A stretch of DNA of 64,000 nucleotides from Blasia pusilla (lineage: Eukaryota). Below are positions 1-64,000 of the stretch, piece after piece. Position 1 is the first letter of the stretch. The number at the start of each line of letters is the position of its first letter. The translations under genes and the position numbers were made by a program. Below the pieces are notes generated by a model. That model had not been told where the DNA came from. It saw only the letters and a list, made by a program, of their open reading frames with translations, and ran no database searches. The stretch is taken from assembly GCA_050084515.1 (NCBI GenBank), contig CM114271.1, positions 19,778,001-19,842,000 of the forward strand. Reading direction: 5' to 3'.

Positions 1-1540
1 CCAGGACTTTGTATCGACTTTCGTGGCAGCGGCTCTTACCGAGGATCTTCTCCACGTTGATGATCTTACGAGGATTGGTGACCCTCAAGTCGCCCGGCAT
101 TCTCTCTTCTTGTTTTGCTCGTAGACCTGGTTACCTCACTAGAACTGTCTGGACATCTAGTCACCTTTCTTCCCTATATAGATCCTTTGATAGGAAGCTC
201 ATGCAGGTGTTTGGGGATCTTCTAGGACCCGGCTCCTTAGAGTGCCCCATGGGGGAGTTAGCTCGTAGACAGGCCTCTTGGCCGATTTCTTTTGGTGGAG
301 TAGGTCTTCTCTCGAGCGAGTTAGTGGCGCCCTCCGCTTTTTTAGGGAGTTGGGCCATAGTGGCACCCTCCTTTGCTCCCGATTTTTGGTTAGAGATAGA
401 CCGCTCCTTCTACACTACGTCTCCTGTGTCGAGGATGGCTCTTTCCCACTTCAGTCTTCACTCACGCCTTGTAGAGATTCCCTTGAGTTGAGGCCGAGCC
501 GTTCTCCCCACTTTCTCCTCCTTAGTTACCTCCGGTCGTCGGCCTGGGCTCCAATCTTCCTTGATGGAAGCCCACTTTGAGGCAATTTTAGAGGCACTAT
601 GTCCGGACGGGAATATCCCCATGGAGGTTAGGGGCCCGATTCGCTCTTGCCCGGAAAGGGGCAGGCTCATGGGTAGGGGCGCCCCTTCTCCAAAGCTTTT
701 CGTGATCGCACCACTTACCTATACCACAGCGATGCGGTTCCGCTTGGGCCTCCCCAACCATCGGTGGTTGGTTCGACACATCGCGAGTGTCGCCGAGCCT
801 GGATCCACTTGGTGTGCATTTGGCACGCTGTCACTTGGGGTGAGAGGATAGCCACCACGATGCAAAGGCGGGATATCATGTTCAGATTGCTCGGGAGAGT
901 GGCTTCCATGTGCAGAGAGAGAGGCACTACTCCATGCGGGATTCCCTCATTCGTGCCGATCTCTACATGACACGTGAGGTCGAGGTGGTTGTGGCGGACG
1001 TGGTAGTCACAGATCCTACGCGGGAGGCAGTGCGAGCCCAAGTGGTGGCCCAAGGGCGAATGCTACAAGGAGCGGCGGCGGCGACGGCGGCGGCGAAGAA
1101 GACACATATCTACTGATCGACTACACGAGGACACATCTTCATCCCCTGGCCATAGAGATGTATGGGGCTATGGGGGAGAGGTTCGACTTCGTTCTCACGG
1201 ATCGCGCCCATCATCTCCACTCGAGAAATGGGTTGTCCTTAGCTATCTGCGATTCTCAGACAGGCAGCGGGTCTCCATAGCGTTGCAAAGCGCTGCCAGG
1301 CTAATGGGATTTTGCGGCGGGCTCAGTCTGTGGGAGACGCCGGCGCTAGAGGCCCACTTAGTAGTAGTCATAGCTCTCTTGTTGTTGCTGATATTGTCTC
1401 TGCTGTTGGTGAGTTTCGTCGTTAGGGGGGGGAATGCCCCCTTCTTCCTTTTCTGGTCGTGTTGTGGCCTTCAGGTTTTGACTCTTTGAGTCCCCCTCTT
1501 TTGTACTTCCGATGGGTTTTCCATCACTCGTTTTTATCGA
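1..1540 (+). mobile_element. Degenerate non-LTR retrotransposon 3' part, restriction-like endonuclease (CRE/R2-type); runs off the window start
   Basis: Motifs across frames: WPISFGGVGL (RT thumb), MRFRLGLP plus a Cys/His knuckle, GERIAT, RADL..VVADVVVTDP (PD-D/ExK core), KKTHIY and FIP.AIEMYG. Frameshifted. The 3' tail (1464-1527) recurs at 11871-11935. Confidence 0.65.
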
Positions 1541-1985
1541 AGTGCATCTTTCTTCTCTACTGTCTAGAGGTGCGTTCCCAAGTTTGAAAAGACCGAACCG
1601 AGATGGACGGACGGACCGGTGGTCCATTCTGATGCCACGATTTCTCAGAGGCGGAATTCGGACGGCTATTGCGTCCGGCGCGAAGTTCCGTTCATAGGTG
1701 GCTGATTGTCGTGCTCTGTGGAGCGAGAGAAAGAGCGACAGACTTTGGTGTCAGACTTCAGAGAATCGCGAGTGGATCTTCGTGTCCGTTGCGTGATTCG
1801 GTCTCCCCAAGAATTGCGACTCCGCGAATTAGTTTAATTATGGTATCATAGATTCTAATGCGCAGGCTTCGACAGCCCAGGTACAAAGTGCGCACGCTTA
1901 CCAGCTCCACTTCGAGTCTGCATTTCTCCTCCTCAGAATTGTGAGACGGAGCCAGACATCGAGATCGAGAGAGGGAGAGGAGGCA

Positions 1986-4900
1986 ATGGGGGCAAGAAGA
2001 TTGCTTATGCTTGTGGGTCTATGGGCAATTTTCTTCGTAGAGTCATCTACAGGTATACCTTTCTCCGAAGTCCTTGCTGTTACCGTGTGGAGATGGGAGA
2101 CGAGTGGCTCTCGACATTTGTTTTGCATCTTTCATTCCTCTGTTGTAGCCAAGCTCTGGGGCTTTCCCTGCGGCTCTCGCTGTCTTCCAAGAATAGTGAA
2201 GGAAGTGCTCTGTTAGGCCCTCGCTCTGTGGTCTCTCCGACATCGTAGATAGTCGAGAGTGCGAGAGTGCGAGGGAGAGCTTACCTCGCTCCTTTTCTCT
2301 CAGCAGCTCCGCAGTACAGGAGGGCCTGCTGTGCTCATGGTTCCGGTGGCCATAGAACTCTGCCGTCCTTCATAGCCATGGGAGAAACTAGGATGACAAT
2401 CTTTGGCGAAAGAAATGCAGTGTCCAGATTATGGTCACGAGCTATCATTTTGTTGAGAGATCTGGGGGCCACAGATGTTCTTTGGAGCCGGGGGGGGGCT
2501 CTTTAGCTCACAGTGAACTTCAATTTAGGGAGTTTTGAGCCTGTTACTTAATTCTCCAGTACGAGTCTGTAACTTAATTCTCCAGTATTAGTTTGATGTA
2601 CAAGAGTATCGGAGTGTACGTATGCTATATCACCCACGTCCACACTTCTTCAGTGTAGCGCAAGCCTAATTATTTGAAAACTGACCTGACTGGATGTTGG
2701 AACGGCTCAGAGCTTACTTTGCTGACGGCTTTCTGGCCTCCGCATTCAGGGTCACAGAGTAGCGATGCAGTTCCTACCATCGTACTGGATGACGGCCTTG
2801 AAGTTTCGACAAAGGTTGGGAAAGATAAAGCAATTTTCGATTATTATGTGTTTTCTCAGCAATGGCCTGGGAGCTACTGCAAGAGGAAGGGAACTTGCTG
2901 TAGCAAGTATAGTCCACACACGCCTCTCCTTCTCTTTGCATTTCTGTCTTGATTACGTGTTTGTGTGAGGATCTTTTAGCTCAATTTTTTCGTGCACACA
3001 AGAACTACCGCTCTTGTATCCATTCGAATTGATTATTGTCAATGTGGGCAAGGCAATTCCACGTTTTAGGTCTCATTGTACAGAGGAGTGGAGATTAAAG
3101 CCACAGATTCTGCTTCTGACTCGGTTTTCTCGTCAATCGTCATTTTGCAGCGTGGTGCTTCCAGCGACTTTCACAGTTCGTAAGTCCACGATTGGCTATC
3201 GCTCTTGACCATACAAGAAACGACTGCTAGCGATTTCTGTAGTTAGGTGTTGTTTCCAAAGAGCATACAAGCTCATGGAAAGATTTGTGGGGCTGGTCTC
3301 TGAGATATGTCTAAGATTCTCTTCCAAGAGTACTGTACTGTTACCATAGCTGGCTGTTGTTTCCAAGTGGACAAAATTTTTTGGGAAACAGGTGTGGGAT
3401 TTGTCTCGGAAATTTGGGTCTTCGTCTAAACTGAACTTTTAATCTGCTTCCGTAGTTGTGTGTTGTTTCCAAGTGGACCAAAATTCGTGGAAGTGGTTTT
3501 CGAGTGAGACTAACCTCTGAGATTTGGAATATGTATGAGCGGCTTTCCAACGATTGGTGATTTTGTTGCACTTATGCAGACGGGCTATGGCCCGAAAATG
3601 AGGATGGGAGCTGGCCGTCTTGCTGTGATGGCCCAGATTTCGACCAAGACAAGGTAGCCTCCTTCTCTGAGTCGGTAGTGGTGGGAGTGAGGCTTTTTTC
3701 TCGGTAGGAAGGAATTGTGAAGTTATTGTTAGACTTGGAAGCATACGCTGCTGTTGCAAAACTAGAGATTGGATGATAAGAGCTGAGAATATGAACTTCT
3801 GATTGGGAGGAACGGTAGAGGAATTGGTTGAGAACGTGCAAAGCGGGGTTCTCAAATGTTATGGTGACTGCATACTTGTGGTTCAGGTGTCCGAGCTCGA
3901 AGACCTTCTGGATCAGTACTGGCCCACTCTCAGCTGTCGATCTCCCAGGCAGTGCAGCGGCAGGTCTACCGGCTCATTCTGGCAGCACGAGGTACGCTGC
4001 GACAGAAGTAGCACTGATGAGAGAGCCGCATGTGGACCTCAACACTGTTGGTTTTGGCTTCTTCTCAGATATTTCCTGCCATGGACGAGTCCAGTCTACA
4101 GATAGTGTAGTCGGTGTAGTAGTCACAGTGTGTCATCGTTCGATTCTTCTTCCTCCTAAAGGTCGACGGAGCTGCTCAGGAGTGATCGCATGTCATGCGC
4201 ACCTAGGACAATTGTAGTAATCGAAGCTTCTTTCTTCTCACGAGTTTGTTGATTGTCTATGGCGGGGCATCCGGTGCGCGGCGCTGTCATCTCCACGATT
4301 CGCGACGCAGTGGGGTACAGTTCTGTACTCTCCTACCCGCAGAATTCGCTATGCCTTGCTTTCTTGCTCGGGTGTTGCTGCTGCACGTACACTTTTCTGG
4401 CGTGACTGATCGATTTCATCTGAGCTACGCCGTCCGGTCTAAATTCCATCGCTTTGACATTGATCTTAGAAGATGAGAGAGAAAGAGCGAATGAGTCTCC
4501 CTTTCTTCGAATGTGGGGAGCATCATGGTGAGGAACTGATAGCGTTGGGCCGGCTGTTGACTGTCTAGCGTCAACGTGCGAGGTCCTGCAGTTTTTAGAC
4601 CTCCTGGATGGTAGAAAACTTAACATCGGCTTTGTAAATCGTTGCAGAAAAGCATGGAACCTGTTCTTATCCCTACATCCCCGACGAGGCAACCTACTTC
4701 TCCGTCGGGCTGAATCTGCGCATGAAGTACGATATTACGGTAAGTGACCACGCGCTGTTGATCTCTGCCGCAAACGCTTCTACGAGTTGTGATTCTAGAT
4801 CTGATTTCTCAACGCTTTCTATGGAGTTGGAAGGAGGGAGTCGGTCGCCGACAAGACAGTGCACTTTACTGGAGATACATTCATACAACACTTTACTCCG

Positions 4901-5471
4901 ACCGCGTTCATCTCTCAAGAAACCTTGGGGTTGCATGATCTGTGTCGTTAGGTTGTCGATCTCTGTTTGGTCCTGCTCCCTAGGATTCATTTGACGAGAT
5001 TGTGGAGCTCTGAAGGCTGCGATGTTGTGGTCGATCACCTGTGCAGAAAATCTTCACCGAAGCTGGCTTCCCCCCAAGCAAGAGGAAATACAGAACATCC
5101 GATCTGCTTGCTGCCCTCGAGGACTCCGTTGGAGCCCAGCCGCTTATCTCCTGCACTGGTAATTTCATCAACGAAGTGTGGATATGTTTCACCAAAGACT
5201 TGAAGGTGCGTTCCTCCGCCCATCCATCCTAGCAGCCGAAGCAAGGATATTTTCAAACGTTTTCAATGTTCATATCCATCCAGAAGGAATGCTTGGAACC
5301 GAGAGTGTTACCCGAGTCAGAGCACTTCTGCATGGATATGTGATTTCCATTCTGATCCCTGACTTGGGTGGGTTGCAGATACGTGATTGTGGGGTAACTT
5401 CAAATAGCTGTGGACGCCAACTAGAAATCCCGCCTTTTACCTTAAGGTCGGAGCTGGACGAGTCCATGTGA
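1986..5471 (+). CDS. RNS2: Ribonuclease T2, class II (RNS2-like), secreted/vacuolar. Exons: 1986-2052, 2750-2906, 3151-3179, 3580-3653, 3887-3991, 4311-4314, 4648-4739, 5047-5205, 5379-5471
   Basis: Signal peptide MGARRLLMLVGLWAIFF, FDYYVFSQQWPGSYC, CAS I FTVHGLWP and CAS II FWQHEWEKHGTC assembled over GT-AG introns with consistent phases; stop at 5469-5471. Confidence 0.92.
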
Positions 5472-8400
5472 ATCCTACAGGTTCCGCTGCCCTTGATCAC
5501 AAATGTGGGAGAGAATACTTAGCCTATGGTCAAGCGAGAAGAACTTTCTTTCTTGGAACCTCGACTCGACCAGAGTTTGGCTATTAGAAATCAACTCGAT
5601 TTCCGGTATCCGCCTCGATTATGAGTGGACATTTGGTCGAGACACTAGTCTCTGCGCTTGATTAAGGAAAACATCTTTTGGCGTTTTCATGCTTTAAGCT
5701 ATGTGCACATCCATCGCAGTATGTAAACTACAGAGCGCTTCTGTTCACTTTCACTGGAAGCAAACACCTGCGAGACTTGGTAGCAATGTCTGTCAGTCGC
5801 TTGGGCAATTTGTGGCGTAATTGACGGTGGAATGTGGTGTCTCAACGTCCCGGTCCGTAGAACGTGTGATGCGACTCTATCTCGACGAAGTCATGAACGA
5901 TTCATAGGGAAAACTACAGAGTCTGCAAGAATCTTCAACAGCAGGTAGAAAGCAAAAAAATCTCCTCATCCCGTCTCTTTACGCGCAGCCTGATTTCGTG
6001 ACCAATCCAGACCTCTCTCTGGCTGTGTTTTTTTATCAATCTTGCAAGTCCTTTCTCCATACGGGCTCTTCTTGCGTTGAGTCAATCACATCACGATCAA
6101 GGCAGTCCCTTGAATACTCTTCTTAAACGCAGGGCTGCCGGATTTGCAATAAACACCATCCCCTGCAACAATCCACAGACGCACCGCGGTAGGAATTCGA
6201 ATGAAAAGGAAGCTGATCGCAGTGTCACCCGAACCGAAAAAAAATGTACCGATCCATTCCAGTCCGCCGCATCTCGGGATATCACTGGCCTAAACAGTTA
6301 GGTGTGGCCGAGAGTTTTAGAAACCGCTATGAAGCGGACGGGATGTCAAATGCCTACAGAAATTCATGCAGGAGTCCGCCTCACGTGAACCTCCAAGAAC
6401 ATTCTCAAAAGATTTATGACATCTTCCGCCAAAATTGAGATTTAATCATATGTGATGTAGAGAAGCAAACAACGTTGGGCAGCCTCATCTCAAGAAAACC
6501 TGTGATGACGTACCGCATGCAAGCGCCATTAATGGTGGTCCGCATATGCCGGGAGTTTTCACACTTCATGCAATTCTTTCTTGAAGTATACAACATCCAC
6601 TTTTCGTTTCTAGGAAGAAGTAACCCCTCGATAAACATCCTAGTCTTCGTTATGAACACAAACATTTGTAGTTCGTAGAAACCATCCGTTTGAATTTGTA
6701 TACATTATTTGTATACGAGTTTTTGTGACAAGAGATAGCATCATTAGTTATGTATATCAAAAAAATCCCACTAATTATACAAACCACAATAAACTCCCAC
6801 TATTTATACAAACCACAATAAAGACTAGGGAAGGCAAGTTGTGGAAATAGGGAGGGGATTTATATGTTTATATACTAGGATTTGTATACGAAGGGAGTTG
6901 AGAATAGGAGAGGATACGACGGGATGAAGACGCCCTAATTTAATTCACAGGAGTCGCAAAATTGGTACGAATTTAATTCACGAGAGTTCGTATGCATTAC
7001 AATAAATCAAAATTTACATCCAAAATTTACATCCACCGTATACATGTAGGTGCCGTAATAACTAGTAATTTTTTGCCACAGGATGATTCACGGTGAGATG
7101 AAAAATTGGAGGAAGATAAAGTGAAATTAAATAAGGTTTAAATTTTTTTTAAATAATAAAAAATAAAGATCTATATTTTTATAATAGATATAACTTGGCT
7201 CAAGAAAAATCTATCCCTTTTTCAATCCCCGTATTTCAATAAATAAAATAAAAAATCACTTATTTTGATGAATTTTTTTCCCAAAAGAGGGACTAAATTT
7301 TTCCCCCAATCTAGCTTGAAAGTTTAAAATGATATAGAAATAATATGTCTTGTTTTATTTTGAAGAATAAATCTTGTCCCATTCGTGTCCTATTATCCTT
7401 TTCATTTTTTTCCCAAAAGAAAAATTAATTTCTCCTCAAAACCAAACTTTAAATTTCGTTTGCATGAGCCTTGAAAAAATAATTTTAAAATTTCAAATGA
7501 GGAAAGATTTTAAAAAATGAAAGAGACTCTAGAAGATTTCATCCGGGGAAGATGTTTGAATTTGAGTTAACTATAAATAATTAATTATTATGAAAACCTT
7601 ACCCATTCTTGTTTTATGCTTAGTGTAGGGTAAAATTAAAAAATTCATGGACAAATTTGATAGGGGTCTTCAAAGTTTCTCAATTAGTAAAAAAAATCCA
7701 TTCATTTTAATCCACATTTTGTCTAAAAATACTCTAAGAAAATTCCTCAAAACTAAAGCTTGAAAAGGAGATCAAATGACGTAGTTCTAAAGTAATATGT
7801 AATTCCAAAATTAACTTGAAACAAAAAAAATTAGTTTTTTCCCCAAATGTTGAAATAATAATTTTCTTTTCTAAATGAAAAAAAACTGATAATGAAAGTG
7901 GTAAATTTCTTTTTGGGATTTTTTTAAAATTTTAAATTTACCTTTAAAAAATTAAAAATTATTTAGAAACCTATTTTCTATTCAAATATTAGCTTAGTAG
8001 AGAGAAAATTAAACAATAATTGAATATCTGACAAGCTTGACACGCGGTGTTCGCAGGGAGCTCCTTAGCCCGGGCTAAGGCGCTTAACAGTATGATTTGT
8101 TTCGTGTTCTCTAGTCCAATTTCCAAACATAACCCTTATGCCAAATAAACGGAGAGTGATCAACTGCAATTAAGTGTCGAATCCGAAAGCAAATGTGTTA
8201 TTTCACAAATCATTCACAATAATTATTTATTATTAGAGAGTGCATACACCTCTTTGTTTGACACGCGACAATTGGGTAGCAAGAAAATGTTTCACATGTT
8301 TATGGTAGCAAAAATTTAAATTTGTGTGTCTTATTATTAGACCCTTCATGGACTATAAGTTAGCAAAAGCTATTCAAACCCTTTTTTATTTACCTTACTA

Positions 8401-9331
8401 GTAATGTATTTCTAAGATCTCCCTTGTCTTAACTTTAGTATTTTCTGTCAATCCCCTTGCTACTTTCTTGAGCCACGCTTCACAAAATTATTCACTATTT
8501 ATATGAATGAAAAAAATTTACATGTAGGATGAATAAGGTGTAAAATAGTGCCAGATTTTTTTTCCCTTTTATTTCTTGTTTATAATAATTTATGTGTTTC
8601 GTTAATAGCAAAGATTTTTACTCTAATTTTATTTTTTCTTATAATATTTTTATTTTTTAAATTTTAATTTTAATTTCACATATTTTTTTGGAAATCATCC
8701 ATCACACTTTTTCGTTTGGGAAAATTATTTATTTATTTTAAAAAATAAAATCCTCAAACTCATTTCCCACCCTCTCAATTGAGAAAAATATAAACCTCCC
8801 CATTAACTTCCCTTAACAAATTCCCTTCCCGCTCTCCCCAATCTAAATTTAGATGTCAATTATTTCCTCTTGTGGTTAGTTGCGCATCAAAGCGACAAGA
8901 TATTCCAAAAAACCAATTGATTACTTGCATAATGAGAAGCAAAAAGACCATTAAAAATGAATGGATTAATTCATCCAAGGAGAGTCTAGAAGATTCAATA
9001 AAATTCTACAACTTTTAAAGTTTACCAATTTTTGGATTAAACATTATCCATGAGCAAGTTCGTAAGGGAGAGCCATTATTATAGCTCCTACAAGTACTAG
9101 CACCCTCTTTTTTTCCTTTATCCATCTAGTCTATCCACATGTCCTCCACTCAATGTGTTATAGTTATTTTTTTCCCCACCTCTCAAAAAGCCCCAAACTG
9201 TTTTTATTTTTAACATGCATACATACGAGGTACTTCCTTAGGTAGCCGCAGGCCCTCAAGCGACACGCCTTATTAGTGTCTTCACCAATTGAAATTAGAT
9301 TGATGGAGAAAATAAAAATAATGGAAAGACT

Positions 9332-10606
9332 CGTCAAGGAGTGCTTGTTGCAGCATGTCACCATGTGGAGGAAAAAGAAGAAGTGAAGTAATTGTAAAGG
9401 GTGGCACTTTGGTGACATGTGGATTTTTTTAACTATGAGTCGTGTCATATTAAGCAAAGAAAAAGACTCAATTTATGGTCGGTTTTATAATTCTGAATTT
9501 AAGGATTCACGACATGCGCTAGAACTTCTTACATTAAATTAAAAATGTAAAAACTGTGTAAATAAAAATTAATTTAATATTTTTATTTATAATCAGAAAA
9601 TAATTTTGATAAATGCAAAACATGCCGACCTTAAATTTTTTAATTTATTTTTTAGTCCCTTTGTTGTACTCCCTATAGGTTCTTGTTTCCTACGGATCCC
9701 TTACTAGTAACGTTAATAATTTATGTTTCAACTATGAATGAACCTAACTTAACATGACCTAAAGTACTTTCAAGAGAAATCTAATGATTAAATTAAACAG
9801 TTAAAAATTTTAATTAAATTAAAACCTAAAAATTTACACCTTCCAATTAGAATCTATGTAATTAAAAAAGGAATGTTTACAGGAAACTCTCCTTTTTTAA
9901 AGATTCCTCTATAATCTATAAGAGTATGTACCTTGTGATGCACCGGCAAGAGTTCTTTTAATTTAATTATTATCTTTAAATGATATCTCTTATCTCAATA
10001 ATCATAGTGGACTCTTAAAAAGACACGTGTCAACATGTGAGGAGAGTTTCTTGTAAACCCATCCTCTTTTTACTACCTAGATTATAATGGGAGGATATAA
10101 ATTTTTAGCTTTTTAATTTAATCATTAAATTTCTCTCTAAAATACTTTAGGTCATGTTAAGTTGGGTTCATATAGAGTTGAAACATGAATTATTAACGTT
10201 ACTAGTAGGTTTTGAAACAAGAACCTATAGGGAGTACAACAGAGGGACTAAAAGATAAATTAAAACACTTAAGGACGGCATGTTTTGCATTTATCAAATT
10301 TATTTTCTTATTATAATTAAAGATTTTAAAAATCTTGATAAATTTGTTTTTATTTACAATTCTTTTACATTTTTAATGTAAGATGTTCTGGCGCATGTCA
10401 TGAGTCCTTAAATTCATAATTATAAAACCGACCATAAATTGAGTCTTTTTCTTTGCTTAACATGACACAACTCATAGTTAAAAAAATCCACATGTCACCA
10501 AAGTGCCACCCTTTACATTTACTTCACTGATTCCTTTTTTCTCCACATGGTTACCCAAAAAGAGTTGTAGCAATGGTCCACTTGCTACAACAAACACTCT
10601 TTGACG
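9332..10606. mobile_element. Foldback/MITE-like non-autonomous element with long imperfect inverted arms (~9332-9892 and ~10041-10606)
   Basis: 9384 tgaagtaattgtaaagggtggcactttggtgacatgtgg is the reverse complement of ~10488-10526. Matches continue inward to ggaaactctcc/ggagagtttc. AT-rich, no ORF. Confidence 0.8.
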
Positions 10607-11870
10607 CCATTCTCTCCCTCACCTAACTCGAGGTATCAACAGACAGATATTTCCCTACCACACTATTACTTTGAACCAAGAAACTCCTTACCACAGTGTG
10701 CTGTTTCCTGTTCCTAACCCGACGCGTCAATCAAGGAACTCTCGACAACACCGTGTCCTTACCCGAGAGGCGTTACTCACCTGATAGGTAGGTGTATCAT
10801 CCGAGAGACGTTACTTGGCAGTCCACAAGATGTGGGCATGCTACTGAACAGCTATGGGGGTGCCAGAATCTTATTCACTGAACGCGACGGACAGCAATGG
10901 CGGTGCTGGCTCGGGGTTGAGAATGAAAGAAAGACAACGGACGTGGAGAGAGAGGACAATAAAGAAAATAAGAGAGCGTTCGCTCTCTGTCTCTGGGACC
11001 GAAAACACACTATCGTCGACAAGCGTACTCACTTAAAACTCGTCGTGTCATCGCCCTTACGTGTACGATAGGCGTTTTTTTCACTTTGCGAATGTGCGCG
11101 AGGACTGGTGGTCCATCGGATTGCCTCCACCACGTGGCACTCCTGTGGCGCTTGGGAAACGCTTGTGCCTAAACGGAAAAGAAAGCAGTAGCAGAGCACA
11201 GAAGGATCGACTCGGAAGCCCAAGACCGACTCGCGAGAATCGCTGGCGTTCATCGTTGACATGCAGCTGCAGCCCTTCGATTAGTGCGGTTTACGTTTTC
11301 TCGGCAGTGGCTGTAGATGTGAAGTGAAGGGACTGGAATCCAATCAATACAAAAAGTAGATGGTTTGCTTCACAACTGAGAAACGAAAGCCAGACCTAGT
11401 GATGAATGGATGGGAAAGTAGCGTAGGGATAACTTGGGGGTAGCTGACAAGCGATTTACTCGAGTTCGGGGAGTTTTTTCGTGGGACCCGGTATATTACT
11501 GGGAATGGTAAATCGGCAACGGAAATTCCGGTTTTTGAACCGGTTTTTCAGACACGAAATACAAAGAGCATCCTCAAATCCAACCGGTTTTTCGTAGGCA
11601 GTTTTAAAATTGATCGGAAATTCTCAAATTTAACGGGTTAGCCTTACTCCTTTCACTGGATCATTGATTTATTCCCGAGTGAGGAGTTTTATGACATGGA
11701 AACAACTCGCTAGACAGCTGTGGTGCAGTATGACTACGCTACTTCAATCGTTATAAGCTTTGAAAGATATATGTAGAAGAAGTATAAGTTTGGGCGGTCG
11801 GTCATGATCGCGATAGTGTGGTGTCCGGCTTGTGATTCTCCCATCTACTTTTATTCAGGCCAAGACCGCA

Positions 11871-11945
11871 TGTGGCCTTTGGGTACTTGACTCTTTGAAT
11901 CTCCCTCTTTTGTTTTTCGGATGGGTTTTCCATCATGAATATTTA
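11871..11945 (+). repeat. Short copy of the 3' tail of the non-LTR element at 1-1540
   Basis: tgtggcctt..ttgactctttga.tc.cc.tcttttgt..gatgggttttccatca is shared with 1464-1527. Confidence 0.6.
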
Positions 11946-14841
11946 TTGTGGTTTGTTACTTCTTCTTCTTTTTCCAGGTCGTGTTCCTCTCCACAGAAGT
12001 GTCTCCCGTAGCCTACTTACCCTCCTTGTTACAAGAGCAATTCAGCGTTCTTAAGTGGCCACCTTCCTCTTGGAAACCGACGCACATTTGTAATTTCTTT
12101 GCAACGCGATTAGAAGAGTGTGTCGAGAAGAGAAATACCAAAGATACATGAACACTGGTCGGCTCTTCACAAGCTCTTCTTAAGCACTCGAAGAGCAACC
12201 TCCATTTCAACATAGAATTAAAAACAAGAAAGTCATGCATATATGTAAAACAACCCATTCATTATAGTTGGACTTCAAAAACCAATTTTTTTCCAATCCA
12301 TGAATTCATTTGAAACAATTGAGCTAGTTAGTGTGTACATATTGCATTTAGTGATTGTGAGTAGCATCAATAATCAAGGTATTTACAATCCTCATGTGAG
12401 AAATCGTGGAACTTGGCTATATTGGAAATTGGTCTATTGAGACAAGAACCGTTGGAAATAAGTATCCTTTCATGGATTTTTAATCATGCTTTAGAGTTTT
12501 TTTTTACTTCTCTTGCTATTGTCTATAGCTCTTTTCCGTCATCTTTATTCCGCATGGACAATAAATCTATTCATTCATTCTATCAACTAGTTTCTAGTAG
12601 TTGCTACCCATGGGTTAGGAATATTGCGTAATTACACACATGAGAAGATCTCTCACTCAACATTCTTTTTCATCTCAACTTGACTGTCCATCTTCATTTC
12701 CATTCATAAAACTACCTCTTATGCTTACATTATGCAAGCCACTTCTTCCTTCCTCTCATAAAGCAATGAGAAGCATTTTAGACTCGCTTACAATTTGGGC
12801 CATTTCCCGTTATATTTTTTGGAGATAAATATAGATTATCAATATATCTCCAAGGTGGAGTTAACTCTTCTAAATGAATACAATGACATTTAGAGTAATA
12901 GGTCAAACTTCACTTGTGTAGCTTCTAGTAACCTATGTGAGTTCTTGGGAATAGAATGATTATGTTACTTACCATGGCTTTTATGTGGATTATAGAGTAA
13001 ATAGTGTCTATCCCTACCTTATATATAGAATGGGACAAGAGTTTCACTCAATCTCTTTTTGCATATTTTCACTCTTCCTATATGTCCAAGTTAGTTAGTT
13101 AGCATTCCTTTGGAGAACCAAACTACGTCAGAAGGCAAAATCATAGGTTGTAATGAATCACATGTTACTGTCCATTTTCTACCTCACGCAATTTTTTATT
13201 TCATGCATCGAGGTAGACATTGTTCAAAACATGTAAGAGACTGATTTGTTTTTCTCATAGACAAACTCTGTTTTGGTAAAATTTCCAATTTTCTATCCAA
13301 AAGTAAACCCATAGAAAAGGATTCAAGAGTGAATCATAAATCAAATATTCCATGCTTGAGAATTAAAGTAAAAAAAATCCGACAAAACTTTTAAATCCTC
13401 ATTCATTAATATTTTCCGATTTCCCGATCTACACCAATCATAATCGGAGGGATGTCGAACATCCAGCTTGCGTATGAAAGTTACGAAAAGATTTCTTTGT
13501 GGATAAAGACAGCAAGCCCTAACCTAGAGGAATTTCTAGCACACCAAAAATTAAAGTGTGGAAGGAAAGGTAATTGCATATATGTTAGTTCGTTTCTATT
13601 TGCAGCGTTTCATGGTTTGGTTGTCATTAGCCTTTACTTTCCGGCTAAACCTTCTGTATTTTCATTCGTAAAAACACCTACTATACCAGTTAGGTCAGAG
13701 TCCCTCCAGGATATCAATTCATCCTCAATGGAGGATTGAGGTACCTGCGTCCCTCCCTCCCATCACTTTGATCTAACTTTTGGCAAATTTTCAGGTTTCT
13801 CCTTAAACTACATGCCACAAGAATTCTGTCATCCTGACAAGATAACTCTGCTCCATCTATTTCTAGCTTGCCCTCCCAATCAATACCTCTCAATTGCCAG
13901 AACCCAATACAAGGAAGAACTCTATGTTTTTCCCCCATTTCTAAAATTGTAGTTTCCATCCATCCATTAGCATTCCAGCCCCACTTCCTTTTCGGCGGAC
14001 CCACCTACCCAGACATCTATTTAAATGCCATTGTCAATGCATTTGTACTCGGGAAGCCGCAACAAATCTGGTATCGTCCATCGAATACTTTTCCAGAGGA
14101 CGTTACTTTCCTGTTGGGACAATTCCCCAGGGAAAACCAAAAGGAAGATGGTCGGTCATCACACAACAACTCACAAACATAGCACATGGTAAGTGGGACC
14201 ACATGGCTTGTGAATAAGGTAGAAAGATAATAGCCATCACATGTCAAAAACTTTGGCGGCCAAAATGACCAAGTCTGGATTCCAAGTTGACGGTTCCCAA
14301 GATGCCCTATCTAAGTTTATGACTCATGGTTACAAGCGCCACTTATGGCTTGTAGATCACCACCAGTACTACTATTGGCATATAAGAAAGACACACTCAT
14401 CACATAACTTAAGTTTTATTCAAAGAATGATCAGTTCAGCTTGTATTGTTGACAGCAAGCAGCAATGGAAGACAGGTGGAATAAAGTGAGAGCTTGGCAG
14501 CCAAAAATGCCATTAGTGCGAAACCTGCTTCGAAACCACTTCCAGGTGCAATACAAATGTTATCACAATGGAGTCCTGGCAAAAATAATTACCAGTACCA
14601 AGCCACTCACCATTTTCATATCATACATCTGGGAGCTGGTCTAAATGAATACGCAACCTAGGGTACTCAAAGCACCTACCATTATCTCTGTAGAGCCAAC
14701 TACCAGGGGTAGTCCCCACCCTTCCTAACAAGAGTGGAATAAAGTGGGTAGGTACAAATATCAGACAAGAAAAAAATGCAGTCAATTTACTCTGTCAAGG
14801 TTAATGGAGAGTGCTTGTGTAACCACCACAAAATCTGTAAC

Positions 14842-17800
14842 CTAAATCATCCGCAGCTCATATTCACCAGCCATTGTGATGTAGCGCACCCATGGAAGTG
14901 CCTGGTAACCACTTTTTTCTATAATCTTCAGGTATCTCACCTGAAAAACGAACAGGTTCGCATTGATGGAATTATGTCAGAGTAGAAGAATTGAAGAAAA
15001 GGCTGCTTTGAGACATAAATCGAGTAAATTTGCTCAGGCTCCCCATTATTAAATCTACAACTACCTCTTCTGTCTAAGAGGAATCTGATACCTGGCAAGA
15101 AAATTCTTTCCCCCGGCGGGAAAAACGGGATTTGAACCCGCGATTCTGGCTTGACAGACAAGTGCTATAAACCACTAAGCTAATTAATCAACACCTTAGA
15201 TCAGACAAGTTACCTGAATTCCAGAAACAGTGAAATATGGAATTTCGAATTTCACACGGATGGGTGGTCGCTTTTCGGGAAGAGCCTCCTCAGCCGCTAT
15301 GCTCGGAAGACCAAACTTAGCCCTCAACATATATTCCTGTGTGAAATGAGAAACTTGATATGAATTCACCTTCTCTGTATCTAGACCTAGCTATACGAGT
15401 AAACAAGCTCCAATCAGAACTATCAATCATCTGTATACATTGCCAAATGTCATACCATCACTGCAAAACAACTTTACTCATGAAAACACAAACCAAGTTT
15501 GCAAATCAGCAAACTAACCTTTCCACCAGGGAATGACTTGATTTTCCACAGGAGAGCCTCTCTTTCAGGCGCATACACAGCTGACCCCATTGAAGTACGG
15601 ACAGCTGGTGTAGTCGCATCCGATGGTACTGGCAGTTCGATCTCCACATTGGTGGCAGTACTGGATGCCAGCCATCATACACGGAATAGTCCAAGAACAA
15701 TCAGGGAAGAAAACTGGAAGATAAAGGAGATCATCTGGTGACAACACAGGTTGCCTTGACATTGTTGAAAGCTGCAAGATTTTCAACTACAAACGAACTC
15801 TGCATACAGATGGATGACAGAAAAGGAAACAGTTCCTCAACTGAACAAGCAGAGAAGCCGAGAATATAGATCCTTCTGAGAGATTTAGAATGACCTCTTA
15901 CCTCCGTTCTTTGAATTGACTGCGAGCCTTGACCATATACTCTACCCGACTCCTGGAATGACGCTCCACTTGAGCTTCCACCCAGATTAGTGGCCTTACC
16001 TGAAAACATTCCCAGTCATGTGCACCTCATTGACATTGCTATAACACTAACAAATTATGCATCCCTTTAGAGCCATGAACATTGGGAAAAACTCAGCTGC
16101 ATTATTGCATCTTCACTACCAATTTGATTCCTGGCACAACAGAAAGCAGGGACAGTAGTTCACATACCTGTGTACTCAAACGGTATGTCATTAAGTCAAA
16201 AGCACCATCAGGGGGAATGAAGGAAATGGTGCGATCATTCTCAAAGCGAGCTAGTCTTACACATCTGCAGGAGCATCAAATTGACATACAAGTTAGTGTT
16301 GCAGAAGACAGCCTCTAGTAGACACCCTTTCACACCATTTAGAACCTGATATGAGATACAGTAAGGTGGGTTATTAGTCTGGATGTGCAATAACCATCAA
16401 CAGTTATAAAAACTGCCCCACGACCCTTTAGAAAGAGATGACAACTATCTCAAGAGTATAATGAGAACGAAAGCTCACGTACAACAATCAAGCCTGGGTG
16501 AATTTTGAAGTGAGTAGGCTCCTTACTGATGGAACTTGATGTCGTCCAAATCAATTGATTTCCCTTTCGTTGAACGACCTTGAGCTTCCAAAAGCACTCT
16601 GTCATTTAGACCTAGTTTGCACTCTGGCATTCCACTGAATAGGTAGGGAAAACGTTTAGAAAGTGGTTCCAGGAGATTTACCACTTGACCACCACGAAAA
16701 CAACACACATAAGACAGCCTTTTACACCAACTGAATCAGTATTAGGAGAAAGATGCTAAAATCGGCAGAAGATAAGATGAAAGCCAAACCTGAGATAAGT
16801 GCGCATCTTCAGAGCACCAACCACATCAGACCGTACAAGTTGACTATTGCTGTTGACCAAAATGTTCACACTTTCCACAACATCTAAGAAGACCTAATCA
16901 GCACAGGACGTAATATTAGTGTGGTTCACCAAGAGATGCTGCTAAAATTCATTTTATTATGTTTCAACTCCCCACGGCTCGATCAGAAAAAGTAGCGATT
17001 AGCCTCTCCCATTCTTCCTCATAAATAGGCTTACCATCCAGGGATATAAAGATGACAACCCACCTCATTTTTCTTGTACTTGATACCTTCCATGCGCCAA
17101 GAGACTGCATTGGTAACAGCCATGGGAGGTCTCGTTGTCATCTCTATTTTGTATGCATCAGTCTTGATGAACTCACTCAGAATCTTCGCCTCCGTATATT
17201 GAGGATAACCAAAATCCATCATTTCATCTAGCAATTCATACTGTCAAAAGTGCATGAGGTTACAAAAATCAGTCATGAGTGAAACTGTATTGTACACCAA
17301 AATGCAATAAGGAAACCGCTTGTTGGAAAGGGGGACTTACCACCACAACAAAATTATCTCGGAGTGATTCCTCTTCAAGTTCCTCAAAATAGTGCTTGAA
17401 GACCTGCCCAAGCAAGTGACCAATATTCAGATACAAAGGCAACAAATCTGAGTGAACATAGCCACAGCCTTCTACAATACACACTCCACTGTTTATATGG
17501 AATTGGGCAGTTGAGGCAATACCCTGACATAGTTTTCATTATGGCATTCAGCCGAGTTTTCACTGAACAATGAAGTAAAATAAATGTAGGAGTAGGAGAT
17601 CTTACGTCTACGACACGGTGGAGGAAGAGTAACAGACTGGCTGCATTGCAGTTCTGCCTTGAGGCAGTCATCACATAGACATTGTTGTACTGAATGAAAA
17701 GATATGTCACGCCATCATCATAAACTACAGGCTCATGAGAAGAAGGGTCCGTCTGCAATATCCACAATTAGTGAGGTGATCATAGCTTGTACACCCTTGA

Positions 17801-18107
17801 CTATGTGAAGGACGATCAGTTCTTTGAATACTCGATGCACAAGTTGAGCCAAATGACTTTTTTTCTTTAAAGATGGAAAATGCAGCCTTGTAGCCTCCTT
17901 TCAAATTTGACAATTTTCAGGTCTGACGTAGATCAAGATCAAACGAGGAAAAAAGTGATTTATCTTCAAACAACTCACCTCCCCATCCATCAGCTTGCTG
18001 AAGAAACGCTCTGCTTGGGCAGCCGAAACATCACCACGGTAATCTCGCCATACTAAAACTCGACCCTTCATGTCCAACAGAAACACTGCGGACGCAGCAC
18101 CCGTCAT
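14842..18107 (-). CDS. AP1M: AP-1 adaptor complex medium (mu) subunit, multi-exon (exon 1 18107-17979, exon 2 17752-17606, last exon 14940-14842)
   Basis: [81 protein letters not shown] and C-terminal [26 protein letters not shown] junctions. Confidence 0.95.
15117..15182 (-). pseudogene. trnD: tRNA-Asp(GUC) pseudogene, organellar/bacterial type, 5' acceptor strand lost, in the last AP1M intron
   Basis: Minus strand reads TAGCTTAGTGGTTTATAGCACTTGTCT-GTC-AAGCCAGAATCGCGGGTTCAAATCCCGTTTTTCCCG: D-arm, GTC anticodon loop, GGTTCAAATCC T-loop. Upstream GATTAAT cannot pair with TTTTCCC. Confidence 0.75.
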
Positions 18108-21100
18108 GATGACCTAATTCTTGTACCACGTTTCTTTGTTCAATTATAGCTGCATTTGCAACTAGGTGTAGCGACCAGACAAGGAAGTTCTGGATGATGT
18201 AGGAGGGCTTGACTGAGGGATAACGCCTGCCAGCGATCTAAGCACTTGAAGGACCAGCATGGGCGTTGCGTCACTTTGCATCAACTCCAACAACTGAATA
18301 GAACAGTGGGATGTGATCAGTACACGGAAGTAATTTCTCCTAGAACAGTGAAATAAAGGTAAACTCGTCCTTCTTTGAGCCATCTTCAGCAGGTCCACTG
18401 AAGAATTAGAGATCGCCATTACCAAAGAAAGCATGGTATACAGTATGCTTCTTAGTATACGTCACTTAAAGCCTCGGTTCAGAACAAGCAACTGACGAGT
18501 GGCGTCCCAAAGGCGACTCCCTGTCGTAAGTGGAGTTCGGATGGCAAACAGAACTATCACCTCCAAAGTCACCCCGAGCAAAAACACTACGTAACCTTAA
18601 ACGGAGAGAGAGGTCGTTTCCGAATCGAGAGCATCCGAAAAGCAACCCTGGAGTCTGAAGACCATCCACATGAAAAATCATGATGCTCCTGATAGCTTGA
18701 CCTTCCAAATTGACACTTCCACGAATTGCAACACTTCCACTGCAGTACATTTGAGAGCGATCGTGACGTTTCACGTATGACTTTCACATTACGCCTCCAC
18801 TTAGAGCATTCAGTACAACTCCAGGAGCAGTTGTTCCCTCCTCCAAGTGATTTTTCAATAACAACTCTGCATGGAGATACTTAATGCTAGATCAGATCCA
18901 GAAAGCCGTGTGGAACTGAAGTGCTACTCGGTGCCTGATCTAGTACTTACAATTAGAAAGATGTCGTCGCGAATGTTGAGCCCCGCAAGCCGCGTCAGCT
19001 CTAGTACCTGCTGTTGCTCTGCAAACATTGAGCAGGCACAAGCTACCAACGATCAACGTCTGCAGCGGTTGATTCCCACTGAAACTCAAAGATCAGCACC
19101 CAATACCACAAGCGACAGAGATCTTCCACACTCCGGAGCGTACACTAAAACAACCGTCTGCTCCTCCTGACTCGTCTTCCTTCATCGACACTGGCGTCTA
19201 TTGCTCGCAGCAGGCGATGGCACGCACTAGGTACTCAATTACCGCTAACAAAATTCTCCCTACTGATGAGCACGAGATTGGCGAAAACACCGGAAGCGAT
19301 CGGATCTTACCCGGGGTGAGGGGATCGCGGGGAGCCATTGCGCCATAGCCGAGACCAGATGAGGAAGCAGTGGCGGATTGTTCAAACGCGCATCAATCCG
19401 CGCGAGATTACCCAGATCGCGAGCGCAAGAAGAGGAGGAGCGCAGGAAACACAGCCCTAAGGCACGGAAGCGTGAAAGGAAAGAGCACAACGTAAGAAGA
19501 GGGCTCCACATCCAGCAGCAGGAGCATGAGTAGGAGAAGGCAGAAAGGTATCTCCCGTGTAAAGAAGCTCCGAGACAGAAAGCCGAGGAGACAAGAGAAT
19601 GAGCCCAACCACAGTCATCAAGATAGTACCAGGGATCCCAACCTGGTGGCAATCCCTGCTCCCATCAGGGTTTCCACGGAGTCTCTATTACGGCAATGAT
19701 TGTTTTGCGACTGCAGTTGAGAACTAAGTTGGGACGCCGTAACCACGGCGTCCCAACTTAATAATTGCTTTTGGTTGAATCTTTCCTTTGAGTCCGTAGT
19801 TGTAATGACTCGATTGCGACTGCGGTCGGGAACTACGTTGAGAGGTCCTGTCTAGAATGATTGCCTCTCGTTGAATTTTATTAATTTTATCTAAATTATT
19901 AAAGTTCCAGGGAAAGAAATGAAAAAGTACAATTTCCCTGCGTATGAAAGACCATGTAGGAAATGATGTGGCCAAAGTTTCTATCATACATCTCAAACAT
20001 TTAGAGATGGCATGTCATGTAAGAAAAAAAGGATAGCCATGTTGAAAGGCCCTAGCAAGAATGATTTTTTTGAATTTTCCGAATGAAAAACAATCCAAAT
20101 TTTATGTTGTAGATGCAGTCCACCATATTAACATCAAAAGCGTAGACGCTCTAAACCATCACCTATATTTCTCCTTGGCCTTCTCTCAAGCATATTTGTA
20201 AACATGTATATAATAATTGGCTACAACAAAATACGTAACATTTTTTAATGTTGCTTTACCCCATTAGACGGGTAGAAATAGAAATGAATAGGGATTTGAA
20301 TGAAATATATAGTAATAAAATATGATGAAAAAATTATGAATTTTTACCTCAATTCATATTTAATGGAAAAAAGAAATAAAAATTTAATGGAAGAGTAGAT
20401 TTTGTTTAAATTTTATGGAAAGATAAAATTATTTAATATATTGGGATATCATTTAAATTTGAATGGAGGATTATAATTACTAAGAACAGTGAAATGTTAT
20501 TACTTTTCTAAGATTTTAGAAAATAGAAATCATATTTAAAATTTAAAATAAATAACAAAATAATTTTTTAAATAATTGTATTAATTCAAATGTTATATTT
20601 TGGGAAAGGAACTAAATTTAATGGAAAAGGAAAATTATTCCGTTAATTAAAATTAGCTAAGATTTTGGTAAGAGAATATTATTTTGGTGGGAAGAATGGA
20701 AGTGGAAGAATAGTGATTGTTTGAGCTTTTACGGAGGAGTGAAATTATTTAGGGGAGATGGGTGTTATTTAAAGGTGAAATTTTCTTACTCTTTTAACAT
20801 TTAAAAAAGTGGAAATTATACTTAAGTTTTAAAATTAAATTAAATTTTAAATTTTAAATATAATTTTAAAAAACTATTATTGACACTTGCTTTTTAAGGG
20901 CCTATTGACATGTGGTAATTGGACAAGAAAAAAATGTTTCACGTGTTATGGGCATAAAGAAATAAGTTTGAATTTGTGTGCAACATCATTAATCCCTTCA
21001 CTAACAAAGGCTCTTCAAACACTGTGCTTAGATGTCCAAATTGTGCACCATTTCTTTCCAAATGTGCAAAAATTCCTGATCTACAATGTCATCAAATTTA

Positions 21101-22619
21101 TTCCCTCATTCAACTTTCCATCAGAAATTGAAGACCCAAGGAGATCGACACACCAGGGGAGAGATCGGGAGAGATACCCTTGGACTTCTTGGGATGTTTT
21201 GCAGGTATACCAGGAGATGATAGCCACAGCATCGAGTGAGGTTATGGGCACTGCATGTGGAGGAGATCAGAGTTTGCAGTTGGTTGTAGGAGAGCGGCCA
21301 AGTGTTGGTGTTCGAGACGGGGTTGCACCATAGCAACCATCGATACCCGTGTCGGAGAGTCCTACCATAGTCACGATGGAGACTTGGGAGCCAGATATGG
21401 ACCCTAAGTTGACAGGAGAAGAGCGGCGCCGGATACATCAGTTCCTTAGGAGTTATAAGAGCTGCTTTGTGTTTAGCATGGAGGATTTGGGTACTGTGAA
21501 AGGACCAGGATCCGCATTGAGTTGTCGAGTGATACGCCGATCTTCCGAGACCCTACAGGTACAGTGATATGGAGAGGGCTCTGATTCATAGTAAGAGCCA
21601 AGACTTGGTTGGAGCAGGACTAGTGGAGATGTCGCATATGCATGGGGAGTATGCATCTGCCACTGTCATGTCTGCCAAGAAGGATGTGTATGGCAACTAG
21701 ACGGATAGGCGAATGTGTGGGGATTACCCGCCTATCAATCGACATACGAAGTCTGATAGGTATGCCATGCCCACTCCCGAGGAGATCTTTGATGCGATTG
21801 GTCTAGCAAAGGTCTTTAGTTCATTTGATTTGCGAGCCGGATACCATCAGCTGCCTATCAGATTGGAGGATAGGCAAAAGACGACATTTTGGGGCATCGA
21901 TTCTCACGGGAAGGATTGTTTGTACCAGTGGCGGTTCTTACCATTTGGGTTAAGGAACGCCCTGGATGAGTTTCAAAGGGTCATGGATAGAATCTTGGCA
22001 TGTTTGGATTTTGCTAGGTGTTATATTGATGATATTTTAGTCTTTAGTGCCACAGTTGAAGAGCATGAGCGAGATCTAGAGGAGGTATTTCGACGATTGT
22101 AGTTACATGGGCTGAAGCTACATCTAGGCAAGTGTAAGTTCTTCTCCGACCAAATTGAGAACTTGGGTCATACAATATACCCAGGTGGCCTTGGTGTTCT
22201 ACAGACGAAGGTAGAGGCTATTTCACGCATTCCACGCCCTAAAGATGTAAGCCGTGTTTGTGCATTCATGGGATTGGCGAACTTCTATCGTCGGTACGTC
22301 AAGGGATTCATTTTGATTGCGAAGCCATTAACCTTGCTGACCAAGGTGGATCATGAGTGGCAGTGCGGGGATGAGCAGGAGCGAGCATTTCAGCTGCTCA
22401 AGGACATATAGACGTCCGCGCCCATCTTGAGGAGATCGATCAAGGGGCGTCCTTTCCAATTGCACACAGATTGGAGCATGTTGGGGCTTGGAGTGGTGCT
22501 CACCCAACATGATGATGAGGGTTGAGAGTTCGTGGTGACTTACGCTAGCCGTTCGAGCAACGTTGTAGAGGCGAGGCACAACTCGTATGAGGGTGAGTGT
22601 TTGGTTGCGGTGTGGACTG

Positions 22620-22985
22620 TGTCATGACCATACGGATTATGTCGTAGAGTATAGTGTGCTAGTAGAGGACATTCCTTATGTAGGACCGTAGTGGCTTGGT
22701 AGAGATGCGGTTCCATACATAGGGTTGGGGGTTACTCAGTTGGGGGTGAGTTTCCCAGTAGGGCCCGCTCTTAGGTTGGAGGATATAAGGTGGAGTGCAT
22801 TCAAAGAACAGTCAGTTCTTTGAGTTGAGCCTGTTGCGTTGGGAGTTAGCCTTGGTAGTGAGTAGAGCTCTTGGCTATGGTGTTTCCCGCAAGCTTCGAC
22901 CTGGATTCTCCCATCGTGGAGTGGGTTTGGCTCGATTGTATGTGATTGTAAACGTGTTTTATGACAGTAGGTCTTTCACGGATTT
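22620..22985 (+). repeat. Element B repeat A1 (direct copy of A2 at 31580-31947), contains a TATA box at 22784
   Basis: Near-identical from tgtcatgaccatacgg to ctttcacggattt in both copies. Confidence 0.92.
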
Positions 22986-22986
22986 C

Positions 22987-22999
22987 ACTCAAAGAACTG
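22987..22999 (+). promoter_or_regulatory. Putative self-priming primer-binding site of element B
   Basis: actcaaagaactg, just after A1, is the exact reverse complement of cagttctttgagt (22813-22825), which starts ~29 nt after TATAA. No TGG-type tRNA PBS is present. Confidence 0.7.
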
Positions 23000-24358
23000 G
23001 AGTAGATCGATGGTAGCTTCGATTGTAGATCAGTAGGATCTGGTTAGGGTTGATTGTGTACTCAACGGTGGATGTTCGGGGCTTTTTTCCTATGTTGGAG
23101 GTGTGAATCAGGTGCGTGGTTGATTGGGAAAGAAGCGCCTTGCTGAGAGCTTTCCAACGCGCTGTAGATCGCCGGATTTCGTCCAGGGAGTTGGAAGTTA
23201 TCAAACATTGAAGATTCTGGTCGTGTTCGACAGTTTTCTGATGTGGAGAGCTTGGAGTGCGGAAGCTCTGTTGAAGTTCATCCAGATCGGGTGAGAGGTT
23301 CCTATTGCTACTTGTATTGTGATCTCATGTGAATACATGTGCTACATGTATTCACGGATTTCACTCAAAGAACTGGAGTAGATCGATGGTAGCTTCGATT
23401 GTAGATCAGTAGGATCTGGTTAGGGCTGATTGTGTACTCAGCCGTGGATGTTCGTGGCTTCGAGGCAACTCGTGGTAGCTCGGGGCGAGTGGGCGTGAGA
23501 GGCGGAGTAAGGAGCAAGGAGCAAGCAAGCAAGCTTGCTTGCTTGGGCGTGAGGCAATTTTTGCAGGATTTGGGATTTGAGTTTTGCATAATCGGTCACC
23601 CATCTTTGGGCTATTTCGCTGGAGGACGCTTAACTCGCTGAGTTCTTAATTATGCCCGGTGTCTGCATTGTTGTAGCTCATTTGGTCTTTGTTCGAGATG
23701 TGTTAGGCGCTTTATGCATCTCAGGTTTTTGTTGATGTACCTCTAGCGCATAGTACGGTGTAGCCTCTCCATGCAAGTGATATTTTCAGTGTCTTTGCGA
23801 GTTCGACTAGCACGTCATCGACCCTTGGCGGAGTAGCTATTGCGTTAGAATTGTGTGGTGGGTTTTGTGGATTCGGGGCACCACGTTTGGTGGATTGTGT
23901 TACCTTGATTTCCATTTGCGGTTGGAGGGTTGTCGTTGGACTTCACGTATCGGATCCCCTCCATCGTGCTTTTGCTTCTTGCGCGCCCATTGTTAGGGTT
24001 GACGCTGATTTCGAGTAGTGTTACTCCTGTGTGCTCGCGATAGTGAGGTGGAGTGATGACTAGTAGACCGTGGGAGGCTTCTGGTAGTGATGAGAGGTTA
24101 GATTGCCTACACCCATAGCTAGTAGAGCAACATCGACGTCACTTGGGTAATTTGGTGGTGGTGAGGCATCGGCGTTGGTCATCACGGAGCTGTCGGGTGG
24201 TCGGTTGGGGACCGTGGTGCGGACGGTGGTGGTTTCACACGGAGTGGATTTAGGTATCGGCTACCTTTTCCACTTCCGACGGTTGATGAAGAGGAGGACC
24301 AGGGTGTTCCAAACACCGAGTCTTCTACGTTGTTATCGAGTGTTGCAGCTCCATTGAT

Positions 24359-25654
24359 TTGGGACATGGACGGTGGATATGGGGCCATGAAGGCCCACGA
24401 CGATATTCGGGTGCAAAGTGGGCACCATTGAGTTGGAGGACTTCATGCGGGAGTTTGATACGTGGTGTGATATGCGATGATGTTGAACGCCACGTTGTTT
24501 ACACCCTTCTTGGCTTGGAAGGGGTTGTTTCAGCACTTGGAAGGACCACCCATGGATGATTACCATGAGTTTAGGAAGGACCATATTACTAAGATTGAGG
24601 CATGGAGACAATATTGGTCTCCAAGCTATGTGTCTATCACCCATGGTGGTATTGGTAGTAGTGCTCCTACTATGCCGGCCCGGCCCGGCGTTGAGTGGTA
24701 CGAGTACGAGCCGGAGTGGGGATACCAGTGGAGGTACTAGTGGGGGTACTAGTGGAGGTACTAGTGGAGGTACTAGTGCCCCACCATCGTTCAGCCCGGT
24801 TGCAGAGTTCTTCAAGAGGTTGAAGAAGAACTATCAGGGAGTGAAGACGGAGAAGTTGAGGAATCTTCAGGACTTTGAGCGAAAGACTGGTGAGAGTCTT
24901 TGTGAGGCATACACTCAGTATCACGCTTGATTTCGATTACCAGGGTGTGTGACCGAGGATCAAGTAGTCCGATTTTGGCACGGGATCTTGGACAGAGATT
25001 TGCGCCGTAGGGTACGTGATGCTACTCTTATGAGTGATGATTCACCCACATTGACCCATGTGTTTGCTTTATCTGAGAAGATTGAGCTTAACATGGTGAA
25101 GGAGAGAGTGGTGACATCCGCATTCAGTAGGGATACAACTACTACTTCTCGGGTTCAGCCGCCCACCTCACAGTCTCGTAGTAGTGGTGGTGGTAGTAGT
25201 AGTGGGAGTCGTGGGGGGTACATGCGACCTCAGTCAAGTCGTAGAGGGACATTTGTGCAGAGACCATTGCCTTCATTTGCTGCCCCGCAGCAAGGACAGT
25301 CATGTTGGACATGTGGAGGTGATAATGTTAGGAAGTTTTGTCCCCAAGAGGATGGGAGACAGACTTTGGAGGATGGGCCTCGATCGGCCCCAACTCGGTG
25401 TGATCATTGCGGAGACTAGGTCATCCTCGAGAGCGTTGCTTTGATCTCCATCCGAGTTGAGATCAGGCCGAGGCCGTGGTGGAGTAGCTCCGAGAGGCCG
25501 AGGTGGTAGAGGTGGTAGGGGTGGTAGAGGTGGACCCGGTGGTTGGAGAGCCTACGGTGGCTACCCCTACCACTACGACAAGTCGACTATGGTGCTGCCA
25601 AGATTGAGCTTGATTAGAGCGAGAGTTGGCTACTATGGTGGTATCCAAAGATAG
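24359..25654 (+). pseudogene. Element B gag (frameshifted), with zinc knuckles and an RGG-rich tail
   Basis: FERKTGESLCEAY, CWTCGG..C, CDHCG and RGGRGGRGG; 12-bp tandem repeats encoding GGTS at ~24720-24778; homologous to the element C gag. Confidence 0.75.
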
Positions 25655-26269
25655 ATCAGTTCGGGAGCAGGGGCTTCCACCTCTTATGGAGGGGATGATC
25701 TCTCTTATATGGCGAAAAGACAAAGTTGAGGCATCGGTGCGATTCTGAGAGGAGCCACTCGGCGTCGAGCCACGTGGTGCTCTTGTGGAGTTGGACCCAC
25801 AGAGGGGTGAGGGCCGGGAGGCGGCTAGGCTTCCCGGTCATTCTTGTTGTCGAGGTGCTTAGGACTCCATCCATGGTTCCTCACGAGCCTATTGAGCCGA
25901 CAGTGGGGATCGAGGCATCTACATCGCGTGTAGTAGACACGGATGCAAAGATCAATGCGATTGTGCGGATGGCAACCGGTGTTGGGATCCCCATTGTTTT
26001 CGCCACGGAGCTTATGGCTTTAGGAGTTGACTTAGCTCCTGTATTTGATTAGCGACCACGTTGTGTGAACGTGGGGTGTTATTCTTGCTACACGTGTTGA
26101 GGTGGATGATGGTGTTGCGGTGGAGCGACCCTCTATGTCGAGTAGCATTGAGTACGGTGCTACTTGGCGTGCAAAGAATGGGCGAAGATGGATGCATTAC
26201 CAGCCCGGCCAACCATTGATCGTGAGAGGCTTACACTGGTGTATGTATGTTGGACAACCGAGTGGGATC

Positions 26270-26660
26270 TTCCGATTGGTGAGTCCCAGACAGGACAGTG
26301 TATAGACCAGATAGAGACTTGTTAGACTCGGTGCCCAACCTTTGATGTTGGGAAAGGCGCATGTATTGGTTTGGGTATTCGGAGGTCGAGCTTGAGCCTT
26401 GCCCATTCCGATTCAAACATCACTTGGAGGAGCCAATGATAGGTCTCAATTCATGACACGGGAAAAGTTTTCTATCTGATTGAGACCAGATCATGCGATC
26501 GATAGCTCCCGGTTGGGAGTATCTGCGGTAGTCACATCACCGAGTCGTATGATGTACTAGTTGGAGGAGCGATGTGTACCCGATGGGTTTTCAGATGGAT
26601 TCTTGGATCGAGAGGCGTCTTCTGAGACCTGGTTGGCAGTCCGGGATGGACGTATGAGCC
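26270..26660 (+). pseudogene. Element B aspartic protease (frameshifted)
   Basis: LLDS-GAQPLMLGK and ESYDVLVG match the element C protease RVLLDSGAQPLMLGK. Confidence 0.65.
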
Positions 26661-27039
26661 AAGTTCTGTGAGATTTATTTCTGGGGCTCGACCAGGAGGG
26701 TCTTCCCCAACAAGTGTTAGCATCTGGCTGGTTTTAGTGGAGTAGTCACTTGGCCGAGAGACTTTTTGAGGGTAATGTTTCTTCTATGGATTCTCTGCGC
26801 ATGAGGAGGTAGAGGAGGTCCCTATTTTTTTTTGCTGCAGTGGCATCCTCATCGTTGGATGTGCCACTTTGGAGTTCAAAGCGGTGCACTACGGCAGAGG
26901 CTCATCGCCTAGTGCAAGAGGCTTGGTGTGAGGTGTTATACCTCACGAGAAAGAGGAGGCCCCACGGCGGACTCCTACAGTCGGTCCAGATTAGGTTATC
27001 CCCTTTGGATACTACACCCATTGTATGGCAAGTATCCGC

Positions 27040-27990
27040 GGAGGGTATTTGTGTGTTAGATCTCTTTGGTGGGATTAGCACTGGTTTGGTCTGCAGATGT
27101 TGCGGGCCGGTATTCTGTCTTGGAGATACGTGTATGTGGAGCGAGATGAGACGGCCAAGAGAGTCTCATCTCGACATACTAGTCAGTTGATGCGGAGATA
27201 CCCTGAGTTGTTGCCGCCATCAGCTATTCGTGGGTACCAGCGTGCTTTACCATCACACATTGCATTGTTGGGGGCGCAGGACCTTGAGAGGGTTGGTCCT
27301 GTGGATTTGGTGATTGTTGGATGGCCATGTCGGGTCATACACGTCTTTGGTCGTGGTGAGGGATTACATGACCCTAGGTCTCGATTGTTTTGGGAGATCT
27401 TACGGGTGTTACGACATCTTGAGTTCATCAGCACACGTGCTCTAGCTTACATTCTGGAGAATGTTCCATTGTTGGGTGACACTCGGACCCGGATGATGGC
27501 GAGTGTTCATGAGGTGCGCTCTTAGATTGGACCAGAGGTGTTGTTGGATGCAATGCGAGTTGGCTCGCGTGCACATCGTCCACGCTTGTGGTGGACAAAC
27601 TTGTTGCCTATGGAGGTTCTACGTCGAGCATATGATGCAGTGCAGCGGGATCCTCGCCTTATAGTGGATAGTATCTTGGATACTGGGCGACTTTCTCAAG
27701 TGGTGAGGGTTATTGATCGGTCACCCATGGCAGTGGTGAACCGTGTGGGCCAGCCTAGGATGGCACTACCCACATTTGTGAGTTTTCCTCGTCACATGCC
27801 TACTGAGGAAGGTGGTCCGGGGCTTGTATGGGATTCTCATGTGCGACGGCAGTTGGTGGAGCCTAACGCGATGAGAGAGAGCGTGCGATGGGATTTGCTC
27901 TTGGTGTGTGGCGGTTGCTTCTATTTCTCAAGCTTCACGACGTCATGTGTTGGGTCAGCCATGGACCTGAATTGTTTGACTTGGATTTTG
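27040..27990 (+). pseudogene. DNA cytosine-5 methyltransferase domain (DNMT3-like) within the element B pol, frameshifted
   Basis: Motif I VLDLFGGISTG, II YVERDE, IV VDLVIVGWPC, V GLHDPRSRLFWE, VI YILENV, VIII LDA..GSRAHRPRLWWTN, and IX/X-like EPNA..ER..MGF and AMD, in canonical order. Confidence 0.9.
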
Positions 27991-28299
27991 AGTCTTGGTA
28001 TGGGCGGCAGCGTCGACTTCGGACTATGTCGTGGGTCTTCCACCCTTGTAATGAGCTCGATGGCTAGGGGACAGTAGAGGCATCGGTGGGGCGAGGAGAG
28101 TAGTATTTTGCATCCTTGGAGTAAATGGGATGTAATGGCTCGGCATGTGGAGTTGGTTGCTCATCTTTGGTGGAAGAGTTATTTGCTCGAGATGATGGTG
28201 TAGCTAAGGGTGTACCATCTTGTGAGGGGGTTATGTAGTGACCAATGGCATCGTCCTCTCCCTCTAGTGTGACAAGTGGAGGAGACTTGGGAGCCATTA

Positions 28300-29680
28300 C
28301 TTGGGCCCAAGCTTACGGGAGGTGAGAAACGACGCTGACACACGGTTCCTACGTGCTTATAGGAGTTGTTTTGCCTTTAGCATGAAGGAGTTGGGTTCTC
28401 TGGTTGGACCCGGTATACGGATTGATTTGGCTAGTGATACGCCAATCTTCCGTCTTCCCTACCGATATAGTGATATGGAGAGGGACTTGATTGAGTAGGA
28501 CGTTGGACCTTTTGGAGGCTGGATTAGTGGAGTTGTCGCATGGAGAGTATGCATCGCCCACGGTCATGCTCGCTAAAAGGATATGCATGGAAACTACGGA
28601 TAGGCGGATGTGTGGAGATTACCGTCCTATCAATCGGCAAACCAAGGCGGATAGGTATGCCATGCCTACACTGAGAGATCTTTGATGTGGTGGGACAGCA
28701 AAGATTTTCGATGCTTTGGATCTTGGCAGATACCATCAATTGCCGATTCGGGAGAGTGACAAGGCCAAGACAACATTTTGGGGTGTCAACTCTCATGGCA
28801 AGGATTGTTTGTACCAGTGGAAATTCTTACCCTTTGGGTTGAAGAATGCACCTGCCGAGTTTCAAAGAGTGATGGACAGGATCCTAGCAGGGTTGGATTT
28901 TGTTCGGTGTTACATTGATGATATCTTGGTGTTCAGTAACACGGTGTTTGAGCGGTTGAAAGTTCATGGTCTACGTTTGCATCCTGGAAAGTGTAAGTTC
29001 TTCCATGAGGATGTTGAGTACTTGGGTCATGTGATCTATCCAGGTGGTTTGGGAGTTCAGCAAGCAAAGGTGGAGGCTATTGCACTTATTCCGCGTCCGA
29101 TAGATGTGAGTAGAGTTCGAGCATTCATGGGATTGGCGAACTACTATCGGAGGTATGTGAAGGGATTTAGTGCTATGGCAAAGCCTTTGAACCAATTGCT
29201 GAAATCAGATCAAGAGTGGCACTGGGGAGATGATCAGGAGAGAGCTTTTGTGGAGCTTAAGGCCCAGTTGGTGGCGGCGCCTATCTTGAGGAGACCTATC
29301 GAGGGCGCCCATTTCGATTACACATCGATTGGAGTAGGTTGGGACTTGGAGCGGTGTTGACACAACATGATGATGAGCACAAGGAGTTTGTGGTGGCCTA
29401 TGCAAGTCGTTCGAATAATGCAAATGAGTCGCGCTATAGTTCATATGAGGGAGAGTGCTTGGCAAGAGTGTGTGGGTTGTGGTCCACTTTAGGTGTTACT
29501 TGTTTGGCACCGGTTTACCCTTGTTCTCGATCACCAACCGCTCAAGTGGTTGATGGAGTCGGACAAGCTTACAGGGAAGCTTGCACGGTGGGCTCTTATC
29601 TTACAGGAGTATGACTTCCAGGTGGTACATAGACCTGGAGTTGCCAACCTTGATGGTGATGGGTTGAGTAGGAACCCATG
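28300..29680 (+). pseudogene. Element B reverse transcriptase and RNase H
   Basis: RMCGDYRPIN, LPFGLKNAPAEFQRVMD, YIDDILVF, YLGHVI, FMGLANYYRRYV, VAYASRS, DHQPLKWL, RWALILQEYDF. Confidence 0.92.
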
Positions 29681-30059
29681 TACTAGCCAAGAGGATACAA
29701 CAAGGGCTAGATGGCATGGCGAGGTTGATGAGGAGATGGTGCCAGGTTGGCATGCATCCGCCTTTTTATGTTGGTTAGGGGTGGACTCTAGTATGGAGGA
29801 CCACATGATATCTTACTCTAGTCAGAGGGTAGATGGCCAGCCTTCAGATCCTAAGGTTGGAGATGGTGGTACGGATCAGCGTGATATTCATGATGATGCG
29901 TTGGAGTTCCTACGGACCGGTAGGGTGCCAGGCATAGTGAGTGCCAAGGAGCGAGACCGTGTTCTTCAACGTGCTAAGAGGTATCGATTGGAGGGAACAC
30001 ATATTCTCCGCGTGTGGGAGGATGGTAGAGTACGAGTAGTGCCACATTTGGCTCAGAGA

Positions 30060-31298
30060 GAGCGCATTGTGCGACATGCCCATGAGAAGTTGGGACATTT
30101 TGGGGTAAAGCGTACGTATAGCTTACTCCTTGGCCAATATTGGTGGCGTGGCATGCATACTCAGGTGCAGCAGTTGGTGTCACGTTGTATCGTTTGTGAC
30201 CGGGTGAGGGCATCATTTAATGCCCCACACCACAATTACACCCCTTGCCTATTATGGGGTTGGGTTACCCTTGGAATGTGGACTTTGCGGGACCGTTAAC
30301 GTTGACTGTACGACATCATCGATATGTGTTGGTGATGGTGGAGCACTTCTCCAAGTGGATTGAGTTGGTGGCATTACCGGACAAGGCGAGTGAGGGAACG
30401 GCGTATGCGTTTCGGGATAGAGTGCTTAGTCATTTTGGTGCACCAGCTGAAGTGCTCACCGATCGAGTCTGAGTTTCAGGGTGAGTTTCGGTCTTGTGTG
30501 ACAAGGCGTTGATTGATCATCGGACCACGTCTCGAGATCATCCAGAGGCGGATGGTTTGGCTGGCGTGTGGTTCACACGGTGAAGAGGGCATTGCGCAAG
30601 TATGGCCTCTGAAGGGGCATCTTGGAGACCAGGATATTCGGTTGCCATGGTTAGCCATGGGGTATAGGTTGATCGCCAAGCATCCTTGGCTTCCTTCTCA
30701 CCTTATTTTCTGTTATACGGCCGAGATCCGGACTTGCCAGCAAAGAATTGTCGGGAGTCTAGTGAGGTGGTGAACCTTGATGACCCAGAGATGTGGATGA
30801 GGGTGTGTTCTCGAGCGGAGCTCTTTCGAGAGTTATGCCAATGACCTTTGAGAATCTTGCCATTGCTCAACACAGGGGATACGTTGCGGTATGCAACCAT
30901 TCGAGGTGGAGGTTATCGACCATCGATTGTAGGTTCCATGTGGGGACTATGTCTATTTGCAGCAGATTGCCCCAACAACGTTGGATGACGGCAGCCGCAC
31001 TATTTAACGAGTGCGCGAGGTGTTAGCTTCGGAGTTCTCATGTTGGAGGGTCGTGATGGAGTTGTTTGGAAGGACCATGTGCGTAATTGTGCGCCATGTC
31101 ATCTTCCAAATGTGGATGGTCTTGTTGACCCAAGCTTAGCCATGATACATGCTAGCTTGAGGTGCATGTTGTGTGGGTGCGGTAACGCGCCCGTATGTTG
31201 GTGTGTGATCGGTGTTCTAGGGGTTGGCATATGATGTGTTTGACTCCACGTTTGGATGTCGTTCCTACTGGAAGGTGGGTTTGTCCTCGATGTACTTA
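30060..31298 (+). pseudogene. Element B DDE integrase with HHCC zinc domain and C-terminal PHD finger
   Basis: HEKLGHFG..CIVC, VDFAGP, VEHFSKWIE, VLTDR, then LRCMLCG and a frameshifted PHD remainder at 31160-31298. Confidence 0.85.
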
Positions 31299-31460
31299 GG
31301 AGAGGTAGATGACTTGATCTTTGCATGATATGGATTACAGATGTGCGACTAACGATGGGGCAACCTAGCACCCGGCCTTCTGATTCGGGCACTCAAGAAG
31401 GTGTATAGCATGTAGTAGATGTATAGGACTACCTGGGAGTTAGAGGACCTAACCGCTTGA

Positions 31461-32055
31461 TTAGGGGGCGAGTTGTGGTACACTTGCGTTTGTGGATACT
31501 CTCGTCTATGTTATGTACGTATGTGAGTATGGTATGTCAGCGATGTATGTTGTATGAGGATGTGGATTCGCACGACAGCTGTCATGACCATACGGATTAT
31601 GTCGTAGAGTATAGTGTGCTAGTAGAGGACATTCCTTATGTAGGACCGTAGTGGCTTGGTAGAGATGCGGTTCCATACATAGGGTTGGGGGTTACTCAGT
31701 TGGGGTGAGTTTCCCAAGAGGGGCCCGCTCTTAGGTTGGAGGATATAAGGTGGAGTGCACTCAAAGAACGATCAGTTCTTTGAGTTGAGCCTGCTATGCG
31801 TTGGGAGTTAGCCTTGGTAGTGAGTAGAGCTCTTGGCTATGGTGTTTCCCGCAAGCTTTGACCTGGATTCTCCCATCGTGGAGTGGGTTTGGCTCGATTG
31901 TATGTGATTATAAACGTGTTTTATGACAGTAGGTCTTTCACGGATTTTAGTTGTGGTACACTTGCGTTTGTGGATACTCTCGTCTATGTTATGTACGTAT
32001 GTGAGTATGGTATATCAGCGATGTATGTTGTATGACGATGTGGATTCGCACGACA
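31461..32055 (+). repeat. Element B 3' module: PPT (31461-31470), B1 (31471-31577), GC spacer, A2 (31580-31947), B2 (31949-32055)
   Basis: B1 and B2 are 107-bp direct repeats (agttgtggtacac...cgcacgaca) on either side of A2. Confidence 0.92.
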
Positions 32056-33887
32056 ACTGTCACACATTTAAGGTGTTACTTATTCGGCAACCCCTTTACC
32101 ATCATCACTGATCATCAACCACTAAAGTGGTTGATGGAGTCCGACAAGCTTACATGGAAGCTTGCAAGATGGGCTTTGTTGCTGCAGGAGTACGATTTTC
32201 AGGTGGTACATAGACCTGGGACGCTCAACCAGGATGCAGATAGGCTGAGTCGTAACCCATGCCCGAGTCAACGAGATGCAACTAGAGCTCGATGGCATGG
32301 AGAGAGTGATGAGGAGTCAGTGTCAGGATGGCACGCGTCAGCCTACTTAGACTTGTTGGCTATGGAGAGCCAGAGTGTGGAGACTTTGATAGCGAGGTCT
32401 GATGGAGAGTCCTTGGATCCCGAGGCCAGTGAGGAGACGATAGGTGGCCGAGATATTCACGATGATGAAGTAGTCTTGGAGTATCTACGTACTGGCAGCG
32501 TTGCGAGCACAGTGGATGCTAGAGAGCGGGATCGGGTCCTTCACCGGGCTAGGTGGTTCCGCTGGGAGGGGACATATATGTTGCGAGTGTGGGAGGATGG
32601 TAGAGTGCGTGTAGTGCCTCATCCTTTGCAGATAGCACGTTTGGTGCATCATGCCCATGAGGAGTTGGGTCATTTTGGAGTGAAGCGGACATATAGCGTG
32701 CTCCAGATTCAATATTGGTGGCGAGGCATGCAGACTGATGTTCAGCAGTTTGTTGCCAGATGCATAGTGTGTGATTGAGTCCGAGCATTTTTCAATGCTC
32801 CAACTCCACAGTTGCATCCACTTCCGATCATTGTCGTGCGCATACATATCGCTACACACCATACATCGTTGGTCACATCTACACCACACAACACCAATCT
32901 TCCCCACACACGGGTCGATCCACACATGTACAAAAATGAACTCATACATATACATGGAGATCACACAACAAAAATAAAGAGTAGTAAAAACGGCACACCC
33001 GGCCTAAAACTCCACTCATCTACATCGGCATAACGAGCCTCATCCACCCTGTGCTATCAAGGAATCCGGACGCTAGCACCCTAGTCCTAGCTCACACACA
33101 TACAAGGGAGGTGCTCAACGGCCCAACATGAGAAAGATGGCTTAGGAAAGCCATCTTCCTCTCTTATATAGGGTTGGGAAGAGCCAAAAGGCTCTTCCCC
33201 TAAAAATAGCCCTCCCCTTGGTAACTTGCGCGCACAGGTTACCAAGGACGAGTGACCTGGTCAACAAGTCACCCGATTGTAAAAGAGCTCAACATGAAAG
33301 TTGTCAGAAACAACGTTTTTGACACAATGGACCTATCTTCAACCTCATCCGACACCGTGGGACAAAGTTACACTCAAGATAGTCCGCTGGCTCCTGCGCC
33401 CTATCCACAATAGATCTCGGCCTATCGGCTACTCAGATGTGACAGATTGTCGTGCACATACATATCGCTACACAACATACATCGCTAGTCACATCTACAC
33501 CACACAACACCTATCTTCCCCACACACAGATCGATCCACACATGTAAAAAATCAACTCATACATATACATGGAGATCACACAACCGCCCCCCTAGCTGGT
33601 AGTTGGATCCCCCCAACTCTAGATAGAAAATATCACATCTCTCTGACATGACCTACTACCCTATACACATCTCGGACACATCCATGATAAAAACATGACT
33701 CCACGCCTGCCTCACGAGGTCATCGGCACTCCTCTGTAGCTCCCGAGTCACACCCCACAATGGTGAAGAGGCCTCGCCAACATGGGAAGAGACACCCGCC
33801 ATGGCCTGTCTCTCCGTGGGACTATCCGCTATTGGGACATCCTCCGCATGTGCATTCCCCTCCAACAACTCTCCTAGCCAACTAACA

Positions 33888-36449
33888 CTACATGTGAAAG
33901 TTGCCAACGTGGTCACAAACTCGCCTCGTGATCGACCACCTCGTCCCGCAAACTGCATGGGGTAACTGACTCATCCGTATGTCACCTGACCGCCATCCTG
34001 GCCGATAAGCAACAGTCTCCTCCCAGAAGTCAAGGATGAATCCTAGGGGATATAACACTGTACTCCCCACCAACACATCGTACGACTCAGCTGGTGTAGT
34101 AATCGCACGTGTGCGCACCATAGCACTATCCGTCGCATGCTCTGGCTGGACTCTGACAACAATCTCCTATCAAGTCATATACTGAGTGGGTGATATGCCC
34201 CCAATCGAGGTCTGTATCTCGAAGGGACAAGGCTCAATGTCGGCCTTCCGTAACCCCAACGCTAAACACGCCGCCTTCCCTAACATCAAGGGTTGCGCTC
34301 CCGAATCAAGTAGGACGCGTTGCGGGTGGTATACTATCCTCGTCAAACTAACCAAGCGAAATACTCCAGCTCGGTTATCCAGTAACACTACTCCAGGTGT
34401 CACCCCTGCTCGCTCTATGGCCGGTCGAGCTGGCATATCTACCAACTTCGCCGCCGCCGCATGCCATGACTCTGTGGGGAACGTCCCAAGCACCGGCTCT
34501 GAGGGCAAGTCCACCACCTCCTGAACTACCTCTGAACAAGAAGCAGTCATCTCTCCATGCTCACACAATGTGGCGGCCAACCAGAACACCTTAGCTGGTC
34601 CAACTCCCAACGTTGCCAACTCTATGGCGGAAAATAGTGGAGTCTGACTCACTCTGGTGGCCACCTCCAACACTATGGTCGACACTGACTCCACTCGAGC
34701 CGGCATAGGAGTTAGTCACTCCAACTCCTCGTGACGTCGACGTAGGTGCTCGAATCAGAGGCACCGCTGATCGTCGAGGCACCATCGATGGTGTGTGTAG
34801 TGCCTCCAACAATGTGAACGAATGTGGAACCCTAGCCTGCCGCCCATCGGTCCCCTCTGGTGGGTCAATCTCAACTCCACCTCTCGATGGCTCGGTGCCT
34901 CTCGCAGCACCCGAGTCACCACTGCAGCTGCCTCAACCTCGGTTGCACTACACATAAATCCCATACTGGCGAGATCCTCACCCGGGTCAGGGTAAGAGGT
35001 AGAAGTTGGAGTCACACTAGCTGCTCGCCGCTCCGTGCCTTCCCTAAGCTGCATCATCGTCATGGCAGCAATCCTCTGCTCCAACTGATCCATGCGTGAG
35101 AGAAGTGCCGGCTCTGGTGCTCTTGCTCCATCTCCTCTGGCAAGTGGTGGTCCTCTACCACCAAGTCCAAGAAGAACTCCCCGACCTCCTCCAGAACGAC
35201 CGTCCCTAGGCCCTCGGCCTACCTCTAGACGTGCCCCTCGGCGAAGGTCAAAACATCTATCCCTAGTGTGACCATATATGTGGCAATGGTCACACTGGTG
35301 CTGTGGTGGGGCCATCCTCTGTGGCTCCTGAGCAATCGGAGGCGCTGGTGGTCCTCTCCCATATTGTGCGCAGTCTCTCTGCCTATGGGCCCCTCCACAC
35401 GTCCAACAAGACCACATCGGTCCCTGTTGGGCAACATATGTAGGTGCGGGTCGTTGCCTCAAAGGCTCATGGAACCCGCCCTGCTCTGTAGGCACATTGG
35501 CCCGCTCCCGTGGTACTGGTGCTCGCTGTGGCACCTGTGGGGTCACCGTCGCTCGTGGACCCATCGACTCTCGAGAAAATCCAGCGGTCACTACCTGCTC
35601 CTCACTCATGTTGAGCTCAATACGCTCATACAACTCAAAGACCACCTTCAATCTGGGCTTCGCTGTGTGAATCAGCACCGCATCTCGCACTCTCCTTCGT
35701 AGTTCTCGGTCCAGAACCCCGTACCAATACTGGACTGATTGCGCCTCAGTCACTCCAAAGGTAGCAATGATCAGCCTCCTCATGCATATGAATGCCTCTC
35801 TCAGACTCTCACCCGATCGTCGCTGAAAATCCTCTAGACTCTTCAGCTTGTCGGTGCGTACGCCCTGGTAGCTCTTCCCCAACTGTCGGAAGAACTCCAC
35901 TGTGGGGTTGAAGCTGGGTGGCCCTCTACCACCAGAGATCTCTGCCACATCGCCTATCTCACTGCCCTCCTCTCCATCTAGTCTCCGAGCTAATGGTGTG
36001 GGTCTCTCTCCTCTCACAATCCCATCATATGCCTCGCGACCACTAGTGGACACATATCCTGGAGCCCAATACATCCTCCAGGCATCGATCTCTACTGAAT
36101 ATAGTGATCGAAACTCCATGTAGTCATCCATCGGAGGACCCTCCAAGTGCTAGAACAACCCCTTCCATGCCATGAAAGGGTTGAACCGTGTCGGGATCCG
36201 TATCTCTTGGAAGTCGCACCATGTGTCGAACTCTTGGATAAAATCATCTAAGTCGATGGTGCCCACTGCACCCCGAGAAATGACGCATGCCCCGATGGCC
36301 CATGTCGTCCATCTCTTGCCAAGTACTATTGTCTCATGCGTGATCTCATCACGGACCGGTGTCGATGATGACGATCGATCCGCCACGGATGGATGTCGAG
36401 GGAGCTCCTTTCTGGTAACCCCTCGGTATCTCACTCCACTCCGTGTCAC
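33888..36449 (-). pseudogene. Element C gag-protease (interrupted)
   Basis: 463-aa ORF with CWTCGGAHRQRDC and CDHCHIYGHTRDRC knuckles; RVLLDSGAQPLMLG protease motif. Confidence 0.82.
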
Positions 36450-37421
36450 ACCACTACTACTGCTCGCACTACCCCGTTCTTCCGAACCCTGGAAGAATTC
36501 CGTGATGACAAACCCTGTCTCACCCGCTCAAGCACTCAAACTCACCGAGAGTCTCCCACACGCCTCACTAGCTCACCTATGCTACCATCAATCCCATGAT
36601 GACATACCCGGCCTCACGCACGCTTAACACTCGGGCTCACCATGAGCCTCCCAACTGACTCACCTAACCTAGCGACACTCTCTCGGGTCATACACGCGAC
36701 CCCTACTTGGCAACTGCCGTATATCCACCAACATGCTACACATGAAAAGAATCTACACTCGTCACCATCACTGCACCCATCTAGCACCAGCTACTACCTG
36801 ATACCCATCACTCTCAATCACACACGACAAGTGCGGGAAAAGGGACTCGAATGGGTAACCTGATCACGCCCTCCAACGTGCTGCACCGTCAACATGCACT
36901 CCTCCACATGATATGACAATCTCCGCAACACAACACTCTCCTCGACGAACACGTCGATCCTCCCGTCAATAGATACGGACAACCCGTCGGCGCGTTTAGG
37001 GTCCGCGCCCGTCGCCGCCCGTCAGCGCCCGTTATCGCCCGTTGTCGCCCGTCCGCCGCCCGTCGCCACCCGTTGGCTCCCGTCCGTCGCCCCTCGCCCG
37101 TCACTGCCGCGCCCTAACCCTAGACCAACCGCGACCTAGCTAGCCATCTTTACTTAACAGCCCCCCCCGGACGGCTGCAAGACCCAAACCTTCTTTTCTT
37201 CTCTCACTCACGTACACCCGACGCCCACTTCGTACTACACTCTGCCGCTGTCCCCAATCCTTGTGCACCAACAAAATCTGAGAAAAACGGACAGCTCTTC
37301 CGCCCACGGCCTTCCGAACAGAAAAATGAAAAACACCCGCAACACACGCGTCTCTTGGGGCTCCTGACCAAGGCAACTCGCTTGCCTACCTGCAAACAAT
37401 GAATTCCCACCAGCCCCCTGA

Positions 37422-37435
37422 CATCTTTCTCATGT
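37422..37435 (-). promoter_or_regulatory. Putative self-priming primer-binding site of element C
   Basis: The 14 nt abutting A1 are the exact inverse complement of 37597-37610, which starts ~31 nt after the minus-strand TATATAA (37641-37635). Confidence 0.7.
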
Positions 37436-39895
37436 AAAAATAAAGATTAGTAAAAACGGCACACCCGGCCTAAAACTCCACTCCTCAATCTACATCGGCA
37501 TATTGAGCCTCGTCCACCCTATGCTATCAAGGAATCCGGACGCTAGCACCCTAGTCCTAGCTCACACACATATAAGGGAGGTGCTCCAACGGCCCAACAT
37601 GAGAAAGATGGCTTAGGAAAGCCATCTTCCTCTCTTATATAGGGTTGGGAAGAGACAAAAGGCTCTTCCCCTAAAAAAAGCCCTCCCCTTGGTAACCTAC
37701 GCGCACAGGTTACTAGGGGCGGGTGACCTGGTCGACAAGTCACCCGGTTGTAAAAGACCTCAACATGAAAGTTGTTATAAACGACATTCCTAACACAATG
37801 GACCTATCTTCAACCTCATCCGACACCGTGGGACAAAGTTACACTCAAGATAGTCCGCTGGCTCCTACGCCCTATCCACGATAGATCTCGGCCTATCGGC
37901 TACTCAGATGTGACATCATGGGTTTAGGTTATAGATGGAGTTTGGATTTTGCAGTACCTTTGCCTTTGACAAAGCGCCATAGTTGTTATGTGTTGGTGAT
38001 GGTCGAGCACTTCTCGAAGTGGATAGAGTTGGTTGCATTGCCTGACAAAGAGAGTGAGGGAGTAGCATATGCCTTCCTAGATCAAGTGCTTAGTGATTAC
38101 GGCGTACCAGCTGAGGTGTTGACAGACCAGGGTACAGAGTTCCGCGGGGAGTTTCAGGCCTTGTGTGATCAGGCACTGATCGACCACCTCACTACTTCGC
38201 GAGATCATCTTGAGGAGGATGGACTAGCGGAGCGGGATGTGCAGACGGTGAAGAGAGGACTACGCAAGTATGGCTTGTAGAGAGGTCACCTAAGAGATTG
38301 GGACCTTCAGTTTCTGTGGTTGGCGATGGGATATAGATTCAGCACGCAGGCATCCTTAGCGTCTTTCTCACCGTACTTGTTGCTTTATGGCGGTGAGCCA
38401 GATTTACCTGCGGCCATTCGTCGAGATACTGGTGAGGTGTTGAATCTTGATGACCCTGATGTATGGATGCGAGCATGTTCTGAGAGGGCTGAGTTGTTTC
38501 GAGAGAGTGATGCCCATGGCGTTTGAGAACTTGGAGATTACGCATCATCGGGATACGTTGAGGTATGTGACCATTCGGGAGGTGGTTATCGACCTACTAT
38601 CCGGAGGTTTCATCAAGGAGACTATGTCTACTTGCAACAGACGGCACCCACGACGTTGGATGTGACTACAGGGCGCACCATCTTGAGAGTGCGTGAGGGT
38701 TTGCCATCCGGTGTTCTCTTATTGGAGGGACACGATGGTATTGTTTGGAAGGACCATGTGTGTAATTGTGCGCCATGTCATCTTCCAAACATTGACAGTA
38801 CAGTTGATCCGAGCTTAGCAATAGTTCGTGCAGGCTTGAGGTGTATGTTGTGTGGTTCCGCCCGTGGTGTAGCCACTATGCTAGTCTGTGATGGATGTTC
38901 GAGAGGATGGCATATGGCATGTTTGACGCCACCTCTCACTAGGGTTCCTCGGGGACGATGGATGTATTCGAGATGTATTTAGAGTAGGTAGATCTACATT
39001 CCGACTTGTGTCTGTGACATGGATGACTAGAAGGCGACTAACAATGGGGCCACATGAGCACCCGGCCTTCTTGCTCTTAACGTCTGAGAGATGTATGTCA
39101 TGGTAGGTAGGGATAGATGGCTATTTGGAGTTAGAGGGACCTAACCACCAACTAGGGGGGGCGATTGGAGATATTTTGGTACTTCTTGTCTCGTTGTTTG
39201 GATGCCATGAGTTAGCATGGGATCGTGTGTGTTTGTGTGTGTGTTCGGTGACAACGATGTATGTTGTGTAGCGATGTGTATGCGCACGACAATTGTCACG
39301 TCTCTTAGGATAGATCGGTGAGATCTAGTAGAGCACCTTTGTGAGTAATGGAAGACAGGCTTAGTAGGTCGAGGATGACCAATTGAGGCACCGAGAAACT
39401 TGAGAGAGCAGGTTTTCCCTTCGTTTCAGCTCATTTGGAGCCATATTGAGGAACTTATTATTTTAGGTAAGTACCATTCTGAGTATGTGATCAAAATTCT
39501 ATTATTGGTAAATGGCCCTTGACCTCCTACATCAGGTCAAGAGCCAAGGAGATGACTTGGGAGCATAGGTTACCATGGAGAGAGCTTGGGAGAGGGGAGG
39601 GATATACCTCAAGGAGAGAGAGCTTGAGAGCTCTATGGTCGTTTCTCTTGTGAGTGTAATCCAAGCCTCTCATTAGGAGAGTGGGTTTGGTTTGACATGA
39701 GAGAGAGTGCACACCTTTGAGAGCTATGGTGTGAGATGGTGTAGAGAGAGATTAGATCTTATTTCAATTCGAAATATTTTGGTACTTCTTGTCTCGTTGT
39801 TTGGATGCCATGAGTTAGCATGGAAATCGTGTGTGTTTGTGTGTGTGTTCGGTAACAACGATGTATGTTGTGTAGCGAGGTGTATGCGCACGACA

Positions 39896-42320
39896 ATATT
39901 AATCGTGTCTCTTCAGAGATATGTTATTGTATTCCTTCCATTGATAGTCATGCTACAGAGTCAGCCACCCAACTTAGTCCGCTCCACATGTACAAGCTGC
40001 ACCGGTTTGGTACGACCAAGCAAATACATACATGTAAACAAGGAGTGTGCACCATTAGGAGAATAAAAGATCATCCACCATATTGTCGTATGGGATTTCT
40101 TGCATCCCCAAACTTCTGTATAGAGCCAGCCTGGTGTTGATCAACATACTTTGAAGTTGACATATTATAGGCATGTCTTGGAACACCGTAACATCATCCC
40201 GTATCACCCTCCAATCCTAGTACTTTGGGAGCACACGTGAACTTGCAAGGAGTGACTAATGTTCAGTGGTTATTTTATTTGTTGAAAAAGGCATTGGAAT
40301 CTAAGCCACAAGGATCTTTGAATATAAACACAGGATGCGCAAGGTGCCTGGGCCTTGAGGACCTTGACAAGATTAGGCTACGTCTTATATCTGGACTTGT
40401 ATTAGATCGTCATTTTTCATCGACGGAGGAAGCTCTCACTACGCTAAGGATACCAATCTTCTATAGATCCCAGGGTATCCAGTATATTGATTAAAGCCCT
40501 CCTCATAGAAGAACTACACTTCACAAAATTGCGACTATCCTATGCATCCATCTACGACGATATATTCTCATCTGCCTTTGTGCCTTTCTGAATTAACGTT
40601 CTTCCAATTCTGGACTTCATATGAGATACTTACTGAACCAGCCTATCTGTCTACAAGACAGATAGGCTGGTTCGATTTACTGGGTACCACCCGCTCCATC
40701 AATCGAATGAGTTTTTCTACAATACACTCCTCCGTCATGTTACATTCCTGACTGAGAGCGATGTACTATCTGTGCAGTCGCCTAATTGGACATATCTACA
40801 CGAATGTATCTATCGCAAGATATTTCAGGACCCTTCATCTATTGTAGAGGAAATAAAAAACCATGCCACCTCTAATCTTTGGAGTGAAGCTTATACTAGT
40901 GAAGTTGTCACAAAAGTAATGGACCTTATTGGACCACACCTTGTCTTTGACATACAACTTGAATCAATAGTTGGTCTACGACAGCAAGCATGCAACACAC
41001 CTGCTACCCCGAGCTTTCTCTTGACGTTGCATTGCCGCTTGATCTACTGAATAGTGAGCAACGCAACCTTTATAAAACAATGAGAACACTTACATCTGGT
41101 TTAGTGATGCTTAGTTGACCCCTTGGGTATGGCAAAACATTCTTTATCCATTTCATGCAGGGATACTGATCTCACAATTCCATGCCCACGGTGTTGACAA
41201 CAACCACCGATATTGTTGTTGTCATGCTACATGACCAGACCACAACTGTCCCTTCTGCATTTACAATCCCCGTAAAGGGCAATCTACCTAACATGCACAC
41301 AACAAGTGACTATTATGGTCGCCTTAGACATGCTAAGGTTATAGTTGTCGATGAGTTTTCCATGCTCACACCTCGATTGCTCCAAATGATTGGTATGAGG
41401 TTGCACCAAGTATGTCCCTAATCAAATTTGGATCCTTTTTCTCCAAAGCTTGTTATTCTCTTAGGTGACCTTTGTCAATTACCACCACTTTGTCGAAATA
41501 ATGATGTTCCGATGTGTATGGCATGCCAATTTATCTTCATCGACATTTTTCAACTCAGTACACAAGTACGAATTATCTACTGCTATAAGACATAGCGAGG
41601 ACAACCGCCTCCTTACTTTCTTGTCCAAACTCATACTCATGCAACCTACACAACATCAGATTACATATTGTCTTGGTGAATGATTTTTTAAGAAAGATGT
41701 TGGTATAGATTTCATACAAAAAGGCACTAACGTAATTTGTTCCCACCGAGCTGATGTCCAGCTATTTAATATTCTTTCTCTTCAAAGGATTTATGGCTCT
41801 GATTCAATTATGTCTGTTCATATCTCTACCAATGCACCGCCCGATTCGCAATTTCATGATTGGATCTTTGATCCCTCTTTCCACCAATCACAATTTATTG
41901 CAATTGGTTGTAAAGTCCTATTGACATCTAACATTGATGTCAAAAATCAGGCAACAAATGATGCCTCAATGACAGTCATAGATTGCACCTATAAATTGGA
42001 TGAGTTGAGTTCTATTACAATGATGTTGCACTCAAATAGTAGGGTCATGAGAGTGAGCATGACAAACTTGGCTACGTTGCGACATGGCCCTAACCAAAAG
42101 TATCATTAGAAGACATTTCCCCTTGTACTTGGCCATGTAATAACTTGCCATAAAAGCAAGGGTCTTATTGTAAGTGGGAGGTGTTTGTTGGTAATTAGAG
42201 CAGCTTTTGCACCCGACCTTGTATACGTAATACTATGGCAAGTAAAGAGTAGAGAACATTTGAGAATTATTGCAACTTTGAGCCATGCAAACTTTCATGT
42301 TTATGGGGAGAGTGTGTAGT
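39896..42320 (+). mobile_element. Degenerate Rep/Pif1-helicase remnant, Helitron2/Helentron-like
   Basis: AHVNLQ..FYLLKKALESKP (Rep motif-3-like), P.GYGKTF, VIVVDEFSML, LLGDLCQLPP, KVLLTSNID and FPLVLGHVITCHKSKGL; many stops. Confidence 0.7.
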
Positions 42321-43717
42321 GCCATCCACTACTATACCCTGTGCAGCTAACTTGTAGTGATTGTAGCCAACATGGTGGCCATCGACGGATCAACAAGAGG
42401 TAGGACAAGGAAGCATGTCGGCAAAAGTGCACATCCAACGAACTTCAGTGCAGGTATGGCTCCATCTCCGGTTACGCATGCAACTACAATATTGTTGAGC
42501 GACAATAGCTCAGATGATTATCTATAGCCGCCACCACCACAGCAATTGTTGTCTCCTACTACTGACAACCAAGTTCAATATTGCGCCCAAGTTTGCTCCT
42601 ATGTGAATTACCTATTCAGCTTGCTTGATTAGAAATTTCCATACCACACCAAAAAAATGATGCAACCCATTTGTATCCCCCAATTTTCAGCTATCCACCT
42701 ACACGTTCTTTGTCTCTGTTGGTTATTTTATTTCTAGGTGCCAAGATCGTAGGTGAATTTTTCCCAGATGATTCTTGATGATATGCCATAGCTTCTAGCT
42801 AAAGCTAGTGTTGAGGTTGTTCCGCCAATAGATGCACAACTAAAGTACGCCAATACCTTAGGATTGGACCAATCCCACTAGGGTGATGATATCTCAAGCC
42901 GCCAAATGAGTCGTATGATTGACCAGAGGAAGCTGTGGGCAACGTCATTTTGTGAGCTAAAAAATCAGCCACATGCGACAGGTGCGTGTTGTTGGTTGTA
43001 TTGTTTTAAACTGCTTATATAATAGTCTTTTGACTTTCTTTGCTAAGTTGTTCTTACACTTTTTACGTCTGGGCCTATACTAGGAATTAAAAAAGAAGTC
43101 ATGGTGTATAAGGGAATTGAATTCAATGAAGAAGATTTGACTTGGCAGCAGGATGTCGTTCACTATGCCCGCTTGACTAGTGGTATAAAGCCCGACCAAT
43201 TTCAAGAATTGTGTGTAATAATGAAATTTCCATTGGATAAGTTGATTCCATTAAGTTCTGCAAAGGCAACCCATTTGCTCGCACGTTTGAGAACTATTCG
43301 CGACAATGGCGCATCATGGACTTCGCCTCACTTGCAGGATGGGATAGGTAGTGTTTCTCAGCAGCTACCTTCTTCAACCTCCTATCCAACCAGATCTGCA
43401 TCTGCAAGCCACAACACCACATTTCAGTTCAACATCAATAGTACACCATATGTTGGTCCCATTCTGCCAGAGTCCCCAAACAAGCAAAAATGTGCATGAG
43501 CTTACTGTGAGAAATCACGTCCGACACTATTCTCTCGTATTTGTGTAATGAACTTCCCATGGCTTGGGTTTGTTGTGGTTTATTGCTTGTTGTCCATCTT
43601 TGACTTTCTTGTACCCGTCTTGTGTAGTGTTTTGAAGTCGTACATGTCTCACCAGGTAATACATGGCCAGCACACAACCCAGGTGAAACTGTTGCTAGTT
43701 CCACCAGTTCGGTCCCA

Positions 43718-46700
43718 TGTAAGAGCTTAGGGCCAGATCAGAAGATCAGATCTGCAAGATATACTCCTTAACATCTGTAAACCCCACCTCTTTACCTTAA
43801 GAGGTGGGGAACTCTCTCCACTTCAGTATCACAATCCTATCTTCACCCTACTAACCAAAACTCCTTCCTTTCTCTTGAGTGCTTTGAGTGGAGTGGCGGT
43901 GGAACCCAACAAGCACACTCTACTTAGAATTCACGATCAAGGATGACCACGGCAAAGATAAGGTCCTCCAATGTCTTTGCCTTGGACTAGTTGAATGTAC
44001 CAAGGCATCCTCTAAAGTACACCCGACTCTAACCAATCAGGTAGTGCAATCACCTTCTTCTTCTTCTCGTACCTTGCTGATCTCTTGTTTCTCCCTTCTT
44101 GTTTAGGTAGTAGGAGACTTAACAGGTGAGCCCATGGTCTTCTACCAGGGAGCTCAAGCATGACCTCTCTCTCTCTCCACTCACTAACTCTTATCACTTA
44201 CAGACACTGGAAGTCCAAGTTGTTCACACCAGGAAGTAATCATGTGATTGGTGTCAAAGGCCAAGCTTAGGTGGGCGAACAGCCAAGCTTTCAAGCACAC
44301 CTTGGTGGAGCACAATCTTGGAACCCAAGCTTGCCTCCCCTCTCTTTGGTAGATCCTCTTGTCCTCTCCCTGCACTTTTGAATGATTAGTTGAATCATCT
44401 CCAAGAATCTCCCTTCATCAAGCCCTCCCCAACTCATCACTCAATCATGCACATACTCGGATACAAGGCAATGGTGTGAACTCATTTCACAGGGCTACCT
44501 CCTGTATATCACAAAATCATAGAGTACATGAGAGACCTTCTTAGTCTCAGCCCCCCCTTCAAGCACACTACACACTACCTAGACACAGGAGCACAAAACT
44601 GTCTTTGGTTAGCTTGGCTCAAGAGATCAAGTGTCTACTAGCCAACAAAGATGTCTATGCCCCTTCAAGCAAACCCACCGGAGGATTTATAAGTGAAGTT
44701 GAGTGCCCTCTTCTTCCTTGAGCTTCTCTGGTATTTCCGGGTTCCTACCTTCCTAAAAATCTACCTCCCCTAAGCATCTACTCCAAGGCATCTCTGCATG
44801 AAATTTCGACCTCATCTACTTGAACTGTTCTCACTAGCATTTCCCAAGCTTGCTTCTTCTCAAGCTTGTTTGAGATTCCCTTGGGTGCTCCTCACCTGAT
44901 CTCACCCTGATCTCCTCACTGCTCCTCCTCACTTGATCTCAACCGATCTCTCCTCGGTGATAATTACTTCCCTCTTTGCTCCTCACCTAATAAGGCCTAA
45001 ACAAATGAATGTGTAGCTTTCCGAAACTTTTGGGGTCGACTATCATACATCAGCACCATGTCCCCTCCTTCACTGGATCATGTTGTATTCGATTATCAAA
45101 CCTCATCTTCCTTTGATCTTTGAACGGCCTTGGTCTTCTCTAATCTTGCCTTTCTCTCCTCCTCTAGGGCATCAATCATATCCACTGCTATCTTTGCCAC
45201 CTTCAGTTGGAAGTGCCCTTCTAGAGTATGATCAGTCTTCAACTCCAACTCTACTACCGGGAGAGGGTTCTGCCCATACACCAAGAAGTAGGGACTTTTC
45301 CCTGTGGTGCTCTTCTCAACTGAGTTGTAAGCATGGACAGCTGAAGCTAATTTCCTGTCCCAACTCTGATATGTGAGTTGCCACTATCTTGGTCCGAATG
45401 GTACCAATGATCCCATTTAAATTGCAGATTGTTGTTCTAGCTCCTTCTACTCACCTAACTAGAGTCCCAAAAGTATCTAACACACATGGGAGCCACTCAT
45501 GAAGGGGCGCACAGTACACAGCTATGTGAACAACAGTGCCAATTTGTCAGCTCAATTGCTCGCTATACCCAGTAACAAAAATTATTTACTTGCTATGTTC
45601 CTTCACTTGTTGGCCTACGCCCACCATGCACTTATATACATACAAAATTTGTGCGTATGTTGGTCAAGTTGCTATATATTTGGTAGTAATTTTGGTTTTC
45701 CTTGCTATCCCGCTGCTGAATTAGTATGAAGGAAATTTTGCTACTTCATTACAACAAGTGATTGTGCTTAGTAGAAAACTCTAACACTTGGCTACACTTG
45801 CAACTTTAAAGTCGGTTTTGAATCTCGACACATCATACTATGCATAAGCCTTGTGAACGCATAGAATGTTACTTGTTTCTGCACCATATGTATCGTGCGC
45901 CTACTCTCCTTGAACGTTAATCTTGTTTGTTGCGGAAGCGTGCGTTTAGTAGGTCACGCTCTCAACGCTGATCTGCATCCAAACACGCACTTCGATTAGT
46001 CGGGTCTTGGATCAATCAGTGGGATTACTTTCCGAGTTCTCGTCTCGGACTCTCTCTTCAAGCTCAACCTTCCTAGTTTCGCGGTTTCCAACACGGGCAA
46101 GTCTCGAAAGACTTGGGACAGACTTTCTGGTCGGTTCAGGAACCTGATACGACGTTTCACGCCTAGTGGTTCCAACTGTCCAATGAACCTCCAATGAGTT
46201 CCTCACCAAGACTTGCACGAAGTGAATCTCGGGTTGGAATCCAAGTGTAGCGTACAAAGTCCACTCCCTTGGATCAGGTTTGGTTTGGGTTTCGCGCCAA
46301 ACTCCGTTCCATCCCCGTGCCTCAAACGCCGTTTGGCGCCCAAAGTGGGGTTTCGTTTCCCGAGACATCTCAGAGAAGGTACTCCCCTTACTAGTACTTC
46401 TGGGGATCTCCGGGGGCCCCCTACATTTAGGGAAAGACATCCGGGCCTCTCCAATTGGCCCTCAACCCGATTGCTCTCTCAATCGTTTTCGGCCAATATC
46501 TCAGCCTGTACTAATGCGTTTTATGAGATCTTTGGTGCGTTGGAAGCGTCTCAAGATCAGTTTTCCAACGCGCCCTTACTTGTTCCGAACGCATCTTGGA
46601 GCTCAACGTTATGGTCCTAAACACAGTCAGATTCTCCCAAACGCTAGTCGTGTTCCAAACTGGTTCTCACCTCTTTGGCAACCAACCTCCCAAGACTCAA

Positions 46701-46960
46701 CTCATCTCAAGTTTCGGCTCGAGTTTGGTCTAGGTTTCCTGGTCGCGACCACTAACGCATGAAACGCACAACTCTGTTCCGCGTTTCGTCTCTTAGACTT
46801 TTCCAAGAGACTCTTCCAACCGCCTCTCCAAAGCGCAAACCTCGCGGCGTGAGTTTCTTTGAGTTCTGATGTTTCGCTTGGCGCGTATTTGGTGTTGTTT
46901 GGTTATGAGGATCGCGACAATATGTTTGTTGGCCATGTCTTCTTTCTGCCCTAGGATTTT
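43718..46960 (-). mobile_element. Decayed LTR-retrotransposon fragment; boundaries uncertain
   Basis: The minus-strand ORF 45096-45284 (VYGQNPLP..IDALEEERKARLE) resembles the post-catalytic region of a gypsy integrase; the rest is non-coding. Confidence 0.35.
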
Positions 46961-48603
46961 TGCTGCTCATGGATTGCTTGTTATCATCTCTTCATGTCTT
47001 ATGTCAGATTGTATAAATGTTACATTACTGCTTGTACCCTAATCGGCTACAATGCAGGTGAGGTTAATTTCTCAGTTTGTATTTAAGTGGAACCTTCAGT
47101 CTATCTTTATGTTGCTAACAATTTCTTGGCAGCCCAGAAATTGCCACTGCCCTAGTTGAGAACGACATCTCCCAGTCATACATCCACTCATTTACCAACT
47201 GTGATGTGGCCTAAGAATTTACCATTATGATTGTGTGTATTGTAGATTGTATGGCATTGTAGTTTGCATCAATGTGCTTGTAGTTGACAAGTGTTTTATT
47301 CCGCTTTAGTTGAGTATCTTCTTAGAGTTCATACAATCTTTTCACTTATGCACTTTGTAGTTTATTTGTTTCCTTGTCTAGTTCTACTCTAGGCTGTAGT
47401 GAGCCACTCTTTCCATTTGTAGTGGCATTACGTAGCTCGGCCTTTGTGCACTGAATTTGATATTTTGTAAGTTATTTCCATGTCCCGAGTTCATTTTAAT
47501 GAGTTTCTAATTGCAGTTTGTTCGTTCATATTGCTTGCAGGAGACTGTTTCCAGTGGCCACACATCTACCGGTGCCTACCGCACACCGGTTGCAAGTCCC
47601 CTGACTCATCTCAAAGTGCAGCAAAAAGGTGTCAAATTTTTTCTGCACCACCAAACAATGAAGTTGCCACTTCATCCTACTCCATTGATACTATCTCTGT
47701 TGCATTATTTGATGCAGCATGGCCTTAAGAATATTGTTGTCCTTCATGACCAGCTTAACAAATTTGAGGGTCGCAATGAGATTCTGAGGAAAGTCATGGA
47801 ATATGTTGGGAAGGACGATGGACAAAATCATAGATGTGCATGAACAACTTATATCGATCGTTGCTGAGTTGATGACTCTCAGTGACCACTGTAGAAAACA
47901 CTATCCTTGTGATGAGGAACTAGATTTGTGCGTTCGCCAAGTGCGGCACTTGTCTACTAGAATGTAGCTGCTCAGCGTACTACTATGTGTTCTCTTGCCC
48001 ACATAATGTATTGTGTGGTGTGGACTGCAACTACTTCAAGCTCTGCTTGTCTTCCACACCTGCATGCGATGAGCTGTACTTGTTCCACAGACCCAACTAT
48101 ATTTTATAACTACAATTTCTGTTCGGCAATTTTGCACTATCTTGTCTCGTTATATTGTGGCATTCTCGGTCATGGCCATTGTTGCATTGTTTCAAGCCTT
48201 GTAACAACATATTAACATGCATATTCATTGATGCACTTATTTAATATTAGTGTGCTTATTCATATAAAGTATATATATGTAACCAAGTTCTGTCCAATCC
48301 CACACAACTCTGAAACCTAAGGCTGTTGGAAATTTTACGTCAACATACACTCCACTTTGAGGCTGCTATCCGATTTGAACTTGCTCGTGATCATAAAACA
48401 ATCATGTCAAAAGCTCATATTTTATTGGCTATTCTACCAACTATTCACCACTATTAATTAACTTTCACTGCCACCCACAATCGAAATCGATAACATTCAT
48501 ATAGCTGTTAGGCTAAAAAATATGTGGAACATTTTCTCTCACCATTACTTATTCTAACATTGTATTCACAAGTTCGCTTCCATGGACTTAAACAAAACAC
48601 CCA

Positions 48604-51600
48604 TCTATACTATTAAAAGAGTCCAGGGTCTTCTCCAGGGGGGCTCCGCGGCATGACACGTGTCCACTTAGAGAGGCCTAGTACACAACACGTGTCCCTC
48701 ATCTGACGCTCCTTGCACAACATGTGTCGTTCACACATACATAGCTATTGGATCAAATTTTAGAGTACACGCGTGTTTAGGTTTTCGTACATACAATTAT
48801 GCCACTAATATTTATTAGCCGTTTTCCCATTAACCTTAAGCCATTTTTCCGTTTTGCAATTAACATCAAATCGTGGAGTGGTGATAGAGTTGATTTTTCA
48901 ATCGCGCCCAAGAGGTTGCGGTTGGGACTTCCATGTTTCTATCACGGCATCAATATTGCATACACCTGTGCAATGGTGCACTGTTTAGATGCTTCATATT
49001 ATTCATAGCTACACTATTTTTTTAGACGCTTCATACTCAGCTACACTTTTTTCCTATATACAACTCTTAAGTTGAGCAAGGGTTACACCCATAATCTACT
49101 CAATGTTTACCGAGTTTTTACATGTTTGCAAGTCTACATTCGAGGAAAGGACTAGATTCCATGCGACATCGTAAGTTCCTATCTCCTTTCTAATCAACCT
49201 GCACTTCTCTTTCTCTCATTCAACTTTTCCACGCTTCAACAACTCTCCTTCAGCTTTCTCAATCTACAAACCTTCAAGACAAGAAAGGAACTAACTTACT
49301 TCATTGTACAAAGTTGCGCAAAAAAATGTGAGCTATGATTGTAAGGCATACAGCTATGAAGGAAACACAAGCCAAGGGAAACAAAATAACTTACCCGTGT
49401 AGCTCTAAAAAGTTCTATGGGGTTAAACCTGCGGATATTACACCTTCAGATAGACCGTTGTGGTCTTTGATCACACAGGAAGATGCGATTAGGTTGGAGT
49501 CGAGTCCAAAGGTTGAAAACAGAGTCATCCCATAATGGGGGACTAAGTTGGGCTATGACAACAAACCTGACTTTGGCGATGCGAAAAGCGACTCAATTCC
49601 CTCCTCAGAACCTCCCTTTACTGAGTAGGACAGCCGCCAGAAGATGCCTCTCCAATCGCTCGAGTATGAACGGAGGGCTAAATCAAAGCGATTCATGAAT
49701 GAGGATCACAAGGGAAGCAACAAGAGACAACACACTGAAAGCTCATAAGAGTATATCCCACAACTTGTCAAAAGCCTCCAAGATATGAAGGATATGGGTG
49801 AAGAGCACCTTCAAGAGGAATCGTCTAGAAATACGAGCAGGTGTAGGCAAAAGTTCCGTCCTAGGTTAGCTACAAAGAGGAAGAGATTAACGCACATCAA
49901 TGTTGCCTTCAAAATTACATTGTAAGGTGTATGATGTAAAGCTCGTTCTATACGTAATCTATGTGCTTGCATATCATGCTTCTATTATGCACTCTAAAAA
50001 AGTTTTGCAGCCCTGCATTCTTCCCCACGTCTTATTTATCTTATTATTATTTTAATCCTTTTTCCTATTTTTTCCTATTTATTAATTCAATTTTCCCCTT
50101 TTTTCCTCCTTTTTTTTTTTTTCTTTCCCATAAATATATTTTTCAATTCTTAAATATTTTCCTCACTATTTTCCCTGAAATTTATTTTCCTCTTATTTTC
50201 TCTGAAAATAATGTCTCATTTTGCTTCCTTTCAATTTATTTAAAAAAATCTTACCTTTTTCTCCTTTTTTATAATTTCTCAATTTGCTTTTCTCCAATCT
50301 TTTCTAATTTTTCCCTTTTTTCTATTTTATTACTTTATAAAAAGAGGATTGTGTTTGATGACCCCTTCCTTCGGTATAATTTTTGGCCTCCTTTGTTTAT
50401 GACACGTGTAACACAATATCTAAATTAACATAATAGAAGAGCTAAACTTCAACTAACGAGCGAGTTCCTTTCTTCATGAGTCATTTTACTCTATGTTTAT
50501 GTTTTTTGGAATCCCTTTCCTTTTTGAGTTTACAAATTCTATTGTTAGAATAATTTTTGATAATAATATGATAATTTTCTTATGTGTGCTCATAAGATTA
50601 ATCTATTGTATGTGTCCACAATAGGGTTGGTGCGACGGAGAATTCTGCACTTCGTGATATTACGAATATACCTCTTTGCCCACGGCGAGAGGAAGCACCT
50701 CTTACAACCTCCATCCCAATTTCTCCAACGTACGATATCCAATTTTATATATTCTCTTGCACGTTGTTGTGGTGTCAACTTTGTTTCATTGTATATTGTC
50801 CATGTACTATTAAAATAATTGTAGCTTTGGCCTTTTTGTACAGACTCCCTCTTCCATAAAATCCTCTGGATTTATGAGATTATCGAAGATGGCTTGCGCT
50901 GAGGGCCAAAAAGAAGAAATCGAGCCATTCGTGCACAAATAATGGGAGATCGGAGACAACGACAACCTCCTTTCCGCATTCAATCATCCCCCGCGCATGT
51001 TAAGCATATAATCGATACATCGCATTTTCCATTCTAATCCTTTCATGCTTTTGAAACTTGCTTACCGAAATTTATTTTGTTTTGTACTAACTTTGTAGCA
51101 TGCAAACTGTATGCTCAGACTTCCTATTCCATCAAATCCACCCTCTTTTCGTGATTTTCGTAAAGTCTTATGTGGAGAGGCACAAAAATGAAAAAGACTT
51201 CTTCGTGTCAAGACTTTGGCTCTAAAGAAACAAAAAAAGATGATATATCGTAGATATTACAACAAAAGAAGAGAAGTTGTTGGAGGAAGTCATCACAACT
51301 TTGGTGATGATTCACCCACTATGATAGACCAAAATTCTACCTCCATGATAAATAATATTGGAAGGTATGTATTTTCTCACATTTGGTATATTAAATATAC
51401 GAGGGATATTCTAATGAAAATTATATGATATTATTCTAACCTTTTGTTTGTAGGCGTTTGACTCAACATGGAATTACCGATTTTCCTACTATGGAGGATA
51501 TATATGTACTTGAATTTGATCAACCTATCAATAATATAGGAGTTATTATGGAAGACTCATATACTCAACAAGATGACGATGTTACCAACAATATCCCCAA

Positions 51601-54600
51601 GGTTCAAATATTTGAGATATCCACTCCTGTAACGCCTATAGTCGTCGAGCAAGTATCTTCTGCTCAACATGATAAAGACGTTATGAATCATATCCATGCA
51701 CTTCATACGACTCAAGTATCCACTCATGTTACACCTTTCATTGTTGAGCAAGTATCTTTTGCAGGGCATGGATTAAATCTTCCAATTGAGAGTGCTCAAT
51801 CACCAGGTCATAATGTTAGACGAGCTTCAAGAGTCAACATCTCACTCGATATTGCACGAATGAGCAACTCCCAAGAGAGTGATACAAAGAAGTTAAGATT
51901 ACAAGGAGTTATCAACCAGTAATTGGGCGTCTTACTATTGGTTCTATGACGGAAATATGCCCTTTATGCTATGCGCTACATTGGAAGTGTGAAAAGGTGA
52001 AAAATTCAAGGTATCGGAACTCACTATTTGGAATGTGTTGTATTCATGGAAAAGTACAACTCCCATTCTTAAGGTGTTGTCCTCCATTCTTGAAATCATT
52101 GATTAGTGGTGTTGGACCTCAAAGTCTTCATTTTCTTACACACACTCGAGCTTATAATCGTGTTCTTCAATTAGCATCAACTGTAGCTAAAGTCAAGGAG
52201 CAAGTTGTTGGCATTGGACACTTTCATATTCAAGGTGGTATTTATCACATCATTGGACCATTGCATCCTGATGAGGGGAGTAATCCCCAATTTGCTCAGC
52301 TTTACATCTACGATACTGAAAATGAATTGCAAAATCGGGGGAGAGTTATGTCTGATGATCTTCGACCATAGATATTAAGAGGATTGCAAAATATGTTACA
52401 TGAACATAATCCTTATGTGAGGATATTTTGACACATTGCAAATAAGGCAAGTGGACCTAATCTTCGTATTATTCTAATGGCGCATAATCGAGGAATGGAT
52501 TCCAAACGTTACAACTTACCAACTGCATCTAAGGTTGCTGCAATCTTACTTGGTGATGGTAGTGAAGTTGTTGACAATTGTGATATTATTGTCCAATTAC
52601 ATGGTGGAGGCATTGGTTATATTTCAGATCTAAATGAAGCATATGTTCCATTGCATTTTGTATTATTATTTATCTATGGTGAAGCATGTTGGCATCCAAG
52701 AATACCTTATGGGAAATTTGAAGAAATCACAACTGCCAATATTCCTACTTCAGTGGATGCAGATATGGAAGGATTGGATGACATCATAGAGGAAGAAAGA
52801 ATCGATGATAAAAAGGCTCATGATGGAAGGAGAAAATTGTTACCGCGCTACAATTCGCTTCTTTTCGACTTCAAACCTGTGTTGGTGTTGAAGATGATAA
52901 TTGTTTGCTTCGATTTGGTCGTCTCAATCAAGAGTACATGGTTGATATTTATGGCACAATAGAGATGCAACGACTAACTTGGGTTCGTTTAAATGAAAAG
53001 GAGTTGTGAGCAGATTTATATCAAGGTCTAAAGGATGCCATGTATCAAAGTGACGAGGATGGTGCAAGGTTTGGGAGGCGCATTGTATTGCCTTCTTCTT
53101 TTAGTGGGGGATCCACGCCATATGCATCAACTTTATGAAGATGCCATGGCCATTGTGAGGCAACTCGGAAAACCATATTATTTTCTTACAATGACGTGCA
53201 ATCCTAAATGGGAGGAGATCACTTCAGCACTATTGCATGGTCAAAAACCTACTGATAGACCAGATTTGATTGTGAGAGTCTTTGAGAAAAAAAAAAAAAA
53301 GCTATTGAGGCTTCTTATTGAGAAGAACATCTTGGGTAGGGTTGTAGGTTGCATTAAGGTTGTTGAATTCCAAAAAAGAGGTCTACCACATGTTCATATT
53401 ATGATTATTCTTGATCAAGAGGATAAGTCGCGCTCTACATCAGATTATGATGATATAATCTCAGCTGAGATCCCCAATCCAAACACTCAACCAAAACTCC
53501 ATTCTATTGTAACTAATTGCATGGTTCATGGCCCACGTGGACAACTCAATCCCAATGCTTCATGTATGGACAAGGAAACCAATAAGTGTACCAAAGGCTA
53601 TCCTTTGCAAGCATAACTACGGAGAGATAGGATGGTTATCCAATTTATCGAAGGTATGCAATCTATGACATAATTTTAATCTTTTGGATATCCAACAACT
53701 TAAATTTTTTATATATATATCTGCTATTGTTATTGACTTTTACCTTTCTTTCTTATGATACATGATGGATAATGGTATTAAGGTAATGAAGCGCGATCAA
53801 AGTTTGGACAACCGTTGGATTGTTCCTTACAGTCCTTTTTTATGTACTCTCTTTGATTGTCATATCAATTTGGAGATCACGAATAGCATTTCTATTGTTA
53901 AATACATACATAAATATGTTTATAAGGGATGCGATGCAATATCATTTAAGGTGACAAATGATGGAACTACAGAGACAACGACAAGGGAGATAATCAATGA
54001 AACAACACATTATCTTGATGCAAGGTAATGCCTTTTCAATAAAAAAAGTTTCTTTTGCTTTGTACAATACATGAGTACGAAGATGTATTTTTTTTTTTCA
54101 ATTCTGAACATATTTGATTATTTTGTGTATCATACACAGATATGTCTCTTCCTCTGAAGCAAGTTGGAGATTGTTCAAGTTTAGTCTACATGTAGAACAT
54201 CCAAGTATCGTAAGGTTGGTAGTTCATCCACTTGAGTTACAAACAATTTTCTTCAATGAGCATGACAATATGCAATAGATATTACAAAGGAATAGGGAGA
54301 TAACTCTTACACAATGGTTTGCAACTAATCGTTTGGATTTGGAGGCTTGAAAGTATTTATATAATGAGTTCCTTCCTATTATCGTTGGAGCAAAAAAAGA
54401 TGAATTCGTATAATTCAAAGGAGAAATGACCGTGGACATCCAATTGTTCGCTTATAACTTACTCACCCAGGTACTTTTATTTCCAATTTCCTCAATGTAC
54501 TTACAAATTATGTAAATATATATAAAAAATCATCCTTTAATCATTGCAGTATTCGGTGTATTAAGCAAATATATTCAAGTTTTGAAATATAGATGAAGGA

Positions 54601-56860
54601 GAATCACATTGGTTGCGGTTGCTACTTCATCATATTCGAGGCGCAACTACATTTGAATACTTAAGAACTGTTCATGGAATGTTATATCCAACATTTAAGG
54701 AGGCCGCTATTCAAATGGGGCTTATTTAGGATGATAGGGAAGTATTCTCATGCTTTCAAGAAGCCTCAGAAATCCGCATAGGTCGTCCGTTGCGTAAACT
54801 CTTTGCTATTATTCTCGCTTATAATAGACCAACCGAACCTGATAAACTATGGAGTGAATTTTTGGGCCCACTCATTGAGGATCTCCTCTATCAACAACGT
54901 GAGGTAATTGCGTATCGTATTTTTGTAATAATAATTTTTATTTTCTGATTTTATTTTTGGACTTATTTTCCCATCGTGGCCTTTATGCAGAAAATAGGGA
55001 TACCCGATCTTGATCCAAATTATTCAATTATTAACACGGCATTATTGGAAGTCCACTACCATTTGCAAGATCAAGGAGAATGATTATCCGATTTCCCCAT
55101 ATGCCCCAAGCGGATTTCCAAACTTCATCTTTATATTCCTATTTGGAAGTAGAAGAGCTCCAATATGATCGAGATGACCTACATGAACGAGCTAGGCTTG
55201 GAGAGGAAACTTTGAATGACGGACAACGGTTGATTTGGGATGGTATTCACAATAAACTCAAAAGCATCCTTGCGGATGATATTACTTCGAGTTCAAATTT
55301 GTTCTTCATTGACGGACCTGGGGGAACTGGAAAAACCTTCTTATACAATCTTCTTCTTGCAAGTGTTCGAGGTGTTGGAGGCATAGCTTTAGTTGTTGCT
55401 TCATCGGGGATAGCTGCTTTGTTGTTAGATGGAGGACGCACTACACATTCATGTTTTAAGATTCCCATCAACGTAGATGAAAATTCTACTTGCAAGTAAG
55501 TAATATGCCTACTTCATTTCTTTGTAAGTCTTCTATCATGGTAAAGAGTTATCTTGCCAAAAATATTAATATCTTTGAGTACGATTTTTGTAATCTACGT
55601 GTTTATAGCGAAGTTGCGCGCTTGATTCAAAGGGCTTGGCTTATTATATGGGATGAGGCACCTATGACTCATCGCCATGTATTTGAGGTTGTAAATCGAT
55701 CCTTTCAAGATATCATTGGAGTGGTATGCGGAGACTTGAGGAATGTTCCGTTTGGTGGCAAATTAATAGTTTTTGGTGGGGATTTTCGCCAAGTCTTGCC
55801 CGTTGTTCGTCATGGAAACCGTCTAAAAATTATTCAAGCTACATGAAAGAGGTAAACTTTATGGTCTTATGTGAGGGTAATGAAGCTAACGACCAATATG
55901 AAAGTTCAAAATTTGGAAGTGAACATGCGGGTACAACAACAAGTTTTTGCAGATTGGATATTGGAGGTTGGAGAGGGCCGTGTGTCTTTGCAAGCTCATT
56001 TGGGAGAGGATTTCATATAATTTCCAAGTGATATGATGACCAAAAGTAAGAAAATCAATGATCTTATTGAGATTATCTACGGAAATGATTTTGAAAAGTT
56101 TCGTGACATTAATTTTTTAAGAGATACAACAATTCTTACAGTGAAAAATCAAGATGTTAATGACATCAATACATAAGTTATGTCTCGATTCTATGGAGAG
56201 GTAATATTCATGTCATTCTCCTTAGGTGTTATTTAATTCTATTATGCATCAATACTAAAATCATATTCTAATTGACATATCTTTGTTTTATGTAGGAACG
56301 CACTTACCTTAGTGTTGATACTATTCCGGATGAGGGAATGAGTTAGATTTATTCTTAAATACTTGCTTGCCATGAGGTTTGCCACCACATCGTTTAACTT
56401 TGAAAATTAATGCACCTATCATGCTTTTATTGAATTTGAATGGTTCAAAGGGACAAGCCAACGGAACTCGGTTGGTAATTCGTGGATTCATGCAACATGT
56501 CATTGATGCCAAAATCATTACAAGAAAGAACACTGGCGATCGGGTCTTTATTCCACATATCCCATTGATTAAGTTAAATTCAGGTTTACCTTTTGATTTA
56601 TGTAGATTTCAATTTCCGATTCTTCCGCTTTTGCCATGGCTATCAATAAATCTCAAAGGCAGACCTTGAAAAAGATAGAAATTTTTCTACCTACATGAGT
56701 CTTTCCTCATAGTCAATTATATGTAGCATTGTCACGAGAAAGACAAAAAATTACAATACATATCACACTAGGAAGTGGTGCCTTTTCAAATGAGAAAGAT
56801 ACTTTATTGAAATAATTTTTTTCTTATTGATATCTTTGTACCCGTGCACCTTACCAGTAG
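48604..56860 (+). mobile_element. Helitron (canonical type) with a degenerate intron-containing RepHel gene
   Basis: 5' terminus A|TCTATACTATTAAAAG at 48604; RepHel motifs downstream; half of a typical terminal hairpin (cccgtgca) at ~56841. The 3' end is uncertain and may extend to 59008. Confidence 0.75.
51946..56740 (+). pseudogene. Helitron RepHel (zinc finger, HUH Rep, Pif1 helicase)
   Basis: [93 protein letters not shown]; stops and frameshifts. Confidence 0.92.
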
Positions 56861-56967
56861 AATTAAACCTAATACCTTAGGCGTCGCCGACAATCAACCC
56901 TTGTCTATACGACCGTCCTTTTCAAAATTCACAATGAGGAAAACATCGCCGCAACTAAGGGGCATTC

Positions 56968-58907
56968 ATGTTGCCGTTGTAGAGAAACCTGATGGGAGCA
57001 GGGATTGCCACCACGTTGGGCTCCCTGGTACTATCTTGATGACTGTGGTTGGGCTCATTCACTCGTCTCCTCGGCTTTCTGTCTCGGAGCTTCTTTACAC
57101 GGGAGATACCTTTCTGCCTTCTCCTACTCCTGCTGCTGCAGCTGCTGATGTGGGGCCCTCTTCTTACGTTGTGCTCTTTCCTTTCACGCTTCCGTGCATT
57201 AGGGCTGTGTTTCTTCCCCTCCTTCTCTTCTTGCGCTCGCGATCTGTGTAATCTCGCGCGGATTGATGCGCGTTTGAACAATCCGCCACTGCTTCTTCAT
57301 CTGGTCTCGGCTATGGCGCAATGGCGCCTCGCGATCCCCTCAGCCCGGGTAAGATCCGATCGCTTCCGGTGTTTTCGCCAATCTCGTGCTCATCAGTAGG
57401 GAGAATTTTGTTAGCGGTAATTGAGTACCCAGTGCGTGCCATCGCCTGTTGCGAGCAATAGACGCCAGTGTCGATGACGGAAGATGAGTCAGGAGGAGCA
57501 GACGGTTGTTTTAGTGCACGCTGTGGAGCGTGGAAGATCTCTGTCGCTTGTGGTTTTGGGTGCTGCTCTTGGAGTTTCAGTGGGAATCGACCGCTGCAGA
57601 CGTTGATCGTTGGTAGCTTGTGCCTGCTCAATGTTTGCAGAGCAACAGCAGGTACTGGAGCTGACGCGGCTTGCGGGGCTCAACATTCGCGACGACATCT
57701 TTGCAATTGTAAGTACTAGATTAGGCATCGAGTAGCACTTCAGTTCCACACGGCTTTCTGAATCTGATCTAGCATAAAGTATCTCCATGCAGAGTTGTTA
57801 TTGAAAAATCACTTGGAGGAGGGAACAACTGCTCCTGGAGTTGCACTGAATGCTCTAAGTGGAGGGGTAATGCGAAAGTCATACGTGAAACGTCACGATC
57901 GCTCTCAAATGTACTGCGGTGGAAGTGTAGTAATTCGTGGAAGTATCAATTTGGAAGGTCAAGCTATCAGGAGCATCATGATTGTTCATGTGGATGGTCT
58001 TCAGACTCCAGGGTTGCTTTTCGGATGCTCTCGATTCGGAAACGACCTCTCTCTCCGTTTAAGGTTACGTAGTGTTTTTGCTCGGGGTGACTTTGGAGGT
58101 GGTAGTTCTGTTTGCCAATTCAAACTCCACTTACGACAGGGAGTCGCCTTTGGGACGCCACTCGTCAGTTGCTTGTTCTGAACCGGGGCTTTAAGTGACG
58201 TAGACTAGAAGCATACTGTATACCATGCTTTCTGTGGTAATGGCGATCTCTAATTCTTCAGTGGACCTGCTGAAGATGGCTCAAAGAAGGACGAGTTTAC
58301 CTTTATTTCACTGTTCTAGGAGAAATTACTTACTTGTACTGATCACACCCCACTGTTCTATTCAGTTGTTGGAGTTGATGCAAAGTGACGCAACGCCCAT
58401 GCTGGTCCTTCAAGTGCTTAGATCGCTGGCAGGCGTTATCCCTCAGTCAAGCCCTCCTACATCATCCAGAACTTCCTTGTCTGGTCGCTACACCTAGTTG
58501 CAAATGCAGCTATAATTGAACAAAGAAACGTGGTACAAGAATTAGGTCATCATGACGGGTGCTGCGTCCGCAGTGTTTCTGTTGGACATGAAGGGTCGAG
58601 TTTTAGTATGGCGAGATTACCGTGGTGATGTTTCGGCTGCCCAAGCAGAGCGTTTCTTCAGCAAGCTGGTGGATGGGGAGGTGAGTTGTTTGAAGATAGA
58701 TCACTTTTTTCCTCGTTTGATCTTGATTTACGTCAGACCCAAAATATGAAGAAAATTGTCAAATTTGAAAGGAGGCTATAAGGCTGCATCTTCCATCTTT
58801 AAAGAAAAAAAGTCATTTGGCTCAACTTGTGCATTGAGTATTCAAAGAACTGATCGTCCTTCACATAGTCAAGGATGTACAAGCTATGATCACCTCACTA
58901 ATTGTGG
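56968..58907 (+). repeat. Inverted duplicate of the AP1M upstream region, 5' UTR, exon 1 and most of intron 1 (source ~17762-19696)
   Basis: Continuous reverse-complement similarity, for example ORF pairs 18162-18434/58225-58497 and 17901-18107/58552-58749. It ends at aattgtgg just before the exon 2 acceptor. Confidence 0.95.
58552..58680 (+). pseudogene. AP1M: Orphan copy of AP1M exon 1 (43 codons, intact donor)
   Basis: [43 protein letters not shown]|gtgagt; one amino-acid difference from the parent gene; no exon 2 follows. Confidence 0.88.
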
Positions 58908-59172
58908 TGTTTTTTTTGTTGACCTTCGGGTTGCGTTAATTTTGTTAGCGTTAATGTAGTAGCCACTTCGTACCAACCGGTGGTGCGAGAAATAGTGGCA
59001 AAGACTAATGAGGATGAGACCGATTGTCTCAGGGCGGTAATTGGCTGAGCACCTAATTAATCAGGTGAATTGTCGAGGAAAGGAGACGGATCAGGAAGCG
59101 GTCGGGGAATGAGAGCGCTCTTCGCTCTCTTCTCTTCTCTTCTCAAGGGAGGAGCGGAGGGAGACGGGCGCC

Positions 59173-62100
59173 ATGGAGCCCGAGGCCAACGTGGAGAGTG
59201 CCCGGATGATCAGAGTGGTGGTGGTGGCAGTGGGGCATATTCCGGCAGCGCAACTGCGAGACTATGTGGCGCTGGTGTTGCGTCATCAGCGCGTAGAGCT
59301 TCAGAATGTGAGGTTGTTTTACAAGGAGCATCAGAAGAGTCCGTTTGCGCAGCAGCCATGGGAGAGTGGCAGCCTGTGTTTCAAATTTCTTGTTGGGGGT
59401 GCACCGAGGAGTCCATGGGAAGATTTTCAAGCCAACCGGAAGTGCTTAGGAGTGATTGGGTTGCTGCATTGTCCCACATCGCCAGATATTGGCGCTGCAT
59501 ACGACCATTTCATGGCTATATGTAGGGCGTATCCATCCGCTCAGGAGAAACGCTGCTTCGCTCTGTATCCTAGTGATGCCCAGGTGAGTGCATTTCTGAA
59601 GGCTTTTGATTGTGATGTGGTGATTATGTAGTTTCTGTGCTTGTTTAAAATGCACTAAAATTTTGTCTGACCTGGGAATATCTGACTTACAAGGTGATGC
59701 TACACTCAGTTGTGTGCAAATCGGAGTCTTGGTGGGGTCCATTGTCACGACCAACATGTAAAGCGGATGGAAAGAGGCTCATGAGCTAGTGTAATCTAGA
59801 CGGCTTCCTTTCGACTGTGTTGAGTCTACTCTTGACCATGTTTTTGCCTGAGGATGATGTTCTGAGAAGGTCCGTTCACACACTCTTCCTATTTTACAGA
59901 ATTTCTGATCAGAGGGAGGCCTGTATGACGATCCCTGCAGGTTGAGCTGGATGATAAAAAACGACAGCATTTGATAATGTTTCCACCAGACCGCCAGATG
60001 TTGGAGCACCATATGCAGACTTTGATGCAAGACTTTGCCGCATCTCTACTTATGGCATTTGAAAGCTGGGTACTGCATGCAGAGCCTGTGGGAGCCATTC
60101 TGACGACTCCTCTTGATTCTCAGGCCTCACTTAATTCGGAAGAGGTTGTTCAAAGCTTTCACTTTGCTTAATATATGTAGCTGATTCTGGATTTTATCAT
60201 TTTCATGAGTTGGAGTGGCACGTGTGTTCTTATTAGAATGAGGTTTTTATGATTTAGTGTGTTGTCTGCGCTATTTGTAGGTTAGCAAAGCAAAGAAGAG
60301 GAGATTGGGGCGGGTTCAGAAGACTATCGGAGATTATTGCCTATTAGCAGGGTCACCCGTTGATGCTAACGCACATTACTCGACTGCCATTGATCTTGCA
60401 CGACTAACTGGTGATGTATTCTGGCATGCTGGGGCAATTGAGGGCAGTGTTAGTGCTCTAGTGGTGAGTTTCTTTTGCTGTGCCATCCATGCCAAGGTCT
60501 TTGCTTAATAATTCAGTCAAAACTGCTGAGAGCACCAGGTGAATCCAAGGAGCAGTCCTGGTATTTTTTCTGGTAAATCTATATTATTATGGGAGAGTGC
60601 CTTCTTGATTTGCAAACACCTCTTTGCTCGACATTTGGCAACCGGGCAGCAAGAAAATGTTTTTTATTCCACGGGCAGCATGAAAATGTTTTCCCCTCTA
60701 GGTGCAGCAAGACAGATGAAAATGTTTTCCTTCACTCCCACTAGTTTGTTAGATTTAGGAATCATCCTTCATCTGGTGAAACTGTCTAGACGGAAGGTGT
60801 ATATCATGCGGAGCTTTATGCGTTCTCAGGTGGACCGGGGTGGACGAAAAGATGTGCAGCTGGAAGAAGAAGTGAAGTACCGCTATTTTGAGGTCATCCA
60901 ACTCTATCATCGGTGCGATTGCGATCTCTTCAAAATATATCATCCTATAATTTTGTGGATCTGATCCATTATCATTTTGCATGGGAGACACCATTAGAAT
61001 TGTTGTGCATTCAGACAATTTTTTGGTATGCCATGAAATTAACCAGTTGATTGAAGGTTCTGGATTCAAGCACATGTTCACTCCATGAATTTGGGAAAGA
61101 GAGTTTTTGGGATTTTCCATCTTCAGTGTTACCCCCTATCTCATCGCTTAGAATCCTAGTGTTTGGGAACCTCATTTGGATCACACTTATCAGTATACAT
61201 CCTTCAGAAGAGTTTCACCTGGTACCAACTTCTAATGAAGGTTTTTTTGCGGTTGAATACTTTGATTGATTCATTTTACGACTCTTCCTACGTTGAAAAT
61301 TGATTGTTTCTAATATGGAATATTTTAGTATTGGAGCAAGTCGTAATTGCTTTAACTTAAGATGGCTTTAAACCCTCACTGGGTTTTGAATCAGCTTCAC
61401 TTTCACGATTTGTGAAGGAGCCTTGGCTTGATGTAAAGGCAGGTGGGTTATCACAAGAAGCAAAGATGCTGCATATCAATGGACTACTGTTAAGGGTTTA
61501 GGGTTTAGGGTTTAGGATGTATACTGATCCAAGTGATCAGTATACATCCTTCAGAAGAGTTTCACCTGGTACCAACTTCTAATGAAGGTTTTTTTGCGGT
61601 TGAATACTTTGATTGATTCATTTTACGACTCTTCCTTCGTTGAAAATTGATTGTTTCTAATATGGAATATTTTAGTATTGGAGCAAGTCGTAATTGCTTT
61701 AACTTAAGATGGCTTTAAACCCTCACTGGGTTTTGAATCAGCTTCACTTTCACGATTTGTGAAGGAGCCTTGGCTTGATGTAAAGGCAGGTGGGTTATCA
61801 CAAGAAGCAAAGATGCTGCATATCAATGGACTACTGTTAAGGTTCGGTGGATGTGTCTGCATGTGCAGGGCAACTGCCTTGTCGTTTGAGTTGGAGGCAA
61901 CATTGAAGCTAGCTCGCTTCCTCTGCAGGTGTGCTTTCAGCCTTGCAAGAAAGATTGAGATTGTTATCAGTGCATAAACAACTTGAGGCTGGAGACTTTT
62001 GGTTGCTTTGCTGCTTCCCAGAGCAAGGGTTGCACTGTTAGAGCTGGCCAGGTGCCCTGAGGCCATGGGTTGGTTGAGATTGAAGGTAAACAGGCGCTGA

Positions 62101-64000
62101 AGCTCTGTCCCCTTTCAGCAGAACCTAGCCACAGACAAGGACCTTCATCCTGAAAGCTTTTGCACCCACAAGCTTAGATCCGTGGGTTGTGCTTCAGAGT
62201 TGTAGTTTGTGCCAAGTTGAGGAGTTGGTCTGTCTTTTATCACCTATGTCAGCCTTTTGCCTCTATACCAGTGGACAAATAATTGCCAATCTCTGCAGTC
62301 AGCTGAGCTGTCCCATCTTTTGAAACCTATTGCTTCATAATCCATGATCTCAACCCCACAAGCCATGGATGAACATGTACATAGTTTTCAGGGCTGGATG
62401 TTTTCAGGCTGTTTGTAAGGTTTCTCCTTGTTTGGATTGCATCTCATGTCTATGTTCAGAATGTATTTGTGTCGAAGACACATTGCTGTCACTCTGAGAT
62501 ATGGTGATGTGATGAGCTCTGCAGAAAGGAGCTATCCAGGGAGGTCGTGGATCTACTGATGGGTGCAGTAGAAGGGTCAAAGAGCTTGATGGATGCCAGT
62601 GACCGACTTGTGCTAAATGTGGAAGTTGCCCGGATATTTGGGGCCCTTGGATATGAGCGCAAAGCTGCTTTCTATGCTCGACAGGTGGCGCAGCTCTATC
62701 AACAGCAGGACAGCTGCTGGGCTGCAATGAGCGCCCTTCAAGTTCTTACACTAACTGCTAAGTCCTATCGAGTTCAAAGCAGGGCAGGAACCACTGCACG
62801 AGCAAAGAATTTGCTAGAAGTAAGACAAAAAAACCCTGTGTACTATTCTATGAGTGCCCCACATAGCATTTTTATTGATAAGCTTGGGAGGATCTGGGTA
62901 CTAGCAGTTTGTGTGAAGTGGTGGTTGATTAGTAAGCTACCTACCAGTAATATATCATAAAAAGTTCCAACAGGGACTGCAAAATCGTAGATTCCAAAGC
63001 AGGGCAAAAGCTAGTGCAAGGGTAAAGAATTTGCCGCAATTAAAATACCCTCAGCACTGTGTGTCCCTAATAGCATTTTTATTGAGAAGCCTAGGAGGAT
63101 GTGCATGTGAGCAGTATTTGTAGTGTATTGGTTAATTATTAAGGAACCTGCCAGTCACAAGGTATAAGAATTTCAAAGAATAGTAGTTAATGCCTGGGAA
63201 GTGAGTGGTCGCATTCTTGATAGATCAGTGGGTGAGCAATGGTTTGACAGTGTCTCATGGTATGAGAACCTCAAAGAAAAACTGCTCATGCTTTTTGTAA
63301 TTTTGCTTTGTAGTTTCTTCAAGATAAGGATGAGCCATCTGTCGCAAAGGATAATAAGGCCCAATACAACTCCTTGGAAGTGGGAGCAGATGGACAGTGG
63401 AGCACCTTGCAGATGGACATCCTTGGTGATATGCTCGCAGCTGCAGTCCGTGCAGGAGATCCATTAGCAGCATGGAGTGCTGCTGCCCGGTTGGTGAGGA
63501 GTCACTATCCACTCATCACCCCCAGTGCCCAATTTGGTCTTGCAACAGCTCTAACTACTGCTGCTGAGCGACTTCCTATGGGCACTCGCTGCCCTGATCC
63601 TGCTCTACCTTTTGTCAGGTTTGTTGCGATCCATGCTGTGTTCTTGTGTTCCCTTACATGGCTTATGTAAGTGGAGTTTTTCACATGTTCTGATTTTTTG
63701 TGAAGAATTTTCTTTGTTATGATAAGGCTGGGGCCTCCAGCAACTCAAGAATCCAAGTTCTTATGTTCCTGGTCTTGGAAGGAATGTGGTTTTAACCCTG
63801 TGAATGAGCGCCTTCAGGCTTTGCTTTTAAAGAAATAACGATTTTGTAGGGTATGTGTCTCGTAATGACTTGATGTGAACAATAGAATTACATCTCTAAC
63901 AGGATTGGAGTTCTTGTGACATGTCTTTTTCCAGACTTCATTCTTATCCAGGCCTCCCTCCAGACATGGAAGTGGTGAAACGAACGCCAGGCAAGAAAGA
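59173..64000 (+). CDS. TRS120: TRAPPII subunit TRS120/TRAPPC9, 3'-partial (exons ~59173-59583, 59941-60144, 60281-60463, 60830-60912, 61869-61928, 62525-62819, 63313-63618, 63935-end)
   Basis: FYKEHQKSPFAQQPW, GGAPRSPWEDFQANRK, GRVQKTIGDYCLLAGSPVDANAHYSTA, FELEATLKLARFLC, GYERKAAFYARQVA, AGDPLAAWSAAARL; GT-AG junctions. Confidence 0.92.
61189..61842 (+). repeat. Intronic 307-bp tandem duplication (61189-61495, 61536-61842) with a telomeric filler
   Basis: Two near-identical copies separated by gtttagggtttagggtttagg-atgtatactgat-ccaagtg. Confidence 0.92.

Follow-up and report, generated by a model that had tools for sequence, protein, structure and literature searches.

Permuted A-internal-B-A-B repeats in Ty3/gypsy-type retrotransposons of Blasia pusilla and a possible route to their formation

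The window analyzed here, a stretch of 64,000 nucleotides of Blasia pusilla DNA (contig CM114271.1), raises the question of how retrotransposons with Ty3/gypsy domains come to lie between repeats that are not two identical LTRs. Two of its elements, B and C, are confirmed as real Ty3/gypsy retrotransposons with the layout A1-internal-B1-A2-B2, and a third, element A, keeps B1-A2-B2; the repeats lie where an earlier note on this DNA had placed them. The short TSD (target site duplication) of 4-5 bp usual in Ty3/gypsy elements is present, and the two identical TG...CA LTRs are absent, the 5' end being module A alone and the 3' end B-A-B. In all three elements module A begins with TGTCA and module B finishes with GCACGACA, and the A and B sequences are unrelated from one element to another. 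The TG and CA are located at the A start and the B end, with the primer binding site (PBS) after A1 and a G tract before B1.

Element B (22620-32055, plus strand) is flanked by ACTG at 22616..22619, a duplication also supported by empty-site contigs, and at 32056..32059. Its A1 module (22620..22986, the end being 22985 or 22986) begins with TGTCATG, carries a TATA-like box at 22784-22789 and a putative RNA 5' end and self-primer at 22813-22825, and would act as U3-R-U5; it is followed by a putative PBS at 22987..22999, whose 13 nt are complementary to 22813-22825. The internal part consists of a gag remnant (24552..25410, 61% identity to a Marchantia CCHC/gag protein, P0001), a degenerate C5 cytosine methyltransferase (DNMT) domain located 5' of RT (27097..28002, with a PF00145 match at 27079-27522, 4.3e-07), and a pol with RT, RNase H, H2C2 zinc domain, rve (DDE) core and PHD finger (28271..31293), interrupted by numerous stops and frameshifts. 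The G-rich polypurine-like tract TAGGGGGCG (31462..31470) stops at the first base of B1 (31471..31577), which terminates in GCACGACA; then come the spacer 'gc' (31578-31579), A2 (31580..31948, or to 31947) and B2 (31949..32055), the right insertion end. A1 and A2 are 96.7% identical, and B1 and B2 97.4%. The final base of A2 is T at 31948 and C in most family copies (T>C, 14981/19644 of the depth in run X1), and the extra T at A2|B2 is the mutated last base of A. Also, two contigs of run X11 fuse the left flank of element B straight to its right flank, as a paralogous empty site.

Element C (37915-32832, minus strand) is bordered by ATGA at 32828-32831 and 37916-37919, so that the clean 4-bp duplications claimed for elements B and C are both exact. 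Its A1 (37436..37915) carries a TATATAAG box and a putative self-primer at 37610-37597, to which the 14 nt of a putative PBS at 37422..37435 are complementary. A gag ORF (34911..36131) lies inside a 464-aa open frame at 34758-36149; no pol was found in this element, which is therefore non-autonomous. The tract TAGGGGGGCG (33593-33585) precedes B1 (33448..33584), and after the spacer 'atc' come A2 (32970..33444) and B2 (32832..32969). The A copies are 93.5% alike and the B copies 93.6%.

Both elements are nested in element A (plus strand), whose pol frame resumes across the two inserts: part 1 at 21343..22619 (P0018 residues 1-431), part 2 at 32060..32827 (residues about 429-701) and part 3, from the integrase core to the PHD finger, at 37920..38976 (residues 678-1030). 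Over the homologous part, element B is colinear with this pol. Because of the nesting and of the empty-site contigs, the element boundaries are fixed independently. The 3' end of element A (39153..39895) comprises the tract TAGGGGGGGCG (39153-39163) directly before B1 (39164-39291), the spacer 'at', A2 (39294-39766) and B2 (39767-39895), with B1 and B2 95.4% identical. Neither gag nor A1 of element A was found upstream within the window. The set thus includes an autonomous type with a DNMT (B), a gag-only non-autonomous element (C) and a 5'-truncated host copy (A).

The coding content is that of Ty3/gypsy elements with a DDE integrase, as the earlier note had it. The domains RVT_1, RT_RNaseH, Integrase_H2C2, rve, PHD and DNA_methylase were found, and the pol order RT - RNase H - integrase, with H2C2 and DDE core, holds for the window and for relatives. 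In the family alignment D688 and D748 are invariant and E783 is present in at least 90%, with D-35-E spacing. The best relative of solved structure is Ty3 Gag-Pol (7q5b, 4e-97), and the integrase part of the family pol matches the PFV integrase (2e-20). The absence of a tyrosine recombinase noticed earlier was borne out: Phage_integrase (PF00589) gave no match in 115 window ORFs of at least 65 aa (both strands, 20000-40000), where decayed copies limit sensitivity, none among 108 ORFs taken from six related elements, and none in 5 full pol proteins of relatives. Protease families had no match in the 115 ORFs of these degenerate copies, and among the 108 ORFs of the six related elements two aspartyl protease families matched 3 and 2 ORFs, respectively. 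Gag is present in the window as the element B remnant and the element C ORF. The DNMT was seen in element B only, none being shown in elements A and C, and most relatives sharing the repeat layout are without it. The predicted gene set of the clade is gag, PR, sometimes a DNMT, RT, RNase H, DDE integrase and PHD finger.

The permuted layout is not new, and the claim that it had never been described has to be withdrawn, since it is once in print for algal relatives: KnitGypsy-Dnmt3 of Klebsormidium nitens was reported with DIRS-type repeats and Gypsy domains (de Mendoza et al., 2018, Nat Commun 9:1341, PMC5890265, Fig. 4c legend). The main text of that account gives no explanation of the layout, and no TSD, primer sites or mechanism. 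KnitGypsy-Dnmt3 resembles element B in its Gypsy pol with a Dnmt3-like C5 methyltransferase 5' of RT, and the window elements in its A-coding-B-A-B repeats. The RNase H-integrase stretch of the window is 42-44% identical to two K. nitens proteins, of which P0040 (DNMT-RT-RH-IN, 42%) has the domain order of element B. On pairwise protein identity and layout, the window elements probably belong to a green-lineage clade containing KnitGypsy-Dnmt3. The latter differs in its algal host, whereas the window pol is nearest to liverwort proteins (by name, Calypogeia 75%, Riccia 66%, and Marchantia up to 88% over short stretches). New here are the self-primer site, the G tract at B1, the exact A2|B2 fusion and the locus layouts in metagenomes.

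Among 64 related metagenome loci, 23 have B-A-B and 18 end in a single B, while B-A-B occurs in none of 8 distant ordinary Gypsy loci. As the layout recurs in 23 independent loci and in many contigs (32,874 contigs cover the element family in run X1), it is neither chance nor an assembly artefact, which also disposes of the worry that B2 might be one. In each of the three window elements, the G-rich TAGGGGG(G)CG ends right where B1 begins, and a G-run or TAGGGGGCG tract abuts B1 in the 7 full metagenome loci inspected (7/7). Window elements B and C have exact 4-bp TSDs, as have L016, L024, L003 and L050; three of four bases match in L004, L010, L033 and L035 and two of four in L008, and no clear TSD was seen in L017 and L043. 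Every copy examined is old and degenerate.

In 8 of 9 elements, the A2|B2 junction joins the base that precedes the PBS to the one that follows the G tract, the exception being L035, with 2 nt missing; no indel was found at 31940-31955 in the family contigs. This agrees exactly with a fusion of the predicted cDNA ends, as had been proposed, and the end-joining heterogeneity that the earlier note expected at this place turned out to be low. Both B modules are renewed in each cycle. No class-specific difference separates B1 from B2 in 206 columns, identity is 0.861 across classes and 0.860 within a class (permutation 1497/2000), and the B1/B2 pair within one element is the most alike (0.893); a single template per cycle therefore serves both.

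Directly behind A1 lies a sequence that can pair with a site in A, over 13 nt in element B and 14 nt in element C, this site lying 29-31 nt past the start of the TATA box, and a third, unrelated A sequence shows 11-16 nt of complementarity in metagenome relatives. The observed length was matched by 0-1 of 120 control windows (1/120 for element B, where the sole control reaching 13 nt is an internal duplicate, and 0/120 for element C). Under a strict definition, at least 9 nt with at most 5 of 100 controls, a self-primer was found in 9 of 19 relatives and not in the other 10, possibly because of decay of the copies. Also, the MFE and centroid folds pair the putative primer and PBS bases in elements B and C. 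The complementarity is strong and covaries across unrelated A sequences. From its distance to the TATA box, we infer that the RNA starts at the predicted site in A. Self-priming of this kind is on record for Tf1/Sushi, and a prediction of it exists for the Tcn1 clade of mosses (Neumann et al., 2019, PMC6317226). There too the RNA of the element itself, and not a tRNA, pairs by its first bases with a site behind the 5' repeat; Tf1/sushi and Tcn1 differ in having ordinary identical LTRs and a chromodomain, whereas the window elements have permuted repeats and a PHD finger. The self-primer, the G tract at B1, the A2|B2 fusion and the locus layouts all make B+A the LTR of reverse transcription, which upholds the reading of the primer positions in the earlier note and adds to it a Tf1-like self-primer after A1. 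In L011, A2 halts at its canonical last base and is followed by unrelated DNA, which is how the end of a linear cDNA should look if it had been captured.

As had been pointed out, the att-like ends abut inside the element, TG and CA being separated by a 2-3 nt spacer. Their position suggests that the integrase cuts inside the LTR and not at the DNA ends, integration probably using an internal ...ACA-NN-TGT... junction. The best overall explanation, which we hold to be about as probable as its negation, is a self-primed B+A cDNA that is cut at this junction and closed by end joining, giving A-internal-B-A-B. Transcription would start about 30 nt past the TATA box within A1, and the transcript, folding back, would pair over its initial 13-14 nt with the site right after A1 and prime the minus strand in a Tf1-like manner. 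The G-rich tract right before B1 would prime the plus strand, and standard strand transfers would then yield a linear cDNA, B-A-internal-B-A, with blunt termini (B start and A end) lacking the TG/CA ends of an integrase substrate. At B|A inside each LTR, ...GACA and TGTCA... would abut with 2-3 nt between them; the integrase would cut and use the upstream LTR's junction, and the true cDNA termini (A end and B start) would be united by end joining, either before the cut, as a 2-LTR circle, or after insertion of both halves, as break repair. The outcome would be A-internal-B-A-B with a 4-bp duplication. Cutting at both junctions, or before LTR duplication, would lead to a common dead-end product, A-internal-B; the single-B loci could instead be plain B1-B2 deletions, and a comparison of ages gave divergences of 0.083 vs 0.093 (p = 0.14). 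The A|B junction, exact in 8 of 9 cases, is tidier than typical end joining. Also, the missing A-B-A-internal-B calls for an asymmetry (e.g., the upstream LTR becoming double-stranded first) or for a quick collapse by A-A recombination.

The free 2-LTR circle of the earlier note is plausible; in its simple form, end-joined B-A-internal-B-A opened at random at either B|A junction, it is rather unlikely in our judgment. It gives precisely A-internal-B-A-B, makes A2|B2 the fused predicted cDNA ends and renews B1 and B2 together; moreover, retroviral integrases cleave 2-LTR junctions, the palindromic LTR-LTR junction being cut by the integrases of PFV (Delelis, 2005, PMC1180852) and HIV-1 (Delelis, 2007, PMC1905944). 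In these retroviruses, a DDE integrase cuts back-to-back ...CA/TG... internally and so produces processed ends, in circles only and as a side route, whereas in the window family the junction is built into every LTR by primer placement, and no other att site seems to be usable. However, because the B|A junction occurs twice and in identical form in such a circle, both permutations are expected in equal numbers, and of the 20 loci in which an A module lies upstream 11 were complete A-internal-B-A-B and none was A-B-A-internal-B, a class that could be masked if A-B-A rapidly collapsed to A. The circle also predicts solo A-B insertions, of which none was seen, a weak point as the loci were picked by pol. 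The earlier interpretation is thus partly supported, its simple symmetric circle predicting a product unseen in the loci examined.

Direct synthesis of a linear A-internal-B-A-B cDNA by unconventional priming and template switching, with the integrase acting on true ends, seems to us unlikely. For example, a second plus-strand primer could lie at B|A and the plus strand could jump from the A end to a B template; reverse transcriptases do switch templates at ends. This would explain the single permutation seen, the uniform A|B junction and the ordinary TSDs. Nevertheless, the B end has no purine-rich tract and is not followed by a primer site, the positions of the self-primer and of the conserved G tract mark the start of B and the end of A as the termini, and no concrete route leads to a minus-strand 5' end at the B end.

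More doubtful still is a DIRS/PAT-like pathway, in which the RNA would run from within A1 to within B2, B1-A2 would serve as bridge or template to close a circle, B2 and A2|B2 would be inherited from the parent, and the DDE integrase would just replace the tyrosine recombinase. The repeat layout is identical to that of PAT/Ngaro/SymbioDIRS, the split direct repeats A1-internal-B1-A2-B2 being shared with PAT-like, Ngaro and some DIRS elements, and in the model of Goodwin and Poulter the internal B1|A2 junction reportedly mirrors the joined ends of the circle. One 408-nt contig spans A2 into B2, but that its run is RNA is a guess, and contigs are no proof of transcription. This pathway leaves the positions of the self-primer and of the G tract without a role, and nothing indicates that B1 and B2 are inherited separately. 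Also, PAT, Ngaro and DIRS elements encode a tyrosine recombinase, and are not known to encode a DDE integrase or to make a TSD, whereas the window elements, in which no tyrosine recombinase was found, have an rve integrase, a conserved DDE triad and 4-bp TSDs, in addition to the G-rich tract and the self-primer site.

Finally, that ordinary LTR elements, all of them now old and degenerate, were altered after insertion (B duplication, unequal recombination) or were mis-assembled has next to no chance of being right and is for practical purposes refuted by the recurrence of layout, junctions and TSDs, as three window elements with unrelated modules have one layout, the 23 independent loci share the tract|B and A|B junctions with TSDs outside A1/B2, thousands of contigs from independent runs agree, and the Klebsormidium layout was reported independently (PMC5890265).

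For the reading that we prefer, a self-primed B+A cDNA cut at its internal junction, a further parallel may be drawn with bacterial insertion sequences by analogy. The likeness would lie in logic alone, as IS3/IS30 are DNA transposons without reverse transcription. In these insertion sequences, a circle with abutted ends and a 2-3 bp spacer forms the active DDE junction.

The end repeats of the three Ty3/gypsy elements, of which B (plus strand) and C (minus strand) are nested in element A (plus strand), are built from two modules, also called A and B, with a single A (A1) at the 5′ end and B1-A2-B2 at the 3′ end. In element B, A1 lies at 22620-22986, B1 at 31471-31577, A2 at 31580-31948 and B2 at 31949-32055, with the spacer gc between B1 and A2; the A copies are 96.7% identical and the B copies 97.4%. 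On the minus strand, element C shows A1 at 37915-37436, B1 at 33584-33448, the spacer atc, A2 at 33444-32970 and B2 at 32969-32832 (copies about 93.5% identical). Element A, whose 5′ portion upstream of ~21340 is absent from the window, keeps on the plus strand B1 at 39164-39291, the spacer at, A2 at 39294-39766 and B2 at 39767-39895 (95.4%). Both the repeat search and the window self-blastn reproduced the repeats in the positions claimed for them by the earlier note. On reading the sequence of the three window elements, in each of them module A starts with TGTCA, module B ends with GCACGACA, and the G tract TAGGGGG(G)CG stops precisely where B1 begins. The 4-bp target site duplications (TSDs) described as clean for elements B and C proved exact (ACTG and ATGA, respectively). 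Both elements were inserted in the pol of element A, which is colinear with that of element B (self-blastn) and whose reading spans both insertions (residues 1-431, 429-701 and 678-1030 of P0018, the related protein used as pol reference). Also, two contigs of sequencing run X11 connect the left flank of element B directly to its right flank, with a single copy of the duplicated site. The insertion limits are thus fixed independently by the nesting and by the empty-site contigs. The repeats were correctly observed, and the observation holds robustly.

At 32056-32063, the target sequence of element B is ACTGTCAC, so that the ...GACA end of B2 is followed by ac-TGTCAC, in imitation of the B|A junction inside the element itself. 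It reflects either coincidence or target preference; the target of element C shows no such junction-like sequence.

Element B carries, on the plus strand, the remains of gag at 24552-25410, followed at 27097-28002 by a domain of the C5 cytosine methyltransferase type (PF00145, 4.3e-07) and at 28271-31293 by a pol comprising RVT_1, RT_RNaseH, Integrase_H2C2, rve and PHD domains, all broken by stops and frameshifts. The coding content of element C is limited to a 464-aa gag frame, and this element is non-autonomous. Neither a tyrosine recombinase nor a protease matched any of 115 stop-to-stop ORFs (at least 65 aa, both strands, 20000-40000), and no tyrosine recombinase was matched among 108 ORFs of six related metagenome elements. 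Aspartyl protease families do match among these 108 ORFs, and the idea of a clade without protease was therefore dropped. The D, D-35-E residues of the integrase are kept in an alignment of 12 full relatives, the closest solved protein is Ty3 Gag-Pol (4e-97), and the integrase part matches foamy-virus integrase. Domain content, catalytic residues, solved-protein matches and the lack of a tyrosine recombinase therefore identify Ty3/gypsy elements with a retroviral-type integrase, as had been proposed. In this clade, the integrase ends in a PHD finger where chromoviruses have a chromodomain. The PHD part matches the histone-reader PHD fingers of CHD4, PHF12 and UHRF1, a likeness which hints at possible chromatin-guided targeting.

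In its RNase H-integrase frame, element B shares 75% identity with a protein of Calypogeia fissa, 66% with one of Riccia and, over short stretches, up to 88% with Marchantia proteins. Two proteins of Klebsormidium nitens match this frame at 42-44% identity, and P0040, one of the two, has the order DNMT-RT-RH-IN. The PHD finger is terminal in most relatives and DNMT is found in some. P0066, a protein of one metagenome relative, carries its DNMT domain between RNase H and integrase and not upstream of RT, which suggests more than one DNMT acquisition or a rearrangement inside the clade.

The earlier note knew of no description of this layout for LTR retrotransposons. This is contradicted by the KnitGypsy-Dnmt3 element of K. 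nitens, for which the legend of Fig. 4c reports DIRS-type repeats together with a Gypsy domain composition (de Mendoza et al., 2018; PMC5890265); the same paper gives the arrangement of dinoflagellate DIRS elements as A-coding region-B-A-B. Its main-text account of KnitGypsy-Dnmt3 gives no TSDs, primer sites or mechanism (PMC5890265). No other Gypsy elements with split direct repeats were found in the literature beyond that paper, subscription journals, Repbase reports and supplements lying outside the search, and the mechanism behind the layout is apparently unaddressed in the searchable literature. We rate the window elements as further members of a described but unexplained kind. As the layout has been in print since 2018, at least in that legend, the value lies in the mechanism, a question of high interest. 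Dictyostelium DGLT-A, considered as an element with modular A-B/B-C LTRs, was not borne out by PMC5006619, where the modular element is TRE5-A.

Metagenome contigs scanned with the family alignment yielded 80 loci, divided by best-segment identity to P0018 into 64 close (at least 39%) and 16 far (at most 34%) loci, and the close ones were module-mapped using a collection of known A and B sequences. After pol, the 3′ end is B-A-B in 23 of the 64 (with L039 and L056 apparently the same insertion), B-A in 4 (2 cut by the contig end; B2 only 18 nt long in L061 and absent in L011), a single B followed by unrelated DNA in 18 (with three likely duplicate pairs), another partial form in 2, and devoid of modules in 17, mostly contigs ending in or just past pol. 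Complete A-pol-B-A-B was seen in 11 close loci and complete A-pol-B in 4, two of the latter with exact TSDs, TACA (L003) and TTTT (L050). None of the 20 loci having an A module upstream of pol shows a B or a second A there. Among far loci, none of the 8 with at least 1200 nt downstream has a B pair, and one (L037) has ordinary LTRs. The layout is thus a trait of the clade. Of 9 elements, 8 have a B|A spacer of 2 nt, and that of element C is 3 nt long. The expectation that TSDs flank the A1 start and the B2 end held exactly in two complete A-internal-B-A-B loci (L016, L024) and partly elsewhere, with 3 of 4 bases in L004, L010, L033 and L035 and 2 of 4 in L008, the scored loci having 8-20% repeat divergence. 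Elements of this clade are very abundant in the Blasia genome and common in bryophyte-like metagenome contigs, and standard LTR finders will mis-call them.

In element B, the 13 nt after A1 (22987-22999) are exactly complementary to 22813-22825, a site within A1 that lies 29 nt past the first base of a TATA-like box. The 14 nt after A1 of element C are complementary to a site 31 nt past TATATAAG, and the main metagenome subfamily has a third, unrelated sequence with 11-16 nt of complementarity, 31 nt past TATAAAAGG. Of 120 control windows (25 nt each, taken inside the element), 0-1 attained the observed length, and the only one to do so was the duplicate copy of this site within element B. Self-primer sites, defined as an exact match of at least 9 nt attained by at most 5 of 100 controls, were found in 9 of 19 metagenome elements, the remainder being decayed. 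In folds of the RNA spanning the predicted start and the primer binding site (PBS), the complementary bases pair in the MFE and the centroid structure alike, and no tRNA-type PBS was evident by eye after A1 of elements B and C. From its sequence, this complementarity is a signature of predicted Tf1-type self-priming, matching a process that is documented in Tf1/Sushi elements and has been predicted for those of the moss Tcn1 clade (Neumann et al., 2019). The G-rich tract likewise adjoins B1 in all 7 metagenome loci inspected. With standard strand transfers, a self-primer site after A1 and a G tract at B1 predict a linear cDNA B-A-internal-B-A, whose predicted ends in element B, AGTTGTGG... and ...GGATTTC, are without TG/CA. 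The proposal that B+A is the true, replicative LTR is strengthened by these two predicted landmarks. Element B also contains a 110-nt direct duplication (22975-23084 and 23351-23460, 96% identity) which starts 11-12 nt before the A1 end and includes the PBS, and thus has two PBS copies, 376 nt apart. It could be a template-switch footprint, and was not seen in element C.

In 8 of the 9 elements, the A2|B2 junction links exactly the base preceding the primer site with the one following the G tract; in L035 it is short by 2 nt. The end-joining heterogeneity anticipated at this junction is therefore low. The apparent extra T at the A2 end of element B results from mutation of the last base of A, at which family contigs mostly carry C (14981/19644 depth in run X1; all depth in runs X4 and X11). 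The same bases occur in other contexts, with the PBS after the A end in 32 X1 contigs and the G tract before the B start in 3 X4 contigs. The contig indel table holds no indels at the junction; one X1 contig has lost 39 nt and has 7 letters inserted, the loss ending precisely where B starts. B1 and B2 gave no sign of descending separately, as 0 of 206 columns were class-specific in 17 elements and cross-class identities equaled same-class ones. Since, in addition, within-element pairs were the most alike (0.893 vs. 0.861; 17 elements), both copies must be taken from one template in each cycle, in an LTR-like manner.

In the standard view, LTR retrotransposons and retroviruses integrate linear cDNA via its two ends, and the junctions between LTRs in circles lead nowhere or at best serve as a reserve. 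Here, primer sites and integrase ends are out of register, and the ordinary linear-end route therefore cannot work. The integrase ends would instead be placed back to back within the LTR, at the B|A junction. For the live integrated form, the upstream LTR would be cut at its B|A junction and the true cDNA termini joined to each other, possibly after insertion of the two halves, as chromosome-break repair. The data fit this mechanism, which is in its general form the idea of the earlier note, and the proposed cut resembles the cleavage of LTR-LTR palindromes reported for retroviral integrases (HIV-1, PMC1905944; foamy virus, PMC1180852).

A free 2-LTR circle might alternatively be opened at random at either of two equivalent B|A junctions. 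The absence of the A-B-A-internal-B class from all 20 loci with an upstream A argues against such random opening, but could be explained by fast A-A recombination, collapsing that class to the abundant A-internal-B. One of the two is required, either this fast collapse or an asymmetric process. Under the upstream cut, asymmetry could come from the order of strand displacement: the upstream LTR would become double-stranded before the downstream one, so its B|A junction would be available first. A cut still earlier, at the strong-stop stage, would give A-internal-B. The single-B copies (L003, L017, L019, L022, L028, L032, L036, L041-L045, L050, L058, L060, L068, L074, L076) could be this second integration product or B1-B2 deletions. 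They are not older than the B-A-B copies (0.083 vs. 0.093, p = 0.14; no significant difference in a weak test), and thus need not be deletion products. In L011 (13198-13496), A2 ends at its canonical last base and unrelated DNA comes next, B2 being absent from the 2.9 kb that remain; this single case looks like a captured linear cDNA end.

We consider it an even bet that this is a green-lineage Ty3/gypsy clade in which the integrase ends have moved inside the LTR, the finished linear cDNA is no integration substrate, and every productive insertion needs an internal palindromic junction cut plus cDNA-terminus joining by the cell or the element. If so, integration by a retroviral-type DDE integrase would be obligately of a 'circle-junction' type. 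The clade would be a natural system with junction cleavage as the main route, and the old question of whether circle junctions are integration substrates in vivo would become directly testable. As its repeat layout is common to the tyrosine-recombinase retroelements DIRS/PAT, the clade might also represent a stepping stone linking LTR elements with that group; the layout may have arisen twice or may mark a transition.

Between 20000 and 40000, we also observed a strong strand-specific GC skew, which is about +0.25 along the strand that codes for elements A and B and negative across the minus-strand element C, the coding strand of the elements being G-rich and C-poor. A 1.9-kb inverted repeat pair (17762-19672 and 56985-58907; 96% identity, 37 kb apart) is unrelated to elements A-C. 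Finally, two 307-nt copies (61189-61495 and 61536-61842; 99.7% identity, 347 nt apart) form a tandem-like duplication.

Follow-up and report, generated by a model that had tools for sequence, protein, structure and literature searches.

Complementary blocks at the ends of split repeats point to Tf1-like self-priming in a DDE-integrase retrotransposon lineage of Blasia pusilla

Two decayed retrotransposons in the 64,000-nucleotide stretch of Blasia pusilla DNA analyzed here (the window), which we call B and C, each carry directly after the first copy of a repeat, A, a block of 13 or 14 nt that is the exact reverse complement of a second block inside A, about 30 nt below a TATA box. The best reading of this arrangement, and one that the sequence makes probable, is that the elements prime reverse transcription as Tf1 does, with the start of their own RNA. 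The same elements are built on split direct repeats: a second repeat, X, flanks the 3′ copy of A, and the integrated layout is A-PBS-internal-PPT-X-A-X, where PBS is the primer-binding site and PPT the polypurine tract. The features that define the pairing lie at the following positions of the window:

22784-22788, plus strand: TATAA box of B (TATAAA in the B-family alignment)
22801-22809, plus strand: upstream arm of B, the same sequence as part of the PBS, forming a hairpin with 22816-22824
22813-22825, plus strand: predicted RNA 5′ end and self-primer of B, the complement of 22987-22999, placed by its distance from the TATA box
22987-22999, plus strand: putative PBS of B, ACTCAAAGAACTG, starting at the first base after A1
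37422-37435, minus strand: putative PBS of C
37597-37610, minus strand: predicted RNA 5′ end and self-primer of C, the complement of 37422-37435
37641-37635, minus strand: TATATAA of C, 31 nt above the self-primer site

Both pairs had been claimed in an earlier note on this DNA, and both hold at every position, 13/13 in B and 14/14 in C, by direct reading and by a script that returns the longest exact complement between repeat A and the next 25 nt. The B site begins 29 nt below the first T of TATAA and the C site 31 nt below TATATAA. Both blocks stand at offset 0 from the last base common to the 5′ and 3′ copies of A, and in B a contig that joins 22986 to 31471 gives the same boundary of A. 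From the base composition of A, the number of chance matches expected anywhere in the repeat is 1.3e-5 for B and 2.2e-6 for C, and the RNAduplex energy of A against the following 16 nt was better than that of 500 of 500 shuffles in each element. As an unanchored control, we counted inverted pairs of at least 11 nt with a spacing of 110-230 nt in 38 locus regions and found about 10 unrelated pairs, 11-13 nt in length. An inverted pair alone is therefore not rare; what makes the pairs in B and C significant is their fixed position relative to the end of A and the TATA box.

Relatives were collected by scanning metagenome contigs with an RNase H-integrase alignment as the query. The scan matched 283 stretches, of which 248 encode a relative, and we analyzed the best 80 of these 248 loci. 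An alignment of 29 A copies from the family of B gives a consensus of TATAAA, ~31 nt, and then AGTTCTTTGAGT, a site that pairs with the PBS ACTCAAAGAACT. Conservation among these copies is highest between a point just above the site and the end of A; beyond that end, 5′ copies continue into ACTCAAAGAACT and 3′ copies into the start of X. The PBS motif is present at the end of A in 11 of 12 5′ copies (it is absent in L017), and the site region is deleted in three of the 12 (L004, L005, and L008). Site and PBS are both intact in eight 5′ copies, with 9-12 of 12 positions paired; over these eight, 88 of 96 cells pair, and sliding the partner by 1-3 columns lowers the proportion to 29-55%.

In a third family (L045/46, L060/63, L073/74, and loci with a 3′ end only), whose identity in the query protein is about 40%, TATAAA(A) is followed by ~33 nt and then AGTTTTTCTAGA, and TCTAGAAAAACT stands directly after the end of A (offset 0). 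Its pair is 12/12 in L045, or 13 nt counting the last base of A. Pairing falls to 9 of 12 positions in the decayed copies L060 and L073, including a G-U wobble in L073, and the duplex of L060 is no better than shuffles. L040 likewise pairs at 12/12, and 29-33 nt separate TATA box and site in each of B, C, L040, and L045. The pair in C is a third, unrelated sequence, and no relative of repeat A of C or of a further element, D, was found among the 80 loci, which have no more than the final 40-65 nt of X in common with these elements; C is accordingly the single member of its family. Across the three families the sequence differs and the pairing is conserved, as had been proposed from B and C; conserved with it are the offset from the end of A and the distance to the TATA box. 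A blind scan for more self-priming families recovered L045/L046 and nothing further that was firm. The same scan gave a doubtful pair in L028/L029 that does not abut the repeat end.

Covariation across family members had been put forward as a check on the pairing, and the outcome differs with the depth of the comparison. The B family and the third family differ at four duplex positions, and all four have changed on both sides. Within the B family, covariation support is weak: L024 carries two compensatory double changes, and 40 of 500 shuffles reach two compensated pairs.

A host RNA could prime these elements instead, for example an internal tRNA fragment as in copia-type elements, in which case the self-match would be incidental or secondary. 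Half-tRNA priming of this kind is described for plant copia lineages (PMC6317226), and we nevertheless regard it as unlikely here. The PBS begins with ACT, ACA, and TCT in the three families and with TGG in none, so that the CCA-3′ end of a mature tRNA cannot pair. An internal fragment would have to account for three sites that each match their own repeat about 30 nt below their own TATA box, and for the compensation at four of four differing positions; three different fragments, each equal to the start of its element's own RNA, would be a far less economical explanation. A search for host tRNAs with ARAGORN yielded 0 in 50 loci and a single doubtful call in the window, a tRNA-Leu at 32030-32105 on the minus strand, which we regard as spurious because it spans the end of X2 of B and host flank.

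A second alternative is that the duplex closes the R region for some other role, such as packaging, dimerization, or 3′-end control, while the primer binds elsewhere. In favor of such a role, the whole R region folds into a closed stem, if with modest z-scores (−1.7 to −4.5). The conserved upstream arm gives a second hairpin, with the consensus CTCAAAGAAC-ATA-GTTCTTTGAG in the alignment of B-family A copies, and the motif GGAGTAG recurs downstream of the PBS in the family of B. We nonetheless judge a structural role with a separate primer improbable. In all three families the end of A coincides exactly with the start of the duplex, and because the boundary of A is the start of the minus strand in LTR-type replication, the primer must anneal at the PBS sequence. 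Two rearranged sequences argue in the same direction. L014 carries X1, A, and the PBS, after which A positions 3361-3536, the stretch immediately upstream of the site, follow in reverse complement; the inverted part stops at the reverse complement of the start of A, where flank begins. A contig of the run named X5 reads across the boundary of A and through the PBS as far as 22998, where it passes into an apparent inverted copy of the sequence upstream of the site. The inversion in L014, and apparently that in the X5 contig, needs a 3′ end placed at the duplex, and we infer that both are by-products of a 3′ end that annealed there and was extended, in which case the paired blocks come together in the course of replication. 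That L014 finishes at an X/A-type site suggests that integrase can cut such a site near a DNA end. A search of 22500-23500 against Rfam at E up to 1 gave no match. The upstream arm at 22801-22809 is itself able to pair with the self-primer site.

A chance inverted repeat has a negligible probability: unanchored pairs occur at the rate seen in our control, but the anchored expectation is 2e-6 to 9e-5 per family, and three families share the same TATA distance.

Tf1-like self-priming, the reading that we prefer, would proceed as follows. Transcription would start within repeat A, some 30 nt downstream of the TATA box, as judged from the TATA distance; a pyrimidine-A step is present at the predicted start site, and the RNA of B probably begins at the A at 22814. 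The first 12-14 nt of the RNA would fold back onto the complementary 12-14 nt directly after A, RNase H would cut behind the duplex, and the freed 3′-OH would prime minus-strand DNA, as in Tf1, whose primer is the first 11 nt of its own mRNA and is reported not to be removed. Minus-strand priming at the duplex would explain why A ends exactly where the duplex begins. The earlier proposal of self-priming thus gains support from the pairing at the exact end of A, from its recurrence in three families, and from the lack of a TGG start. Minimum-energy folds of RNAs that begin at the predicted start agree with it: nt 1-12 are paired with the PBS in B, L040, and L045, and in C the PBS takes up 10 of 14 nt.

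The end of A acquires a second meaning from the architecture of the elements, which is set out here for B, C, and D:

22616-22619: left target-site duplication of B, ACTG (right copy, 32056-32059)
22620-32055, plus strand: element B
22620-22986, plus strand: repeat A1 of B (promoter plus R), starting TGTCATGACC and 97% identical to 31580-31948
23351-23460, plus strand: duplicate of 22975-23084 (96% identical), comprising the final 12 nt of A, the PBS, and ~95 nt of leader
27079-27525, plus strand: C5 cytosine DNA methylase fragment inside the pol of B (Pfam PF00145, E 4.3e-7)
28686-30469, plus strand: fragments of the RT, RNase H, integrase zinc finger, and integrase core of B, in broken frames (Pfam)
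31463-31470, plus strand: polypurine tract of B, AGGGGGCG, adjoining X1 on its 5′ side
31471-31577, plus strand: repeat X1 of B, ending GCACGACA and 97-98% identical to X2
31574-31583: X/A junction of B, a 10-bp palindrome, GACAGCTGTC, with the integrase ends abutted
31580-31948, plus strand: repeat A2 of B (self-comparison)
31949-32055, plus strand: repeat X2 of B, the 3′ terminus of the integrated element
32828-32831 and 37916-37919: target duplication of C, TCAT (ATGA in the orientation of C)
32832-37915, minus strand: element C
32832-32969, minus strand: X2 of C, its 3′ terminus
32970-33444, minus strand: A2 of C, 93.5% identical to 37436-37915
33446-33584, minus strand: X1 of C
33585-33593, minus strand: polypurine tract of C, AGGGGGGCG, preceding X1 in the element's orientation
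37436-37915, minus strand: A1 of C, starting TGTCACATC in the element's orientation
39164-39293, 39294-39766, and 39767-39897, plus strand: X1, A, and X2 at the 3′ end of element D, with a G-run tract before X1
20920-22615, 32060-32827, and 37920-39163: body of D, ~75% like B

In both B and C the G-run polypurine tract adjoins X1 and not A2, and the PBS lies directly 3′ of A1. The repeat made in reverse transcription is therefore X·A, with the end of A as its 3′ end, and the permuted-LTR model advanced in the earlier note holds. Integration follows other boundaries. B starts with TGTCATGACC and finishes with GCACGACA between flanking copies of ACTG; C, in its own orientation, starts with TGTCACATC and finishes with GCACGACA between copies of ATGA; and the termini of both are of the integrase-like TG...CA type with 4-bp target duplications. 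We conclude that integrase acts at the TGTC... with which A starts and at the ...GACA with which X finishes, and that these are not the ends defined in reverse transcription. The claim that A closes at the real 3′ end of the LTR is accordingly right for reverse transcription but not for the integrated element, which ends with the GACA of X. The X1/A2 junction consists of the two integrase ends abutted, GACA-GC-TGTC in B (the 10-bp palindrome) and GACA-ATC-TGTC in C, and the A2/X2 junction joins the base before the PBS to the base after the tract. In 19 distinct insertions, the ends defined by PBS and tract are offset from the integrase ends by one X.

Target duplications are perfect 4-bp repeats in 8 of 11 insertions (B, C, L008, L028, L032, L003, L005, and L024), match at three of four bases in L016 and L041, and are not clear in L060. 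B and C both interrupt D with such duplications, and contigs of the runs named X2 and X7 join 32826 to 37915, the empty site of C. Self-comparison and the 80 related loci did not reveal a 5′ end of D with its PBS. Private variants are common to X1 and X2 of one element, and no signature specific to X1 or to X2 runs across elements; both X copies are thus renewed at each transposition, as LTRs are. Origin of X2 by tandem duplication after insertion is ruled out by these shared private variants, by the target duplications, and by the recurrence in three families.

Pfam identified in the open frames, in this order, RVT_1, RT_RNaseH, Integrase_H2C2, and rve, followed in D and most relatives by a PHD finger (PF00628). 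The frames scanned had no match to a tyrosine recombinase (Phage_integrase) and none to a chromodomain, the expected mark of the Tf1/sushi clade. D is without the C5-DNMT stretch of B. Both B and C are dead copies with broken frames, and C resembles the protein of B in its gag-like part only; RT is absent from C, which makes it non-autonomous. The nearest named proteins come from the liverworts Calypogeia, Riccia, and Marchantia and also from Klebsormidium, and many of the nearest proteins carry PF00628 (PHD) and some PF00145 (DNMT). B and C are decayed members of a streptophyte lineage of Ty3/gypsy type, with RT, RNase H, a DDE integrase, and a PHD finger.

The lineage sits across two established groups. 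It has the RT-RNase H-DDE integrase order and the short target duplications of Ty3/gypsy elements (Metaviridae), but in place of two identical LTRs it has A only at the 5′ end and X-A-X at the 3′ end. It has the split direct repeats of the DIRS order (A1 ... B1-A2-B2), but rve, Integrase_H2C2, and target duplications where that order has a tyrosine recombinase and no known duplication. Membership in DIRS/Ngaro, first suggested by the X-A-X arrangement, is ruled out by the DDE integrase identified with Pfam.

The relatives show how often each form of insertion occurs. Of the 35 loci that are 6 kb or longer and extend 3.2 kb or more past the integrase match, 18 have a pair of X copies ~430-495 nt apart; one of these 18 pairs, in L031, is a satellite artefact. 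For counts of form we mapped A and X of two families onto all 80 loci and counted an insertion assembled in several samples once among distinct insertions. X-A-X stands at the 3′ end of 21 loci, which represent 16 distinct insertions, or 19 with B, C, and D, and the G-run before X1 recurs in X-A-X loci. Thirteen loci have A-internal-X or internal-X and continue for 700 nt or more past it, with neither A nor X recurring. None of 16 distinct 5′ ends has A-X-A. About 10 loci were left unclassified on account of contig ends, partial repeats, or rearrangements (L014, L015, L022, L025, L031, L058, L059, L061, L067, L071, and L073). The A2/X2 junction varies slightly: the third-family copies L051, L064, and L076 have a 2-nt overlap, and L006/L008 have 19 extra bases, composed of a 17-nt patchwork and CG from the tract side. 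These variants fit a junction that is made anew.

Joined to self-priming, this architecture suggests a replication cycle. Plus-strand DNA would begin at the G-run polypurine tract before X1, giving the repeat X·A, and the ordinary two jumps would yield the linear product X·A-PBS-internal-PPT-X·A. Integrase would join to the host the start of A and the end of X, which lie abutted as a quasi-palindrome inside X·A; cutting at the X/A site nearest each end would then produce A-internal-X, the form of the 13 loci. Since A-internal-X is without a 3′ copy of R, it could not replicate further, and the 13 loci may be dead-end products of the same pathway; later recombination between X1 and X2 is an equally possible origin. 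A competent form would need X after the right-hand A, and this second X could arise in either of two ways: the plus strand, on reaching the end of A, could switch to the start of X at the opposite end of the molecule, or the two ends could be joined to make a two-repeat (tandem-LTR) circle. Symmetric opening of a two-repeat circle does not account for the insertions, because it predicts A-X-A-internal-X as often as the form observed (0 of 16 versus 19). X may be a downstream element for 3′-end formation, present only at the 3′ copy of A.

The A2/X2 junction, with the last base before the PBS, the first base after the tract, and small variants, resembles the junction of retroviral 2-LTR circles. 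Those circles are regarded as dead ends, whereas the junction here is part of every replication-competent integrated copy. We hold it possible, short of probable, that the streptophyte gypsy lineage described here combines a DDE integrase with the split direct repeats of DIRS and Ngaro and that its competent insertion needs a tandem-repeat intermediate. Full-text searches, with most subscription journals and Repbase outside their scope, did not turn up split direct repeats in combination with a DDE integrase, nor any account of this lineage in liverworts or of its ends. As far as these searches reach, the combination is a new variant of architecture.

Self-priming itself has precedents. PMC4600332 describes it as demonstrated for Tf1, with inference extending to Tj1 and to elements found from fungi to vertebrates, and states that in Tf1/Tf2, Tj1, and Tf1/sushi elements the PBS directly after the 5′ repeat is complementary to the start of the mRNA of the element itself, which dispenses with a tRNA. 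The lineage described here is like Tf1/sushi in a PBS complementary to its own predicted RNA start and in the RT-RH-IN order of Ty3/gypsy; it is unlike Tf1/sushi in its duplex of 12-14 nt, its PHD finger, the lack of a chromodomain in the frames scanned, and the split A ... X-A-X repeats. For plants, PMC6317226 gives predictions of self-priming in the Tcn1 clade (mosses and club-mosses) and in TAR copia, amounting to 12% of the elements surveyed; the words Marchantia, liverwort, and Klebsormidium are absent from its main text. These are, like ours, LTR elements of land plants with predicted self-priming, but the present lineage differs in having a PHD finger, sometimes a DNMT domain, and split repeats. 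Self-priming here would add a liverwort-type lineage to a mechanism already known from Tf1/sushi, TAR copia, and moss Tcn1.

According to PMC7192593 and PMC8557442, the DIRS order is marked by split direct repeats, in PAT-like, Ngaro, and VIPER elements; they appear also in SymbioDIRS-Dnmt3 (PMC5890265). All of these share with our elements the layout A-coding region-B-A-B, and the ends joined internally at X1/A2 resemble the internal circle junction of DIRS-1, whose primer is stated to be unknown in PMC7192593. The difference lies in the DDE integrase and the 4-bp target duplications here as opposed to the tyrosine recombinase there. KnitGypsy-Dnmt3 of Klebsormidium nitens, designated an "LTR Gypsy retrotransposon" in PMC5890265, has a gypsy-type pol with an embedded C5-DNMT, and B has its PF00145 fragment. 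Klebsormidium proteins were among our matches, two of them named and one of these with PF00145. To our knowledge, elements of the DIRS order lack target duplications.

The architecture matters more than the priming. It departs from a textbook rule: the ends defined by reverse transcriptase differ from those used by integrase in at least three families and 19 distinct insertions. LTR finders expect two equal terminal repeats and would probably misannotate or miss these elements, above all the A-internal-X form, which has no terminal repeat. Here the PBS and the polypurine tract of a split-repeat element can both be read, which offers a testable hypothesis for priming and for the rebuilding of ends in DIRS-type elements. 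If the proposed design is correct, split repeats are not tied to tyrosine recombinases, and the lineage could be a living model of a step between LTR and DIRS-type elements. The window, which is 44% G+C, is recognizably eukaryotic, since it holds an intron-bearing TRAPPC9 gene and a Helitron.

The leader of element B, a decayed gypsy-type retrotransposon, carries a second copy of the block that contains its primer-binding site (PBS), found by self-comparison of the window:

23351-23460, in the B leader, duplicate of 22975-23084: the PBS, preceded by the final 12 nt of repeat A and followed by about 95 nt more

This block lies 376 nt downstream of the first copy, and B therefore has two primer-binding sites. 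PBS sequence also recurs elsewhere: a partial copy stands directly above the predicted RNA start of B. Together with the predicted self-primer site, this upstream PBS-like copy forms a hairpin of 9-10 bp with a short loop, in both the window (22801-22824) and the B-family consensus, and element C has a weaker counterpart. This hairpin region is deleted in four (L004, L005, the 5' copy of L008, and L027) of the 29 aligned A copies.

In repeat X, TG/GT runs are abundant in B, C, D (the member into which B and C inserted), and both locus families. Across the same set, conservation of X is limited to its last 40-65 nt, which end in GCACGACA. This conserved end may contain the integrase recognition site and perhaps also a signal for 3'-end formation. 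ARAGORN called a tRNA-Leu(taa) at 32030-32105 on the minus strand, spanning the X2 end of B, the target duplication, and D sequence. We set this candidate aside as probably spurious because X1 of B, which is identical to X2 there, yields no tRNA call.

Between its gag-like part and reverse transcriptase, B carries an additional coding remnant:

27079-27525, C5 cytosine methyltransferase (DNMT) fragment

Element D lacks about 1 kb at this position, and DNMT-bearing and DNMT-free forms coexist among the relatives.

Of the related loci from metagenome contigs, L014 (3244-3878) is rearranged: at the right end of the insertion, the 5' part of A recurs in inverted orientation, fused to the preceding sequence at the PBS. 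The order is X1, A, PBS, and the reverse complement of A's 5' part; the terminus is the reverse complement of the A start. In L029 and L035, other repeat pairs surround or follow a B-family element:

L029 1473-2366 and 15907-16990, repeat pair
L029 14218-19131, further repeat-pair region
L035 5694-10547, further repeat-pair region

One pair is spaced 14.4 kb, its left copy having a 122-nt extra block, and another is spaced about 4.5 kb, with a 175-bp tandem ahead. These may be further nested elements from other families.

Elsewhere, the window contains the following features:

9360-9810 with 10099-10551, inverted copies of an approximately 450-bp repeat at 87% identity (self-comparison)
17762-19674 and 56984-58907, 1.9-kb inverted repeat pair, 96% identical (self-comparison)
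51440-56666, plus strand, Helitron remnant with broken frames
53032-53613, plus strand, Helitron_like_N, part of this remnant
55035-56666, plus strand, PIF1 helicase pieces, part of this remnant
59113-62957, plus strand, TRAPPC9/Trs120 gene exons, with introns

One copy of the 1.9-kb pair adjoins the Helitron and the other lies upstream of element D. Within the TRAPPC9/Trs120 gene is a 307-bp tandem pair (61189-61842) whose copies are 99.7% identical.

Follow-up and report, generated by a model that had tools for sequence, protein, structure and literature searches.

The 64,000-nucleotide stretch of the Blasia pusilla genome analyzed here (assembly GCA_050084515.1, contig CM114271.1, positions 19,778,001 to 19,842,000 of the forward strand; hereafter, the window) contains motifs of a C5 cytosine methyltransferase (C5-MTase) in the midst of retrotransposon coding sequence. 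Retrotransposons that encode an enzyme of the class employed in host silencing are a known curiosity. The question raised by this locus is whether the methyltransferase is a regular, maintained component of the element or a host fragment captured once and left to decay. The best explanation, with a probability of about 0.85, is that the locus is a dead Ty3/gypsy-type copy with the domain order gag-protease (PR)-DNMT-reverse transcriptase (RT)-RNaseH-integrase (IN), and that it belongs to a family with a fixed, selected DNMT3-type domain that matches the published Gypsy-DNMT3 kind.

Structure and termini of the element

The element occupies positions 22620-32055 of the forward strand (9.4 kb) and encodes the gag-PR-DNMT-RT-RNaseH-IN polyprotein, Pol (Table 1). 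Domains PF00078, PF17917, PF17921, and PF00665 follow one another in the gypsy-type order RT-RNaseH-IN, both in the window and in 33 related loci. The integrase core domain PF00665 (E 5e-07) scores 30.3 bits, slightly below its cut-off of 32.6. The gag region has 4 stops in the matched frame, and a motif search of the protease of this copy found no remaining DSG or DSGA motif.

Table 1. Features of the element and its surroundings (positions in the window)
Feature	Position	Strand	Remarks
Interrupted older relative, RT and first part of RNase H	21378-22615	+	71% nucleotide identity to 28281-29462
5' target-site duplication ACTG	22616-22619	+	Identical to 32056-32059; older element reads on across
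Repeat A1, 5' terminal, start TGTCATGACC	22620-22985	+	96.7% identical to A2
Leader with internal 110-nt direct repeat	22975-23460	+	Copies 22975-23084 and 23351-23460
gag, broken	24361-25413	+	tblastn with Marchantia P0003 residues 3-338, 47% identity
CCHC knuckle CWTCGG of gag	25303-25320	+	
Aspartic protease region, decayed	26090-26665	+	tblastn with PR part of P0003
DNMT3-like C5 cytosine methyltransferase domain	26909-28002	+	tblastn; slightly wider than the 27040-27990 first proposed
Motif I DLFGGISTG	27059-27085	+	Frame 2
Motif II YVYVERDE	27127-27150	+	Frame 1; YVERDE part 27133-27150
Motif IV GWPC	27319-27330	+	Frame 1
Motif VI ENVP	27457-27468	+	Frame 1
TAG stop in DNMT	27523-27525	+	
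Motif VIII RAHRPRLWWTN	27568-27600	+	Frame 1
Motif IX RERAMGF	27876-27896	+	Frame 0
Motif X RRHVLGQPW	27938-27964	+	Frame 2
Reverse transcriptase	28364-29159	+	PF00078 E 4.6e-18 on ORF 28686-29360; tblastn
RT motif YIDD	28911-28922	+	Motif search
RNase H	29160-29648	+	PF17917 E 2.8e-08; tblastn
Integrase, H2C2 zinc finger and DDE core, broken	29943-30609	+	PF17921 E 1.3e-16; tblastn
Repeat B1, end ...ATTCGCACGACA	31471-31577	+	97.4% identical to B2
B1/A2 internal joint, CA-GC-TG, 10-nt palindrome GACAGCTGTC	31574-31583	+	
Repeat A2	31580-31947	+	Match to A1
Repeat B2, 3' terminal, end ...CGCACGACA	31949-32055	+	
3' target-site duplication ACTG	32056-32059	+	Pairs with 22616-22619
Older element continued, RNase H and integrase zinc finger	32060-32819	+	Matches 29485-30243

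The two identical long terminal repeats of Ty3/gypsy LTR elements are absent and are replaced by a split A-coding-B-A-B arrangement. The repeats had been described as permuted from the sequence alone, and the same arrangement was recovered not only in the window copy but also in 3 of the 12 loci tested (L041, L075, and L079). In the window copy, A1 and A2 differ at 12 places and B1 and B2 differ at 3. The terminus of A1 is also found in these three loci, and complete copies run from TGTCATGACC to CGCACGACA, that is, from TG to CA. The B1/A2 joint, which we take to resemble an LTR-LTR circle junction, has the same CA-GC-TG form in L079, while L041 and L075 have ...ACAGCTATCATG. The two copies of the direct repeat in the leader are 96% identical and are spaced 376 nt apart.

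Each of the four complete copies is flanked by 4-bp target duplications (ACTG/ACTG, AAGG/AAGG, CATA/CATA, and, with one mismatch, AACA/AATA). Because all four copies combine such duplications with TG...CA ends, these features point to an integrase acting on DNA ends and not to recombination of a circle. The element moved as DNA with TG...CA ends, with the DDE integrase inserting the copy and leaving the 4-bp duplication behind. TGTCA had been considered as a 5-bp duplication or a recombination core and was dropped once three further copies fixed the TG...CA ends and the 4-bp duplications. A DIRS-type element, which would have a tyrosine recombinase and no target duplication, is ruled out by the DDE integrase and the 4-bp duplications.

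The observed/expected CpG ratio, 0.75 in the element and 0.66 elsewhere in the window, is non-discriminating.

The methyltransferase domain and its nearest solved relatives

The sequence-only reading had listed C5-MTase motifs I, II, IV, V, VI, and VIII. Five of these were found again; motif V was not separately picked out. Along the forward strand, the order of the motifs is I, II, IV, VI, VIII, IX, X, in the window copy as well as in its homologue P0001, a linear order unlike the rearranged one of plant DRM. The PF00145 profile matches ORF 27079-27522 with an E value of 4.3e-07 and a score of 30.1 bits, above the curated cut-off of 22 bits, and scores 27-54 bits on the homologues. When the same ORF was used as the query, 36 proteins were retrieved at E <= 0.001, nearly all of them with PF00145 (best match 1.1e-59, 65-71% identity), so the match cannot be due to chance. 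Pfam and tblastn place the domain between PR and RT. Together with the comparisons of sequence and fold with the PDB, this bears out the proposal that a DNMT3-like methyltransferase is built into Pol at that place.

At E <= 0.01, a family profile (16 members) retrieved 30 PDB sequences, all but one of them DNMT3A, DNMT3B, or DNMT3C (29 sequences; best E value, 1.3e-07); the exception, 4onj, ranks last (1.7e-03). The structural model was built with AlphaFold for the homologue P0001 in place of the broken window copy. From 93 diverse sequences, it reached a pLDDT of 95.3 and a pTM of 0.93, where 16 close sequences had given a pLDDT of 34.3. In a Foldseek search of the PDB with this model, 6f57_D was the best match (E 1.9e-18, target-normalized TM 0.84), and all matches listed to rank 50 were DNMT3A/B/C. 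Judged by the PDB sequence and fold comparisons, rather than by a tree, the closest affinity of the domain appears to be with DNMT3, ahead of DNMT1, DRM, and bacterial enzymes.

The host enzymes DNMT3A, DNMT3B, and DNMT3C (6f57, 6u91, and 8tci) rank at the top by both profile and fold, with target-normalized TM values of 0.80-0.84. They share with the retrotransposon domain the motif order from I to X, and their AHRARYFWGN is similar in the alignment to motif VIII of the window family. However, the identity is only about 20-23%; motif IV is GWPCQG in the retrotransposon family and GSPCN in the host DNMT3s; the retrotransposon domain has an insert of ~80 residues between motifs VIII and IX; and the query comprises 368 amino acids, compared to about 285 in the solved DNMT3 domains. 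Host DNMT3s also carry PWWP and ADD domains, whereas the retrotransposon domain has a retroviral-type protease on one side and RT on the other. Pfam detected neither PWWP nor ADD in P0003, P0007, and P0013 or in 10 further relatives, which instead have the protease upstream. The domain can be described as resembling the catalytic domain of DNMT3 without the N-terminal reader domains of the host proteins; it is not a host-type DNMT3 gene.

Maintenance in the family and decay of the window copy

Metagenome contigs yielded 117 relatives, of which 80 loci were kept. The order PR-DNMT-RT is present in 33 of the 40 longest loci; the remaining 7 end at a contig edge, and no locus has any other order. 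In Marchantia, the domains of protein P0013 lie at residues 460-529 (DNMT), 833-919 (RT), and 997-1098 (RNase H), and P0003 has the order gag-CCHC-PR-DNMT with every motif intact. Closterium proteins show CCHC-PR-DNMT and DNMT-RT, and parts compatible with the PR-DNMT-RT order occur in proteins from Marchantia, Sphagnum, Calypogeia, and Closterium. In the sequence databases, liverworts and Sphagnum mosses prove very rich in members of the family. Overall, 7867 proteins were matched in the database at E <= 1e-8, and a single run gave 26227 contig pieces. The presence of such a domain in what looked like a land-plant genome had been called unusual; this holds against the searchable literature but not against the databases.

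The catalytic Cys is retained in 79 of 81 copies, the Gln after it in 61 of 81, and the Asn of ENV in all 81; in motif I, the F and G residues are kept in 73 to 77 of 78 copies. Between the window copy and the loci, the median dN/dS of the DNMT is 0.37 (73 pairs), with values of 0.39 for gag, 0.42 for PR, 0.39 for RNase H, and 0.19 for RT in the same comparison. For the window copy and L006, the DNMT value is 0.33 (bootstrap 95% interval, 0.24-0.45). Deep pairs in general give 0.33-0.40, with intervals that exclude 1, yet not below 0.2. Close copies give 0.59-0.83, and their intervals may extend to 1, as expected for dead copies; these values lend no support by themselves. Neutral evolution of the catalytic motifs is thus not what the family displays: the near-complete retention of the Cys and the Asn goes along with a deep dN/dS well under 1.

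These data also bear on the possibility that a host DNMT3 fragment was captured once, or that a host DNMT3 gene was overrun by transposons. Such an origin would fit the fact that the window contains a single DNMT stretch (a search for a second copy gave only self matches below E 0.6) despite at least four related-element fragments; however, the other fragments stop short of the place where DNMT would be expected. The domain was present in all related copies examined, the recurrent order extends to gag-PR-DNMT-RT, both in 33 of the 40 long loci and among proteins named from several bryophytes, no intron-like breaks were seen, and none of the 10 nearest long relatives has PWWP or ADD. A one-off capture can be given practically no weight, and DNMT is best regarded, from the comparison of copies, as a fixed and selected part of the family.

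As an insertion, the window copy is unremarkable and dead; it interrupts an older relative within the RNase H region. The DNMT reading is broken by the TAG stop and by no fewer than three frame changes (near 27088, 27865, and 27935). Right after the catalytic Cys, a short stretch (27328-27350) is garbled because it lies out of frame, which means that an active enzyme cannot come from this copy. Breaks occur in gag, PR, DNMT, RT, RNase H, and IN, each Pol region matching its homologues in more than one frame, in agreement with decay, which the sequence-only reading had proposed alongside assembly error. Compared with other copies, the window copy has an excess of C-to-T and G-to-A changes (23-26 places versus 8-9 in runs X1 and X5). 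Where this copy has its stop, most other copies carry a different letter (10664 of 12867 in summed depth in run X1; all in X5, X2, and X9), and several indel places likewise set it apart from them. After its insertion into the older relative, the copy thus decayed, mostly through changes of the C-to-T type. In run X9, guessed to be RNA, the 5 contig pieces are all unlike the window and speak neither for nor against expression.

Single-base indels are typical sequencing errors, so the stop and the frameshifts could in principle be assembly errors in a copy that is truly intact. Several of the single-base indel places in DNMT are indeed unlike the contigs of other runs. The contigs provide no independent confirmation of the window copy's own letters. 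Against such errors stand the spread of the breaks over all coding regions, the loss of the protease active-site motif, the differences between the A repeats and between the B repeats, and the C-to-T/G-to-A excess. In addition, the same manner of breakage is seen in 78 of the 80 related loci, which come from other assemblies. An intact copy is very improbable. An open DNMT frame is kept in just 2 of the 80 loci, which gives no sign of recent activity in that host.

Possible roles, origin, and relation to known elements

The retrotransposon protease could cut DNMT out of Pol, and the released enzyme could be carried in the particle alongside RT and IN. Tentatively, the DNMT of the particle might methylate the new DNA of the element, so that a new copy would resemble resident methylated DNA; the sequence-only reading had likewise proposed packaging and methylation of cDNA or circles. 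Other roles, namely, effects on the insertion site or host chromatin, action on RNA, and self-limitation of copy number, are jointly about as likely. The proposal that the domain is kept for something other than methylation of the element's own cDNA is somewhat unlikely; under it, the domain could methylate RNA, serve as a module for DNA binding or targeting, or act as a brake on transposition. Such a role would accord with the lack of DNA methylation by the Klebsormidium nitens domain in yeast (PMC5890265, section 10), and the same alternatives are named by the authors in section 11 of that publication. However, the SAM-binding and catalytic motifs are all conserved in the family (PCQ, ENV, and the RxR of motif VIII), which disfavors a mere binding module, where they would be superfluous, and the fold modeled for P0001 is closest to DNA-bound DNMT3A/B.

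As for the origin of the domain, PR-DNMT-RT elements of bryophytes and Closterium could have captured DNMT3 independently of Klebsormidium, in which case the likeness to KnitGypsy-Dnmt3 of K. nitens would be convergent. No K. nitens sequence appeared among the matches listed in any search: Klebsormidium is absent from the 52 and 120 matches listed and from 28 cluster-checked proteins, most matches being unnamed. Furthermore, a second architecture exists. The gypsy polyproteins P0092, P0104, P0135, and P0220-P0237 from metagenomes have a related DNMT (35-42% identity) between RNase H and the integrase, in the order RT-RNaseH-DNMT-IN, often with a C-terminal PHD finger. In the DNMT tree, all 15 rows of this type form one clade (SH-aLRT 97) that includes no PR-type row, which means either that DNMT was placed in gypsy Pol on two or more occasions or that it changed its position there. 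Nevertheless, A-coding-B-A-B repeats, gypsy domains, and a Dnmt3 in Pol, all of them described for K. nitens in the available text of PMC5890265, are so unusual together that a double origin of the combination is unlikely, and the PR-DNMT order is also found in relatives from another charophyte, Closterium. Independent capture appears distinctly unlikely, and a family of the published Gypsy-DNMT3 kind remains the preferred reading.

Within the DNMT, moss and liverwort copies are 64-78% identical, and the tree is not sorted by host; such mixing leaves room for horizontal spread among bryophytes. It is quite possible, if somewhat short of an even chance, that a large gypsy lineage with DNMT3 between PR and RT is common to Closterium, liverworts (Marchantia, Riccia, and Calypogeia), and Sphagnum, that it has been mobile in bryophytes, and that long open gag-PR-DNMT frames persist in Marchantia polymorpha. 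If so, land plants have retained transposon-borne de novo methyltransferases instead of leaving them to the algae, and, provided that the lineage is also unreported, the role of a retrotransposon's own DNMT would become testable in a genetically tractable land plant. For M. polymorpha, knock-downs, methylome maps, and transformation are in place. The abundance of the family in bryophytes, including this species, would make it a practical system for asking whether the enzyme is active, what its substrate is, and whether it helps or restrains the element. Transposon copies can also inflate the counts of bryophyte "DNMT3" genes in surveys.

In the main texts searched, DNMT-carrying gypsy elements of bryophytes are unreported; they might be listed in the supplementary tables of PMC5890265 or PMC12344493. 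The consulted text of PMC12344493, 10.64898/2026.05.21.726589, PMC10952607, PMC6453930, and 10.1101/2021.02.12.428880 contains no such report.

Two published elements invite direct comparison. SymbioDIRS-Dnmt3 from Symbiodinium, as described in PMC5890265, also has a Dnmt3-type domain in Pol and A-coding-B-A-B repeats, and its DNMT produced de novo CG methylation in yeast, the sole activity shown for such enzymes in that description. However, it integrates by a tyrosine recombinase, whereas the window family has a DDE integrase (PF17921 and PF00665), TG...CA ends, and 4-bp duplications.

The closer counterpart is KnitGypsy-Dnmt3 (de Mendoza et al. 2018, PMC5890265), the precedent behind the mention of DNMT-carrying retrotransposons of charophyte algae in the sequence-only reading. 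According to the available text of PMC5890265, it combines gypsy-type domains with a nonrearranged Dnmt3-type methyltransferase in the Pol ORF and has DIRS-like A-coding-B-A-B repeats (Fig. 4c legend and section 9), all as in the window element. The same description reports conserved key catalytic residues, a feature also of the window family, a DNMT under purifying selection, and copies silenced in the host. Activity has so far been shown for no Gypsy-DNMT3 enzyme in that account, and the yeast result for the K. nitens domain was judged inconclusive by its authors (PMC5890265, section 10). The published Ka/Ks is below 0.2, compared to 0.33-0.59 here. The host of KnitGypsy-Dnmt3 is a charophyte alga with few copies of the element (PMC5890265), while the nearest named relatives of the window element are from bryophytes and its family is apparently far larger. 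Because the searches returned no Klebsormidium sequence, the homology rests on architecture: the family matches the published description in the features shared, which give neither an alignment nor the position of DNMT within the KnitGypsy-Dnmt3 Pol. The repeat arrangement and the domain make-up have already been published for KnitGypsy-Dnmt3 (PMC5890265); the abundance of such elements in bryophytes may be new.

The methyltransferase domain of the window and its host element

The methyltransferase feature in the window belongs to a dead copy of an already known type of element, a Ty3/gypsy retrotransposon with a DNMT3-like domain (DNMT) in Pol, and this copy is nested in an older one. The sequence-only reading had placed a frameshifted C5 cytosine methyltransferase on the coding strand of this element, between the protease (PR) and the reverse transcriptase (RT), and the current analysis bears out each of these points. 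The longest open piece of the domain (positions 27079-27522) matches the Pfam profile PF00145 with an E value of 4.3e-07 and a score of 30.1 bits (Pfam cut-off, 22), and motifs I to X, placed by three-frame translation and motif search, follow each other in linear order. These motifs are spread over three frames, a TAG stop interrupts the domain, and, compared with intact homologues, the sequence is garbled directly after the catalytic Cys. Matches to homologues fall in more than one frame in every region of the focal element, so that the whole copy is dead and not the DNMT alone. No second DNMT stretch was found in the 64-kb window.

The focal element, flanked by ACTG on both sides, interrupts an older gypsy element within its RT/RNase H region. 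In RT, RNase H, and integrase (IN), the two elements are ∼71% identical at the DNA level. No sequence matching PR or DNMT was found upstream of the RT of this older relative, which may or may not once have carried a DNMT. None of the other element fragments in the window extends to the expected DNMT position. The window is a nest of gypsy elements of one superfamily. A strong strand bias runs along the coding strand of these elements (20001-32000, plus; 34001-38000, minus), with 2974 G versus 1770 C and 2694 T versus 2001 A in the focal element (GC skew, about +0.25). Either codon usage or C-to-T decay confined to one side could account for this bias.

Features of the focal element and of its surroundings in the window
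Feature	Positions	Strand	Remarks
Focal element	22620-32055
Repeat A1	22620-22985
Direct repeat, 110 nt	22975-23084, 23351-23460		96% identical; 376-nt spacing; leader between A1 and gag
gag	24361-25413	+	CCHC knuckle
Protease	26090-26665	+
DNMT	26909-28002	+	C5 cytosine methyltransferase
Motif I	27059-27085	+	DLFGGISTG
Motif II	27127-27150	+	YVYVERDE
Motif IV	27319-27330	+	GWPC
Motif VI	27457-27468	+	ENVP
Stop in DNMT	27523-27525		TAG
Motif VIII	27568-27600	+	RAHRPRLWWTN
Motif IX	27876-27896	+	RERAMGF
Motif X	27938-27964	+	RRHVLGQPW
RT	28364-29159	+	YIDD
RNase H	29160-29648	+
Integrase	29943-30609	+	Zinc finger and DDE core
Repeat B1	31471-31577
Dinucleotide between B1 and A2			GC
B1/A2 joint	31574-31583		CA-GC-TG
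Repeat A2	31580-31947
Repeat B2	31949-32055
Older relative, part 1	21378-22615
Older relative, part 2	32060-32819
Short repeat	32830-32969, 33446-33584		93% identical; adjoins the end of the interrupted element
Inverted partial copies of the short repeat	39248-39293, 39856-39897	-	∼6.5 kb off
Further fragment, gag and PR	33960-36272	-
Further fragment, integrase part (tail)	37915-39071	+

The breakage of the domain had been ascribed to decay or assembly error; decay holds up, and assembly error does not as the main cause. Contigs from four public sequencing runs (X1, X2, X5, and X9) were compared with the window over 26800-28300, and the 26227 pieces from X1 alone indicate that the family is present in very high copy number. 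Most other copies have a different letter at the center of the stop (10664 of 12867 in summed depth in X1, and all in X5, X2, and X9), and at several places of single-base indels the other copies are unlike the window copy. In X1 and X5, the window has A/T against G/C in the others at 23-26 places and the reverse at 8-9. Owing to these differences, the lesions are private to the window copy, and they have the appearance of decay by deamination. Some single-base errors of assembly may be present, as the contigs provide no independent check of the letters of this copy.

The methyltransferase as a fixed part of the element family

The DNMT is a fixed part of the element family. A search with the window ORF retrieved 36 proteins at E ≤ 0.001 (469 candidates), with 65-71% identity at the top and with names from Marchantia polymorpha, Sphagnum, and Calypogeia fissa. 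When the cluster representatives were searched exhaustively, 712 passed E ≤ 0.001 and 119 passed E ≤ 1e-10, and a profile of 93 diverse members found at least 7867 proteins at E ≤ 1e-8 (8000 candidates scored), with M. polymorpha, M. paleacea, Riccia sorocarpa, Calypogeia fissa, and four Sphagnum species as the named hosts among the best 120 of the 7867. The Marchantia protein P0013 has the domain order DNMT, RT, RNase H, and another one, P0003 (1278 aa), has an uninterrupted gag-CCHC-PR-DNMT frame in which all motifs are intact. In metagenome contigs, 117 relatives were detected, and 80 loci were retained from these. The possibility that the domain is a one-off capture of a host fragment is contradicted by the order PR-DNMT-RT in 33 of the 40 longest loci; the other 7 end at a contig edge, and none has a different order. 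The nearest named relatives outside the bryophytes are from Closterium, with CCHC-PR-DNMT or DNMT-RT proteins. In one Mesostigma protein, DNMT is the sole domain that Pfam identified, though a local phmmer scan flags a PR-type neighbor of this domain.

A second architecture, RT-RNaseH-DNMT-IN, often with a C-terminal PHD finger, is represented by metagenome polyproteins (P0092, P0104, P0135, and P0220-P0237), whose DNMTs are 35-42% identical to the present one. The 93 aligned proteins comprise 33 with PR-DNMT(-RT), 17 with RNaseH-DNMT-IN, 1 ambiguous, and 42 with DNMT alone. In the DNMT tree, which included 77 of these rows (16 with fewer than 200 of 315 columns filled were dropped), all 15 rows of the RNase H-DNMT-IN type form one clade (SH-aLRT, 97) without any rows of the PR type. 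The bryophyte sequences form a single clade with support of 100, in which the Sphagnum sequence is placed between liverwort sequences. DNMTs of moss and liverwort proteins (P0017 from Sphagnum, P0024 from Calypogeia, and P0003 and P0007 from Marchantia) are 64-78% identical to that of the homologous protein P0001. This could reflect slow evolution or horizontal spread.

The assignment to the DNMT3 type, likewise made in the sequence-only reading, is supported by comparison with the PDB in sequence and in fold. With a profile built from 16 members of the family, matches at E ≤ 0.01 were obtained to 30 distinct PDB sequences, including 29 of DNMT3A, 3B, or 3C (best E value, 1.3e-07); the last one (4onj; 1.7e-03) is a plant DRM. 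A usable structure model was obtained from the 93 diverse sequences (pLDDT 95.3, pTM 0.93), whereas 16 close sequences gave a pLDDT of 34.3. The best fold matches of this model in the PDB are DNMT3A/B/C throughout to rank 50, with 6f57_D at the top (E value, 1.9e-18; TM score, 0.84, normalized to the target). Pfam found no PWWP or ADD domains in the family polyproteins examined.

Neutral evolution of the catalytic motifs is contradicted by their conservation: of 81 copies (the 80 loci and the window copy), all retain the Asn of ENV, 79 the catalytic Cys, and 75 the Glu. The Nei-Gojobori dN/dS ratio of the DNMT between the window and the loci (median of 73 pairs; dS of about 0.93) is 0.37, compared with 0.39 for gag, 0.42 for protease, 0.39 for RNase H, 0.19 for RT, and 0.24 for the integrase core, all from aligned, stop-free codons, which lowers dN equally in every domain. 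Against locus L006, the DNMT ratio is 0.33 (bootstrap interval, 0.24-0.45). The median among the loci, which are mostly close and dead, is 0.59, and the ratios of individual close pairs go up to 0.83, with intervals spanning 1, as predicted by decay after insertion. The DNMT frame is open over all 368 residues in only 2 of the 80 loci; in the other 78 it is closed, mostly by in-frame stops and less by frameshifts. Nearly all these stops reflect changes of C to T or G to A in CGA, CAG, CAA, and TGG codons (Arg places account for 96 TGA, Gln places for 85 TAG and 34 TAA, and Trp places for 19 TAG).

Split repeats and integration

The permuted repeats noticed earlier were recovered in the order A1-coding-B1-GC-A2-B2, which rules out two plain LTRs in the focal element. 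Identity is 96.7% between the A repeats and 97.4% between the B repeats. Of 12 long loci from the family that were examined, 3 (L041, L075, and L079) also have the A-coding-B-A-B arrangement; in L006, it is interrupted by the contig end. All four complete copies (the window and these three loci) start with TGTCATGACC and end with ...ACA, and their 4-bp target duplications are ACTG/ACTG, AAGG/AAGG, CATA/CATA, and AACA/AATA. Such termini and duplications are the signature of a DDE integrase acting on DNA ends.

In the window and in L079 (10350 region), the B1/A2 joint has the same CA-GC-TG and is part of the palindrome GACAGCTGTC; a near variant, ...ACAGCTATCATG, is present in L041 (12740 region) and L075 (12753 region). 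The joint has the look of a head-to-tail fusion of the element ends, similar to an LTR-LTR junction. Rebuilding of ends from such a joint has been proposed for elements with split repeats; by analogy, the internal joint would be a template for restoring the incomplete ends of the RNA during reverse transcription. As for the enzyme, its preferred role, to methylate the DNA newly made by the element itself, is put forward tentatively, with a probability of roughly one in three.

Comparison with known elements

The literature searched, as far as its accessible text goes, contains no statement of DNMT-carrying gypsy elements in bryophytes or any land plant, although supplements may hold such. The main text of the 2018 paper by de Mendoza et al. 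(PMC5890265) does not include the word “Marchantia,” and its lone “bryophyte” refers to a host Dnmt3. A 2026 preprint (10.64898/2026.05.21.726589) mentions “streptophytes (Gypsy-DNMT3).” The abundance of these elements in liverworts and Sphagnum mosses and their link to Closterium may be new.

The DNMT-carrying retrotransposons of de Mendoza et al. had been correctly named as the precedent. In PMC5890265, KnitGypsy-Dnmt3 of Klebsormidium nitens is described as carrying a non-rearranged Dnmt3 within the gypsy Pol ORF, with conserved key residues and Ka/Ks below 0.2, and as having a repeat arrangement that “is the same as that of a DIRS retrotransposon”; an activity test in yeast was inconclusive. 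Compared by description, the window element agrees with KnitGypsy-Dnmt3 in the features that could be tested; its dN/dS over deep comparisons lies below 1 but above the published limit of 0.2.
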